DNA of 27,817 bases from Polyangiales bacterium. Lineage in GTDB: Bacteria > Myxococcota_A > Polyangia > Polyangiales > Polyangiaceae. The position numbers and the translations under genes were made by a program. Positions within the stretch are counted from its first letter, which is position 1. The number at the start of each line of letters is the position of its first letter. The notes under the pieces were generated by a model, which worked only from the letters and a program-made list of their open reading frames with translations, was not told the origin of the DNA and did not search any database. Positions 1-27,817 of the stretch are shown here, piece after piece. The stretch is from the NCBI GenBank assembly GCA_038231275.1, contig JBBRLQ010000057.1:1-27817 (forward strand), read 5' to 3'.

Positions 1-1
1 G

Positions 2-1756
2 ATGCGCGAGCGCATCAACTCCCAGATCAAGGAGGAGATGGGGAAGAACCAGCGCGAGTACGTCCTCCGCCAGCAGCTCAAGGCGATCAAGGAGGAGCTC
101 GGCGAGGACGACGGCGATCAGGGCGATCTCGACGGCCTCGAGGATCGCATTGCGAAGGCAACGCTCCCCACGGAAGCGGAGCAGGTCGCCAAGAAGCAGA
201 TCAAGCGCCTTCGCAACATGCAGGTCGGCTCGGCGGAGTACACCGTCGTCCGCACGTACCTCGACTGGATCTTGGATCTGCCGTGGCACGTCCAGACGCC
301 CGACAACCTCGACATCGCGCAGGTGCGCAAGGTGTTGGACGAGGATCACTACGGCCTCGAAAAGGTGAAGAAGCGCATCCTCGAGTACCTCGCCGTCCGG
401 AAGCTGAAGAAGGACAAGAAGGGACCGATCCTTTGCCTCCTCGGACCGCCCGGCGTCGGCAAGACGTCGCTCGGCCGCAGCATCGCGCGGTCGCTCGGGC
501 GTAAATTCCACCGCATCTCCCTCGGCGGCGTGCACGACGAGGCGGCCATTCGCGGTCACCGGCGCACGTACGTCGGCGCGCTGCCCGGCCAGATCATCCA
601 GGGAATGAAGAAGGCGGCGACGATCAACCCCGTCTTCATGATGGACGAGGTCGACAAGATCGGTCACGACTTCCGCGGCGATCCCGCGGCGGCGCTGCTC
701 GAGGTTCTCGATCCCGAGCAAAACAACACGTTCGCGGATCACTACCTCGAGATCCCGTACGACCTGTCGAACGTCATGTTCGTCGCGACGGCCAACGTCG
801 CCGATCCCATCCCGGCCCCGCTCCGCGACCGCATGGAGATCCTCGAGATCCCCGGCTACACACGGCGCGAGAAGCTCGCGATCGCTCGCCAGCACCTCAT
901 CGTCAAGCAGATCGAGGAGCACGGCATCACCACCGCGATGCTCGACATCACCGACGCCGCCGTCGAGATCATCATCGACAGCTACACCCGTGAAGCCGGC
1001 GTGCGCTCTCTCGAACGTCAGATCGCCAGCGTCATCCGCGGCGTCGCCGTCAAGATCGCCGAGGGCGACCTCACCCCGCGAAAGATCGAGACCGAGGACC
1101 AGCTGCGCGAGTTCCTCGGCGCCGGCCGCTACACGAGCGACGTCGCGGAGCGCACCGAAGAGGCGGGCGTGGCCACTGGCCTCGCGTGGACGAGCGTGGG
1201 CGGCGAGATCCTGTTCATCGAGGCGACGCGCATGTTCGGCGCCGGCAAGATGCAGCTCACCGGCCAGCTCGGCGACGTCATGAAAGAGAGCGCGCAAGCC
1301 GCTCTCAGCTACGTCCGGACGAACGCCGAGAAGTACGGCATTGCGAAGGACTTCCTCGAGAAGAGCGACATCCACATCCACATCCCCGCCGGATCGATGC
1401 CGAAGGACGGTCCGTCCGCCGGCGTCACGATGTTCACCGCGCTCGTCTCGATGCTCACCGGCGTCCGCGTCCGCCACGACGTCGCGATGACCGGGGAAAT
1501 CACGCTGCGCGGGCGCGTGCTGCCGATCGGCGGCCTCAAGGAGAAGGTCCTCGCGGCGCACCGCGCGGGCATCAAGCGCGTCATCGTCCCCGAGCGCAAC
1601 AAACCGGACCTCGACGAGGTGCCGGCCGAGGTCAAAAACGATCTCGAGTTCGTCTTCGTCGCGAAGATGGATCAGGTGCTCGATGCGGCGCTCGAAGAGA
1701 AGCTCGCCCCGAAGCCGGCGGAAGAGAAGAAGGAAGCCGTTCCGCCCACGAACTAA
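2..1756 (+). CDS. lon: ATP-dependent Lon protease (N-terminus outside window)
   Basis: Walker A GPPGVGKT, RGHRRTYVGALPG, Walker B MMDEVDK, catalytic Ser in PKDGPSAG and Lys in GGLKEK. The frame is open at the window edge and the N-domain is missing. Confidence 0.97.
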   Translation: MRERINSQIKEEMGKNQREYVLRQQLKAIKEELGEDDGDQGDLDGLEDRIAKATLPTEAEQVAKKQIKRLRNMQVGSAEYTVVRTYLDWILDLPWHVQTPDNLDIAQVRKVLDEDHYGLEKVKKRILEYLAVRKLKKDKKGPILCLLGPPGVGKTSLGRSIARSLGRKFHRISLGGVHDEAAIRGHRRTYVGALPGQIIQGMKKAATINPVFMMDEVDKIGHDFRGDPAAALLEVLDPEQNNTFADHYLEIPYDLSNVMFVATANVADPIPAPLRDRMEILEIPGYTRREKLAIARQHLIVKQIEEHGITTAMLDITDAAVEIIIDSYTREAGVRSLERQIASVIRGVAVKIAEGDLTPRKIETEDQLREFLGAGRYTSDVAERTEEAGVATGLAWTSVGGEILFIEATRMFGAGKMQLTGQLGDVMKESAQAALSYVRTNAEKYGIAKDFLEKSDIHIHIPAGSMPKDGPSAGVTMFTALVSMLTGVRVRHDVAMTGEITLRGRVLPIGGLKEKVLAAHRAGIKRVIVPERNKPDLDEVPAEVKNDLEFVFVAKMDQVLDAALEEKLAPKPAEEKKEAVPPTN

Positions 1757-2838
1757 AACTCCCCAATCACCATCACGCCGCCGGGCGCCGGAACGAGGCG
1801 CGCCGACGGCGTGGTCGTTTTCGGCGCCTTCAGCACGAGGTACAGCCCCGCGCCCACCGTGACGGCGGCGGCCGCCCCGAACCCGATCGCGAGCCCTTGA
1901 TCCCGCTTCGCCGAGCTCTGGAGCGGGTCGAGATCGTTCCGCGCGTTCTCCGGGCACCGCCCCCCGGGCAGCGTGCACTCCAGCGTCTTCTGCTTGTCGA
2001 GATCGCCCGCAGCCTGGTTGTGTAGCAGCAGAAACACGAACGACGTCACCCCCAGCGCGCCACCGACCCCAAGGAGAATATAGCCCGGAAGCCGATTCGG
2101 CCCTGGAGTCGGAGTCGGAGTCGGAGTCGGAGTCGGAGTCGGAGTCGGAGTCGGAGTCGGAGTCGGCGTCGGCGTCGGCGTCGGGGTCGCGTCCGGAAGA
2201 TCGACCGCGATGGTCGCCGCCTGCCCCTCCGCCAACGTCACGTCCTTGGTGAACGTCGCGGCACCGCTCGTCGCGTCGACTTTGTGCGCGCCAGGATCGA
2301 CAGGCAGCGGCACGCCGAGCGCCCCGACGGGCTGCCGCTCGCCGTCGAGCCGCACGACGAGATCGCTCGACGGATTGCGCGGTGGCGTGATCGTCAGGCG
2401 CGGGACTCGGGGACGGATCCCCGTCGCCCGCTCCTGCGCCATACGCGCGATGTCGGCGGCCTTCGCGTCGCCTGTCCCCTCGCGCGCGGCGAGCTCGTAG
2501 TCGCCGAGTGCGGCGCCGAGCTTGCCTAGCTGCTCCTCGCAGCGACCGATGTTGAAGCGAACCGCCGCGGTCTCTCTGACCGCCGCGACGCGCCGAAATT
2601 TTCCGAGCGCCGCTTCGAACCGCCCTGCGTCGACGTCACCCGTCGCCTCGCGAAAGAGCTCACGCGCGGCGACGAGGGCCTGCGGGCTCGCCTCCGGGGC
2701 CTGCGCGCGCGCCATCCCAGGGCCTCCGAGGGTGGTCCCCGTCACGAGGACCGCCGACATCATCCACGCGAAAAAACGGCGCGGAATCCGAGGCTGCAAG
2801 GACGGGTGGACGTCGGGGGTTAAACCGTTCACGATCAC
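1753..2838 (-). CDS. Secreted TPR + PEGA-like domain protein with Pro-Thr linker and C-terminal membrane anchor
   Basis: Signal peptide ending ARA-Q, TPR-like helices (ARELFREA...FNIGRCEEQLG), PEGA-like segment (VRLDG...VDPGAHKVDAT), (PT)n linker, two hydrophobic helices, terminal GGVMVIGEF. Start uncertain (GTG 2838/2832 or TTG 2799). Stop overlaps the lon stop. Confidence 0.8.
   Translation of the reverse strand: MIVNGLTPDVHPSLQPRIPRRFFAWMMSAVLVTGTTLGGPGMARAQAPEASPQALVAARELFREATGDVDAGRFEAALGKFRRVAAVRETAAVRFNIGRCEEQLGKLGAALGDYELAAREGTGDAKAADIARMAQERATGIRPRVPRLTITPPRNPSSDLVVRLDGERQPVGALGVPLPVDPGAHKVDATSGAATFTKDVTLAEGQAATIAVDLPDATPTPTPTPTPTPTPTPTPTPTPTPTPTPGPNRLPGYILLGVGGALGVTSFVFLLLHNQAAGDLDKQKTLECTLPGGRCPENARNDLDPLQSSAKRDQGLAIGFGAAAAVTVGAGLYLVLKAPKTTTPSARLVPAPGGVMVIGEF
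2105..2188. repeat. Hexamer tandem repeat (GGAGTC)x10 + (GGCGTC)x3 + GGGGTC, encoding Pro-Thr on the minus strand
   Basis: Read directly from sequence. Confidence 0.97.
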
Positions 2839-2863
2839 GAAGGTAGCAAAGAGGGTCCCTCAG

Positions 2864-4306
2864 GTGGCAAACGAACCCGCCAAGAATGCGCTGGCCAGCG
2901 TTCGGCCAGAGCCTTTCCTCGAGACGTCCGGCGAGAAGCTCGTCGCCGACGTCGTCGTGGGCGGGAAATATCGCCTCGTTCGGCCCGCAGGGTTCGGCGG
3001 GATGGGGGTGGTTTGGGTGGCAAAGAACCTTGCCACCGACGCCGAGGTGGCGGTGAAGGTGCTCCTTGCCGAGGACGCGGGCTCGGGAGAGGCGTCCACG
3101 CGCTTCCGGCGTGAGGCGCACGCAGCGGCGCGTCTCGCGCATCGCGGGATCGTGCGCATCTTCGATCTCGTCGAGCTCGACGGTGTGCACGATGGCGCGC
3201 TCCTGATGGTCATGGAGCTCCTCCGTGGGCAGACCCTCGCGGACGCGTTCGATCAGAAGCACAAGCTCGAGGTCCCCGAAGCGCTCGACCTCACGATCGC
3301 GCTGCTTTCGGCCCTCGGGCACGCGCACGAAGCGGGGATCGTGCATCGGGACCTGAAGCCCGAGAACGTGTTTCTTTCCGCCGATCCCGACGGGCACGTG
3401 ACACCAAAGATCCTCGACTTCGGCATCTCCAAGCTCGAGAGCCCGGGCGCGCCGCGCATCACGGGGGACGGCGCGCTGCTTGGAACGCCGAGCTACATGT
3501 CCCCCGAGCAGGCGCGCGGCTCCGGCGACGCCGACGCGCGCAGCGATCTCTTCACGATGGGCATTTTGCTCTACGAGATGCTCGCGGGGAGAAACCCCTT
3601 TGCCGAGGGCAGCTACCACTCCGTCGTTGCCGCCATCCTCGAGCGTGAGCCTCAACCTCTGGCGGACGTGCCGATCGCGCTTTGGTTGGTGATCGAGAAA
3701 GCGCTGCGAAAGCGTCCCGCCGAGCGTTACCAGACGGCGGAGTCGCTCGCCGACGCGCTCATCGCCGTGCGCGACGGCCGGCCGGCGCCGGTCTCGCTGC
3801 CCCCCACCGATCTGGAGGACGACTTCAGCCCCTCGCAGCCTCCGCGCCGCCCGTCGCGACGTCCGGCGCCGACCGTCCTCAACGCGCGCGGCGCCGCGAC
3901 GGCGCGCACCCGAGGCCGCGGCGCGCTGATCGCATCCTTCATCGTCGCGCTCACGCTCGCCGTCGGCGCGTTCTTCTGGCTCGGCTGGAAGGGGACCACC
4001 CCCGCGCGCCCAGCACCGATGGCCTCGCCAACACCGATTCCGGAGGTCGCCATCGACGCCCTCCCGGTTGCCGCCGCCCCGACTCCGACTCCGACTCCGA
4101 GTCCGACTCCGACTCCGAGTCCGACTCCGACTCCGACTCCGACTCTGACTCCGAGTCCGACTCTGACTCCGAGTCCGACTCCGACTCTGACTCTAACTCC
4201 GGCCGCGACCCCCACCCACCGACGCGTCCGGCCTCCGCGTGGCGTCCCGCGGCCGCCTCCGGATCCGGCGCCCCCCAGCACGGTGGCGCGCGACCCCGGT
4301 TTCTAG
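2864..4306 (+). CDS. Membrane-anchored Hanks-type Ser/Thr protein kinase
   Basis: GFGGMGVV, VAVK, HRDLKPEN, DFG and GTPSYMSPEQ are all intact. One TM helix (ALIASFIVALTLAVGAFFWL), Pro/Thr stalk, terminal RDPGF. GTG 2864 chosen because GAGGGT lies 7 nt upstream and it avoids overlap with the divergent gene. Confidence 0.93.
   Translation: MANEPAKNALASVRPEPFLETSGEKLVADVVVGGKYRLVRPAGFGGMGVVWVAKNLATDAEVAVKVLLAEDAGSGEASTRFRREAHAAARLAHRGIVRIFDLVELDGVHDGALLMVMELLRGQTLADAFDQKHKLEVPEALDLTIALLSALGHAHEAGIVHRDLKPENVFLSADPDGHVTPKILDFGISKLESPGAPRITGDGALLGTPSYMSPEQARGSGDADARSDLFTMGILLYEMLAGRNPFAEGSYHSVVAAILEREPQPLADVPIALWLVIEKALRKRPAERYQTAESLADALIAVRDGRPAPVSLPPTDLEDDFSPSQPPRRPSRRPAPTVLNARGAATARTRGRGALIASFIVALTLAVGAFFWLGWKGTTPARPAPMASPTPIPEVAIDALPVAAAPTPTPTPSPTPTPSPTPTPTPTLTPSPTLTPSPTPTLTLTPAATPTHRRVRPPRGVPRPPPDPAPPSTVARDPGF
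4079..4200. repeat. Imperfect (CCGACT)n tandem repeat, about 20 units, encoding the Pro-Thr/Pro-Ser stalk
   Basis: CCGACT units interspersed with CCGAGT and CTGACT variants. Confidence 0.95.
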
Positions 4307-4353
4307 CCGTTTGCCGTTCCGCGCAATCGACTTCCGCTCTACGTTCGCGGGCG

Positions 4354-5649
4354 ATGAAGACCGTCAGGCTTGGCCTCCTCGGATGCGGCACCGTGGGCGG
4401 TGGCGTCGTGCAGCTGCTCAGCCAGAACGCGAAGTACCTCGCCGAGCGGGTCGGTGCGCCGCTCGAGGTCGCGCGCGTGCTCGTGCGCGATCCGGAGAAG
4501 GAGCGCGTCCCCGAGCTCTCGCGCGATCGCCTCACGACCGATCCCGAAGCCGTGCTCGGCGACGCGTCGATCGACGTGATGGTCGAGGTGATGGGCGGTG
4601 AGGAGCCGGCGCGCGGGTACGTTCTGCGCGCGCTGGACTCGGGGCGCGGCGTCGTCACGGCGAACAAAATGCTCCTCGCGCTCCACGGCCCCGCGCTCGT
4701 CGATCGGGCGATCGCGCGCAAGGTGGATCTCGCGTTCGAGGGCTCGGTCGGCGGAGGGATCCCCGTCATCCGCGTCTTGCGCGAGGCGCTCGCCAGCGAC
4801 TGGGTGACGAGCCTGCGCGGCATCGTCAACGGCACGTGCAACTTCGTCCTCACGCGGATGCAGAAGGACGGAAAGAGCTTCGACGAGGCCCTCCGCGAGG
4901 CGCAAGCAAAGGGCTACGCGGAGGCGGATCCCACGCTCGACGTCGACGGCCACGACGCGGCGCACAAACTCGTCGTCCTCGCGATGCTCGCGTTCGGCGC
5001 GCGCGTCGATCACGCGCGCGTCCCCACCGAGGGCATTCGCGCGATCGAGGCGGTCGACCACGATTTCGCGCGGCGCTTCGGCTACGTCATCAAGCACCTC
5101 GCCATCGGCCACGATCGCGGCGACGCCGTCGAGCTGCGTGTTCACCCCGCGCTCGTTCCCGAGGACCAGGCCATCGCCAACGTCAACGGCGTCCTCAACG
5201 CCATCGCGCTCGAAGGGCGCGCCCTCGGTCCGTGCCTTCTCTCCGGCCGCGGCGCCGGCGACATGCCGACCGCGGTGAGCGTCGTGGCCGACGTGCTCGA
5301 CGTCGCCCGCGCGAAGATCAACGGCGCCGCCGGCCTGATGACCCGTGGCATACAGCTCTCTGAGCGCGCCGTGGCGCCCCTCGGCGACATCGAGACCGCG
5401 TTCTACCTTCGCTTCGAGGTCTACGATCGCCCCGGCGTCCTCGCGCGCATCACCGGCGCGCTGGGGGAGGCACGCGTGTCGATTCAGGAGATGGTGCAGA
5501 AGGGCGGGGGAGACGCGAGCGGCGCACCGGTGCAGGTCGTCATCATGACCCACGTGGCGAAGGAGAAGGATCTGCGCACCGCGCTGGGGGCGATCGCGGG
5601 CGCGGAGTTCATTGCGCGTCCGACGCACGTGATTCGGGTGGTGGAGTAG
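4354..5649 (+). CDS. hom: Homoserine dehydrogenase with C-terminal ACT domain
   Basis: GLLGCGTVG Rossmann motif, VVTANK, EGSVGGGIP, GIVNGTCN, GYAEADPTLDVDGHDAAHK, ACT domain DRPGVLARI. ATG 4354 is in frame with the longer ORF. Confidence 0.97.
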   Translation: MKTVRLGLLGCGTVGGGVVQLLSQNAKYLAERVGAPLEVARVLVRDPEKERVPELSRDRLTTDPEAVLGDASIDVMVEVMGGEEPARGYVLRALDSGRGVVTANKMLLALHGPALVDRAIARKVDLAFEGSVGGGIPVIRVLREALASDWVTSLRGIVNGTCNFVLTRMQKDGKSFDEALREAQAKGYAEADPTLDVDGHDAAHKLVVLAMLAFGARVDHARVPTEGIRAIEAVDHDFARRFGYVIKHLAIGHDRGDAVELRVHPALVPEDQAIANVNGVLNAIALEGRALGPCLLSGRGAGDMPTAVSVVADVLDVARAKINGAAGLMTRGIQLSERAVAPLGDIETAFYLRFEVYDRPGVLARITGALGEARVSIQEMVQKGGGDASGAPVQVVIMTHVAKEKDLRTALGAIAGAEFIARPTHVIRVVE

Positions 5650-5650
5650 G

Positions 5651-5768
5651 CTCCGACTCCGACTCCGACTCCGACTCCGACTCCGACTCCGACTCCGACT
5701 CCGACTCCGACTCCGACTCCGACTCCGACTCCGACTCCGACTCCGACTCCGACTCCGATTCCGATTCC
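5651..5768. repeat. Intergenic microsatellite (CTCCGA)x18 plus TTCCGA variant
   Basis: Fills essentially the entire gap between the convergent hom and pyrB stop codons. Confidence 0.97.
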
Positions 5769-6691
5769 TAAGCCGCCGTCAGCAGCTCCAGCACCGCCGC
5801 CCGCACCGCGACGCCGGCCTCCACCTGCTCCAGCACCACGCTCCGCGCACCATCCGCGAGCATCGTATCGAGCTCCACCCCGCGGTTGATCGGCCCAGGG
5901 TGCATGATGATCGCGTCCGGCTTCGCGCGGGCGAGCACGCGCGCGTTGAGGCCGAAGGTGCGGCTGTACTCGCGCGTCGTCGCCATCATCGCGCCGCTGA
6001 GTCGCTCGTTCTGGATGCGGAGCATCATCATCACGTCCGCGCCCTCGGCGGCCTCGTCGATCGTCCCCGCGATTTGTACGTCGGCGATCGCGCGCGGGTC
6101 GCGCGGCAGCATCGTGCGCGGCGCGCAGAAGCGCACCGTCGCGCCGAGCTTGGTCAACAGGATCGCGTTGGAGCGGGCGACGCGCGAGTGGAGGATGTCC
6201 CCGCAAATCGCGACGACCACGCCTTTCAGCCGCCCTTTCTTCCTGCGAATCGTCAGCGCGTCGAGCAGCGCCTGAGTGGGGTGCTCGTGCGTGCCGTCTC
6301 CCGCGTTGACGATCGCCGCGCGCGTGCGCTCCGCGACGAAGTGCGGCGCGCCGCTCGCCGGGTGACGAATGACCATCACCTCGGCCTTCATCGCTTCGAT
6401 ATTGCGCACGGTGTCGAGGAGCGTCTCCCCCTTCGTCACGCTCGACACCGACGCGTTGACGTTCACCACGTCGGCGCCGAGGCGCTTGCCCGCGATCTCG
6501 AACGACGTTCGCGTCCGCGTCGAGGCCTCGAAGAACAGGTTCACGATCGTGCGACCGCGAAGGCTCGCGCCCTTCCGCGCGTCCGGCGCGCCCGACCATT
6601 TTTTCAGGATGGCGTCAGCGTGGTCGAGGATCTGCGTCGCGTCGTCCGCCGAGAGAGCGTCCGTTCCGAGGAGATGGCGCGCCGTCCACAT
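5768..6691 (-). CDS. pyrB: Aspartate carbamoyltransferase catalytic subunit
   Basis: FFEASTRTRTSFE, KGETLLDT, NAGDGTHEHPTQALLD, HSRVARSN, MLRIQNER, MHPGP. Confidence 0.97.
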   Translation of the reverse strand: MWTARHLLGTDALSADDATQILDHADAILKKWSGAPDARKGASLRGRTIVNLFFEASTRTRTSFEIAGKRLGADVVNVNASVSSVTKGETLLDTVRNIEAMKAEVMVIRHPASGAPHFVAERTRAAIVNAGDGTHEHPTQALLDALTIRRKKGRLKGVVVAICGDILHSRVARSNAILLTKLGATVRFCAPRTMLPRDPRAIADVQIAGTIDEAAEGADVMMMLRIQNERLSGAMMATTREYSRTFGLNARVLARAKPDAIIMHPGPINRGVELDTMLADGARSVVLEQVEAGVAVRAAVLELLTAA

Positions 6692-6892
6692 CGGCTCGAC
6701 GAACTAGCACGGAAGCCCGTCAATCGGCGCCGTTTGCTGCGCTGCAGCGCGGTTCCGTGGTCACTGGAAATTGTGAATACCAGCGAAATCGTTTGATAAT
6801 TTGTGGATTCCGGAACAAAGAACGGGGCGCGCACTGGCCCAGACGCCGCGTCGGCGGCCGGCCCTGACACAGCCCAGACAGGAGTGACGACG

Positions 6893-8494
6893 ATGCCGTT
6901 TGCCCCGCGTTTCGCGAAGCTCGTTCGGCCCGCGGCCCTCGCCGCACTCGCGCTCACGGCGCTCGCCCCCGCCACTGCGCGCGCGGACGAAGAGGCGGAC
7001 CTCTCCGTCGAGCCGGGAGGTCACCCGCGCGGCATCATCCCGATTCATCGCTTTACCCCGATGGTGAACCAGTCGCTGCCGGATCTGCCGACGACCTGCA
7101 AGCTCACCTACAACGGCGGGCCGGTCCTCTCCGAAGCGCAGGTCGTCGTCGTCTACTGGGGGGCCGGCGTCGACGCCAACCTCCAAGCGTACGCGCCGGG
7201 CTTCTTCCAGGCGGTCCTGAAGAGCACGTACATGGACTGGCTCCAGGAGTACAACACGCCCACGCAGACGATCTGCCGCGGCAGCTACGTCAGCGCGACG
7301 ACCATCACGCCGCTGAGCGCGACGAAGACCGTGCAGGACTCGGCGATCGGCCCGGAGCTCGTTCGCCAGATGGGTCTCGGCAAGATCCCCGCGCCGACGC
7401 TCGACAAGGCCGGCAAGCCGAAGACGCTCTACTTCGTTTACTTCCCGCCGGGCACGTCGATCACGATGCAGGGCGGATCGTCGTGCGTGCAGTTCTGCGG
7501 CTACCACAGCGACGGCGTCTACAACGGAGCCTTCTTCCCGTACGCGGTCATCCCCGATCTCGGCGGCGCGTGCGCGGGCGGCTGCGGCGCCGGAACGAAG
7601 AACGACAACTTCGGCGTCGTCAGCTCGCACGAGCTCATCGAGGCCATCACCGACGTCGACGTCGGCGACAGTGACATCGGCTGGTACCAGCAGGGCTCGG
7701 GCGCCTGCAACGGCGAGATCGGCGACATCTGCGCGGCTGCATCGGGCGACACCGCCACGGTCGCCGGCTACCAAGTGCAGCTCGAGTGGTCGAACAAGCA
7801 AAAGAAGTGCGTCGCGTCCGGCGCCGGCTACACGCCGTGCGGCGGTTGCACGACCAACGCCCAGTGCGCGGCCCCGACCCCGCTGTGTAAAACGGCCACC
7901 GGAGACTGCGTCACCTGCATCGCGAACACCGACTGCTCGGGCGCGACGCCGGTGTGCGACACCGCGACGAACAAATGCAAGGCGTGCGCGGGCGACACCG
8001 ACTGCCCCGGCGGCCACTGCGCGACGTCGGGCGGCAACGCCGGCAAGTGCGTCGCGTGCACCACCAACGCCCAATGCAGTAACCCCAAGCCCGTGTGCGA
8101 CGCGACGGCGGGCACGTGCGGCGGCTGCAAGGCCGACGCCGACTGCGCGGGCAACTCCGCCGGCACCACCTGCAACACGTCCACCGGCGCGTGCGGTCCT
8201 GCGGGCGGCTCGTCCGGTTCGTCGGGCGGCACGTCCGGCAGCTCGGGCGGGACGTCGGGCGGGACGTCCGGCAGCTCGGGCGGGACGTCGGGCGGCACGT
8301 CCGGCGGAAGCTCGGGCGGCGCGGACGGAGGCTCTGGCCCGAACGGAGACTCGCCGACCAGCAGCGACGGCACCACGACGACCAGCGGCTGCTCGGCAAA
8401 TGGCAGCGGCACGAACGGCGGCCCCGGTGGCGCGGCGCTCGCCCTCGTCGCGGGTCTCGCCCTCCTCGCTCGCGGCCGCCGCAAGAAGGCGTGA
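6893..8494 (+). CDS. Surface protein: Phi-1/EXORDIUM-like domain, Cys-rich repeats, Gly/Ser linker, MYXO-CTERM sorting signal
   Basis: GGAG upstream of ATG 6893; signal peptide ending ARA-D; LTYNGGPVL, FCGYH, SHELIEAITD, GWY, EIGDIC; repeated C-x4-C...P-x-C units; terminal GCS...hydrophobic helix...RGRRKKA. Confidence 0.8.
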   Translation: MPFAPRFAKLVRPAALAALALTALAPATARADEEADLSVEPGGHPRGIIPIHRFTPMVNQSLPDLPTTCKLTYNGGPVLSEAQVVVVYWGAGVDANLQAYAPGFFQAVLKSTYMDWLQEYNTPTQTICRGSYVSATTITPLSATKTVQDSAIGPELVRQMGLGKIPAPTLDKAGKPKTLYFVYFPPGTSITMQGGSSCVQFCGYHSDGVYNGAFFPYAVIPDLGGACAGGCGAGTKNDNFGVVSSHELIEAITDVDVGDSDIGWYQQGSGACNGEIGDICAAASGDTATVAGYQVQLEWSNKQKKCVASGAGYTPCGGCTTNAQCAAPTPLCKTATGDCVTCIANTDCSGATPVCDTATNKCKACAGDTDCPGGHCATSGGNAGKCVACTTNAQCSNPKPVCDATAGTCGGCKADADCAGNSAGTTCNTSTGACGPAGGSSGSSGGTSGSSGGTSGGTSGSSGGTSGGTSGGSSGGADGGSGPNGDSPTSSDGTTTTSGCSANGSGTNGGPGGAALALVAGLALLARGRRKKA

Positions 8495-8506
8495 GCGACC
8501 GCTACC

Positions 8507-8815
8507 TCAAGGACAGCACAGCGCCCGGGTGTACGGCGCGTACGGCTTGACGGCGTTGCCGAGGCAGTCGGGGCCGGGCGTCGCCGTTCCGCCGTCCGCG
8601 CCGCAGAAGCACATGTGCGGGCGGTCCTGCGCGCAGATGCCCAGGACGCTCGTGTCCTCGGCGCACCCGGCGCCGGCCTCGCAGCCGATGTGGACGTGAC
8701 CGCTGGAGCCATCGGTCGCGTCCGAGTTGCATCCCAGCGCCCCGACGACCGCAGCGAGCGCCCCGATGAGGAGCGCCGCGCCCGCGTGAAGAGACCACCC
8801 GCCCGCAATGCCCAT
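8507..8815 (-). CDS. Small Cys-rich putative lipoprotein
   Basis: Hydrophobic stretch with lipobox-like ALG-C, then eight further Cys. Fills the gap downstream of the rhomboid-like gene on the same strand. Confidence 0.6.
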   Translation of the reverse strand: MGIAGGWSLHAGAALLIGALAAVVGALGCNSDATDGSSGHVHIGCEAGAGCAEDTSVLGICAQDRPHMCFCGADGGTATPGPDCLGNAVKPYAPYTRALCCP

Positions 8816-8845
8816 GAAGCTGCCTCCTGGAAATGAGCGCGCTGC

Positions 8846-9709
8846 TTAGTTGAGGTACCGCTTGTCCTTCGGCGGCTTGCGCTTTTTGAGCTCGTCCTCG
8901 AGGCCGCCGTACACCACGCGAAGGGGAGGCCCACCGCCGCGCGTCGTCCGCGACGGACGCGGCGAGCTCGGACGATCGGGCGGCGACGCCTTCTTGCGCA
9001 GGACGGCCAGCTTCGCGCGGAGGTAGAGCGTACGCGCGACCGACGGGGTTCCGCCGAGGATTAGGCCGGTGATGATTCCACCGAAGGGAGCGACGACACC
9101 CGCGTCGTGCTGGCGATCCCAATAGACCACGCCGAGCACCGCGTAGACGACCGCCAGCCAGAAGAACCAGCTCCCCTTCACCGGCAGTACGAAAAACAGC
9201 CGCACGACCGAGTCCGCGTTCTGACGTGACCACGCGACCATGGTGGCGGTGATCGCCGCGCCCGCTCCGAACATCATGTGCGGGTGGAAGATCTCGAGGT
9301 GTGGAGGCGCGAGCAGATCGATCGTGAAGCCCAGGAGAAACCCGACGAAGATGCTCGTCCCGATGAACCGCAAGAAACGCTTCGGGCCCCAACGCTTCTC
9401 GAGATCCGGCGAGAAGAAGTAGAGGCCGATGAGCGTGTAGAGGAGATCCTGAACCGCGCCGTCGCCGCTCGGCCTCGTGAAGAGCCCCGCGGTGAGCAGC
9501 GTCCAGACCCTGGGAATGCCGCCGGTGAGGCCGTCACGCGAGCACGCGACCCAGTAGAACACCTCGACGCCGCTGCGCCCGCCGGGGGCCCAGTTGACGA
9601 CGATTGCCGCGAGGATCGACAGCGCCGCGATCGTGACGAGCAGAATCTTCAGCGCCTTGCCCGGGCGGGGAAACATCCCGCTCATGTCCTGAAAGGGGCG
9701 CTGATCCAT
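8846..9709 (-). CDS. Rhomboid-family membrane protein, apparently lacking the catalytic dyad
   Basis: VWTLLTA, LEKRWGPKRFL and LFFVLPVK match the rhomboid layout; about six hydrophobic segments; basic C-terminal tail. GASG reads GAGA and AHLGG reads APFGG. Alternative start GTG 9760. Confidence 0.78.
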   Translation of the reverse strand: MDQRPFQDMSGMFPRPGKALKILLVTIAALSILAAIVVNWAPGGRSGVEVFYWVACSRDGLTGGIPRVWTLLTAGLFTRPSGDGAVQDLLYTLIGLYFFSPDLEKRWGPKRFLRFIGTSIFVGFLLGFTIDLLAPPHLEIFHPHMMFGAGAAITATMVAWSRQNADSVVRLFFVLPVKGSWFFWLAVVYAVLGVVYWDRQHDAGVVAPFGGIITGLILGGTPSVARTLYLRAKLAVLRKKASPPDRPSSPRPSRTTRGGGPPLRVVYGGLEDELKKRKPPKDKRYLN

Positions 9710-9802
9710 GTCTATCAACTCTAGGGGTGCGACCGAGGCCCCGCAAGGCGCCTCCGTCACTCGTGCACCGGATGAGCCAGGCCCGCGTCGCGTCGGAGGA
9801 CG

Positions 9803-10627
9803 CTACGGTACGGCCGGCGTGCAACTCGCCGTTGATTCCAGGCCTGGAATCGTGGACGCGGTGCAGCGAACGGTCCCGACGACCCGCACGCCGGTGGGAT
9901 CGACGAGCTGCAAGTCGAGCGTGTAGGTGGCGGGCGCCGCGGCCGGCGTCACGACCAGCGCGTCGGGACAGTCGACCTGCGAGAGCTCCCCGGCGACGCC
10001 GCCCACCGAGTAGAACGCCTGCACCTTGGTGTAGTCCTTCGGCTTGCCTTGCGCGTCCTTGCACGCGAGCGTGGTGCCGATCGTGGTCGAGAACTGCGTC
10101 GTGGGGATGCGTATGGACGCGGGACCGCCGGAGCGGAGCGGATTGCATACCGCGAGGACCTCGACGTCCTGCTGCTGCGTCGCGCGGCACGAGGTGCGGT
10201 AGGTCGGCTGGAATTTCTGGAGCTGCGTCCAGTCGGTGACCGCCAGATCGAGCCCCCTCGCGCGCTGCGCGAGGTACGACTCCTGGCTGAACGCGAAGAT
10301 CTCCACCGTGAACGAGAGCGTGCCGTCGGGACCGGCGACGAGGTTCGCGAACTTCGCGTCGGCGTAGCACTCCGAGAGCGTGCCGACACCGGTGGCGCCG
10401 ACCGTGAGCGTCTGGTTGCCTTGCGTGACGACCGCGGCGTACTTGAAGACCTGGTCGCCGCGCGTGCCGCACCCAATCCCGCTGACCAGCGCGTCGGAGC
10501 GTACGAGGACGCCCGTGATTGGCGTGTACGCGGTCGTCGTCGCCGCCGTGCCGGCGCACGCGGCCAGCACCGCGACCGTGATCGCCAGCGCGAGCCGAGC
10601 CAAGACCGCCACCTTCCGACGCTTCAC
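9803..10627 (-). CDS. Putative lipoprotein of unknown function
   Basis: GTG 10627 gives MKRRK + hydrophobic core + lipobox LAA-C; beta-rich mature region with several Cys. Divergent from tolQ. Confidence 0.7.
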   Translation of the reverse strand: MKRRKVAVLARLALAITVAVLAACAGTAATTTAYTPITGVLVRSDALVSGIGCGTRGDQVFKYAAVVTQGNQTLTVGATGVGTLSECYADAKFANLVAGPDGTLSFTVEIFAFSQESYLAQRARGLDLAVTDWTQLQKFQPTYRTSCRATQQQDVEVLAVCNPLRSGGPASIRIPTTQFSTTIGTTLACKDAQGKPKDYTKVQAFYSVGGVAGELSQVDCPDALVVTPAAAPATYTLDLQLVDPTGVRVVGTVRCTASTIPGLESTASCTPAVP

Positions 10628-10770
10628 GCGCGGGACAATTGCCGATTTCGCGAGGCCGCACAAGTCCTCAATAGGGGCCCTCAATCGGGCCGCCGTGGCG
10701 CCGATCCCTGCCATGAGCTTTGACATCGCGGCCGGGTAGGGGGGATAAGGCGGGCCGGGAGATCCCTCGC

Positions 10771-11478
10771 ATGTCGCTCGCCCTTTTCCAGGCCGCCGTT
10801 GGCGCGACCGATCCGCCGCGCCTCGACCCCGTGCAGCTCGTCCTCGGGGCGTCGCTGCCGGTAAAAATCGTCATCATCCTCCTCGTCGCATTCTCGCTGA
10901 TGTGTTGGCTGGTCATCGGCCTCAAGGCGCTCCACCTCTCGCGCGCGAACGCGGAGAGCACGCGCTTCGTGAAGGCGTTCGACGGTGCCGACGACTTCGA
11001 GCACCTCGCGAAGGATCTCGCGGCCTACCGCGGGTCGCCATTCGCGCGCATCTTCGCGACCGGGTACGACGAGATGGTCCGCGTCTCGCGCGGCGCTCGA
11101 AAAGAGCTGACCGACGCGCAAGGCACGCACGTCGAAACCGCCACGCGCCGCGCCGCCGCCGAAGAGATCACCCACCTCGAGTCGTGGATGAACCTGCTCG
11201 GCACGATCGGCTCGACGGCGCCGTTCATCGGCCTCTTCGGCACCGTCTACGGGATCATGGACGCGTTCCTCAGCATCGGAAACCAGCAGAGCGCAAACCT
11301 CCCGGTCGTCGCGCCGAAGATCGCCGAGGCCCTCATCGCCACCGCCATCGGCCTCGTCGCCGCGATCCCGGCGGTCATGGCGTACAACTATTTCGCGCGC
11401 AAGGTCGGCATCCTCGCCGACACCATGGACGGCTTCGCGTCCGACGTCGCCGCGCGCGCCAAGCTCGGGGGCCTCTGA
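10771..11478 (+). CDS. tolQ: TolQ (MotA/TolQ/ExbB proton channel)
   Basis: GSTAPFIGLFGTVYGIM and IAEALIATAIGLVAAIPAVMAYN; first gene of a tolQRAB-like cluster. Confidence 0.92.
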   Translation: MSLALFQAAVGATDPPRLDPVQLVLGASLPVKIVIILLVAFSLMCWLVIGLKALHLSRANAESTRFVKAFDGADDFEHLAKDLAAYRGSPFARIFATGYDEMVRVSRGARKELTDAQGTHVETATRRAAAEEITHLESWMNLLGTIGSTAPFIGLFGTVYGIMDAFLSIGNQQSANLPVVAPKIAEALIATAIGLVAAIPAVMAYNYFARKVGILADTMDGFASDVAARAKLGGL

Positions 11479-11479
11479 C

Positions 11480-11914
11480 ATGGGCATGAGCGCGGCCGCG
11501 GGCGGGGGCCGTCATGGTCGCCGTCGCCTCGGCGGGATGAACGACATCAACGTGACGCCGCTCATCGACGTCATGCTCGTGCTCCTCGTCATCTTCATGG
11601 TGACGGCTCCACTCCTCACGACCGGCGTCCACGTCGACCTGCCGAAGGTGAAGAGCGCCCCGATGCAGACGGACGATTCGAAGCTTTTGGTGATCGTGAC
11701 GAGCGACGAGCACGTCTATCTTGGGAAAGACGAGATCACCGGCGCCGTGGACGACCGCCTCAAGAACAACACGCGCCTCCAGACCGAGAAGGAGCTGTAC
11801 ATTCAAGCGGACGAGAACGTGAAATACGGCGCAGTCTTACGCGTGATGGCCGCGGCCCGCGGGGCCGGGGTCGAGAAGCTGGGCATGGTGACCGACCCCC
11901 TGGTGGTTAAGTAG
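11480..11914 (+). CDS. tolR: TolR (ExbD/TolR family)
   Basis: DINVTPLIDVMLVLLVIFMVTAP with the essential TM Asp, plus IQADENVKYG. Confidence 0.93.
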   Translation: MGMSAAAGGGRHGRRRLGGMNDINVTPLIDVMLVLLVIFMVTAPLLTTGVHVDLPKVKSAPMQTDDSKLLVIVTSDEHVYLGKDEITGAVDDRLKNNTRLQTEKELYIQADENVKYGAVLRVMAAARGAGVEKLGMVTDPLVVK

Positions 11915-11977
11915 GCGTGAGCTGAACCGCGGACGACGGATTCGACGGCAGAGCTTTGACGGACGAAGGGCTTAGGA

Positions 11978-12751
11978 ATGGCGACGGCGTGGCGACCCAA
12001 ATACGAGGGGGACGAGATCGCGCTGGGCGTGTCGCTCGCGATCGCGCTGCACGGCATTCCGATCGCCGTCATCATCCTCTATTCGATCGGCGTCTTCACG
12101 CGCGCGCCGCAGACAGATGAACAACCGTTCGTCGCGAAGCCGGTCATCGCCGCGACGCTGCTGAAGCTCGGCAAGCCGATCGATCCGAGCAAGCTCCCCG
12201 ATCGCATCGTCCCGCGCGCGCGCACGGCGCCCAAGCAGGATCTCCTCGCGTCGACTGACGATCCGATGAAGAAGCACGACGCCGGCGCGCCTCCTCCGCT
12301 CGCGCAGGACTCGGACATCTCGCGCCTCATCGCCAAGAGCGATCCGTTCGCCGAGGACGCGGGCAAGGATCGCCCCGACGAAGGCCACGCGGCCGGCATC
12401 GACGGCGGCACCGAGACCGATCCGAACAAGGTGAAGGCGGGAGACATGTACGCCGCGCTTCTCCGCAAGTTCCTGCAGGACCGCTGGCAGATCCCGACGC
12501 TCATCTCCCAAGGTGAAGCGTCGCGCCTCTGCGTGTCGTACAAGATCACGCTGGATCAGCGCATGCGGATCTTCCACATCCAGACGACGCCCGTGAAGGG
12601 GAGCGGAAACGACTTGTTCGACGAGTCGGCTCGAACGATGCTCCAGAAGCTCATGGACGACAACACTTCGCTCCCGCAGCCACCCCCCGAGGTGGCCGAG
12701 AGCTGGCTCAGGCGCGCGGTCAACTTGAAGCTCGGAGATGGATGCCGATGA
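11978..12751 (+). CDS. TolA/TonB-like energy transducer
   Basis: N-terminal TM with Ser/His (SLAIALHG), Pro/charged linker, TonB/TolA C-domain features (RWQIP, SGNDLFDESA). Lies between tolR and tolB. Confidence 0.8.
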   Translation: MATAWRPKYEGDEIALGVSLAIALHGIPIAVIILYSIGVFTRAPQTDEQPFVAKPVIAATLLKLGKPIDPSKLPDRIVPRARTAPKQDLLASTDDPMKKHDAGAPPPLAQDSDISRLIAKSDPFAEDAGKDRPDEGHAAGIDGGTETDPNKVKAGDMYAALLRKFLQDRWQIPTLISQGEASRLCVSYKITLDQRMRIFHIQTTPVKGSGNDLFDESARTMLQKLMDDNTSLPQPPPEVAESWLRRAVNLKLGDGCR

Positions 12752-14046
12752 AGAAGGCTCTTTCGCTTGTGGGCTTCGGTGTCGCAGGGGTGCTCGTCGC
12801 GTCGTTTCCAGCGACCGCGCAGACGCCGGCGCCGACGGGCAGCGCGCTCCCGACGGCGGCAGGTCCCACCGGAGGCGAGGTGACGACGATCACCGTCCCG
12901 GGCGGCAGCCGCTCGCTCTTCAAGGTCGCGGTCGTGCCGCCGGTCGGCGATCCCGGCGTCGGCCAGACCGTGACCGACACCGCCGGCCGCGACCTCACGC
13001 TCTCGTCGCTCTTTCAGGTCCTCGATCCGAAGAGCTTCACCGCGAACACCGCGGCCGAGGGCAACACGATCGATCCGGCAAGCTGGCGCAACGTCGGTGC
13101 CGAGGGCGTCATCAAGGGCGTCACGTCGATGCGCGGCGCCAACGTGCACCTCGAGATGAAGCTCTTCGTCGTCTCGCGCGGCGCCGCCGAGGTGCTCAAG
13201 AAGGAGTACGACGTCCCCGCGACCGGCGTACGCGGCGCCGTGCACCAGTTCGACAACGAAGTCGTGAAGTGGTTCACCGGCACGCTGGGCTCGTTCGGGA
13301 CGCGCATGGTGTTCTCCGCCACGACCGGGCGCGGGCAGAAGGGCATCTTCTCGATCGAGAGCGACGGGCAGGGCGTCTCGCGCCTCCCCGCGGTGTCGAA
13401 CGTCGCCCTCGCGCCGGCGGTCGGCCCCGGCGGCGTGTACTACGCGGGCGGCCTCGCCGACGGAAGCTACGCGCTCTTCCGCGTCGGCAACCCCGCGGCG
13501 GTCCTTCGCCACGCGGGCCTCATCTTCGGCGTCGCGTTCGGCGGCGGCAAGATGGCGCTCGTCATCTCGCAGAACGGCGTGAGCGACATCTGGACCGGCC
13601 AACCCGATGGCAGCGGCCTCACCAGGGTGACGAACGGCGGCCTCAACACGCACCCTGCGTTCGGCGGCGGCGGGCAGCTCGCCTACGTGTCGAACAGCGG
13701 CGGCAACCCGCAGATCCACGTCGACGGAAAGCGCGTCTCGTGGCGAGGCTCGTACAACATGTCGCCTGTATGGTGCAACGATCCGGAGGGGACCAAGCTG
13801 CTCTTCATGGGCCGTGACGGCGGCACGTGGGACATCTTCAGCGTCGATCCCAGCGGAAGCGCCGCCAGCATGAAGCGCCTCACGCAGGACCAGGGATCGA
13901 ACACGTATCCCGCGTGCGCGCCCGATGGCCGCATGGTCGCGTTCTTCTCGACGCGCGGCGGCCTCTTCACCTCGAACGTCGCCGGCATGAACCAGCAGAA
14001 GATCGCCAGCGTCACCGGCGAGAGCCTCCGCTGGGAAGGCAACTGA
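12748..14046 (+). CDS. tolB: TolB-like periplasmic beta-propeller protein
   Basis: Signal peptide, TolB N-domain features (DLTLSSLFQVLDPKSF, WRNVGAE, FGTRMVF), PD40-like repeats (HPAF, YVSNSGGNPQI, PDGRMVAF). ATGA overlap with the upstream stop. Confidence 0.85.
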   Translation: MKKALSLVGFGVAGVLVASFPATAQTPAPTGSALPTAAGPTGGEVTTITVPGGSRSLFKVAVVPPVGDPGVGQTVTDTAGRDLTLSSLFQVLDPKSFTANTAAEGNTIDPASWRNVGAEGVIKGVTSMRGANVHLEMKLFVVSRGAAEVLKKEYDVPATGVRGAVHQFDNEVVKWFTGTLGSFGTRMVFSATTGRGQKGIFSIESDGQGVSRLPAVSNVALAPAVGPGGVYYAGGLADGSYALFRVGNPAAVLRHAGLIFGVAFGGGKMALVISQNGVSDIWTGQPDGSGLTRVTNGGLNTHPAFGGGGQLAYVSNSGGNPQIHVDGKRVSWRGSYNMSPVWCNDPEGTKLLFMGRDGGTWDIFSVDPSGSAASMKRLTQDQGSNTYPACAPDGRMVAFFSTRGGLFTSNVAGMNQQKIASVTGESLRWEGN

Positions 14047-14054
14047 CGGGCGCG

Positions 14055-14771
14055 ATGCCTCGCGCGGCGCGGGTCAGCGCAATCCTGATGCTCGTCGCGC
14101 TCGCGGCGTGCAAGACGCCAGGGCCCCCCGCCGACGAGTGCAGCGGCGCCGCTCCGGTGTGCTTCGATCTCCTCGCGGCGAACGTCGGCTGCTGCGCGGA
14201 GGCCGGCGTCCCCGCGGAGTGCGGCCCCAAGGACGCGCCGCAGGGCACGCACCTCAAGTGGGTCTGCCCCGGCAAGAGCGTCCGCGCCTCGGACTGCTCG
14301 GCGTACGGCGCGGTGTGCGCCACGCACGTCGATCAGGTCGCGCCCTCGCTCGCGACGCCTCACGCGGTGCCCTTGCCCGGCGATCCGGGCGCGCCGCTTC
14401 CCGCCGGCTGGCTCGACGCGTCGGCCGGCAGCGTGCTCGCCGACGACAGCCAACCCCTCAGCCAGTTCTACACGCTGCGTCGCTACACGACGCGCATCAG
14501 CGGGCCTGACGCGGTGAAGGAGCACGCCGACGTCTACTTCGGCAAAGACCGGCTGACGGAGCGGCGCTACCTCCTCGCGCCGGCGGGCGACTTCCTCCTG
14601 TTCGAGGACGGAGCGAACCGCCTCGCGGTGCATGGCGCGGTGTCCGGCAAGAAGCGCGACGCGACGCCGAAACCTTACGAGCCCTTCACGACCGCCACGT
14701 TCGACGTTCAGAAGAAGACCGTCGTCGTGACCTTCGCGAAGCGCGGGCCGTTGACGGTCCGGCTCCCTTGA
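14055..14771 (+). CDS. Putative Cys-rich lipoprotein, unknown function
   Basis: ATG 8 nt after the tolB stop, lipobox LAA-C, N-terminal Cys cluster; no OmpA/Pal motif visible. Confidence 0.65.
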   Translation: MPRAARVSAILMLVALAACKTPGPPADECSGAAPVCFDLLAANVGCCAEAGVPAECGPKDAPQGTHLKWVCPGKSVRASDCSAYGAVCATHVDQVAPSLATPHAVPLPGDPGAPLPAGWLDASAGSVLADDSQPLSQFYTLRRYTTRISGPDAVKEHADVYFGKDRLTERRYLLAPAGDFLLFEDGANRLAVHGAVSGKKRDATPKPYEPFTTATFDVQKKTVVVTFAKRGPLTVRLP

Positions 14772-15024
14772 GCGCCGGCGGTTTTTAGAGTAATTGCTCT
14801 ACCCGCGCTCGAAGCGCAGCAGTTGCGTTCGGGCACCGCCTGATGGGGCGGATCGCTACAGATCGCGCGTGCGTTCGTGTACTCGCGGTCCGCCGCCGCC
14901 ACGACAGGACCCCACCGAAGCTTGCCCCTATTCCAATTTGGTAGTGCGTTTCCTGTAGAAATCCGGAAACCTGGAACGGGGGTTTCTCCACAGAAAACAT
15001 GAACGTAACCGAAGCGAGCCTTTC

Positions 15025-16644
15025 ATGATCCCTTCCCTTCCATCCGCGCCAGCTTCGTCCCCACGAACCATTTCGCGCGCGCGCACCGCGCGGCTCGGCG
15101 CAGGTCTCGTCACGCTGGTCGCCGGCTTCAGCAGCTGCTCGCCGACGTTCCAGCCGAAGGCCTGCGCGACCGACGGCGACTGCGGGAGCGCGCTCGTCTG
15201 CGTGCAGCAGACCGGACCCGGCGTGTGCAAGTCTCCCGCGGACGCGCCGATCCGCATCGGCATGAGCGCGCCCGTCTCGGGGCCGAGCCAGGATCTCGGC
15301 ACGGAGATGAAGAAGGGCGTGACGCTCGCGTTCGACGCGCAGAACGCCGCCGGCGGCATCCGCGGGCGCCAGCTTCAATTGAACTTCCGCGACGATCAAT
15401 ACGTCCCGTCCGCGGCGGAGCAGGCCGCTCGCGATCTGCTCGACGTTCAACCGCAGCCCGGCGTCACCGCGAAGTGCCCGACCACGACGAACTCGCTCGT
15501 CGCCGGCACCGATCCGGTCGGGTCCTCGGCCCTCACGCGCGGACCGAACGGCGTCATCGCGCTCTTGGGAAACGTCGGCACGCCGACCATGGTGCGCACC
15601 GCGCCGCTCGCCGTCGAGACGCAGAGCCTCTTCTTCGGCGCGTTCACCGGCTCGGCCAAGATGCTGCGCGATGGCGCATCGGGCCCGTGCGGGAAATACA
15701 TCTTCAACGTGCGCGCGAGCTACGGGCAGGAGGCGCGCGCGACGCTCGAGTTCTTCCTGAAGAGCGGTGGTGTGCCCGACTCGGCGCACCTCGTCAGCTT
15801 CGATCAGAACGACACGTTCGGGCAGGCCGGCTACGACGGCCTCGTCAACGCCTGGACCGCGCTGAAGACGGCGCCGCCCCCGAACACCTCCGGCGACCCG
15901 ACCAACCCGATCAAGCGATTTCGCTACACGCGTGACGACCAGACGAGCGTGCCCTCGCAGGTCGCGGCGGCGACGGCGTACCTGGCGTCGCTCGTCGCGT
16001 CGGACAGCGCACCTTCGGTCAACGTCGGCATCTTCATGACGGACACGTACGGGCCCGCGACGACCTTCATCAAGGGCGTGCGCGACTGGCAATACGCCCT
16101 CACCTCGGACGGGGTCACGTACGTGAGCCCCGACGCCGCCAACCGCCTGAAGCTCACGATCAGCAACGTGTCGTTCTCCGGCGCCAACTCTCTCGCGCAG
16201 CGCCTCAAGGACCTGGGGCAGGTGAAGACGCCGACCGGACCGAAGGCCTACAGCGACAGCGTGTTCGTGTCGCAGGTCGTGCCCAACTACCAGAGCGACA
16301 GCAGCGACGCCGTGCGCGATTACAAGAAGGCGCTCGAGGACGCGCGCCTGACGCCGAGCTTCACGTCGCTCGAGGGATACCTGGCCGCGCGCGTCTTCAT
16401 CGCTGGGCTCCTCGCTCATCAGGGGCCGTACACGGCGGAGGCGCTCATCAACACGTTCGAGCACCTGCCGAACCTGGCGCTCGGCCTCGGCGCGAACGCC
16501 GGATTTTCTGCGTGCGGCAACGACGTTTGCAAGACGCAGCACAACTACTCGAAGTCTGTGTGGGGCACGGCGCTGTCGCCGGACGGGACGTTCACCAATC
16601 GCTACTTCTGGACGGACGGAACACCCCTGCAGCTCTTCGAGTAA
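15025..16644 (+). CDS. Periplasmic binding protein type 1 (LivJ/branched-chain ABC SBP-like) lipoprotein
   Basis: Lipobox-like FSS-C, Cys-rich mini-domain, IRIGMSAPVSGP, GGIRGRQLQL..RDDQY, LLGNVGTPT, FNVRASY, SQVVP, SLEGYLAARVF. Confidence 0.85.
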   Translation: MIPSLPSAPASSPRTISRARTARLGAGLVTLVAGFSSCSPTFQPKACATDGDCGSALVCVQQTGPGVCKSPADAPIRIGMSAPVSGPSQDLGTEMKKGVTLAFDAQNAAGGIRGRQLQLNFRDDQYVPSAAEQAARDLLDVQPQPGVTAKCPTTTNSLVAGTDPVGSSALTRGPNGVIALLGNVGTPTMVRTAPLAVETQSLFFGAFTGSAKMLRDGASGPCGKYIFNVRASYGQEARATLEFFLKSGGVPDSAHLVSFDQNDTFGQAGYDGLVNAWTALKTAPPPNTSGDPTNPIKRFRYTRDDQTSVPSQVAAATAYLASLVASDSAPSVNVGIFMTDTYGPATTFIKGVRDWQYALTSDGVTYVSPDAANRLKLTISNVSFSGANSLAQRLKDLGQVKTPTGPKAYSDSVFVSQVVPNYQSDSSDAVRDYKKALEDARLTPSFTSLEGYLAARVFIAGLLAHQGPYTAEALINTFEHLPNLALGLGANAGFSACGNDVCKTQHNYSKSVWGTALSPDGTFTNRYFWTDGTPLQLFE

Positions 16645-16650
16645 TTCCTC

Positions 16651-18258
16651 ATGAGTGAATCTTCCAGTAAAAGCTCCGGCTCTGCCGAGGGCACCGACGC
16701 GAAGACCGAGACGTTCGGGCGGTATGTGCTCTACGCCCCCATCGCGCGCGGGGGCATGGCGACCGTGCACATCGCGCGGCTCGTCGGCGCCGAGGGCTTC
16801 AGCCGGATCGTCGCCGCGAAGCGCTTGCATGAGCAGTACACCGAGGATCCGGACTTCGTGACGATGTTCCTCGACGAGGCTCGCATCTCGTCGAAGCTCC
16901 ATCACCCGAACGTCGTCAGCGTGCTCGACGTCGTCCTGTCTGGGAAGGACATCGTGCTCGTCCAGGAGTACGTGCACGGCGTGCCGCTCGACAAGCTCGT
17001 GAAGGCGAGCCAGACGCGTGGGCTGCAGCTGCCGGTGCCCATCGCCGTGGCCATCGTGGCCGGCACGCTCCTGGGCCTCCACTCCGCGCACGAGACGAAG
17101 GACGAGCTCGGCGAGCCTCTCAACATCGTTCACCGCGACGTGTCGCCGCAGAACGTCATCGTCAGCGCCGATGGCATCCCGCGCCTCCTCGACTTCGGCA
17201 TCGCGAAGGCGCGGTCGAGCGCGCATGTGACCCAAGAGGGCTTCTTCAAGGGGAAGATCACGTACATTCCGCCGGAGCAGCTGCGCGGCGAGCCGCCGGC
17301 CCGCACGACCGACATCTACGCGGCGGGCGTCGTGCTCTGGGAGCTCCTCGTGGGACGCCGCATGCACGCGGGCCGCGGCGAGAGCGAGCTCTTCTCGGCG
17401 GTGCTGAGCGGCTCGCTGCCGACACTCGAAGAAGCGGTCGCCGATCAGCGCGAGACGATGCCACCCGAGCGCTGGGACGCGCTGGCGAAGCTGAGCCCCC
17501 TCGTGATGAAGGCGCTGGCGAAGACCGCGGACCAGCGCTTTCAGACCGCTGAGGCGATGGCGGACGCGCTCCGGGCGACGTTCCCGCCGGCGGCGCCCAA
17601 TGATTTGGCGGCGTGGGTGAGGGATCTCGGCGCCGATTTTCTCGAGGCGCGTCAGCGGGTCATCACCGCCAACGAGGAGAGCTGGCGGACGATGCGGCGC
17701 CTAGGGTCGGGGCCGACCAGCGTGCCCAGCGTCTCGAGCGGCGTCACCTCCGGCATCCAGCCCCTCGCCGGCCTCCGCGACGCGACCCCTTCGCGCGGCG
17801 CCGCGCCGACGATCCCTGACGCCTCCTATCCTCGAGAGGAGCCGCGACCGATGAAGCGAAGTTGGCCTCTCATCTTGCTGCTGCTCCTCTTCGTGTCTGG
17901 AGTCTCGGCGTTCGTCGTGCTGCGCTTTGGGCCCAAGCAGGTGGGACCGACCCCCGAGCCTCCCGTGGGTGCGACCACGGCCGCGGCGCTGCCGCCGATC
18001 TCGCCGCCGGTTCCGCAGCCCGATCCATCCGCGCCCATCGCCGCCGCGGTGCCGAGCACGCCCGACCCGCCGACGCCAAAGCCCGTGCAGGTCGTCGTGC
18101 ACCCGCCCTCGCGGCCTCCTCCTCCTCCGCCGCGCCCTGTCGCGCACCCGCCCTCGCCGCCTCCGACGCCGCCTCCGGCGACGCCCACCCCGTCCAACTG
18201 CAACCCGCCGTACTACTTCGAGGGCACGAAGAAGGTCTTCAAGCCCGGCTGCATCTGA
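16651..18258 (+). CDS. Membrane-anchored Ser/Thr protein kinase (myxobacterial HRDVSPQN type)
   Basis: ARGGMATV, AAK, HRDVSPQN, DFG, GKITYIPPEQ, TM (WPLILLLLLFVSGVSAFVVL), poly-Pro stalk, terminal CNPPYYFEGTKKVFKPGCI. Confidence 0.94.
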   Translation: MSESSSKSSGSAEGTDAKTETFGRYVLYAPIARGGMATVHIARLVGAEGFSRIVAAKRLHEQYTEDPDFVTMFLDEARISSKLHHPNVVSVLDVVLSGKDIVLVQEYVHGVPLDKLVKASQTRGLQLPVPIAVAIVAGTLLGLHSAHETKDELGEPLNIVHRDVSPQNVIVSADGIPRLLDFGIAKARSSAHVTQEGFFKGKITYIPPEQLRGEPPARTTDIYAAGVVLWELLVGRRMHAGRGESELFSAVLSGSLPTLEEAVADQRETMPPERWDALAKLSPLVMKALAKTADQRFQTAEAMADALRATFPPAAPNDLAAWVRDLGADFLEARQRVITANEESWRTMRRLGSGPTSVPSVSSGVTSGIQPLAGLRDATPSRGAAPTIPDASYPREEPRPMKRSWPLILLLLLFVSGVSAFVVLRFGPKQVGPTPEPPVGATTAAALPPISPPVPQPDPSAPIAAAVPSTPDPPTPKPVQVVVHPPSRPPPPPPRPVAHPPSPPPTPPPATPTPSNCNPPYYFEGTKKVFKPGCI

Positions 18259-18268
18259 AGAGGATCCC

Positions 18269-19177
18269 ATGAACCACTGCATCCGAAGCTTCGCGAGCGG
18301 GCTGGTGGCCACGAGCCTCCTCATGACGACCGCCGGTCCCGCGCTCGCGGCGCCGACCAAGGACGAGTGCGTCGAGGCGCACGGGCGCGGCCAGGACCTG
18401 CGCGAGGAGGGGCGCCTCACCCGCGCGCGTCAGGCCTTTCTCACGTGCAGCCAGCCGACGTGCCCTTCGCTCGTCCAGTCGGATTGCTCGCGCTTCGTCG
18501 AAGAGCTGGGGCGAATCCTGCCGAGCGTCACGTTCGTCGCGCGCGACACGAAGGCGACCGATCTCCCGAACACCGCGGTCTACCTCGACGAACAGCTCGT
18601 CGCGTCGCGCCTCGACGACGGCAAGAGCTACGACGTCGATCCCGGCAAGCACGCCGTGCGCTTCGTCCACGACGGCAAAGAAGTATCGATGCGCGTGGTC
18701 GTGACGCAGGGCGAGAAGGGGCGCAATGTCATCGCGACCTTCGCCGACGCAGCGGGAGGCGAGCCCGCGCAGACCGGTAGCGGCACGCGTCCCTCCTCGG
18801 CCGGTGAGCCGCCGTCTGCGCCGCCCGAGCCGAGCCGCCCGGTCTTTCCGCTCGTCCTCGCGGGCGCAGGCGCGGTCACCCTGGGCATCGGCGTCGTCTT
18901 GCTCGCGGTAGGCCTCGGCAAGGTGCCCAGCAACTGCAACAACTCCACGAAAGAGTGCGCGGCGCCGCCCTTCGACAAAGCGTTCGACGACGCGCACAGC
19001 GGCGTGGCGATGGCCAACGCCGGCGTCGTGCTGGGCATCGCGGGCGGCGCCATCGCCGCGACGGGGCTCATCTGGTACTTCGCGCAGGCCCCGCAAGCGA
19101 AGATCCGCACCGGCAAGGGCTTCAGCCCCTGGGTCGCGCCCGGCACCGGCGGCGTCAGCTTCTCCGGCGCGTTCTAG
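18269..19177 (+). CDS. Secreted Cys-containing TPR-like + PEGA-like protein with C-terminal membrane anchor
   Basis: GAGGA upstream of ATG 18269; signal peptide ending ALA-A; helical ECVEAH...C...CP...DC region; PEGA-like VYLDE...VDPGKHAVRF; two hydrophobic helices; terminal GGVSFSGAF. Confidence 0.8.
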   Translation: MNHCIRSFASGLVATSLLMTTAGPALAAPTKDECVEAHGRGQDLREEGRLTRARQAFLTCSQPTCPSLVQSDCSRFVEELGRILPSVTFVARDTKATDLPNTAVYLDEQLVASRLDDGKSYDVDPGKHAVRFVHDGKEVSMRVVVTQGEKGRNVIATFADAAGGEPAQTGSGTRPSSAGEPPSAPPEPSRPVFPLVLAGAGAVTLGIGVVLLAVGLGKVPSNCNNSTKECAAPPFDKAFDDAHSGVAMANAGVVLGIAGGAIAATGLIWYFAQAPQAKIRTGKGFSPWVAPGTGGVSFSGAF

Positions 19178-19186
19178 CCTCGGCCT

Positions 19187-19267
19187 TTCCTTCGGGAGCG
19201 TTTCGCTCCGCTGCGCTTCGCTCCACGTTCCTTCAGGAGCGTTTCGCTCCGCTGCGCTTCGCTCCAC
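19187..19267. repeat. Two tandem 40-bp REP-like units, each with a GGAGCG-TTT-CGCTCC hairpin
   Basis: 19187-19226 and 19228-19267 differ at one base; located between convergent stop codons. Confidence 0.9.
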
Positions 19268-20611
19268 TCAGCCGTCGGCGAGCAATCGCTCGATCGTGCG
19301 CGTCGTCATCGCGCCGCGCACGACCTCGTCGTCCCGAAGCAGGCGCTTGTGCAGCTCGATGTTGGTCTTGATGCCGCCGACGATGAACTCGTCCAGCGCG
19401 CGGCGCATGCGTAAGATCGCCTCGAATCGCGTCGGCGCGTGGACGATGACCTTCGCGAGGAGCGAATCGTAGTCGGGCGGCACGCGCCACCCGCCGTACA
19501 CGCCGGAGTCGACGCGCACGCCGGTGCCGCCGGGCGGACAATACTCGGTGATGAGGCCCGGCGACGGCGCGAACGTCTTCGGATCCTCGGCGTTCACGCG
19601 GCACTCGATGGCGTGGCCGCGGAAGCTCCAGGGGCGCGTGTCCGGAAGCTCCAGCTTCTCACCGGCGGCGGCGCGGATCTGGAGCGACACGAGATCGAGG
19701 CCGGTCACCATCTCGGTCACGGGGTGCTCGACCTGCACGCGCGTGTTCATCTCCAGGAAGAAGAGCTTGCCGTCCTCGTCCATGATGAACTCGAGGGTGC
19801 CGAGCGTCGTGTAGCCGGTCTCCAAGATGGCGCGGCGGATGACCTCCGCCATCTCCTGGCGGCGCTCCGGCGTCATCGCGGGGCTGGGCGCCTCCTCGAT
19901 GACCTTTTGGTGGCGGCGCTGGAGCGAGCACTCGCGCTCGCCGAGCGTCCATACGCCGCCGTGCTGGTCGGCGAGCACCTGGAACTCGATGTGGCGCGGG
20001 CGCTCGACGTATTTTTCGCAGTAGACGTCGGGGTTCTTGAAGCCCGCGTCGGCCTCGCGCGTCGCGGAGAGGAAGTTGCTCTCGACCTCGGCCTCGGTCC
20101 GCACGATGCGCATGCCGCGCCCGCCGCCGCCGCCCGATGCCTTCAGGATGACGGGGAAGCCGATGCGCGTGGCCTCCGCGCGCGCGTGAGCGGCATCCTT
20201 CAGGACGCCGCTGCCGGGGAGGAGAGGGAGGCCGTATTTTTTCGCGTTCTCGCGGGAGGTGACCTTGTCGCCCCACGCGCGCATCGCTTCGGGCGTCGGG
20301 CCGATGAAGGTGACCCCGCACTTGGCGCAGAGGCGCGCGAACTCGGCGTTCTCGGACAGGAAGCCGTAGCCGGGGTGGACCGCCTCGGCGCCGGTGATCT
20401 CCGCCGCGCTGATGATCGCGGGAATGTGGAGGTAGCTCTTGCTCGCCGCGGCGGGGCCGATGCACACGCTCTCGTCGGCGAAGCGCACGTGGAGCGCGCG
20501 CGTGTCGGCCTCCGAGTGGACGGTGACCGTCTTGATCCCCATCTCGCGGCATGCGCGGAGCACGCGCAGTGCGATCTCTCCGCGGTTGGCGATCAGGATT
20601 TTTTTGAACAT
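19268..20611 (-). CDS. accC: Acetyl-CoA carboxylase biotin carboxylase subunit
   Basis: [55 protein letters not shown]. Confidence 0.97.
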
Positions 20612-20624
20612 CGAAGGTCCGCGC

Positions 20625-21089
20625 TCAGGCTTTTTTGATCCGGAACAGCTTCTGCCCGAACTCGACCGGCTTGCCGGTCTGCGCGAGCACCTCGACGACC
20701 GTGCCGGAGTGCTCGGCCTCGATCTCGTTCATGAGCTTCATCGCTTCGATGATGCAGAGGGTTTGGCCCTGGCGGACGACCGAGCCGACCTCGACGAAGG
20801 ACGGCGCGTCGGGGCTCGGCGAGCGGTAGAAGGTGCCGACGAAGGGGCTCGTGACGTCGACGCTGTCCGGATCGACGACCTCGACGGCAGCTGCGGCCGC
20901 GGGGCGGGGCGCGCCGGCGTTGCCTGCGTTGCCTGCGGCCTGGGCGGCGTGGGGGACGGCATGCTGCAAAACGTGCCCGCGCACGATGCGGATGCGCTCG
21001 CCCTCGTCCTCGTGCTCGAACTCGGCGATCTCCTGCTCGGCGAGGAGCGCGATGAGGGAGCGCAGCTTGTCCAAATCGATGCCGCTCAT
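20625..21089 (-). CDS. accB: Biotin carboxyl carrier protein
   Basis: [13 protein letters not shown] and EAMKLMNEI biotinylation motif; directly upstream of accC. Confidence 0.97.
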
Positions 21090-21157
21090 GTGGCGGCACG
21101 ATAGATCCCCTGGGGGGCCGCTGCAAAGCCCGTTCGAGCGCGCACGCGTCTACGCAG

Positions 21158-21610
21158 CTAGGCTTTTGGCCGCGCCGCGAGCCACCGAACGAGCCCCTCG
21201 AGCCCGAGGAGGTAGCTGTCGGCGCCGAAGCCGGCCACCTTCGCGACGCACGCGGCGGCGACCTTCGACTCGCGCCGGTACGCCTCGCGCGCCTCGGGGT
21301 TCGAGATGTGGATCTCGACGCACGGAATCTTCGTCGCGGCGAGCGCGTCGAAGATCGCGAGCGACGTGTGCGTGTAGGCCGCGGCGTTGAGGAGCAGGCC
21401 ATCGACCTTGCCCATCGCCGAGCCGATCCAGTCGCAAATCTCCCCCTCGTGGTTCGTCTGGCGCGCGTCGACGGTCGCGCCCAGCTCTTTGCCGCGCGCC
21501 TTCAGCCGCGCGTGGATCTTGGCGAGCGTCTCGGCCCCGTAGACGGCGGGCTCGCGTTTCCCCAGGAGCTGGAGGTTGGGCCCCGAGATGCAGAGGATCT
21601 TGATCGGCAT
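21158..21610 (-). CDS. aroQ: Type II 3-dehydroquinate dehydratase
   Basis: GPNLQLLGKREPAVYG, QTNHEG, AYTHTS, EIHISN; aroQ-accB-accC order. Confidence 0.95.
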   Translation of the reverse strand: MPIKILCISGPNLQLLGKREPAVYGAETLAKIHARLKARGKELGATVDARQTNHEGEICDWIGSAMGKVDGLLLNAAAYTHTSLAIFDALAATKIPCVEIHISNPEAREAYRRESKVAAACVAKVAGFGADSYLLGLEGLVRWLAARPKA

Positions 21611-21631
21611 CGACCGGGAGCCCGAAGGCCT

Positions 21632-21988
21632 TCAGAACTCGGCCATGAGCTTCGGCGCCGCGGTGCGCATCAAGTAGCGCCCCTTGCCGAAGTTGCCGCC
21701 GGGCAGCATCGTGAGCGCGAGGAAGTACGTGTCGCCGAGGAGGCGGATGATCGTCACCAGCTTGTCCGTGTTGATCGCGATCTCCTGCGTGCCGCCCGCC
21801 TCGAGCATCTCCGCGGCCTTGCGGATCGAGCCGATCACCACGCCGAACTCGACCGCGACGTTGTTGATGTCGAACGGGGCCTCCTCCTTGGCGTACGTCT
21901 CCAGGGCGATGCCGCTCGAGTCCATGATGATCCCGGCGAGCGCGCCCTCGGTCTTGTCGACGATCTCGCGAAGGGTTTCTTTGAACAT
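21632..21988 (-). CDS. mglC: Roadblock/LC7 protein, MglC-like
   Basis: EGALA, YFLAL and GNFGKGRYLMRTAAPK match my recollection of Myxococcus MglC, and the position upstream of accBC is consistent. Start set at ATG 21988 (MFKETL). Confidence 0.8.
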   Translation of the reverse strand: MFKETLREIVDKTEGALAGIIMDSSGIALETYAKEEAPFDINNVAVEFGVVIGSIRKAAEMLEAGGTQEIAINTDKLVTIIRLLGDTYFLALTMLPGGNFGKGRYLMRTAAPKLMAEF

Positions 21989-22096
21989 GAGGTTACCCGC
22001 GAGACTAAACGAGGAGGGCCTCCAATGGAACATTCAAAGGTGCGGGCGGTTCTGTCTTGATGGAAGCACCGGGCAGGGTTTAAGTTCCACGCCCCT

Positions 22097-23878
22097 ATGC
22101 GAGCGCGAGCCGGGGATCCGCCCCGCACGATGGCCCAGAAGATCCTTGCCGGAAGGTGCGCTGACCCGCTCCTCGCCGGGGATCTCGTCGAGGTCAAGGT
22201 CGACCAGATCGTCCTTGCCCGCGCTCCCGCGCGCGCGTTCGCCGAAGGACTCGGCGCCGGCCTGCGGAGGACGACCGCGGAGGTCGCCATCGCGTACGAC
22301 GGCGCGTGCGTGACCGGCCCGGGGCATCTCGGCGAGCTGGTGCCGGAGATGGGCGCAGCCGGCATCGCGATCGGCCGGCCCGGCGTCGGCTACCCCGCCC
22401 CCGTCCACCTCGAACGCTACGCCGCGCCTGCGCGCCTCTGCGTGACCGACGAACCGCGCCTCGCCGGGGTCGGCGGCGTCGGCATGCTCACGCTCGTCGT
22501 CGCGCCCGGACAGCTCGGTCAGGCGCTCGCGACGGGCAGCGTCTGGCTAAGGCCTCCGCGCAGCCTCCAGGTCCTCCTCGGCGGAAAGATGCGCCCGTTC
22601 GTCTGCGCGCGCGACGTCGCGCTGGAGCTGATTCGCCGCGGCATCGGCGAGGCGGTGCGCAAGGTCGAGGAGCAGCACCAGGCGCCCGTGGTCCTCGAGT
22701 TCGCGGGTCCCTCCGCTCGGCTCCTGTCCGTGCAAGAGCGCAGCGTCCTTTGCGGCCTCGCGCCTCAGCTCGGCGCCGCGGCGGCGATCTTCGTCGGCGA
22801 CGAGCGCACCGAGGTGTTTCTCCGCGATCAGCGCCGCTCGAAGGCTCACCGCGCGCTCGCCCCCGACAACGGCGCACCGTGCGCCGAGGTGATGAACGTC
22901 GATCTCGCCGCCGTCGATCCGCTCGTCCTCGACGAAACCGGTCAGGTCCGTGCGGTGCGCGATCTCGCCGGCAGGCCGGTCACGCAGGTCGTCCTCGGCG
23001 GCGACGGCGGCGTCACGCTGCGCGATCTGTTCGCGGCGGCCGCGCTGCTCAAATCCAAGCGCGTCCCGGCGGATCTCGATTTCTTGGTGCCGGTGCCGTC
23101 GCGGCAGACGCTGGAGGTCCTCGCCTCGAGCGGCGCGCTCGCCGATCTCATCGCCACCGGCGCGCGCATCGTCGAGCCGGACGCGCGCGTCGTCACCGGG
23201 GAACTCTACCCGCCGCGCGCGGGCGGCCTCAGCCTCCGCACCCACGAGCCGGAGCCGCGTTCGCCGTCGCCGTTCGTCGTGGCCTCGGCGGAGACGCTCG
23301 CGTGGGCGGTGGCCAGCGGAGAGGTGGGGGATCCGCGCTCGTTCAAGCGCCCCGTGCGCGTCACGGTTCCGCGCACGCTCCCGACGGACGACGTGCTCGT
23401 CGTCCGTGGCAAGCCGCAAGATGCGAGCAAGAAGGGGAGCCTCCCTCCTCCGATCGCCGCGGGCACGCCATGGAAGGGGCCTCAGACGCTCGAGATCGTC
23501 GAGGCCGCGGGCGGGCTCGTGCTGAACGGCAAGGCCGTCGCCGTCGTGTGCACGACGCTCGACGAGGTGCGTGAGCTCGCCGTCCGCGCCGCCGACCTCG
23601 CGCCCACCGTGCGAGCGGTCCTCGCGCCGTTCATCCCGAGCGGGCTCGTTGCGGTCTTCAGCGGCCTCGGTATCGCGGCGATCCAGTACGATCCGTCGAC
23701 CGCGAAGGGCATCACGAAGGGCAGCCTCGCGTTGCCCGCCCCGGCGCAGTGGGGAGAAAAATCAGCGACCTCCATCACGCACGGCGGCGTGCGGATCCCG
23801 ATGCGCTGGCTGGCGCTCGGTGCCGAGCGCGCGTGGGCCGGCGCCGGCACCGCGCGCCCGGCGATCCCCAAGCGCTGA
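22097..23878 (+). CDS. Aconitase-superfamily protein (fused catalytic + swivel domains), predicted catalytically inactive
   Basis: TMAQKIL, VKVDQ, RPGVG...VHLER, GGVGML, VCARDVALELIRR, VLEFAGP, QVVLG, VPSRQ and VRAVLA follow the order of aconitase/LeuC-LeuD motifs, but the Fe-S Cys motifs are replaced. Alternative start ATG 22130. Confidence 0.82.
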   Translation: MRARAGDPPRTMAQKILAGRCADPLLAGDLVEVKVDQIVLARAPARAFAEGLGAGLRRTTAEVAIAYDGACVTGPGHLGELVPEMGAAGIAIGRPGVGYPAPVHLERYAAPARLCVTDEPRLAGVGGVGMLTLVVAPGQLGQALATGSVWLRPPRSLQVLLGGKMRPFVCARDVALELIRRGIGEAVRKVEEQHQAPVVLEFAGPSARLLSVQERSVLCGLAPQLGAAAAIFVGDERTEVFLRDQRRSKAHRALAPDNGAPCAEVMNVDLAAVDPLVLDETGQVRAVRDLAGRPVTQVVLGGDGGVTLRDLFAAAALLKSKRVPADLDFLVPVPSRQTLEVLASSGALADLIATGARIVEPDARVVTGELYPPRAGGLSLRTHEPEPRSPSPFVVASAETLAWAVASGEVGDPRSFKRPVRVTVPRTLPTDDVLVVRGKPQDASKKGSLPPPIAAGTPWKGPQTLEIVEAAGGLVLNGKAVAVVCTTLDEVRELAVRAADLAPTVRAVLAPFIPSGLVAVFSGLGIAAIQYDPSTAKGITKGSLALPAPAQWGEKSATSITHGGVRIPMRWLALGAERAWAGAGTARPAIPKR

Positions 23879-23892
23879 CCCGATTTGCGCGC

Positions 23893-24186
23893 TTAGACGT
23901 ACGGGTTCTTGTCCGCGCCGCGAACGCGCGCGCCGGCGTCCGCGATCACGACGTCGTCGCCGTGCACCGTGACCGCGAGCGCACGCGTCTCGCGGACGGC
24001 CTCGTGCGTTCCAAGCATCACGATCGTCCCGCGTCCGTCGACGTCGCGGAGATCGAGGCCGACGAGAAATCCGTTCGCGTCGAAGAGGCCAAGGCCGCCC
24101 GAGCCGGTCGCTCCAGGCGCCCTCACGCGCGCGCTGTCGGTGGACGCGTCGTACGAAAACCCTTCGGCAACCATTTCGCGGAGCAT
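23893..24186 (-). CDS. Small hypothetical protein, DUF2283-like
   Basis: SYDASTDSARVR and FDANGFLVGLDL resemble the YD..aDa.yi / D..G.lvGiei pattern. Fills the gap between two plus-strand genes. Confidence 0.5.
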   Translation of the reverse strand: MLREMVAEGFSYDASTDSARVRAPGATGSGGLGLFDANGFLVGLDLRDVDGRGTIVMLGTHEAVRETRALAVTVHGDDVVIADAGARVRGADKNPYV

Positions 24187-24257
24187 GTCGCCAAAGGTAA
24201 GGCGTGTTTTCGAACTTGGAGTGACGCAAGGCAGAAAAATCGTGGCATTCTACCGTC

Positions 24258-25661
24258 GTGTCGACAAAGGGACGACTGACCCGGCAAGAGCTGGGCTGGC
24301 TGCTGACGCAAGAGGCCGCCAACGCCGCCGATCGATTGCGCTCCGGCGTGCAGGTGCTCCGGACCAACGCGCCGCCGCCCTCCGACGAGGTGCCGGTCCT
24401 CCCCGACATCCCTGTCGAGGCGTCCCTCGACGCACTCGACGACGTGATGAAGATGCTCACGTCGCTGCACGCGAAGCCCTCGAGCGGTCGCGGGCGACGC
24501 GGCCGAATCGACCTCGCGTCGCTGCTCTGGGAGGTCGCCCCCGACGCGCGCGTCGCCATGGAGCCGGGCAGCGGCACCGAGGTGAACGGCGACGAAGGGG
24601 AGCTGCGGCGAATGCTCCACGTGGTGCTCGGTCACGGGACCGGCGCCGGCTCGCACGTCGCGATCAAGCGTGAAGGGGAGGAGGTGCGGGTCTCCGTCAC
24701 CCTCGGCCCCGACAGCTCCGCGATGGCCGACACCGAGCGCGCGTGGCTGCACCGCATGGCCATCCGCTACGGCGGCCGGCACGAGCTCGAAGGCGGCACG
24801 GAGTCGCTCGTCTTCCCAGCCGACGGCGCGTACGAAAAGAAGGAGCGTGAGGCGCTCCAGAAAGAGCTCGACGAGGCGCGCAAGCAGGGTGAGGCCTACG
24901 CGCGCGAGCTCGCGCAGGCGTTCGCCGCCGGCGAGGACACGGCGTCGACCTCGACGTTTCCGCCATCGCCAGGACGCGATCGTTTCCCGATCGTGGCGCA
25001 GCTCGCCGGCGCGATGGCGTCCGAGATGCGGACGCTCCTCTTCCCGATCGTGCGCGATCTGAAGGGCTCGCGCCCCACCGACGAGACGCTGGACGGCGTG
25101 CGTCGCCGCCTGACGCAGGTGCAGGACTTCCTCATCGGCCTCGCGGGCATCGGCGAGCTCGATCCGAACGAGCTGCCGATCGAGGTCGATTTCTGCGACG
25201 TGTCTCGCCACGCGACGCGCGCGCTCGTCCCGCGCGCCGAGCGCGGCGGCATCACCCTCAAGCTCGTCACGCTCCCCGACGCCCCGGACCTCCGCGCCTA
25301 CGGACGCTGCGCGCCGCGCGCCGCGATCGCCCTCATCCGCGAGCTGGTCGCGCAAGCCCTGTCGGCCACGCCCCAAGGAGGCGCCGTCACGGTCACCGTC
25401 ACCGCCGCCGGTCACGGCGCGGGAGAGAACCTCGGCACCCGCGTGACCGTCGACGACGGCGGCGCGCCGCTCCCCGCCACCTCGCGCCGTGCCTTTCTCG
25501 CGCTCGAGCTCGACCCCGGCACCTACGGACGCCCTAGCAGCCTTCCCCTCTATATTTGCAGTGAGATCGCGTCGGCGCAGGGGGCCCTCTTGGAGCTCGC
25601 GGATGGCCCGACCGGTGGCCTCCGAATCACCGTGACGTTCCCCCGGGGCAGCGGCTCTTGA
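24258..25661 (+). CDS. Histidine-kinase-like protein with two degenerate DHp/HATPase modules
   Basis: IDLASLLWEV, GDEGELRRML, YGGRHEL in module 1; VDFCDV, TPQGGAVTVTV, VTVDDGG, GGLRITVTFP in module 2. H, N and G2 boxes are not intact. No TM segment. Confidence 0.75.
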   Translation: MSTKGRLTRQELGWLLTQEAANAADRLRSGVQVLRTNAPPPSDEVPVLPDIPVEASLDALDDVMKMLTSLHAKPSSGRGRRGRIDLASLLWEVAPDARVAMEPGSGTEVNGDEGELRRMLHVVLGHGTGAGSHVAIKREGEEVRVSVTLGPDSSAMADTERAWLHRMAIRYGGRHELEGGTESLVFPADGAYEKKEREALQKELDEARKQGEAYARELAQAFAAGEDTASTSTFPPSPGRDRFPIVAQLAGAMASEMRTLLFPIVRDLKGSRPTDETLDGVRRRLTQVQDFLIGLAGIGELDPNELPIEVDFCDVSRHATRALVPRAERGGITLKLVTLPDAPDLRAYGRCAPRAAIALIRELVAQALSATPQGGAVTVTVTAAGHGAGENLGTRVTVDDGGAPLPATSRRAFLALELDPGTYGRPSSLPLYICSEIASAQGALLELADGPTGGLRITVTFPRGSGS

Positions 25662-25733
25662 AGGGGACCCGTTGAGATTCCGCTCAAAAGACCTTCGCTC
25701 TGCGTAGAGTCTCGCGGTACCCTCATCCCACGC

Positions 25734-26120
25734 ATGAGGATTCTCATCGTCGAGGACTCTGACTCCATCCGAAAGATGATCGAGGCGCTGGTCAGCGCGC
25801 GGGGTCACATCGTCAAGGCCGTGTCGAACGGCGCGAAGGGCTTGGAAGAGGCGTTCGACTCCACGCCGGACGTGATCCTCCTCGACCTGAACCTGCCCGG
25901 CTCGTACGACGGCTTTCAGGTCTGCGAGCAGATCCGCGCGAACGCGGTCACGCGCTCCGTCCCGATCCTCATCATCAGCGCGACGAGCGACGACGACGCC
26001 AAGCAGCGCGCCCTCGCCGCCGGCGCCACCGCCTACTACACGAAACCGTTCAGCCCGATGGCGCTGCTCAAAGAGATCGAGTCGATCCGCGTGAAGCAGC
26101 GATCGACGCCCGACGCGTAG
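25734..26120 (+). CDS. Single-domain response regulator (CheY-like receiver)
   Basis: ILIVEDS, phosphoacceptor LLDLNLP, ISA, TKPF. Confidence 0.93.
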   Translation: MRILIVEDSDSIRKMIEALVSARGHIVKAVSNGAKGLEEAFDSTPDVILLDLNLPGSYDGFQVCEQIRANAVTRSVPILIISATSDDDAKQRALAAGATAYYTKPFSPMALLKEIESIRVKQRSTPDA

Positions 26121-26124
26121 CCGT

Positions 26125-26511
26125 TCAGAGCAGCTTCAAAAGCCGCTTTGCTCTCTCGGCGGCCGAGAAGATCATCTCCTTCGCCTCTTGGGCGGGGATC
26201 TTCAGCTTGCCGGCGAGGTCGGTGAGGAACTTCTGTTCGTCGTCGGAGAAATCGTTGTCGACGAAGCAGAGGAGGACGGCGTGCTGGAGGAGCACGCGGC
26301 GATCGTCGGCCGAGAGATCCTGGAGGTTGATGTCCTCGAGGGTCTTCTTCTCGGCGGCGTACTCGTGGATCGATTTGCGCTCGTCCGGGGTCGCGCTGTA
26401 GGCGTCGAGGAGGGCCTCGATCGTCTCCTTCTCTTTGTCCGCGAAGACGCCGTCCGCCCACGCCACGGGGACGAGAGCTCGGACGATGGCCATGTCCTGG
26501 TCATGCATCAT
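26125..26511 (-). CDS. TerB-like (tellurite-resistance/DUF533-type) protein
   Basis: AWADGVFADKEKE and VDNDFSDDEQKFLTDLAGKLKI, the duplicated acidic motif of the TerB fold; GGAGA ribosome-binding site upstream. Confidence 0.75.
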   Translation of the reverse strand: MMHDQDMAIVRALVPVAWADGVFADKEKETIEALLDAYSATPDERKSIHEYAAEKKTLEDINLQDLSADDRRVLLQHAVLLCFVDNDFSDDEQKFLTDLAGKLKIPAQEAKEMIFSAAERAKRLLKLL

Positions 26512-26688
26512 GGTGTCTCCTGTACGGGTCGAGGATCGGACAGTCGTGCCACAAGGTCAACACCGGGATCGCACACCGGCGCTCGGCGTCCCACGTTGCA
26601 TGCTTCGTAAGAACTTCGCCCCACATCAAAGACTACGCGGTCGGGAGGCTCGCTCTCCCCTCGGCGAAAAATTCTGATGCGATAACGG

Positions 26689-27817
26689 CTATTTGGCGGA
26701 GAGCCGAACCGCGTGCGCGCCGGTCTGTCCGAGCGGCGCCTTGCCCACGTCCGCGGCGGTCACCTTGAGGCGCCGGCGGAACGTCGTCGGTCCCGCGACG
26801 AGGATCTCGGAGTCTTGATCGCACCTTATCGGATCGATCGTCGCCTCGGGGCCTGCGCCGACGAGGAGCCACATCTCGGCGCCGCGCGGGGTCGAGACGA
26901 CGTGCACGGTCCCCGGCGCGCCCTTGCCGCCGACGACGGTTCCAGGTTGGCCAGCAGGCCACGGATCGGTCGCGCCGGGCTTGGCGCGGCTCGGCTCGAG
27001 CTGCACCGCGAGCTCGAAGCGCGGCCTTCCGTCGGCGCCCGAATCCCACGTCGCGCCGGCCGGGACGATCGAGCGCTTGGGCGCGAAGCCTTCGGCGGTC
27101 GCCACGAACTCGAGCCGCGCGCCGACCGGCATGCGATCGATGTCGACCGGCGCCTGGCCGAGCCGGAGCAGCACCTCGGCGGCCTGCGGAACGTCGGCGA
27201 TCGTGAGGGCGCCGCGGCACTTGACCACTTGCTGCTGCGCGAGCGCCTGCTGGCTCGCGAGCGCCGCCGCCTTCCGCTCCTGCTCCAGCTTCTCGGGCGT
27301 GCGTCCCGTGAAAAATCCGGGCTTGAGCAACCATACGGCGAGCGCCCCGCCCGCCATCACGAGGAGCGTGAGAAGCGCGAGGAGCGTGTTGAGCCGCCGC
27401 GCGCGCTGGCGAACGAACTCGCGGGGGAGGACGATGGTCTTGGCGTGACGCGACCCCGGCCGCGGGGCCATGCCGCGCGACATCTGTCGCGGAGGCACCG
27501 AGCCAGAGCCGGTGCCGGCATCTGTCGGCGGCGGCACGGAGGGCATCGACGCGGACCTCGGCGGCGCCGAAGGCATCGGCGCTTGCGGCGCACGCATCGC
27601 TGACGGAGGCGCGTGGTGGGGCGGGATCGACGGCGGCGGCATCTGCTGCTGCGGCGGCGGCGCTTGAAGATGCGCCGGCGGGGGCGGAGGCGGAAGGTAC
27701 TGCGGTGGCTGCGGCGGCATCAGGTGCTGGGGCGGCGTCTGCTGGTGCTGTTGCTGCTGCTGCATCTGCTGCTGCATCTGCTGCTGCATCTGCTGCTGCT
27801 GCATCTGCTGTTGCTGC
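26689..27817 (-). CDS. C-terminal part of a membrane protein: poly-Gln/Pro linker, TM helix, PEGA-like extracytoplasmic domains
   Basis: Frame open to the window edge; TM LLALLTLLVMAGGALAVWLL; PEGA-like GALTIADVPQAAEV and GTVHVVSTPRGAEM. N-terminal domain not visible. Confidence 0.7.
   Translation of the reverse strand, partial: QQQQMQQQQMQQQMQQQMQQQQQHQQTPPQHLMPPQPPQYLPPPPPPAHLQAPPPQQQMPPPSIPPHHAPPSAMRAPQAPMPSAPPRSASMPSVPPPTDAGTGSGSVPPRQMSRGMAPRPGSRHAKTIVLPREFVRQRARRLNTLLALLTLLVMAGGALAVWLLKPGFFTGRTPEKLEQERKAAALASQQALAQQQVVKCRGALTIADVPQAAEVLLRLGQAPVDIDRMPVGARLEFVATAEGFAPKRSIVPAGATWDSGADGRPRFELAVQLEPSRAKPGATDPWPAGQPGTVVGGKGAPGTVHVVSTPRGAEMWLLVGAGPEATIDPIRCDQDSEILVAGPTTFRRRLKVTAADVGKAPLGQTGAHAVRLSAK
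27737..27817. repeat. CAG-rich repeat (CAGCAGCAGATG-like units on the minus strand) encoding QQQM
   Basis: Read directly from sequence; runs off the window end. Confidence 0.9.

Follow-up and report, generated by a model that had tools for sequence, protein, structure and literature searches.

Membrane kinases of myxobacteria with a C-terminal tail motif matched to the TPR class of a neighbouring secreted protein: a putative split receptor

As read from their sequences, the genomes of soil myxobacteria each encode dozens of membrane kinases whose C-terminus is a short tail motif, of a type matching the TPR type of a neighbouring protein. One such pair lies at positions 1753-4306 of the window, that is, the whole 27,817-nucleotide stretch of Polyangiales contig JBBRLQ010000057.1 that was analysed (Table 1). 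We propose, with a probability of roughly 0.55, that a membrane kinase with a bare stalk and a secreted TPR protein together form a split receptor, in which the TPR would bind the last residues of the stalk class-specifically and relay an outer-membrane input to the kinase. TPR and tail would both lie in the periplasm; the TPR would hold the end of the tail in the way that TPRs of the Tah1 or Hop type hold C-terminal peptides, and the hairpin and Phe-ended strand (a barrel in some paralogues) would hold the partner in the outer membrane. Clustering or movement of the partner, often set off by a neighbour-encoded lipoprotein, would gather the kinase domains, which would then autophosphorylate. 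The code would keep pathway classes apart, and separately encoded kinases and partners of one class would probably be shared.

More tentative is the broader proposition that Polyangia and related myxobacteria possess an undescribed form of trans-envelope signalling. In it, dozens of sensorless Ser/Thr kinases per genome would span the periplasm with a Pro-rich stalk and insert their short coded C-terminus into a TPR carried by outer-membrane partners that are interchangeable: barrels, TonB-dependent receptors and a new class with a helical hairpin. The code would then show how a large part of the myxobacterial kinome is wired, and sequence would suffice to read it, even where kinase and partner genes lie apart. 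If readable, it would assign inputs to paired kinases and predict partners for orphans, and would bear on the activation and separation of the more than 300 Ser/Thr kinases of Polyangiaceae. It would also supply natural, possibly orthogonal, peptide-TPR pairs, may define a new mode of outer-membrane anchoring, and is open to test by means of short peptides and domains of 90 residues, with no need to culture the organism.

Table 1. Features of the 1753-4306 pair and of the comparison pair in the window.
Feature	Positions	Strand	Evidence or remark
Partner gene, PGF-class TPR protein	1753..2838	-	361 aa with GTG 2838 as start, 359 aa with GTG 2832
Predicted cleavable signal peptide, residues 1-45, end A-R-A	2704..2838	-	sequence
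Five-helix TPR domain (two TPRs and capping helix), residues 52-144; probably reads the tail	2407..2685	-	weak Pfam TPR_16, model, fold match
PEGA-like beta-sandwich, residues 147-211	2206..2400	-	model, paralogue PEGA matches, weak Foldseek matches
Pro/Thr linker, hexamer-repeat encoded	2095..2193	-	sequence
Gly-rich hydrophobic helical hairpin, Cys288/Cys295 in connecting loop	1831..2091	-	model
Terminal beta-hairpin; family consensus GG-hydrophobic-x-hydrophobic-x-G-x-F	1756..1806	-	model and family alignment
Head-to-head spacer, 25 nt, AGAGGG ahead of kinase GTG	2839..2863	.	
Hanks-type Ser/Thr kinase gene	2864..4306	+	480 aa, GTG start
Kinase domain	2972..3751	+	PF00069 E 6e-42
Single membrane helix, residues 362-380, basic residues on N-side	3926..3982	+	
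Pro/Thr-rich outer stalk	3983..4282	+	sequence
Terminal motif VARDPGF, PGF class	4283..4303	+	sequence
Comparison kinase with two-Cys tail (tail 18199-18255)	16651..18258	+	
Comparison partner; its helical domain has three helices and four Cys, its sandwich, hairpin and terminal Phe are like those of the 1753-2838 partner	18269..19177	+	

By its sequence, the 2864-4306 product is a Hanks-type Ser/Thr kinase: its Pfam Pkinase match reaches 144.3 bits (cut-off 31.7), and the catalytic motifs GFGGM, AVKVL, HRDLKPEN, DFG and GTPSYMSPE are complete. Outside the membrane it has a 107-residue stalk with a Cys-free end, in which neither Pfam nor NCBIfam recognised a domain. Against the PknB/Stk1 PASTA kinase model NF033483 it scored 253 bits (cut-off 450), with zero PASTA matches. 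The conserved kinase start is GTG 2864; a start at 2843 and a 594-aa frame from 2522 were dropped. Both reading frames of the divergent pair were confirmed, as was the very short spacer of the original prediction (25-31 nt, according to the choice of GTG 2838 or 2832 as partner start); no sigma-70-like promoter was found within 1600-4500.

AlphaFold2 models the partner, at a mean pLDDT of 90, as a five-helix TPR followed by a beta-sandwich, then a long hairpin of helices and, at the end, a beta-hairpin. In this model the helical domain (helices 4-96) has the paired-helix fold of TPRs, and TPR chains fill its list of fold matches; Pfam TPR_16 matches weakly (E 2.9e-6, 28.1 bits, under the cut-off of 32.7). 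The combination of an RDPGF tail with a TPR-like partner stood as predicted. Neither window partner gave a PEGA match in Pfam, and they are taken as PEGA-like on the basis of matches in 6 of 10 scanned paralogues (four above cut-off), profiles built for this analysis and the modelled sandwich. The sandwich drew weak Foldseek matches to 6hif_Y and 9k1u; with the partner model as query, nothing reached E 0.001 or better, the hairpin and terminal strand being barely covered by fold searches. A PDB sequence search returned generic TPRs only, and neither window partner matched any NCBIfam family above cut-off. A signal-peptide-like start (by a crude rule, a hydrophobic stretch and AxA before the helical domain) is present in 84 of 87 partners of the source genome, vs 90 of 1000 control windows. 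The pair at 16651-19177 proved to have the two-Cys tail and four-Cys three-helix domain claimed for it, and the two partners do end alike, with PAPGGVMVIGEF in the 1753-2838 protein and VAPGTGGVSFSGAF in the 18269-19177 protein.

These two pairs belong to a repeated paralogous system, as had been proposed. The source genome holds at least 64 kinase/TPR-PEGA pairs, and about a fifth of its Ser/Thr kinases (64/301) have a paired partner and lack a sensor of their own; Polyangiaceae genomes with 353 and 317 such kinases have been described (PMC8436480). This N-terminal helical domain occurs in 127 proteins, of which 66 are encoded beside a kinase gene, vs 538 of 7341 other genes (7.3%). The stalk has a family median of 104 residues, 21% of them Pro. 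Relatives in genome contigs were searched for with a 9-row alignment, and loci of other genomes were collected with partner queries of chosen classes. Cultured Polyangium and Sorangium strains also have the PGF pair.

Assigned to the nearest of six seed helical domains, the partners of 212 pairs from many genomes form six classes, and a two-class code was dropped. Tail and partner class match in 183 of 191 classifiable tails (8 mismatches; 21 further tails unclassified), with tail rules drawn up after the tails were seen and with kin in the set not independent. By class, matches number 55/57 for PGF, 16/18 for xGY, 45/54 for xxR, 13/15 for NPY, 18/32 for IDxxDP and 36/36 for two-Cys. After merging of pairs more than 60% identical in both domains, 139 groups remain (110 match, 8 mismatch, 21 unclassified). 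The predicted co-variation of tail and TPR class is strongly supported, with six classes, beyond kinase ancestry and gene order. Tail class changes 6 times on the TPR tree and 16 times on the kinase tree (154 rows), vs about 83 times in shuffles.

On these sequences, the TPR foretells the tail better than does the kinase domain of the tail's own polypeptide. Prediction from three neighbours succeeds for 184/191 tails with the TPR, 168 with the kinase, 178/191 with PEGA and 165/180 with the anchor; PEGA and anchor also do fairly well, as the common descent of all parts of the partner would lead one to expect. When neighbours above 50% TPR identity are left out, the TPR predicts 184 and the kinase 126; when those above 50% kinase identity are left out, 183 and 99. 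Without any classes, the partial rank correlation of tail with TPR given kinase is 0.42, and of tail with kinase given TPR 0.10. Direct binding of tail by TPR is likely in view of this co-variation.

A match of this kind might also arise by co-inheritance, if pairs duplicate as one block, so that adjoining tail and TPR DNA travel together and the two never touch. Kinase-first tandems, with tail DNA adjoining TPR DNA, make up 166 of 218 pairs, and tail class clusters on the kinase tree too. Independent contrasts on well-supported branches, 2 to 4 per class in the four classes other than NPY and IDxxDP, are too few for a test (none significant, none opposite; one of two for PGF in the same direction). 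We nevertheless regard this as the least probable reading. The 55 PGF matches comprise 33 convergent, 12 kinase-first, 6 divergent and 4 partner-first pairs, 43 of them in orientations that hold tail and TPR DNA apart, and a single clade for 24 chosen PGF kinases was rejected (p-AU 0.00016); DNA adjacency is therefore not the explanation. Non-tandem pairs predicted from pairs of other orientations only gave 46/48 with the TPR, 11/48 with the kinase and 43/48 with the anchor. The final 3-4 tail residues are fixed while the stalk is only 26% identical; in the 55 paired PGF tails, G at -2 is invariant and F at -1 reaches at least 90%. The TPR also outpredicts the adjacent PEGA and the kinase inside classes: with kinase and PEGA similarity removed, the tail-TPR correlation is 0.31 in PGF, 0.19 in xxR, 0.42 in two-Cys and 0.23 in IDxxDP (permutation p 0.002-0.004), with no signal in NPY and p 0.086 among the 25 xxR paralogues of the source genome.

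Other observations on the code are mixed. Nine complete pairs came from distant genomes; judged by eye, 5 fit the class predicted for them and 4 fail to. In favour of the code, a kinase-first search showed three new relatives of the 2864-4306 kinase ending in DLGF to adjoin partners of the xGY class, not the PGF class. A nucleotide pattern for a PGF end with stop codon, run on 31 genomes, was uninformative, as it also fits a Trp codon and scored under its control. Class-specific residues were not enriched at what we take, by TPR numbering, to be the groove positions (2/12 vs 21/52 elsewhere, Fisher p 0.18); Arg11 (mature numbering) occurs in 88% of the PGF class and 100% of the xGY class.

The original prediction also held that the classes insulate pathways, and this stands in part. 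Classes are separate, with a weaker signal inside them, but one class takes in 25 xxR partners of the source genome, 4 of its 5 RxPGF kinases have no neighbouring partner, and, where the flank is long enough to tell (105 PGF-class partners), a kinase alongside is missing in 47 cases. Strict one-to-one insulation by class was dropped: six classes serve 64 pairs, which, together with the partnerless RxPGF kinases, makes sharing within classes likely.

With regard to location, a TPR-PEGA of the same type heads a TonB-dependent receptor (paralogue L205; Plug E 3.9e-22, barrel E 1.3e-24), the gene of which lies directly 3' of a stalked kinase gene, and others are fused to proteins with barrel-like ends. 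These fusions suggest, from sequence, that the partner is an outer-membrane protein. The same code could instead serve an inner-membrane co-receptor, whose hairpin would cross the inner membrane twice and which would act laterally on the kinase, like RtkS on PpkA. Outer-membrane helical hairpins are uncommon, and by hydrophobicity the hairpin helices (medians +1.5 and +0.7) are not separated from inner-membrane multi-pass helices (+0.9); the first helix of the 1753-2838 partner lies at -1.0. We consider this arrangement unlikely, although it is the strongest of the rivals. Both loop cysteines are invariant in 99 aligned sequences (among 305 partners, 246 have two, 58 none and one has one), and the pair, which is of disulfide type, fits with an acidic loop a non-cytoplasmic location; loop flanks carry +0.2 and +0.3, vs +2.4 before the kinase helix, and so lack the positive charge typical beside a cytoplasmic loop. 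Phe is the last residue in 266 of 305 partners (F or W in 280), on a strand that is hydrophobic at -5 (96%) and -7 (92%), but with Gly at -3 (220/280); with only two strands, this terminal hairpin is not a barrel by itself. Moreover, the anchor interchanges with a TonB-dependent receptor and barrels, and a 100-residue stalk would be superfluous at the inner membrane. As a lead only, DUF5683 (PF18935) resembles the anchor region in Atlas features (score 0.81, 108/256 in common), with zero Pfam matches.

Possible inputs are indicated by lipoprotein genes, found downstream in 12 of 48 co-oriented neighbours (background 9.5%) and, at kinase-first loci, in 16/27 xxR and 7/12 PGF cases vs 148/1466 controls; the 1753-2838 partner lacks one and runs into lon. 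It is conceivable that the TPR carries no signal and binds the tail as a dedicated cap or tether, which keeps tail-specific proteases off the disordered stalk or holds the kinase at one site. Orphan kinases retain the tail motif, hairpin-type partners have no evident ligand-binding domain and, according to one study, PpkA stability requires RtkS (PMC6082577). This reading seems to us somewhat less probable still than the inner-membrane one, as the existence of six codes, the fusions to receptors and the enrichment of lipoprotein genes downstream point to varied inputs.

A literature search of partial coverage, in which an earlier mention may have been missed, found no description of a kinase-tail/TPR system; the closest known ones are TagR/RtkS-PpkA and cell-surface signalling. 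In the latter, of the FecA-FecR-FecI type, the periplasmic N-terminal module of an outer-membrane TonB-dependent transducer addresses one inner-membrane transducer. The L205 receptor is comparable; unlike that system, the output here is a Ser/Thr kinase where FecR-type signalling has an anti-sigma factor, a TPR serves as the module and most partners have a helical hairpin, not a barrel. Pfam found no TonB-dependent barrel or plug in the 1753-2838 partner, and no ECF sigma/anti-sigma pair lies next to the 1753-4306 genes.

TagQRST-PpkA of Pseudomonas aeruginosa and RtkS-PpkA of Serratia marcescens form the threonine phosphorylation pathway of the T6SS (PMC6082577, PMC13584744). There, a membrane Ser/Thr kinase is likewise under a separately encoded envelope protein contacting its periplasmic part, but in PpkA this part is a domain (residues 363-482 of the Serratia protein), whereas the kinase here has only a disordered stalk and short motif. 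The 9k1u match mentioned above is to 76-77 residue chains of an entry titled RtkS-PpkA complex (E 3.6e-3, Z 7.8), a likeness to the entry, not to a named protein. Unlike TagR/RtkS, the partner belongs to an unnamed family of TPR proteins, and dozens of coded paralogues per genome contrast with the single kinase/partner set of the T6SS pathway. No secretion-system genes (Fha, PppA) lie beside the 1753-4306 pair, which is flanked by lon and homoserine dehydrogenase, as are loci L122 and L123. Kinases fused to periplasmic arrays of TPRs are also known from myxobacteria and planctomycetes (PMC11032199); they too place the kinase inside and the TPR outside, but within one polypeptide, whereas the TPR here lies on a protein of its own and matches the kinase tail.

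The best fold match of the partner TPR is Tah1 with an HSP90 C-terminal peptide (Z 14.6, rmsd 2.1, 91 aligned), followed by Rap (Z 13.7), Sgt2 (12.4), PlcR (12.3) and Hop (11.7), at 9-16% identity and with Z values close to what the search tool regards as common for helical repeats, so that the fold alone shows no function. Tah1, Hop/Sti1, Sgt2 and the RRNPP proteins read short, often C-terminal peptides; their TPRs are cytoplasmic, whereas that of the partner is predicted to be periplasmic.

The original prediction described a divergent kinase/partner pair with a very short spacer. Both genes are real. Judged by orthologues, the kinase begins at 2864 and the partner at 2838 or 2832, leaving a head-to-head gap of 25–31 nt. 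Because the genes are so close, each promoter must sit within the opposite gene; no sigma-70-like site was detected around the spacer (2839–2863). In two collected loci (L122 and L123) the pair likewise lies between lon, on the partner side, and homoserine dehydrogenase, on the kinase side. The kinase (Pkinase domain, E 6e-42) retains every catalytic motif and has a single membrane helix preceded by basic residues, a Pro/Thr stalk of 107 residues and the C-terminus VARDPGF. The partner has a signal-like N-terminus and a weak TPR_16 match, and its AlphaFold2 model (99 sequences; mean pLDDT 90, pTM 0.57) starts with five TPR helices, followed by a beta-sandwich and a linker; then come two long helices (38 and 40 residues) with a two-Cys loop between them, and a final beta-hairpin with a terminal Phe. 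The partner of the second window pair follows the same plan, with just three helices and four invariant Cys. In both genes of the divergent pair the Pro/Thr linker is encoded by one and the same hexamer repeat, which also occupies the intergenic stretch where the homoserine dehydrogenase and carbamoyltransferase genes converge.

The repeated paralogous module that had been proposed is present as at least 64 pairs in this 9.28 Mb genome, which encodes 301 kinases (iterated profile) and 88 ORFs with partner features. A kinase gene neighbours 66 of its 127 proteins with this N-terminal helical domain of the partners, vs 7.3% of other genes, and the kinase C-termini sort into recurring motifs. True two-Cys tails occur on 16 kinases, of which one lacks a partner (a further pattern match was discarded as false), and all 15 four-Cys partners lie within 700 nt of such a kinase (13 kinase-first, 2 partner-first). 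In a tree of 126 helical domains (69 columns, many forks open), grouping follows the tail of the neighbouring kinase; in the kinase tree, three kinases with two-Cys tails are unrelated to the others, and each of them still has a four-Cys partner beside it. The 64 pairs, which were not selected by class, comprise 44 matches between tail and partner class, 4 mismatches and 16 unclassified tails.

The partner family is present in 89 of 151 genomes drawn from the whole phylum. With loci from other genomes gathered by six partner queries, 333 distinct partners were obtained, including those of the own genome; 218 have a complete kinase within 700 nt and 115 do not (6 of these adjoin a cut kinase). 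Removal of six pairs with kinase fragments (<120 residues) left 212, in which partner class was the nearest of six seed domains and tail class followed rules on the tail alone. Tail class co-varies with TPR class, as predicted: 183 of the 191 classified tails match, with sampling outside the own genome seeded by class and tail rules set post hoc. By partner class, the 212 pairs give 55/57 for PGF, 16/18 for xGY, 45/54 for xxR, 13/15 for NPY, 18/32 for IDxxDP and 36/36 for two-Cys. Merging near-copies at 60% identity leaves 139 groups (110 matching, 8 mismatched, 21 unclassified), and at 50% identity 77 groups (57, 4 and 16, respectively). Among 20 loci from distant genomes, nine complete pairs were found, of which five fit the predicted class by eye and four do not, so at this distance the code either drifts or comprises additional classes.

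Co-inheritance of kinase and partner could produce the same agreement. Tail class is predicted by the partner's TPR in 184 of 191 cases vs 168 by the kinase itself, and after removal of close neighbours by either measure, in 184 vs 126 or 183 vs 99. In a class-free comparison, tail similarity tracks TPR given kinase at 0.42 and kinase given TPR at 0.10 (0.30 and 0.12 without the four-Cys group). The TPR tree requires 6 changes of tail class, the kinase tree 16. The PGF class offers the strongest test, since the 55 pairs span four orientations (33 convergent, 12 kinase-first, 6 divergent, 4 partner-first), so that in 43 the tail DNA does not adjoin the TPR DNA. Nor do the kinases of this class make up a single clade (p-AU 0.00016; 24 PGF vs 25 others; quick tree, with the group named by its tails). 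A kinase-side search found that 22 of 26 complete relatives of the window kinase end in xGF-like motifs. For nine relatives the locus includes a partner: five with PGF-type tails adjoin PGF-class partners (pairs that the set already contained), three new ones ending DLGF adjoin xGY-class partners and one with another tail accompanies an IDxxDP-like partner. With kinase and PEGA similarity removed, within-class tail–TPR tracking persists in PGF, xxR, two-Cys and IDxxDP (p 0.002–0.004), is weak in xGY (p 0.038) and is absent in NPY. Across four classes, independent contrasts number just 2–4 per class, with none opposite and none significant. The most conserved form of the PGF class is a widespread convergent pair (loci L130–L190; tails WKxDPGF and PIRxPGF), whose kinase clade is unrelated to the window kinase.

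Architecture, pairing and co-variation are seen directly in the sequences, and the mechanism is built on them by inference. By analogy with Tah1, the TPR would bind the terminal motif of the kinase, to which we assign a probability of about 75%. Tah1, solved with a C-terminal peptide, is the best fold match of the TPR domain, at a Z of 14.6, close to values that helical repeats commonly reach. Class-specific residues were not enriched at the assumed TPR groove positions. According to the available text of one study (PMC6082577), TagR is believed to act on PpkA by way of its dimerisation and autophosphorylation, and RtkS binds PpkA; by analogy, clustering or movement of the partner would activate the kinase.

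The insulation of pathways that co-variation had been proposed to provide stands in part: separate classes and the within-class signal speak for it, and shared classes and kinases or partners standing alone speak against it. The xxR class alone has 25 partners in the own genome. The five RxPGF kinases of this genome form one clade, in which only the window kinase has an adjacent partner. In the kinase-side search, 10 of 15 PGF-type kinases lack a partner in the locus (two have one 1.7 kb away), and 47 of the 105 PGF-class partners with sufficient flank stand alone. On the simplest reading, wiring operates at class level, kinases and partners are shared in trans, and the residues upstream of the motif add finer tuning.

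In the own genome, 84 of 87 partners look secreted. If the TPR is periplasmic and the hairpin lies in the inner membrane, the two-Cys loop would face the cytoplasm. The positive-inside rule is a guide to loop location, and a cytoplasmic loop fits poorly both with this rule and with a disulfide: among 305 hairpins, the loop is slightly acidic and carries a Cys pair in 246, none in 58 and a single Cys in one. Their C-terminal end reads GG-h-x-h-x-G-x-F. Helix hydrophobicity does not discriminate between the membranes. The same TPR-PEGA also heads a 979-residue TonB-dependent receptor (L205), whose gene immediately follows that of a stalked kinase with the C-terminus LDIRMTR. It heads three further proteins whose ends are barrel-like, none with a Pfam barrel match; one of the three pairs an xGY-class TPR with an xGY tail. 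On balance we lean towards an outer-membrane partner, and the roughly 100 extended stalk residues could span the periplasm.

A lipoprotein follows the partner in 12 of 48 co-oriented neighbours in the own genome, vs 9.5% (crude lipobox rule); none follows the window partner. In lipoproteins following PGF-class partners, the residues immediately after the lipid Cys form a common short stretch (DLFHxTDF-, VPDITF- or FPAIDY-like), possibly a second docking motif for the anchor or sandwich. FGE-sulfatase-domain genes follow two partner-less RxPGF kinases; the domain presumably shares its fold with COG1262 (TagR), and these proteins may be alternative inputs. The available text of one study places TagR, the PpkA activator, in COG1262 (PMC13584744). 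Two non-kinase proteins carry a Pro-rich stalk and a C-terminal DNPY; therefore, the tail code may address other inner-membrane proteins too.

Neither Pfam nor NCBIfam has a family that covers the partner, and an Atlas search with its anchor returned just unnamed Myxococcota clusters. The literature searched gave no description of a kinase-tail/TPR system, including the available text of PMC7159879, PMC6082577, PMC13584744, PMC8436480 and PMC11032199. The system works like accessory-activated membrane kinases and like cell-surface signalling, yet belongs to neither, and it would be categorically new if the outer-membrane location and coded wiring were confirmed.

Features in the window, in its genome (G000, with contigs C) and in collected loci (L)
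Feature	Location	Strand	Remark
Hexamer repeat in linkers	window 2105-2185, 4080-4200		
Hexamer repeat, intergenic	window 5650-5765		
Secreted Cys-rich protein	window 6803-8494	-	Gly/Ser linker, C-terminal hydrophobic segment and basic tail
tolQ/tolR/tolA-like/tolB run	window 10720-14046		TonB_2 and TolB_N matches
Periplasmic-binding-protein lipoprotein	window 15025-16644		PF13458; directly upstream of two-Cys kinase
TonB-dependent receptor, N-terminal TPR and PEGA	G000 C42:32916-37364 (L205)		
FGE-sulfatase-domain gene	G000 C10:215340-216248 (L362:2525-3433)		PF03781, E 1.7e-46
FGE-sulfatase-domain gene	G000 C23:111855-112541		judged by likeness
Non-kinase proteins, stalk and DNPY	G000 C1:709953-712373, C9:38346-39272		
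Lipoproteins with shared post-Cys stretch	L211:1780-2961, L044, L047, L052, L090, L031, L033, L080, L188		

Elsewhere in the window, the secreted Cys-rich protein gave no match in a Pfam search, and we take its C-terminus to be MYXO-CTERM-like. The first two genes of the tol run are presumably tolQ and tolR, by likeness, and a small lipoprotein-like ORF follows the run.

Follow-up and report, generated by a model that had tools for sequence, protein, structure and literature searches.

Myxobacterial kinomes are among the largest in bacteria and include many membrane kinases that have no recognizable sensor. In a locus of a Polyangiales bacterium, a kinase of this kind is encoded between a solute-binding lipoprotein and a second membrane protein, called here the partner. 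The present analysis suggests that the separately encoded parts, namely the kinase with its C-terminal tail, the membrane partner and the solute-binding protein, make up one receptor in many soil myxobacteria.

Gene organization and products

The window, i.e., the whole stretch of 27,817 nucleotides that was analysed, contains 21 ORFs. Three co-oriented ORFs are located at 15025-16644, 16651-18258 and 18269-19177 on the plus strand with intergenic gaps of 6 and 10 bases, and these calls agree with a previous sequence-only reading of the same DNA by a model. The features are as follows.

15025..16644, plus strand: gene 1, orphan type I solute-binding lipoprotein (SBP) of LivK type, 539 aa; Peripla_BP_6 match 1.6e-33
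16651..18258, plus strand: gene 2, Hanks-type Ser/Thr kinase, 535 aa plus stop; Pkinase match 5.4e-31
16717..17580, plus strand: predicted cytoplasmic catalytic domain of the kinase (residues ~23-310); Pkinase match over 32-304
17863..17928, plus strand: single transmembrane helix of the kinase (residues 405-426); hydrophobic segment WPLILLLLLFVSGVSAFVVLRF
17929..18198, plus strand: Pro/Ala/Thr/Ser low-complexity stalk of the kinase (residues 427-516); 90 aa, 38 Pro
18199..18255, plus strand: two-Cys C-terminal "plug" of the kinase (residues 517-535); predicted beta-hairpin with a Cys on either side
18269..19177, plus strand: gene 3, partner ("socket"), 302 aa plus stop
18350..18520, plus strand: three-helix head of the partner with four invariant Cys, proposed periplasmic docking site; AlphaFold2 and alignment
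18521..18748, plus strand: transthyretin-like (PEGA-like) beta-sandwich of the partner; model strands and Foldseek
18836..19084, plus strand: membrane module of the partner, two helices and a loop with C223 and C230; model and alignment
19085..19174, plus strand: C-terminal tail of the partner, low-confidence hairpin and last Phe; pLDDT ~60

The product of gene 1 was assigned to Peripla_BP_6 (PF13458) by profile search (117.2 bits against a cut-off of 31.7), and its nearest solved relative is a Leu/Ile/Val-binding protein (4kv7_A, 5e-32). Its N-terminus carries a lipobox Cys (residue 38) and, next, a knot of four Cys (C47, C53, C59 and C68), with the LivK-like fold after them; both the lipobox-type Cys and the knot are seen, as judged by eye and not by counting, in the aligned N-termini of this protein and 50 orthologs. 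No ABC transporter genes were found among the 21 ORFs of the window or in the flanks of three other loci (L018, L053 and L040). Because no ABC permease or ATPase gene adjoins the SBP gene in the window or in 3/3 of the other loci, we regard SBP as an orphan, in line with the orphan ligand-binding lipoprotein that had been proposed; it lacks the adjacent ABC genes of LivK-like binding proteins, while a distant transporter may exist.

The kinase encoded by gene 2 matches Pkinase (PF00069) over residues 32-304 (108.4 bits against a cut-off of 31.7), and retains VAAK (54-57), HRD (161-163) and DFG (181-183), which we take to be the catalytic Lys, HRD and DFG motifs of Hanks kinases. Its score against NF033483 is 203 bits, below the cut-off of 450, and only the kinase part is covered. 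One transmembrane helix at 405-426 is the highest hydropathy window in this kinase and in all 50 orthologs. The chain has no folded ectodomain, and the earlier picture of a sensor-less kinase with a Pro-rich stalk and a two-Cys end is borne out: 38 of the 90 stalk residues are Pro, and the tail CNPPYYFEGTKKVFKPGCI holds the only two Cys of the whole protein. Across 51 kinase sequences, stalks of 89-173 residues (median 114) show no sequence conservation, and every tail shares the residues C, P, G, KK, K and C. When the tail alone was modelled with AlphaFold2, two strands (26-29 and 32-35, pLDDT 79) were obtained, giving a predicted hairpin between the two Cys. The distinctive tail motif YYFEG.KK.FKP marks the orthologous group of the window kinase.

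The partner encoded by gene 3 matches no family in Pfam or NCBIfam. Its signal peptide precedes a three-helix head with four Cys, a beta-sandwich, a linker and two hydrophobic helices. The head helices (31-47, 50-60 and 67-83) are modelled with a pLDDT of ~96 by AlphaFold2, and its four Cys (C34, C60, C65 and C73), predicted to form two disulfides, occur without exception in 46 orthologs and 13 paralogs. The modelled sandwich strands span 86-158, with the motif DPGKH at 124-128, and Foldseek related the sandwich to 6hif_Y (1.7e-4), carboxypeptidase regulatory domains (2e-4 to 2e-3) and CBM20-type domains. PEGA domains belong to the transthyretin-like beta-sandwich fold class; the PEGA profile (PF08308) matched neither the partner at E <= 1 nor any of the 13 paralogs at E <= 0.1, and CarboxypepD_reg matched two of the 13 (E 0.039). 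The predicted sandwich is PEGA-like by fold, not by sequence profile. The two long hydrophobic helices (192-217 and 246-272; 193-217 and 237-272 in the model), which had been missed by the sequence-only reading, carry invariant heptad-spaced Gly and are separated by a Ser/Thr-rich loop with an invariant Cys pair (C223/C230); this membrane module is common to ~69 more distant paralogs in the source genome. Because of these helices, the partner is membrane-anchored and not simply secreted. From the secreted helical-repeat and PEGA protein described earlier, the signal peptide, the helical head and the sandwich can be kept, while simple secretion and the TPR and PEGA assignments fall away: no TPR family in Pfam matches the partner at E <= 1, and in place of the expected TPR-like domain there is a four-Cys head of three helices only (31-83). 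By profile and model, the partner is not recognizable as a TPR protein.

The terminal strand had been likened to the BAM beta-signal, which would make the partner an outer-membrane protein with the Pro-rich stalk of the kinase crossing the whole periplasm. In favour of this, the last residue F302 (terminus ...GGVSFSGAF) is kept in at least 90% of the 46 orthologs, the stalk has at least 89 residues in 51 sequences, by our estimate enough for the periplasm when extended, and the lipid-modified Cys of SBP is directly followed by Ser, which by lipoprotein sorting rules is no inner-membrane retention signal. However, the model has two hydrophobic alpha-helices of 25-36 residues, a single C-terminal hairpin of low confidence (pLDDT ~60) and no barrel, several orthologs with a terminal Phe lack the hairpin, and no outer-membrane protein family matches the partner in Pfam, NCBIfam or Foldseek searches. 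An outer-membrane partner is therefore highly improbable, and a beta-barrel was rejected; what is left of the terminal-Phe strand is the conserved Phe.

Conservation of the gene unit

From other Polyangia genomes, 66 orthologous loci were obtained, 52 with more than 2 kb and 47 with more than 4 kb of upstream DNA. The kinase lies directly upstream of the partner in 47 of the 52, and all 47 carry the two-Cys tail; three more have a kinase ORF missed by the gap rule, and in L062 and L067 SBP rather than the kinase is immediately upstream of the partner. In the set with more than 4 kb, SBP is found upstream in 42 of 47 loci; it comes after the partner in L020, L021 and L023, and was not found in the loci L051 and L054. 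Flanking genes vary between lineages around the conserved triad, and the identity of orthologous partners goes down to ~40%. SBP belongs to the conserved unit of the window's orthologous group. A search for proteins that fuse the kinase to the partner or to SBP gave none, which weighs slightly against their acting as one receptor.

Alternatively, SBP may only serve uptake by an ABC transporter whose genes lie elsewhere, being co-transcribed with the pair but without a role in signalling. Its plain LivK-like sequence, its downstream position or absence in the loci named above, and the 15 other class I cassettes of the source genome (see below), which do without it, speak for this role, but SBP stays with the pair to ~40% partner identity although the flanks change, no transporter genes are next to it in the window and three other loci, and the three SBP matches in the source genome comprise, apart from SBP itself, only two weak relatives. 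We consider a pure uptake role unlikely.

Paralogous pairs and tail classes

The partner is one of 16 class I paralogs in the source genome; 15 of these 16 adjoin a two-Cys-tail kinase, and 15 of the 16 true two-Cys-tail kinases adjoin a class I partner. The two-Cys tail is present in 13/13 kinases of class I pairs, 0/35 kinases of class II pairs and 1/201 other kinases, the last being a false positive. Two further class I pairs, beyond these 13, have the reverse order, with the partner upstream of the kinase. The 35 class II pairs combine a TPR-like head on the partner with a different kinase tail, and a second partner within the window is a class II paralog (TPR_16 match 3e-6; 28 bits against a cut-off of 32.7). 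A short aromatic-acidic-basic motif ends 18/35 class II kinases vs 18/201 other kinases. Approximately 51 of ~252 kinase ORFs in this genome adjoin a class I or class II partner. In other genomes, a two-Cys-tail kinase is located within 1.5 kb at 18 of 21 class I loci, and no kinase was found within that distance at the other 3/21. The partner profile, for which Pfam and NCBIfam have no model, collected 6009 cluster representatives at E <= 1e-10.

The sequence-only reading had named beforehand a lack of co-occurrence between the tail motif and the partner family as grounds against a split receptor. Since the two-Cys tail does co-occur with the partner family (47/52, 15/16 and 18/21), the idea is not refuted. 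The standing of SBP is different, as it is present in just one of the 16 class I cassettes and is therefore outside the general module; the module membership that had been proposed for it holds in the orthologous group (42/47 loci) and fails in 15/16 class I cassettes.

On catalytic domains, a single clade of all class I kinases is rejected (difference in lnL 298, p-AU 4.5e-8). Thirteen of the 16 form one clade, and the kinases C27 and C77 combine class II-type catalytic domains (59-61% identity to class II kinases) with the tail and the partner of class I. For the shared module of the partners, class I as a single clade is not rejected (p-AU 0.875). Tail class tracks partner class, not catalytic-domain ancestry. 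Because the class I kinases mostly, and the partners possibly, form single clades, much of the census traces to few events, and the adjacency could come from repeated duplication of a two-gene block whose products do not act together. This has very little probability, since pairing is kept at partner identities as low as 23-33% between paralogs and across families, outlasts replacement of the catalytic domain, and involves ~51 of ~252 kinase ORFs in one genome.

Proposed model of the receptor

The explanation to which we give an even chance is a receptor kinase assembled non-covalently from two membrane proteins, with SBP as a lineage-specific input. The conserved unit and the tail-partner pairing support in part the split across genes proposed by the sequence-only reading, without its TPR domain and outer-membrane location. 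The kinase would give a catalytic domain in the cytoplasm, a single membrane helix and, in the periplasm, a flexible tether of ~90 residues, whose tip is the hairpin between the two Cys, presumably closed by a disulfide (plug). The partner, with its two helices in the inner membrane, would give the folded periplasmic head and the PEGA-like sandwich (socket). We infer that the plug docks on this folded periplasmic part; if so, events at the partner ectodomain could alter the clustering or conformation of the kinase and thereby change autophosphorylation. In the window's orthologous group, the orphan LivK-type SBP most likely signals to the complex by bringing it a small molecule, possibly an amino acid or a similar compound. 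Against the model, a tether of at least 89 residues seems longer than is required to reach a head on a ~30-residue linker. The order in L062 and L067, the three class I loci with no kinase within 1.5 kb and the kinase C18 (see below) also speak against it.

Complex prediction of the kinase tail with the partner head, an approach put forward by the sequence-only reading, gave ipSAE values of 0.48, 0.48 and 0.45 (best of three controls, 0.00), with 100% agreement of contacts between runs and a partner pLDDT of at least 66. In a benchmark, the pass mark was reached by 116/157 solved complexes and 2/215 mismatched pairs, and scores up to 0.60 comprised only 18/157 solved complexes plus both passing mismatches. 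The prediction passes against its controls and gives weak support for docking; scores in this range are more often wrong than right unless a good prior exists, and the output contained no interface.

The partner may instead regulate the kinase, serve as its scaffold or be its substrate, acting via contacts of the membrane helices or via the short cytoplasmic loop, while the tail has another function, e.g., binding SBP, a glycan or a ligand in the cell wall, or linking the tails of two kinases. This is a less probable reading. In its favour, the invariant heptad-spaced Gly in both helices are of the kind usual in tightly packed helices, the Ser/Thr-rich loop and its two invariant Cys would lie on the kinase's side of the membrane, and C18, the closest paralog of the window kinase, located after an FHA-sigma54 activator, retains a near-identical tail with no partner detected within 2.5 kb even at E <= 10. 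Likewise, the group with the distinctive tail is also the sole class I cassette with SBP, though the two-Cys tail is present in 15 cassettes that lack SBP. Against the helix-contact reading, tail type matches partner head type across 48 pairs and across catalytic-domain lineages, and the tail-head fold beat its controls, if weakly. The DNA coding for the tail abuts the partner gene, so that one recombination tract can move both, and therefore their co-inheritance need not mean contact.

With the head periplasmic and two membrane helices, C223/C230 would be cytoplasmic, and the plug-and-socket model does not account for this pair. A wider form of the model, which we put forward tentatively and consider possible but doubtful, is a code in Polyangia that would serve a large part of the kinome (~51 of ~252 kinase ORFs in the source genome). 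Sensor-less kinases would have interchangeable periplasmic end-pieces, either a hairpin closed by a disulfide or a linear end of short length, and each end-piece would select one of dozens of paralogous sockets made of a helical head, a PEGA-like sandwich and two membrane helices. SBPs and other inputs would be bolted on, and the kinase would read or write the cytoplasmic Cys pair in its Ser/Thr-rich loop as a second site, via phosphorylation, metal binding or redox. If true, plug and socket would name the missing sensor subunit for approximately one-fifth of the source genome's kinases, define a large unannotated protein family (the 6009 representatives above), and offer simple pairs for studying specificity among dozens of paralogous receptors per cell.

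Comparison with known systems

Our literature searches found no description of this kinase-partner-SBP system, and its parts resemble several known ones. The PASTA kinases PknB, StkP and PrkC likewise combine a Hanks domain in the cytoplasm with a single membrane helix and extracytoplasmic input; their sensor domains are in the same chain, whereas the folded part for the window kinase is a separate gene. In LuxP-LuxQ and TorT-TorS, an orphan periplasmic binding protein is the ligand-sensing subunit of a membrane kinase, but LuxQ and TorS are histidine kinases, have folded domains in the periplasm and are not known to work with a third membrane protein. TPR clamps bind C-terminal peptides, e.g., Hop with the EEVD ends of Hsp70/Hsp90, and class II pairs, with a TPR-like head and a short linear kinase end motif, resemble them. 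Unlike these clamps, the window partner has three helices and two predicted disulfides, and would bind a folded hairpin, not a linear end.

RtkS is a separately encoded soluble periplasmic protein acting on the periplasmic part of PpkA, which is a folded domain. RtkS-PpkA belongs to the Serratia type VI secretion system (PMC6082577). It is similar to the present system in having a separately encoded periplasmic protein for a membrane Hanks kinase, and Foldseek found a weak match (2.1e-3, ~85 residues) between the partner sandwich and one chain of the RtkS-PpkA structure 9k1u; unlike the window system, it is not known to have a tether, a two-Cys plug or a paralog expansion.

A likeness in gene content is seen with GlnH-GlnX-PknG of mycobacteria and Corynebacterium, in which three linked genes encode a periplasmic lipoprotein that binds a solute (GlnH), an integral protein of the membrane (GlnX) and a Ser/Thr kinase (PknG), with the ligand state of GlnH relayed to PknG (PMC6069109, PMC9769921). 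Compared in gene content and logic alone, both are three-gene sets of binding lipoprotein, membrane protein and kinase. PknG is soluble with its own TPR domain, and GlnX carries the signal across the membrane. In contrast, the window kinase spans the membrane itself and has a tether and plug, its partner is without any Pfam or NCBIfam match, and the lineage is Myxococcota; the SBP triad would be a second, independent case of the GlnH-GlnX-PknG logic, beyond Actinobacteria.

Organization and conservation of the locus

The window corresponds to contig C57 of a 9.28-Mb genome assembled in 164 contigs (approximately 69% G+C), and relatives of its proteins were obtained from records of Labilithrix, Polyangiaceae, Kofleriaceae, and Haliangiales. 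The ORF coordinates of the triad bear out the three co-oriented genes with 6- and 10-base gaps that had been described in the sequence-only reading:

15025-16644 (+), periplasmic binding lipoprotein (SBP) ORF
16651-18258 (+), kinase ORF
18269-19177 (+), partner ORF

A 253-base non-coding stretch lies 5' of the triad, and accC is convergent with its 3' end. A scan of 14600-19400 gave no promoter-like sites and two terminator-like sites, the latter being at the chance level (shuffle mean 2.3). A sigma-54-like promoter upstream of the SBP gene (TGGAAC-N5-TTTCT at 14972) was considered and discarded, because a comparable motif is present upstream in only one of 48 orthologous loci. Just upstream of the triad is a tol-like cluster (10720-14768) composed of a channel of MotA/TolQ type, a TonB_2/TolA-like protein, TolB, and, at about 14100-14768, a lipoprotein-like ORF without an OmpA/Pal domain match. 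Unrelated to the triad, 24258-26117 (+) encodes a histidine kinase with a weak match to HATPase_c and, immediately after it, a stand-alone receiver protein.

Species-representative genomes were scanned with the partner ortholog alignment, and 66 loci with 38-77% identity were obtained. A kinase ORF ends just 5' of the partner gene in 47 of the 52 loci having more than 2 kb upstream, with the tail motif in all 47; loci L035, L048, and L065 also have a kinase ORF, outside the gap rule used for this count, and in L062 and L067 the partner is directly preceded by the SBP gene and not by the kinase. The SBP gene is found upstream on the same strand in 42 of the 47 loci having more than 4 kb upstream, and anywhere in the locus in 44 of them. 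Since this order is shared amid flanks that differ among lineages (Labilithrix has nuo and MatE genes there, one Haliangiales genome has FabH-like and formyltransferase genes, one Kofleriaceae genome has OmpA and RecQ, and the window has tol and accBC), the three genes travel as a unit. Among the relatives with the triad is a culturable one, Labilithrix luteola DSM 27648 (locus L018).

The kinase and the binding lipoprotein

The kinase is of Hanks type (Pkinase, 5.4e-31), with VAAK, HRD, and DFG all present. Its one membrane helix (405-426) is followed by 90 residues including 38 Pro, and both Cys of the whole protein are located in the last 19 residues, CNPPYYFEGTKKVFKPGCI, referred to as the tail. 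The stalk varies from 89 to 173 residues (median 114) when the window kinase is compared with 50 orthologs; P, A, T, and S make up most of it, and its sequence is unconserved. Invariant positions of the tail are C, P, G, KK, K, and C. When modelled alone with the ortholog alignment, the tail is predicted to form a beta-hairpin flanked by the two Cys (pLDDT 79).

The SBP, 539 residues long, belongs to the type I periplasmic binding proteins (Peripla_BP_6, 1.6e-33), and its nearest solved structure is a Leu/Ile/Val-binding protein (4kv7_A, 5e-32). In an alignment with 50 orthologs, read by eye and uncounted, the N-terminus consists of a hydrophobic leader, a lipobox-type Cys, and a four-Cys knot. 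This knot (15136-15228, residues 38-68, F.PK.C..D.DCG.GLVC...VC) follows the lipid-modified Cys and precedes the binding fold. Since no ABC transporter gene was found among the 21 window ORFs scanned or next to the triad in three further lineages, and since only two relatives, both weak, are present in its own genome, the SBP is an orphan, and its earlier description as an orphan binding lipoprotein holds.

The partner protein

No Pfam or NCBIfam family matched the partner, and sequence comparison with solved structures gave only designed repeat proteins matching its low-complexity part. An AlphaFold2 model constructed with a 46-ortholog alignment (mean pLDDT 82) has the following predicted features:

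N-terminus, signal peptide
Residues 31-83, head, a three-helix bundle
Residues 86-158, beta-sandwich
Residues ~160-190, disordered linker
Residues 193-217 and 237-272, hydrophobic helices with a short hairpin between them
C-terminus, terminal hairpin (low confidence)

Four Cys of the head (C34, C60, C65, and C73) are invariant in the orthologs, as are C223 and C230, which lie between the hydrophobic helices; both helices have heptad-spaced invariant Gly, and the terminal Phe is nearly invariant. In the Foldseek search the sandwich alone matched, to transthyretin-like/carboxypeptidase-regulatory domains and CBM20-type domains, and weakly (2.1e-3) to one chain of the RtkS-PpkA complex. Because the likeness is limited to the sandwich and no profile matched, "PEGA-like" describes a fold; of the TPR-PEGA label used previously, the second half is thus retained in this sense, and TPR was undetected. 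The partner had also been regarded as secreted, but the model has it anchored by two alpha-helices that were overlooked. It is very improbable that the partner is an outer-membrane protein; the predicted topology would place it in the inner membrane, with residues 218-245 on the cytoplasmic side.

The Cys pair C223/C230 (CAPxC in most paralogs) is located in a Ser/Thr-rich loop between the membrane helices (18920-18994, residues 218-242). A periplasmic head would put the loop on the cytoplasmic side, where disulfides are not expected; the loop might serve in metal binding, redox chemistry, or phosphorylation. Fused forms of the SBP or of the partner were not found among the longer proteins searched, a search rated as weak evidence. 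One partner relative of 797 residues (P0134) is partner-like at 9-294 and has about 500 residues more, and may represent a fusion or a pair of genes annotated as a single one.

Paralogs in the same genome

A census of six-frame ORFs over the whole genome gave 15 good paralogs of the partner, and a profile constructed from these 16 members matched 85 ORFs. The full-length matches are the 16 members of class I, and about 69 other ORFs match the sandwich-plus-membrane module only, their heads being different (approximately 130 residues, TPR-like pattern). By the adjacency rule, a kinase ends just upstream of 48 partners, namely 13 of class I and 35 of class II, the latter having a TPR-like head and another kinase tail. 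Two class I partners (C21 and C32) sit upstream of their own kinase, and the match of the last class I-profile ORF (C1_310904), which has no adjoining kinase, does not begin until profile position 89.

C-terminal ends of kinase ORFs (E < 1e-10) in the genome
Kinases Two-Cys tail Short aromatic-acidic-basic end
Class I pairs 13/13 1/13
Class II pairs 0/35 18/35
Others 1/201 (false positive) 18/201

The paralog nearest to the window kinase, on contig C18 (L113, G000:C18:36975-40628), has a near-identical two-Cys tail, and no partner was found within 2.5 kb of it even at E <= 10. It directly follows an FHA-sigma54 enhancer-binding protein (activator), which may hint at the output type fed by such kinases. 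In the third member of that subclade (C1:376523; L112, G000:C1:376219-378454), which has no partner nearby, the two-Cys tail is out of frame with the catalytic domain, so that the gene is a frameshifted pseudogene or else the assembly is in error.

The window also contains a divergent class II pair, whose partner gene occupies 1756-2859 (-) and whose kinase gene occupies about 2900-4306 (+). This partner has a TPR-like head (TPR_16, 3e-6), a PEGA-like motif, a PT-repeat linker, and two hydrophobic segments flanking a Cys pair, and it terminates in ...GGVMVIGEF. Its kinase has a single TM helix and a Pro/Thr-rich stalk that terminates in ...ARDPGF.

Distribution and ancestry of the tail

Of 301 genomes sampled from the phylum, 74 match the paralog alignment at E <= 1e-10, including 22 of 23 in the window's own family and all five of one other family in the class; with at most eight candidates scored per genome, these are not copy numbers. 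Among the matches listed, full-length class I is confined to those two families. When the best class I locus of each other genome was inspected with 1.5-kb flanks, a two-Cys-tail kinase was present at 18 of 21 loci and absent at three; 16 of the 18 are directly upstream, and two are on the opposite strand at the far locus end, apparently convergent. The neighbourhood survey that had been suggested for such kinases therefore finds the tail co-occurring with class I partners, both here and in the window's genome. The ortholog profile, searched against 1.84 billion cluster representatives, matched 8228 proteins at an E cut-off of 1e-3, with 6009 left at 1e-10 and 1274 at 1e-30.

The class I kinase group was set by tail and partner before tree building. 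In the catalytic-domain tree, 13 of its 16 kinases are in one clade (SH-aLRT 98), those of C27 and C77 are within well-supported class II clades (59-61% identity to class II kinases), and that of C6 is on a long branch. Forcing all 16 to be monophyletic costs 298 log-likelihood units for the catalytic domains (p-AU 4.5e-8), and for the module shared by the partners a single class I clade is not rejected (p-AU 0.875). Because the kinases are split by catalytic domain and the partners are compatible with one clade, the tail follows the partner, not catalytic-domain ancestry. Since the tail DNA adjoins the partner gene, a single recombination tract could carry both. A joint swap of tail and head at C77, for which a quick tree had placed the PEGA-plus-membrane module nearest class II, was dropped, because the AU test leaves the class I clade unrejected.

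Predicted docking and proposed mechanism

A complex of partner residues 28-162 (46-row alignment) with the 40 C-terminal residues of the kinase (51-row alignment) was folded, and the ipSAE of tail and head was 0.48, 0.48, and 0.45, against 0.00 in three controls. Contact agreement among the runs was 100% and partner pLDDT was at least 66; no interface was returned, and the tool rated the fold as "weak support". In the calibration of this tool, the mark was reached by 116 of 157 solved complexes and 2 of 215 mismatched pairs, and at 0.60 or below by just 18 of the 157, plus both passing mismatches. The scores obtained here fall in that lower range. Overall, the chances that the tail, as a plug, docks on the head, the N-terminal domain of the partner, as had been proposed, are put at about even.

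The best-supported account is a receptor kinase assembled from separate chains. The sensor-less kinase would contribute the tether and the plug, the membrane-anchored partner, as a socket, would contribute the folded ectodomain, and the orphan binding lipoprotein would be the ligand-sensing subunit, solely in the orthologous group of the triad. It is highly probable that kinase and partner act together; that the SBP feeds the same pathway is plausible, with the balance tipped neither way. The Cys pair (cytoplasmic by simple topology), the conserved last Phe, and the minimum stalk of about 90 residues are outside the explanation given by the separate-chain account.

Comparison with known systems

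RtkS is periplasmic and acts on the periplasmic part of the PpkA kinase. No paper on kinase-linked PEGA-like partners was found in the literature searched; the original myxobacterial kinome paper may be relevant here. Closest in logic is GlnH-GlnX-PknG (PMC6069109, PMC9769921), in which a single locus encodes a binding lipoprotein together with a membrane protein and a Ser/Thr kinase. In RtkS-PpkA (PMC6082577), likewise, a separate protein regulates a membrane Hanks kinase. Neither of these systems is known to have a tether-and-plug kinase or a paralog expansion.

Follow-up and report, generated by a model that had tools for sequence, protein, structure and literature searches.

A conserved aconitase-fold protein of polyangiaceous myxobacteria predicted to lack the iron-sulfur cluster

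Results

The product of the gene at positions 22097..23878 of the window (the whole stretch of DNA that was analyzed, 27,817 nucleotides from a Polyangiales bacterium), which is named pAcn here, is probably a pseudoenzyme of the aconitase superfamily that is maintained by selection, has a rebuilt pocket, and functions in binding and not in catalysis; a partner or a ligand is likely to be what it binds.

The pAcn gene

22097..23878, + strand, pAcn gene (cluster-less aconitase-fold protein), 593 amino acids plus stop, ATG start, from the ORF listing
22097..22129, + strand, residues 1-11, the peptide MRARAGDPPRT that extends the N terminus, conserved in 78/80 related loci

An earlier sequence-only reading had described an uninterrupted 593-codon frame with GC-rich codon usage; the ORF is indeed intact, and its GC3 of 0.892 fits the range of the neighboring genes (0.887-0.966). 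The upstream ATG at 22097 is likely to be the true start because the peptide that precedes the second Met is kept in nearly all of the related loci. Residues 1-20 have a mean majority frequency of 0.96 in 74 orthologues, the aligned intact relatives begin near Met12 of pAcn (alignment A2), and the gene call of the protein collection (P0001) starts at Met12 and gives 582 amino acids. Promoter and terminator scans of 21500-24500 gave no sites of either kind, which is uninformative at ~70% GC, and a tRNA scan of the whole window gave no matches. A search of sequencing runs returned seven rows, six of which hold some of the DNA and none of which holds RNA.

Overall fold and domains

Pfam Aconitase (PF00330) matches pAcn with 76.8 bits (cut-off 28.7) over residues 103-277 only, and no match to Aconitase_C (PF00694) was found in pAcn at E ≤ 1. 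The AF2 model (pLDDT 92.8, pTM 0.93) matches mitochondrial aconitase in Foldseek with an E value of about 1e-35 and a TMq of 0.79-0.81. In the VIA comparison, the whole chain aligns to residues 22-754 of 1c96 (Z = 40.2, rmsd = 2.7, 578 residues aligned), and the closed-state structures 1c96, 5acn, and 7acn together give Z = 40 and rmsd = 2.7-2.8 over 577-579 residues at 16% identity; pAcn is about 160 residues shorter than the mitochondrial enzyme and lacks its cluster ligands and catalytic residues. As modeled, pAcn is a complete four-domain aconitase fold, in keeping with the full-length aconitase-like protein that had been proposed from the sequence. The domains are as follows.

22130..23341, + strand, aconitase domains 1-3 (residues ~12-415), where conservation is highest
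23330..23407, + strand, linker between domains 3 and 4, GDPRSFKRPVRVTVPRTLPTDDVLVVR (residues 412-437), under strong constraint
23477..23875, + strand, swivel domain, LeuD-like and shortened (residues 461-593), with lower conservation (blocks 0.48-0.68)

The three-domain core places pAcn in the aconitase superfamily both by its PF00330 score and by its similarity to the LeuC/HacA large subunits. Residues 9/10..415/416 of the model superimpose on 4kp2_A (homoaconitase) and 4kp1 (IPM isomerase) with Z = 41-42, rmsd = 2.2-2.3, and 20% identity (VIA), and the best PDB sequence match, 4nqy_A (E = 2.9e-18), belongs to the same LeuC/LeuD and HacA/HacB group. Those proteins consist of two subunits, whereas pAcn is a single chain without the cluster and catalytic residues. 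Block conservation is 0.64-0.96 in domains 1-3, and the blocks that span the linker (401-440) have majority frequencies of 0.88-0.92 in the 74 orthologues.

The fourth domain of the model aligns with LeuD (2pkp; Z = 10.4, rmsd = 2.7, 121 residues; VIA) and lacks about 60 alignment columns ahead of the GSSRE strand. The catalytic Ser and an Arg of mitochondrial aconitase come from its swivel domain. In pAcn lineages, the swivel domain can be lost: it is absent from genus g12 (G140 and G195), in which the chains end after the linker, and from the 443-478-residue proteins P0122, P0130, P0136, and P0143, which end at the same place. The short orthologue of G140 and these four proteins stop 7-38 residues past the LPTDD/LPTED motif, a distance taken by reading the sequences.

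Residues at the cluster and active-site positions

Residue correspondences were taken from two alignments, one to 4nqy_A by HMMER and one by MAFFT L-INS-i that includes 21 intact relatives. The replaced motifs are as follows.

22451..22462, + strand, E119-P120-R121-L122 in place of D-S-H-T (HMMER alignment to 4nqy_A)
22997..23011, + strand, G301-G302-D303-G304-G305 in place of G-S-C-T-N, with the first cluster Cys replaced by an invariant Asp
23174..23194, + strand, E360-P361-D362-A363-R364-V365-V366, with A363 and V366 in place of the second and third cluster Cys (CxxC)
23246..23257, + strand, E384-P385-E386-P387 in place of N-R-N-F (HMMER alignment to 4nqy_A)
23564..23572, + strand, E490-V491-R492 in place of S-S-R of GSSRE, with the catalytic Ser gone and the Arg kept

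None of the 74 orthologues has Cys at any of the three ligand positions. Position 119 is D or E in 74/74, which preserves an acidic side chain at the Asp165-type position, and it is followed by P120 in 69 and R121 in 74. G301, G302, D303, and G305 are each found in 74/74, as are E360, P361, D362, and R364, while the second and third Cys positions vary (mostly A in 37 and R in 28 at 363, and V in 39 and M in 25 at 366). In the NRNF region, position 384 is D or E in 74/74, E386 is present in 68/74, and P387 is present in 74/74; positions 388-390 downstream, in the NRNFxGR region, are variable. The D-H pair is replaced by G69-A70 and the His147-type histidine by A101. In the swivel domain, E490, V491, and R492 occur in 67/74, 72/74, and 73/74, respectively. 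E201 (Glu262-type) and R492 (Arg644-type) are retained, and none of the remaining elements of a catalytic enzyme, i.e., the three Cys, the S-H of DSH, the D-H and His147-type residues, the Ser of GSSRE, and the Asn and Arg of NRNF, is present.

The loss of all three Fe-S cysteines and of the catalytic and substrate motifs had been read from the sequence by eye, and it holds in both alignments. The eye readings of LGGDGG (residues 300-305, 22994-23011) and PDARVV (residues 361-366, 23177-23194) are correct together with their nucleotide positions; those of DEPR for DSHT, HEPE for NRNF, and DG for DH are each shifted by one residue, and CTTLDE for GSSRE is a misalignment, in which the retained arginine (R492) was missed. 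As judged from the aligned residues, pAcn is predicted to be unable to hold a [4Fe-4S] cluster or to carry out aconitase-type Fe-S dehydratase chemistry.

It is very improbable that pAcn is still an Fe-S enzyme of the aconitase type with its cluster held by other residues. Certain proteins use Asp as a ligand of an Fe-S cluster, and D303 sits at the first Cys position; in addition, C170 and C262 are near-invariant (73/74 each), and H251 is conserved in at least 97%. However, no Cys aligns to any ligand position, the finding that had been named beforehand as bearing against the loss of the cluster being its opposite, and no alternative Cys set for a cluster was found in pAcn: C170 and C262, the only near-invariant cysteines, are not at ligand positions and are replaced in distant members (P0125, P0126, and P0132) and in the short forms, and C115 and C485 are each present in only 41/74. 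The catalytic Ser, both His, and the substrate Arg and Asn are gone as well.

Conservation pattern and the rebuilt site

The mean majority frequency over the 74 full-length orthologues is 0.76, and 26% of the positions are invariant. The replacement residues D118, R121, D303, E360-P361-D362, R364, and P387 are each conserved in 74/74, and the signatures D-[DE]-x-R, G-G-D, and E-P-D are kept in members that are only 41-50% identical, including P0123, P0125, P0126, P0127, and P0132, all of which have D303. At 108 positions, a residue conserved in at least 97% of the pAcn family differs from the majority residue of the 21 intact relatives; 47 conserved positions, including H104, E201, R215, D235, and D412-P413 (DPR motif), are common to both. 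By homology to the cluster-site positions, we infer that the rebuilt residues line one pocket.

With a pocket this invariant, pAcn may have acquired a new ligand or even a new reaction. A neofunctionalized cluster-free enzyme, or a sensor of metals or small cations, whose carboxylate/arginine pocket binds a divalent metal or a cationic substrate, is nevertheless a doubtful reading. It would account for the acidic and Arg residues that are invariant where intact enzymes have their cluster and substrate positions and that are still present in members of 41-50% identity, for the enzyme-like constraint on the whole protein (omega similar to that of accC), and for the retention of E201 and R492. 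On the other hand, some lineages have lost the swivel domain, and with it the part that closes the site, our literature search found no cluster-free catalytic aconitase-fold protein, and we know of none. Moreover, the pocket is no more conserved than the rest of pAcn: the 15 former catalytic positions average 0.84 against a background of 0.76, a difference that is not significant, as 10% of 10,000 random sets reach 0.84. A citrate sensor for the adjacent acetyl-CoA carboxylase genes was considered and rejected, since the carboxylate-binding Arg, Asn, and Ser are gone and the pocket is acidic.

Basic surface and comparison with IRP1 and IRP2

22823..22852, + strand, basic motif R243-D-Q-R-R-S-K-A-H-R252, newly constrained in the pAcn family

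The block containing this motif (241-260) has a majority frequency of 0.96, and R243, R246, K249, and H251, each conserved in at least 97% of the family, differ from the majority residue of the 21 intact relatives. The pI of the 74 orthologues has a median of 9.35 (range 8.52-9.86), and the protein of the window has a net charge of +10, whereas 10 of 13 intact relatives have a pI of 6.81 or lower.

An IRP-like regulator, in which cluster-free pAcn opens the cleft between domains 3 and 4 and binds specific mRNA structures, is conceivable but unlikely. The consistently basic family is in line with it, although pI alone is weak evidence, and so are the newly fixed basic motifs RDQRRSKAHR, KRPVRVTVPR, and LKSKRVP. 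Cluster-free IRP1 and IRP2 are precedents for RNA binding by this fold, and pAcn would share with apo-IRP1 and IRP2 the use of an aconitase fold for regulation without catalysis; both 3snp and 6vcd are among the fold matches, and VIA gives Z = 29.6 for 2b3x and Z = 19.5 for 6vcd. IRP1, however, has retained its cysteines and alternates between an enzymatic and an RNA-binding form, whereas pAcn has no Cys ligands. It also lies outside the AcnA/IRP branch, from which RNA binding is known and whose members have about 890-960 residues (TIGR01341, 28.6 versus 945 bits; NF006757, 33 versus 686 bits), and groups with PRK07229-type proteins. The fit of the model to RNA-bound IRP1 (Z = 21, rmsd = 10.1) is much poorer than that to aconitase in the closed state (Z = 40, rmsd = 2.7-2.8), although AF2 may simply favor the closed state. 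The short forms lack the swivel domain, which is half of the RNA cleft of IRP1, and an Rfam scan of the whole window at gathering scores gave no matches.

Gene neighborhood

21632..21988, - strand, mglC homologue (Roadblock/LC7), divergent neighbor, probable start at Met16 of a 133-residue ORF running to 22033
21158-21610, - strand, aroQ (DHquinase_II, E = 4.9e-52)
20625-21089, - strand, accB, ORF named from its translation and the label of the sequence-only reading
19268-20611, - strand, accC, ORF named in the same way
24258-25661, + strand, HATPase_c protein, downstream (Pfam E = 1.5e-05; 25.9 bits, slightly below the cut-off of 26.4)
25734-26120, + strand, single-domain receiver, downstream (Response_reg, E = 2.6e-25)

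The product of the divergent neighbor matches Myxococcus xanthus MglC (PDB 7ct3, 7ct3_A) in phmmer with E = 3.1e-27, residues 16-132 against 2-119, so that the similarity extends over the full length; Pfam Robl_LC7 gives only 18.4 bits against a cut-off of 23. Downstream of mglC, the order is aroQ, accB, accC. The divergent arrangement of pAcn and mglC-aroQ-accBC that had been proposed is found throughout the family: mglC adjoins pAcn in 77/80 related loci, the locus containing no upstream DNA in two of the other three, and AroQ, AccB, and AccC are present in 77, 72, and 70 of these loci, respectively. With Met16 as the mglC start, the spacer is about 108 bp.

The block mglC-aroQ-accB-accC also occurs without pAcn, in 16/16 loci that were drawn from other families and from two genomes of the same family that lack pAcn. 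No pAcn match was found beside mglC in those 16 loci, where the upstream genes vary. The block is older than the pAcn gene.

These data bear on the possibility, which we regard as rather improbable, that pAcn serves the MglA/MglB/MglC polarity module (motility reversal) as adaptor or regulator and is controlled together with mglC by the shared divergent promoter region. The adjacency in 77/80 loci, the short spacer, and the true MglC homology of the neighbor favor such a role, as does the account of MglC in PMC4719450, where it regulates reversals and binds MglB and RomR. The greater age of the block argues against it, as do the MglC-bearing families outside the family of the window (f1), which have no strong pAcn match, and synteny inside one family can persist by descent alone. 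A complex prediction for pAcn (alignment A1) and MglC (alignment A4) scored 0.00 in two runs without controls, which speaks neither for nor against binding.

The HATPase_c protein and the receiver are downstream neighbors in only part of the family (36/80 and 32/80 loci) and were rejected as operon partners for this reason. In Sorangium cellulosum So ce56 (L078), the downstream ORFs differ and gave only a weak DUF4139 match and a sulfatase; spurious ORFs of high GC content made the clustering of downstream ORFs unclear.

Distribution and selection

A relative is encoded in 309 of 338 candidate stretches from species genomes, and strong pAcn matches are confined to the GTDB family of the window (18 of 23 sampled). 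Public records of the family carry the labels Polyangiaceae, Labilithrix, Polyangium, Sorangium, and Byssovorax. The ESM Atlas gave only clusters of the pAcn kind, with scores of 0.96 and 0.95 (Myxococcota, automatically named isopropylmalate dehydratase), and a cluster of the intact type at 0.89. The identity between the proteins of the window and of Sorangium is 60-62%, higher than for the neighbors aroQ (52-54%) and mglC (47-51%), and clade members go down to 41%.

The NG86 omega between the window and L006 is 0.112 for pAcn and 0.082 for accC, and among four Polyangium loci it is 0.043-0.075 and 0.061-0.135, respectively; over 275 pairs with dS of 0.05-0.6, the medians are 0.172 for pAcn and 0.188 for accC. 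The close-pair dN/dS of pAcn (0.04-0.14) is similar to that of the neighboring essential gene accC, and this comparison is the sounder measure, the absolute values being rough because GC3 is extreme (about 0.9) and dS compressed as a result. Thus pAcn is under purifying selection across one family of soil myxobacteria and does not evolve neutrally. With its catalytic residues gone and the gene under such selection, it fits the operational definition of a pseudoenzyme, an enzyme homologue without the catalytic residues that purifying selection maintains.

The chance that the gene is decaying or drifting neutrally is practically negligible; to the sequence-only reading, too, it did not look like a decaying pseudogene. 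Every catalytic motif is lost, and the scores of 19/19 NCBIfam aconitase-family models lie far under cut-off (best, 166 versus 719 bits), as a pseudogene would lead one to expect; however, the frame is intact in the window and in the 73 complete loci used, the close-pair omega is low, GC3 is 0.89, the replacement residues are invariant, and 26% of positions do not vary at all while the mglC homologues of the window and Sorangium share only 47-51% identity. Apparent in-frame stops (G140, G195, and G280) and a split match (G125) were rejected as signs of pseudogenization: the frame of G125 is continuous, the chain of G280 stops where it naturally ends, and those of G140 and G195 are naturally short.

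Relationship to single-chain aconitases

The best family models are TIGR01342 acon_putative and NF005558 PRK07229 (about 640-655 residues), with 166 bits, under a quarter of the cut-off of 719.15, and 163.8 bits (cut-off 612), respectively, so that pAcn falls outside both models. It shares with the PRK07229 group the domain order 1-2-3-linker-4 and 24-31% identity to intact and partly degenerate relatives (alignment A2). The differences are the absence from pAcn of the Cys ligands, S-H, D-H, the R/N of NRNF, and the catalytic Ser, a deficit of about 60 columns in the swivel domain, 11 additional N-terminal residues, and a pI of about 9.4 versus mostly 5.2-6.8. In a quick tree search, in which 21 rows deviate in composition, 15/15 rows of the pAcn family form one clade (SH-aLRT 100) that is sister to the PRK07229-type proteins. 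This topology points to a single origin of pAcn, on a long branch, from PRK07229/TIGR01342-type enzymes.

The genome of the window also encodes an AcnA-type gene and an intact 665-residue enzyme of the family, and with these no catalytic role is left vacant. The search results also included other PRK07229-type proteins that are independently degenerate, and because of them the loss of catalysis may recur in this branch. A full-text search of the literature on the pAcn family or any bacterial pseudo-aconitase found no paper.

Discussion

The evidence is best explained by a cluster-free binding protein. A single-chain aconitase of the PRK07229/TIGR01342 type would have given rise to pAcn once, and its gene is now fixed and under strong selection in the family of the window. 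The old cluster and substrate pocket would have been rebuilt with D118, D/E119, R121, D303, E360, D362, R364, D/E384, and E386, and the new basic surface motifs and the N-terminal peptide would have been fixed as well. Through domains 1-3 and the linker, pAcn would bind its partner or ligand as a regulator, adaptor, or sensor. Some observations count against this explanation: conservation is even and high over domains 1-3, as in an enzyme, the former catalytic positions do not stand out significantly from the background, and the invariant charged pocket could serve a new reaction. Of the earlier proposal of a dedicated non-enzymatic aconitase-fold protein, the dedicated nature and the lack of Fe-S dehydratase chemistry are borne out by the conservation and the residue losses, whereas for the proposed RNA-binding or scaffold role the consistently basic pI is the sole hint, and the rebuilt pocket might also serve new catalysis.

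A more specific and fairly unlikely proposal is that the invariant carboxylate/arginine site (D118-[DE]119-x-R121, G-G-D303, E360-P-D362-x-R364, and [DE]384-x-E386) binds a cation. The cation would be a metal, a metabolite resembling a polyamine, or else a basic peptide, for which the invariant MRARAGDPPRT tail of pAcn itself is a possible candidate, and the output of pAcn might feed the neighboring MglC polarity module of polyangiaceous myxobacteria. If this were true, pAcn would be the first bacterial example of an aconitase fold that works as a sensor, or an enzyme, without the cluster.

In textbooks, the aconitase family exemplifies non-redox catalysis with an Fe-S cluster, and the best-known non-catalytic use of the fold is that of animal IRP1 and IRP2. 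Here, a bacterial lineage appears to have long kept the complete aconitase fold without any cluster ligand and with the replacement residues frozen, a natural experiment that may show how the fold is stabilized without the cluster and what else the inter-domain cleft can do. Public collections label pAcn proteins "aconitate hydratase" or "3-isopropylmalate dehydratase large subunit"; such labels inflate metabolic reconstructions of Polyangiaceae, and the present analysis would correct them.

Gene and overall structure

pAcn, the cluster-less aconitase-fold protein, is encoded by an uninterrupted 593-codon ORF that starts with ATG.

22097..23878, forward strand: pAcn gene
22097-22129, forward strand: N-terminal MRARAGDPPRT of pAcn, conserved at the protein level in 78/80 loci

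The GC3 of the gene is 0.892, versus 0.887-0.966 in the neighboring genes. The public gene call begins at Met12 (database protein P0001, 582 aa); because the 11 upstream codons are kept at the protein level, public gene calls for pAcn are probably too short at the N terminus. Members of the family are publicly labeled "aconitate hydratase" or "isopropylmalate dehydratase." PF00330 (Aconitase) is the sole Pfam family matching pAcn (76.8 bits versus a cut-off of 28.7; strongest over residues 103-277), and Aconitase_C gave no match at E ≤ 1. All 19 matching NCBIfam aconitase-family models score far under their curated cut-offs, the top ones being TIGR01342 "acon_putative" (166 versus 719) and NF005558 (PRK07229; 163.8 versus 612 bits). 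The closest solved relative by sequence is the large subunit of M. jannaschii isopropylmalate/citramalate isomerase (4nqy_A; E = 2.9e-18).

The AF2 model of pAcn, which was built on a 65-sequence alignment, has a mean pLDDT of 92.8 and a pTM of 0.93, and its top Foldseek match is mitochondrial aconitase (E about 1e-35, TMq = 0.79-0.81). With VIA-align, model residues 1-593 superpose on residues 22-754 of 1c96 (Z = 40.2, RMSD = 2.7, 578 residues), residues 9/10-415/416 on the HacA and LeuC large subunits (Z = 41-42), and residues 461-593 on LeuD (2pkp; Z = 10.4). Because of these alignments, pAcn is predicted to have all four aconitase domains in a closed arrangement. The swivel domain, i.e., the LeuD-like fourth domain, is shortened, and approximately 60 alignment columns are absent ahead of the GSSRE strand.

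Former active site

Two alignments, which agree with each other, give the residue equivalences: one to 4nqy_A by HMMER, and one by MAFFT L-INS-i to 21 intact relatives (PRK07229-type proteins, i.e., short single-chain aconitases, that keep the motifs). E119-P120-R121-L122 occupies the position of D-S-H-T, G301-G302-D303-G304-G305 that of G-S-C-T-N, E384-P385-E386-P387 that of N-R-N-F, G69-A70 that of the D-H pair, and E490-V491 that of the two serines of GSSRE, while A363 and V366 stand where the CxxC cysteines align. A101 aligns with the His147-type histidine and the Asp165-type position is still acidic, in a mitochondrial-aconitase numbering that we take to match these pAcn positions. With these replacements, pAcn has lost the three cluster ligands and the two catalytic histidines, as well as the catalytic serine and the substrate Arg/Asn. 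The sequence-only reading had claimed the loss of the Fe-S cysteines and of the substrate and catalytic motifs, and this conclusion stands on both alignments; its alignment by eye, however, was one residue out of register at each of DSHT, NRNF, and DH, and it misaligned GSSRE, in which the serines are indeed lost but the arginine is retained as R492.

The genome that contains the window is 9.28 Mb in size and 94% complete; a PF00330 search of it found only pAcn, an AcnA-type gene, and a 665-aa single-chain member; a separate leuC was not found in this search.

Contig C5 of the same genome (locus L002), 775-2772, forward strand: 665-aa aconitase-family gene, in which the swivel (GSSRE) domain precedes the catalytic domains

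The motifs of the 665-aa protein (GSSRE, DSHT, GGSCTGG, CGAC, and NRNF) are intact, and it may be the LeuDC-type isomerase of this genome. With these two enzymes present, there is therefore no catalytic gap for pAcn to fill.

Among the 74 orthologues (pAcn of the window and of 73 related loci), C170 and C262 are the only near-invariant cysteines (73/74 each), the others being C71 (64), C115 (41), C485 (41), C219 (31), and C21 (25). An alternative Cys cluster had been set beforehand as the observation that would count against a cluster-free protein. No cysteine in the 74 orthologues aligns to any cluster-ligand position, and C170 and C262 are replaced in the database proteins P0125, P0126, and P0132 and in the swivel-less short forms; it is thus very unlikely that pAcn still holds an Fe-S cluster, the near-invariance of C170 and C262 in the closer family notwithstanding.

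22604-22606, forward strand: C170, at least 97% conserved in the close family; S is the majority residue in intact relatives
22847-22849, forward strand: H251, at least 97% conserved in the close family; W is the majority residue in intact relatives
22880-22882, forward strand: C262, at least 97% conserved in the close family; Y is the majority residue in intact relatives

C170, H251, and C262 could form a lineage-specific metal site, but all three vary in distant and short members.

Conservation and selection

The selection set comprised the 80 retained loci minus 7 (3' end cut or match starting after residue 5), plus the window. The Nei-Gojobori omega between the window and the related locus L006 is 0.112 for pAcn (dN 0.062, dS 0.557) and 0.082 for accC; among four Polyangium loci, the ranges are 0.043-0.075 and 0.061-0.135, respectively. 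For 275 pairs with dS of 0.05-0.6 (64 genomes), the median is 0.172 (0.043-0.614) for pAcn and 0.188 (0.024-0.542) for accC, of which the comparison between the two genes is the meaningful figure: the extreme GC3 makes dS saturate near 0.55-0.9, which inflates omega of distant pairs in pAcn and accC alike. Neutral decay, to which several flagged internal stops might have pointed, is very unlikely indeed: omega is in the purifying range and on par with that of accC, in agreement with the earlier impression that pAcn does not look like a decaying pseudogene. As for the stops, G125 has an unbroken frame, the one in G280 is where the gene naturally ends, and natural short forms are encoded in G140 and G195, two genomes of one genus.

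Over the 74 sequences, majority residues have a mean frequency of 0.76, and invariant positions make up 26%. D118, R121, G301, G302, D303, G305, E360, P361, D362, R364, and P387 are found in 74/74, as is D or E at 119 and at 384; R492 is found in 73/74 and E386 in 68/74. The second and third cysteine positions are variable (A/R/G/H/S at 363 and V/M/I/A/L at 366). At least 97% conservation is seen at 108 positions that are yet unlike the majority residue of the 21 intact relatives, and 47 conserved positions are common; among the stretches that have become constrained in the family are the N-terminal MRARAGDPPRT, RDQRRSKAHR (243-252), and the linker GDPRSFKRPVRVTVPRTLPTDDVLVVR. Conservation is lowest in the swivel domain (0.48-0.68). 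That the rebuilt pocket binds a cation or metal, possibly with new catalysis, would suit its fixed acidic residues but is improbable; the 15 former catalytic positions show no significant excess over background conservation (0.84 versus 0.76, reached by 10% of random sets).

Family distribution, short forms, and charge

Of 8000 proteins scored in a word-indexed search, 1484 matched at E ≤ 1e-3, and the best 120 of these are 66-100% identical to pAcn and 570-642 aa long; an exhaustive search of representative proteins gave 1778 matches at E ≤ 1e-3, 120 of them reaching E ≤ 1e-30. A relative is encoded in 309 of 338 candidate stretches of species-representative genomes, and 80 of these loci were retained, labeled as Polyangiaceae, Labilithrix, Polyangium, Sorangium (including S. 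cellulosum So ce56), Byssovorax, or unresolved myxobacterial MAGs. Matches at E ≤ 1e-20 occur in 43 of 301 sampled genomes of the phylum. Those at E ≤ 1e-140 are confined to the window's own GTDB family, where 18 of the 23 genomes sampled have one, as does the genome of the window itself, and the best E among the 24 matching genomes outside it is 2.1e-64.

In a maximum-likelihood tree of 53 full-length rows, a quick search in which 21 rows deviate in composition, all 15 pAcn-family members form one clade (SH-aLRT 100; stem, 0.68 changes per column) separate from the intact PRK07229-type proteins. Five of the 15 are only 41-50% identical, and the D-[DE]-x-R, G-G-D, and E-P-D signatures are still present in them. 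Partly degenerate PRK07229-type proteins are scattered among intact ones, and catalysis seems to have been lost repeatedly in this branch.

Degenerate PRK07229-type database proteins: P0171, P0184, P0188, P0203, P0205, P0207, P0215, P0220, P0223, P0226, P0239, P0244, P0250

These metagenomic proteins have lost part or all of Cys/DSH/NRNF/GSSRE, in differing patterns.

Several natural forms end shortly past the conserved linker.

Locus L101 (genome G140), 1073-2662, reverse strand: swivel-less orthologue, which stops 18 residues past the LPTDD motif of the linker (counted on the translation) and is directly followed by a HATPase_c gene
Locus L102 (genome G195): swivel-less orthologue
Database proteins P0122, P0130, P0136, P0143: swivel-less, 443-478 aa, ending 7-38 residues past LPTDD

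The swivel domain of true aconitases contributes catalytic residues. The short forms thus show that the pAcn family can do without this domain, which points to domains 1-3 plus the linker as the seat of the function.

The pI of the 74 orthologues is 8.52-9.86 (median, 9.35) and the net charge of the window's pAcn is +10; the pI is ≤6.81 in 10/13 intact relatives. Such a basic charge would fit an acidic partner or nucleic acid as a putative ligand. Binding of RNA by pAcn is tentative and on balance unlikely; the charge is compatible with it, whereas RNA-bound IRP1 is a much poorer match to the model (Z = 21, RMSD = 10.1) than the closed aconitases.

Gene neighborhood

21632-22033, reverse strand: listed ORF of the mglC homologue, divergent and upstream of pAcn (E = 3.1e-27 against 7ct3, the MglC of M. 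xanthus)
19268-22033, reverse strand: mglC-aroQ-accB-accC block (aroQ, DHquinase_II, E = 4.9e-52; then accB and accC)
24258-25661, forward strand: 467-aa HATPase_c protein (weak C-terminal match, 25.9 bits versus a cut-off of 26.4)
25734-26120, forward strand: stand-alone receiver, following the HATPase_c protein

Because similarity to 7ct3 starts at residue 16, 15 codons into the ORF, the mglC homologue probably starts at Met16 (21988), which leaves a gap of approximately 108 bp to pAcn; related loci align from MFKE. Among the 80 loci, MglC occupies this position in 77, and AroQ, AccB, and AccC keep theirs in 77, 72, and 70, respectively, which bears out the divergent arrangement described earlier. 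Two of the three MglC-less loci have almost no upstream DNA, and the third (L065) has 5 kb with no match. Of 201 genomes sampled across the phylum, 93 carry an MglC homologue. At 16 comparison loci (L085-L100), taken from other families in the order and class as well as from two pAcn-lacking genomes of the window's family, MglC-AroQ adjacency is found in 16/16 and AccB/AccC come next in 14/16; pAcn has no match there, and the genes upstream of the block vary. The block predates pAcn. That it links shikimate and fatty-acid genes with one for motility polarity is odd.

MglC is described as controlling motility reversals together with MglB and RomR (PMC4719450). A partnership of pAcn with the MglC polarity module is rather improbable: adjacency to mglC is a lead as to the role of pAcn, not evidence for a common function, and the block also stands where pAcn is absent.

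Downstream, the HATPase_c protein is found in only 36/80 loci and the receiver in only 32/80; Sorangium has other genes in this place. HisKA had no match in the 467-aa protein, which may be a degenerate or atypical kinase.

Role of pAcn

pAcn is probably a selected pseudoenzyme that derived from a PRK07229-type aconitase, lost the cluster and dehydratase chemistry, and would act through binding, its former active-site pocket having been rebuilt with fixed acidic and arginine residues. The readings of its binding partner (RNA, the MglC module, and a cation or metal) overlap. Full-text literature searches found no description of the pAcn family or of any bacterial pseudo-aconitase. pAcn represents a solid and clean case of a cluster-less aconitase-fold protein with a striking rebuilt pocket.
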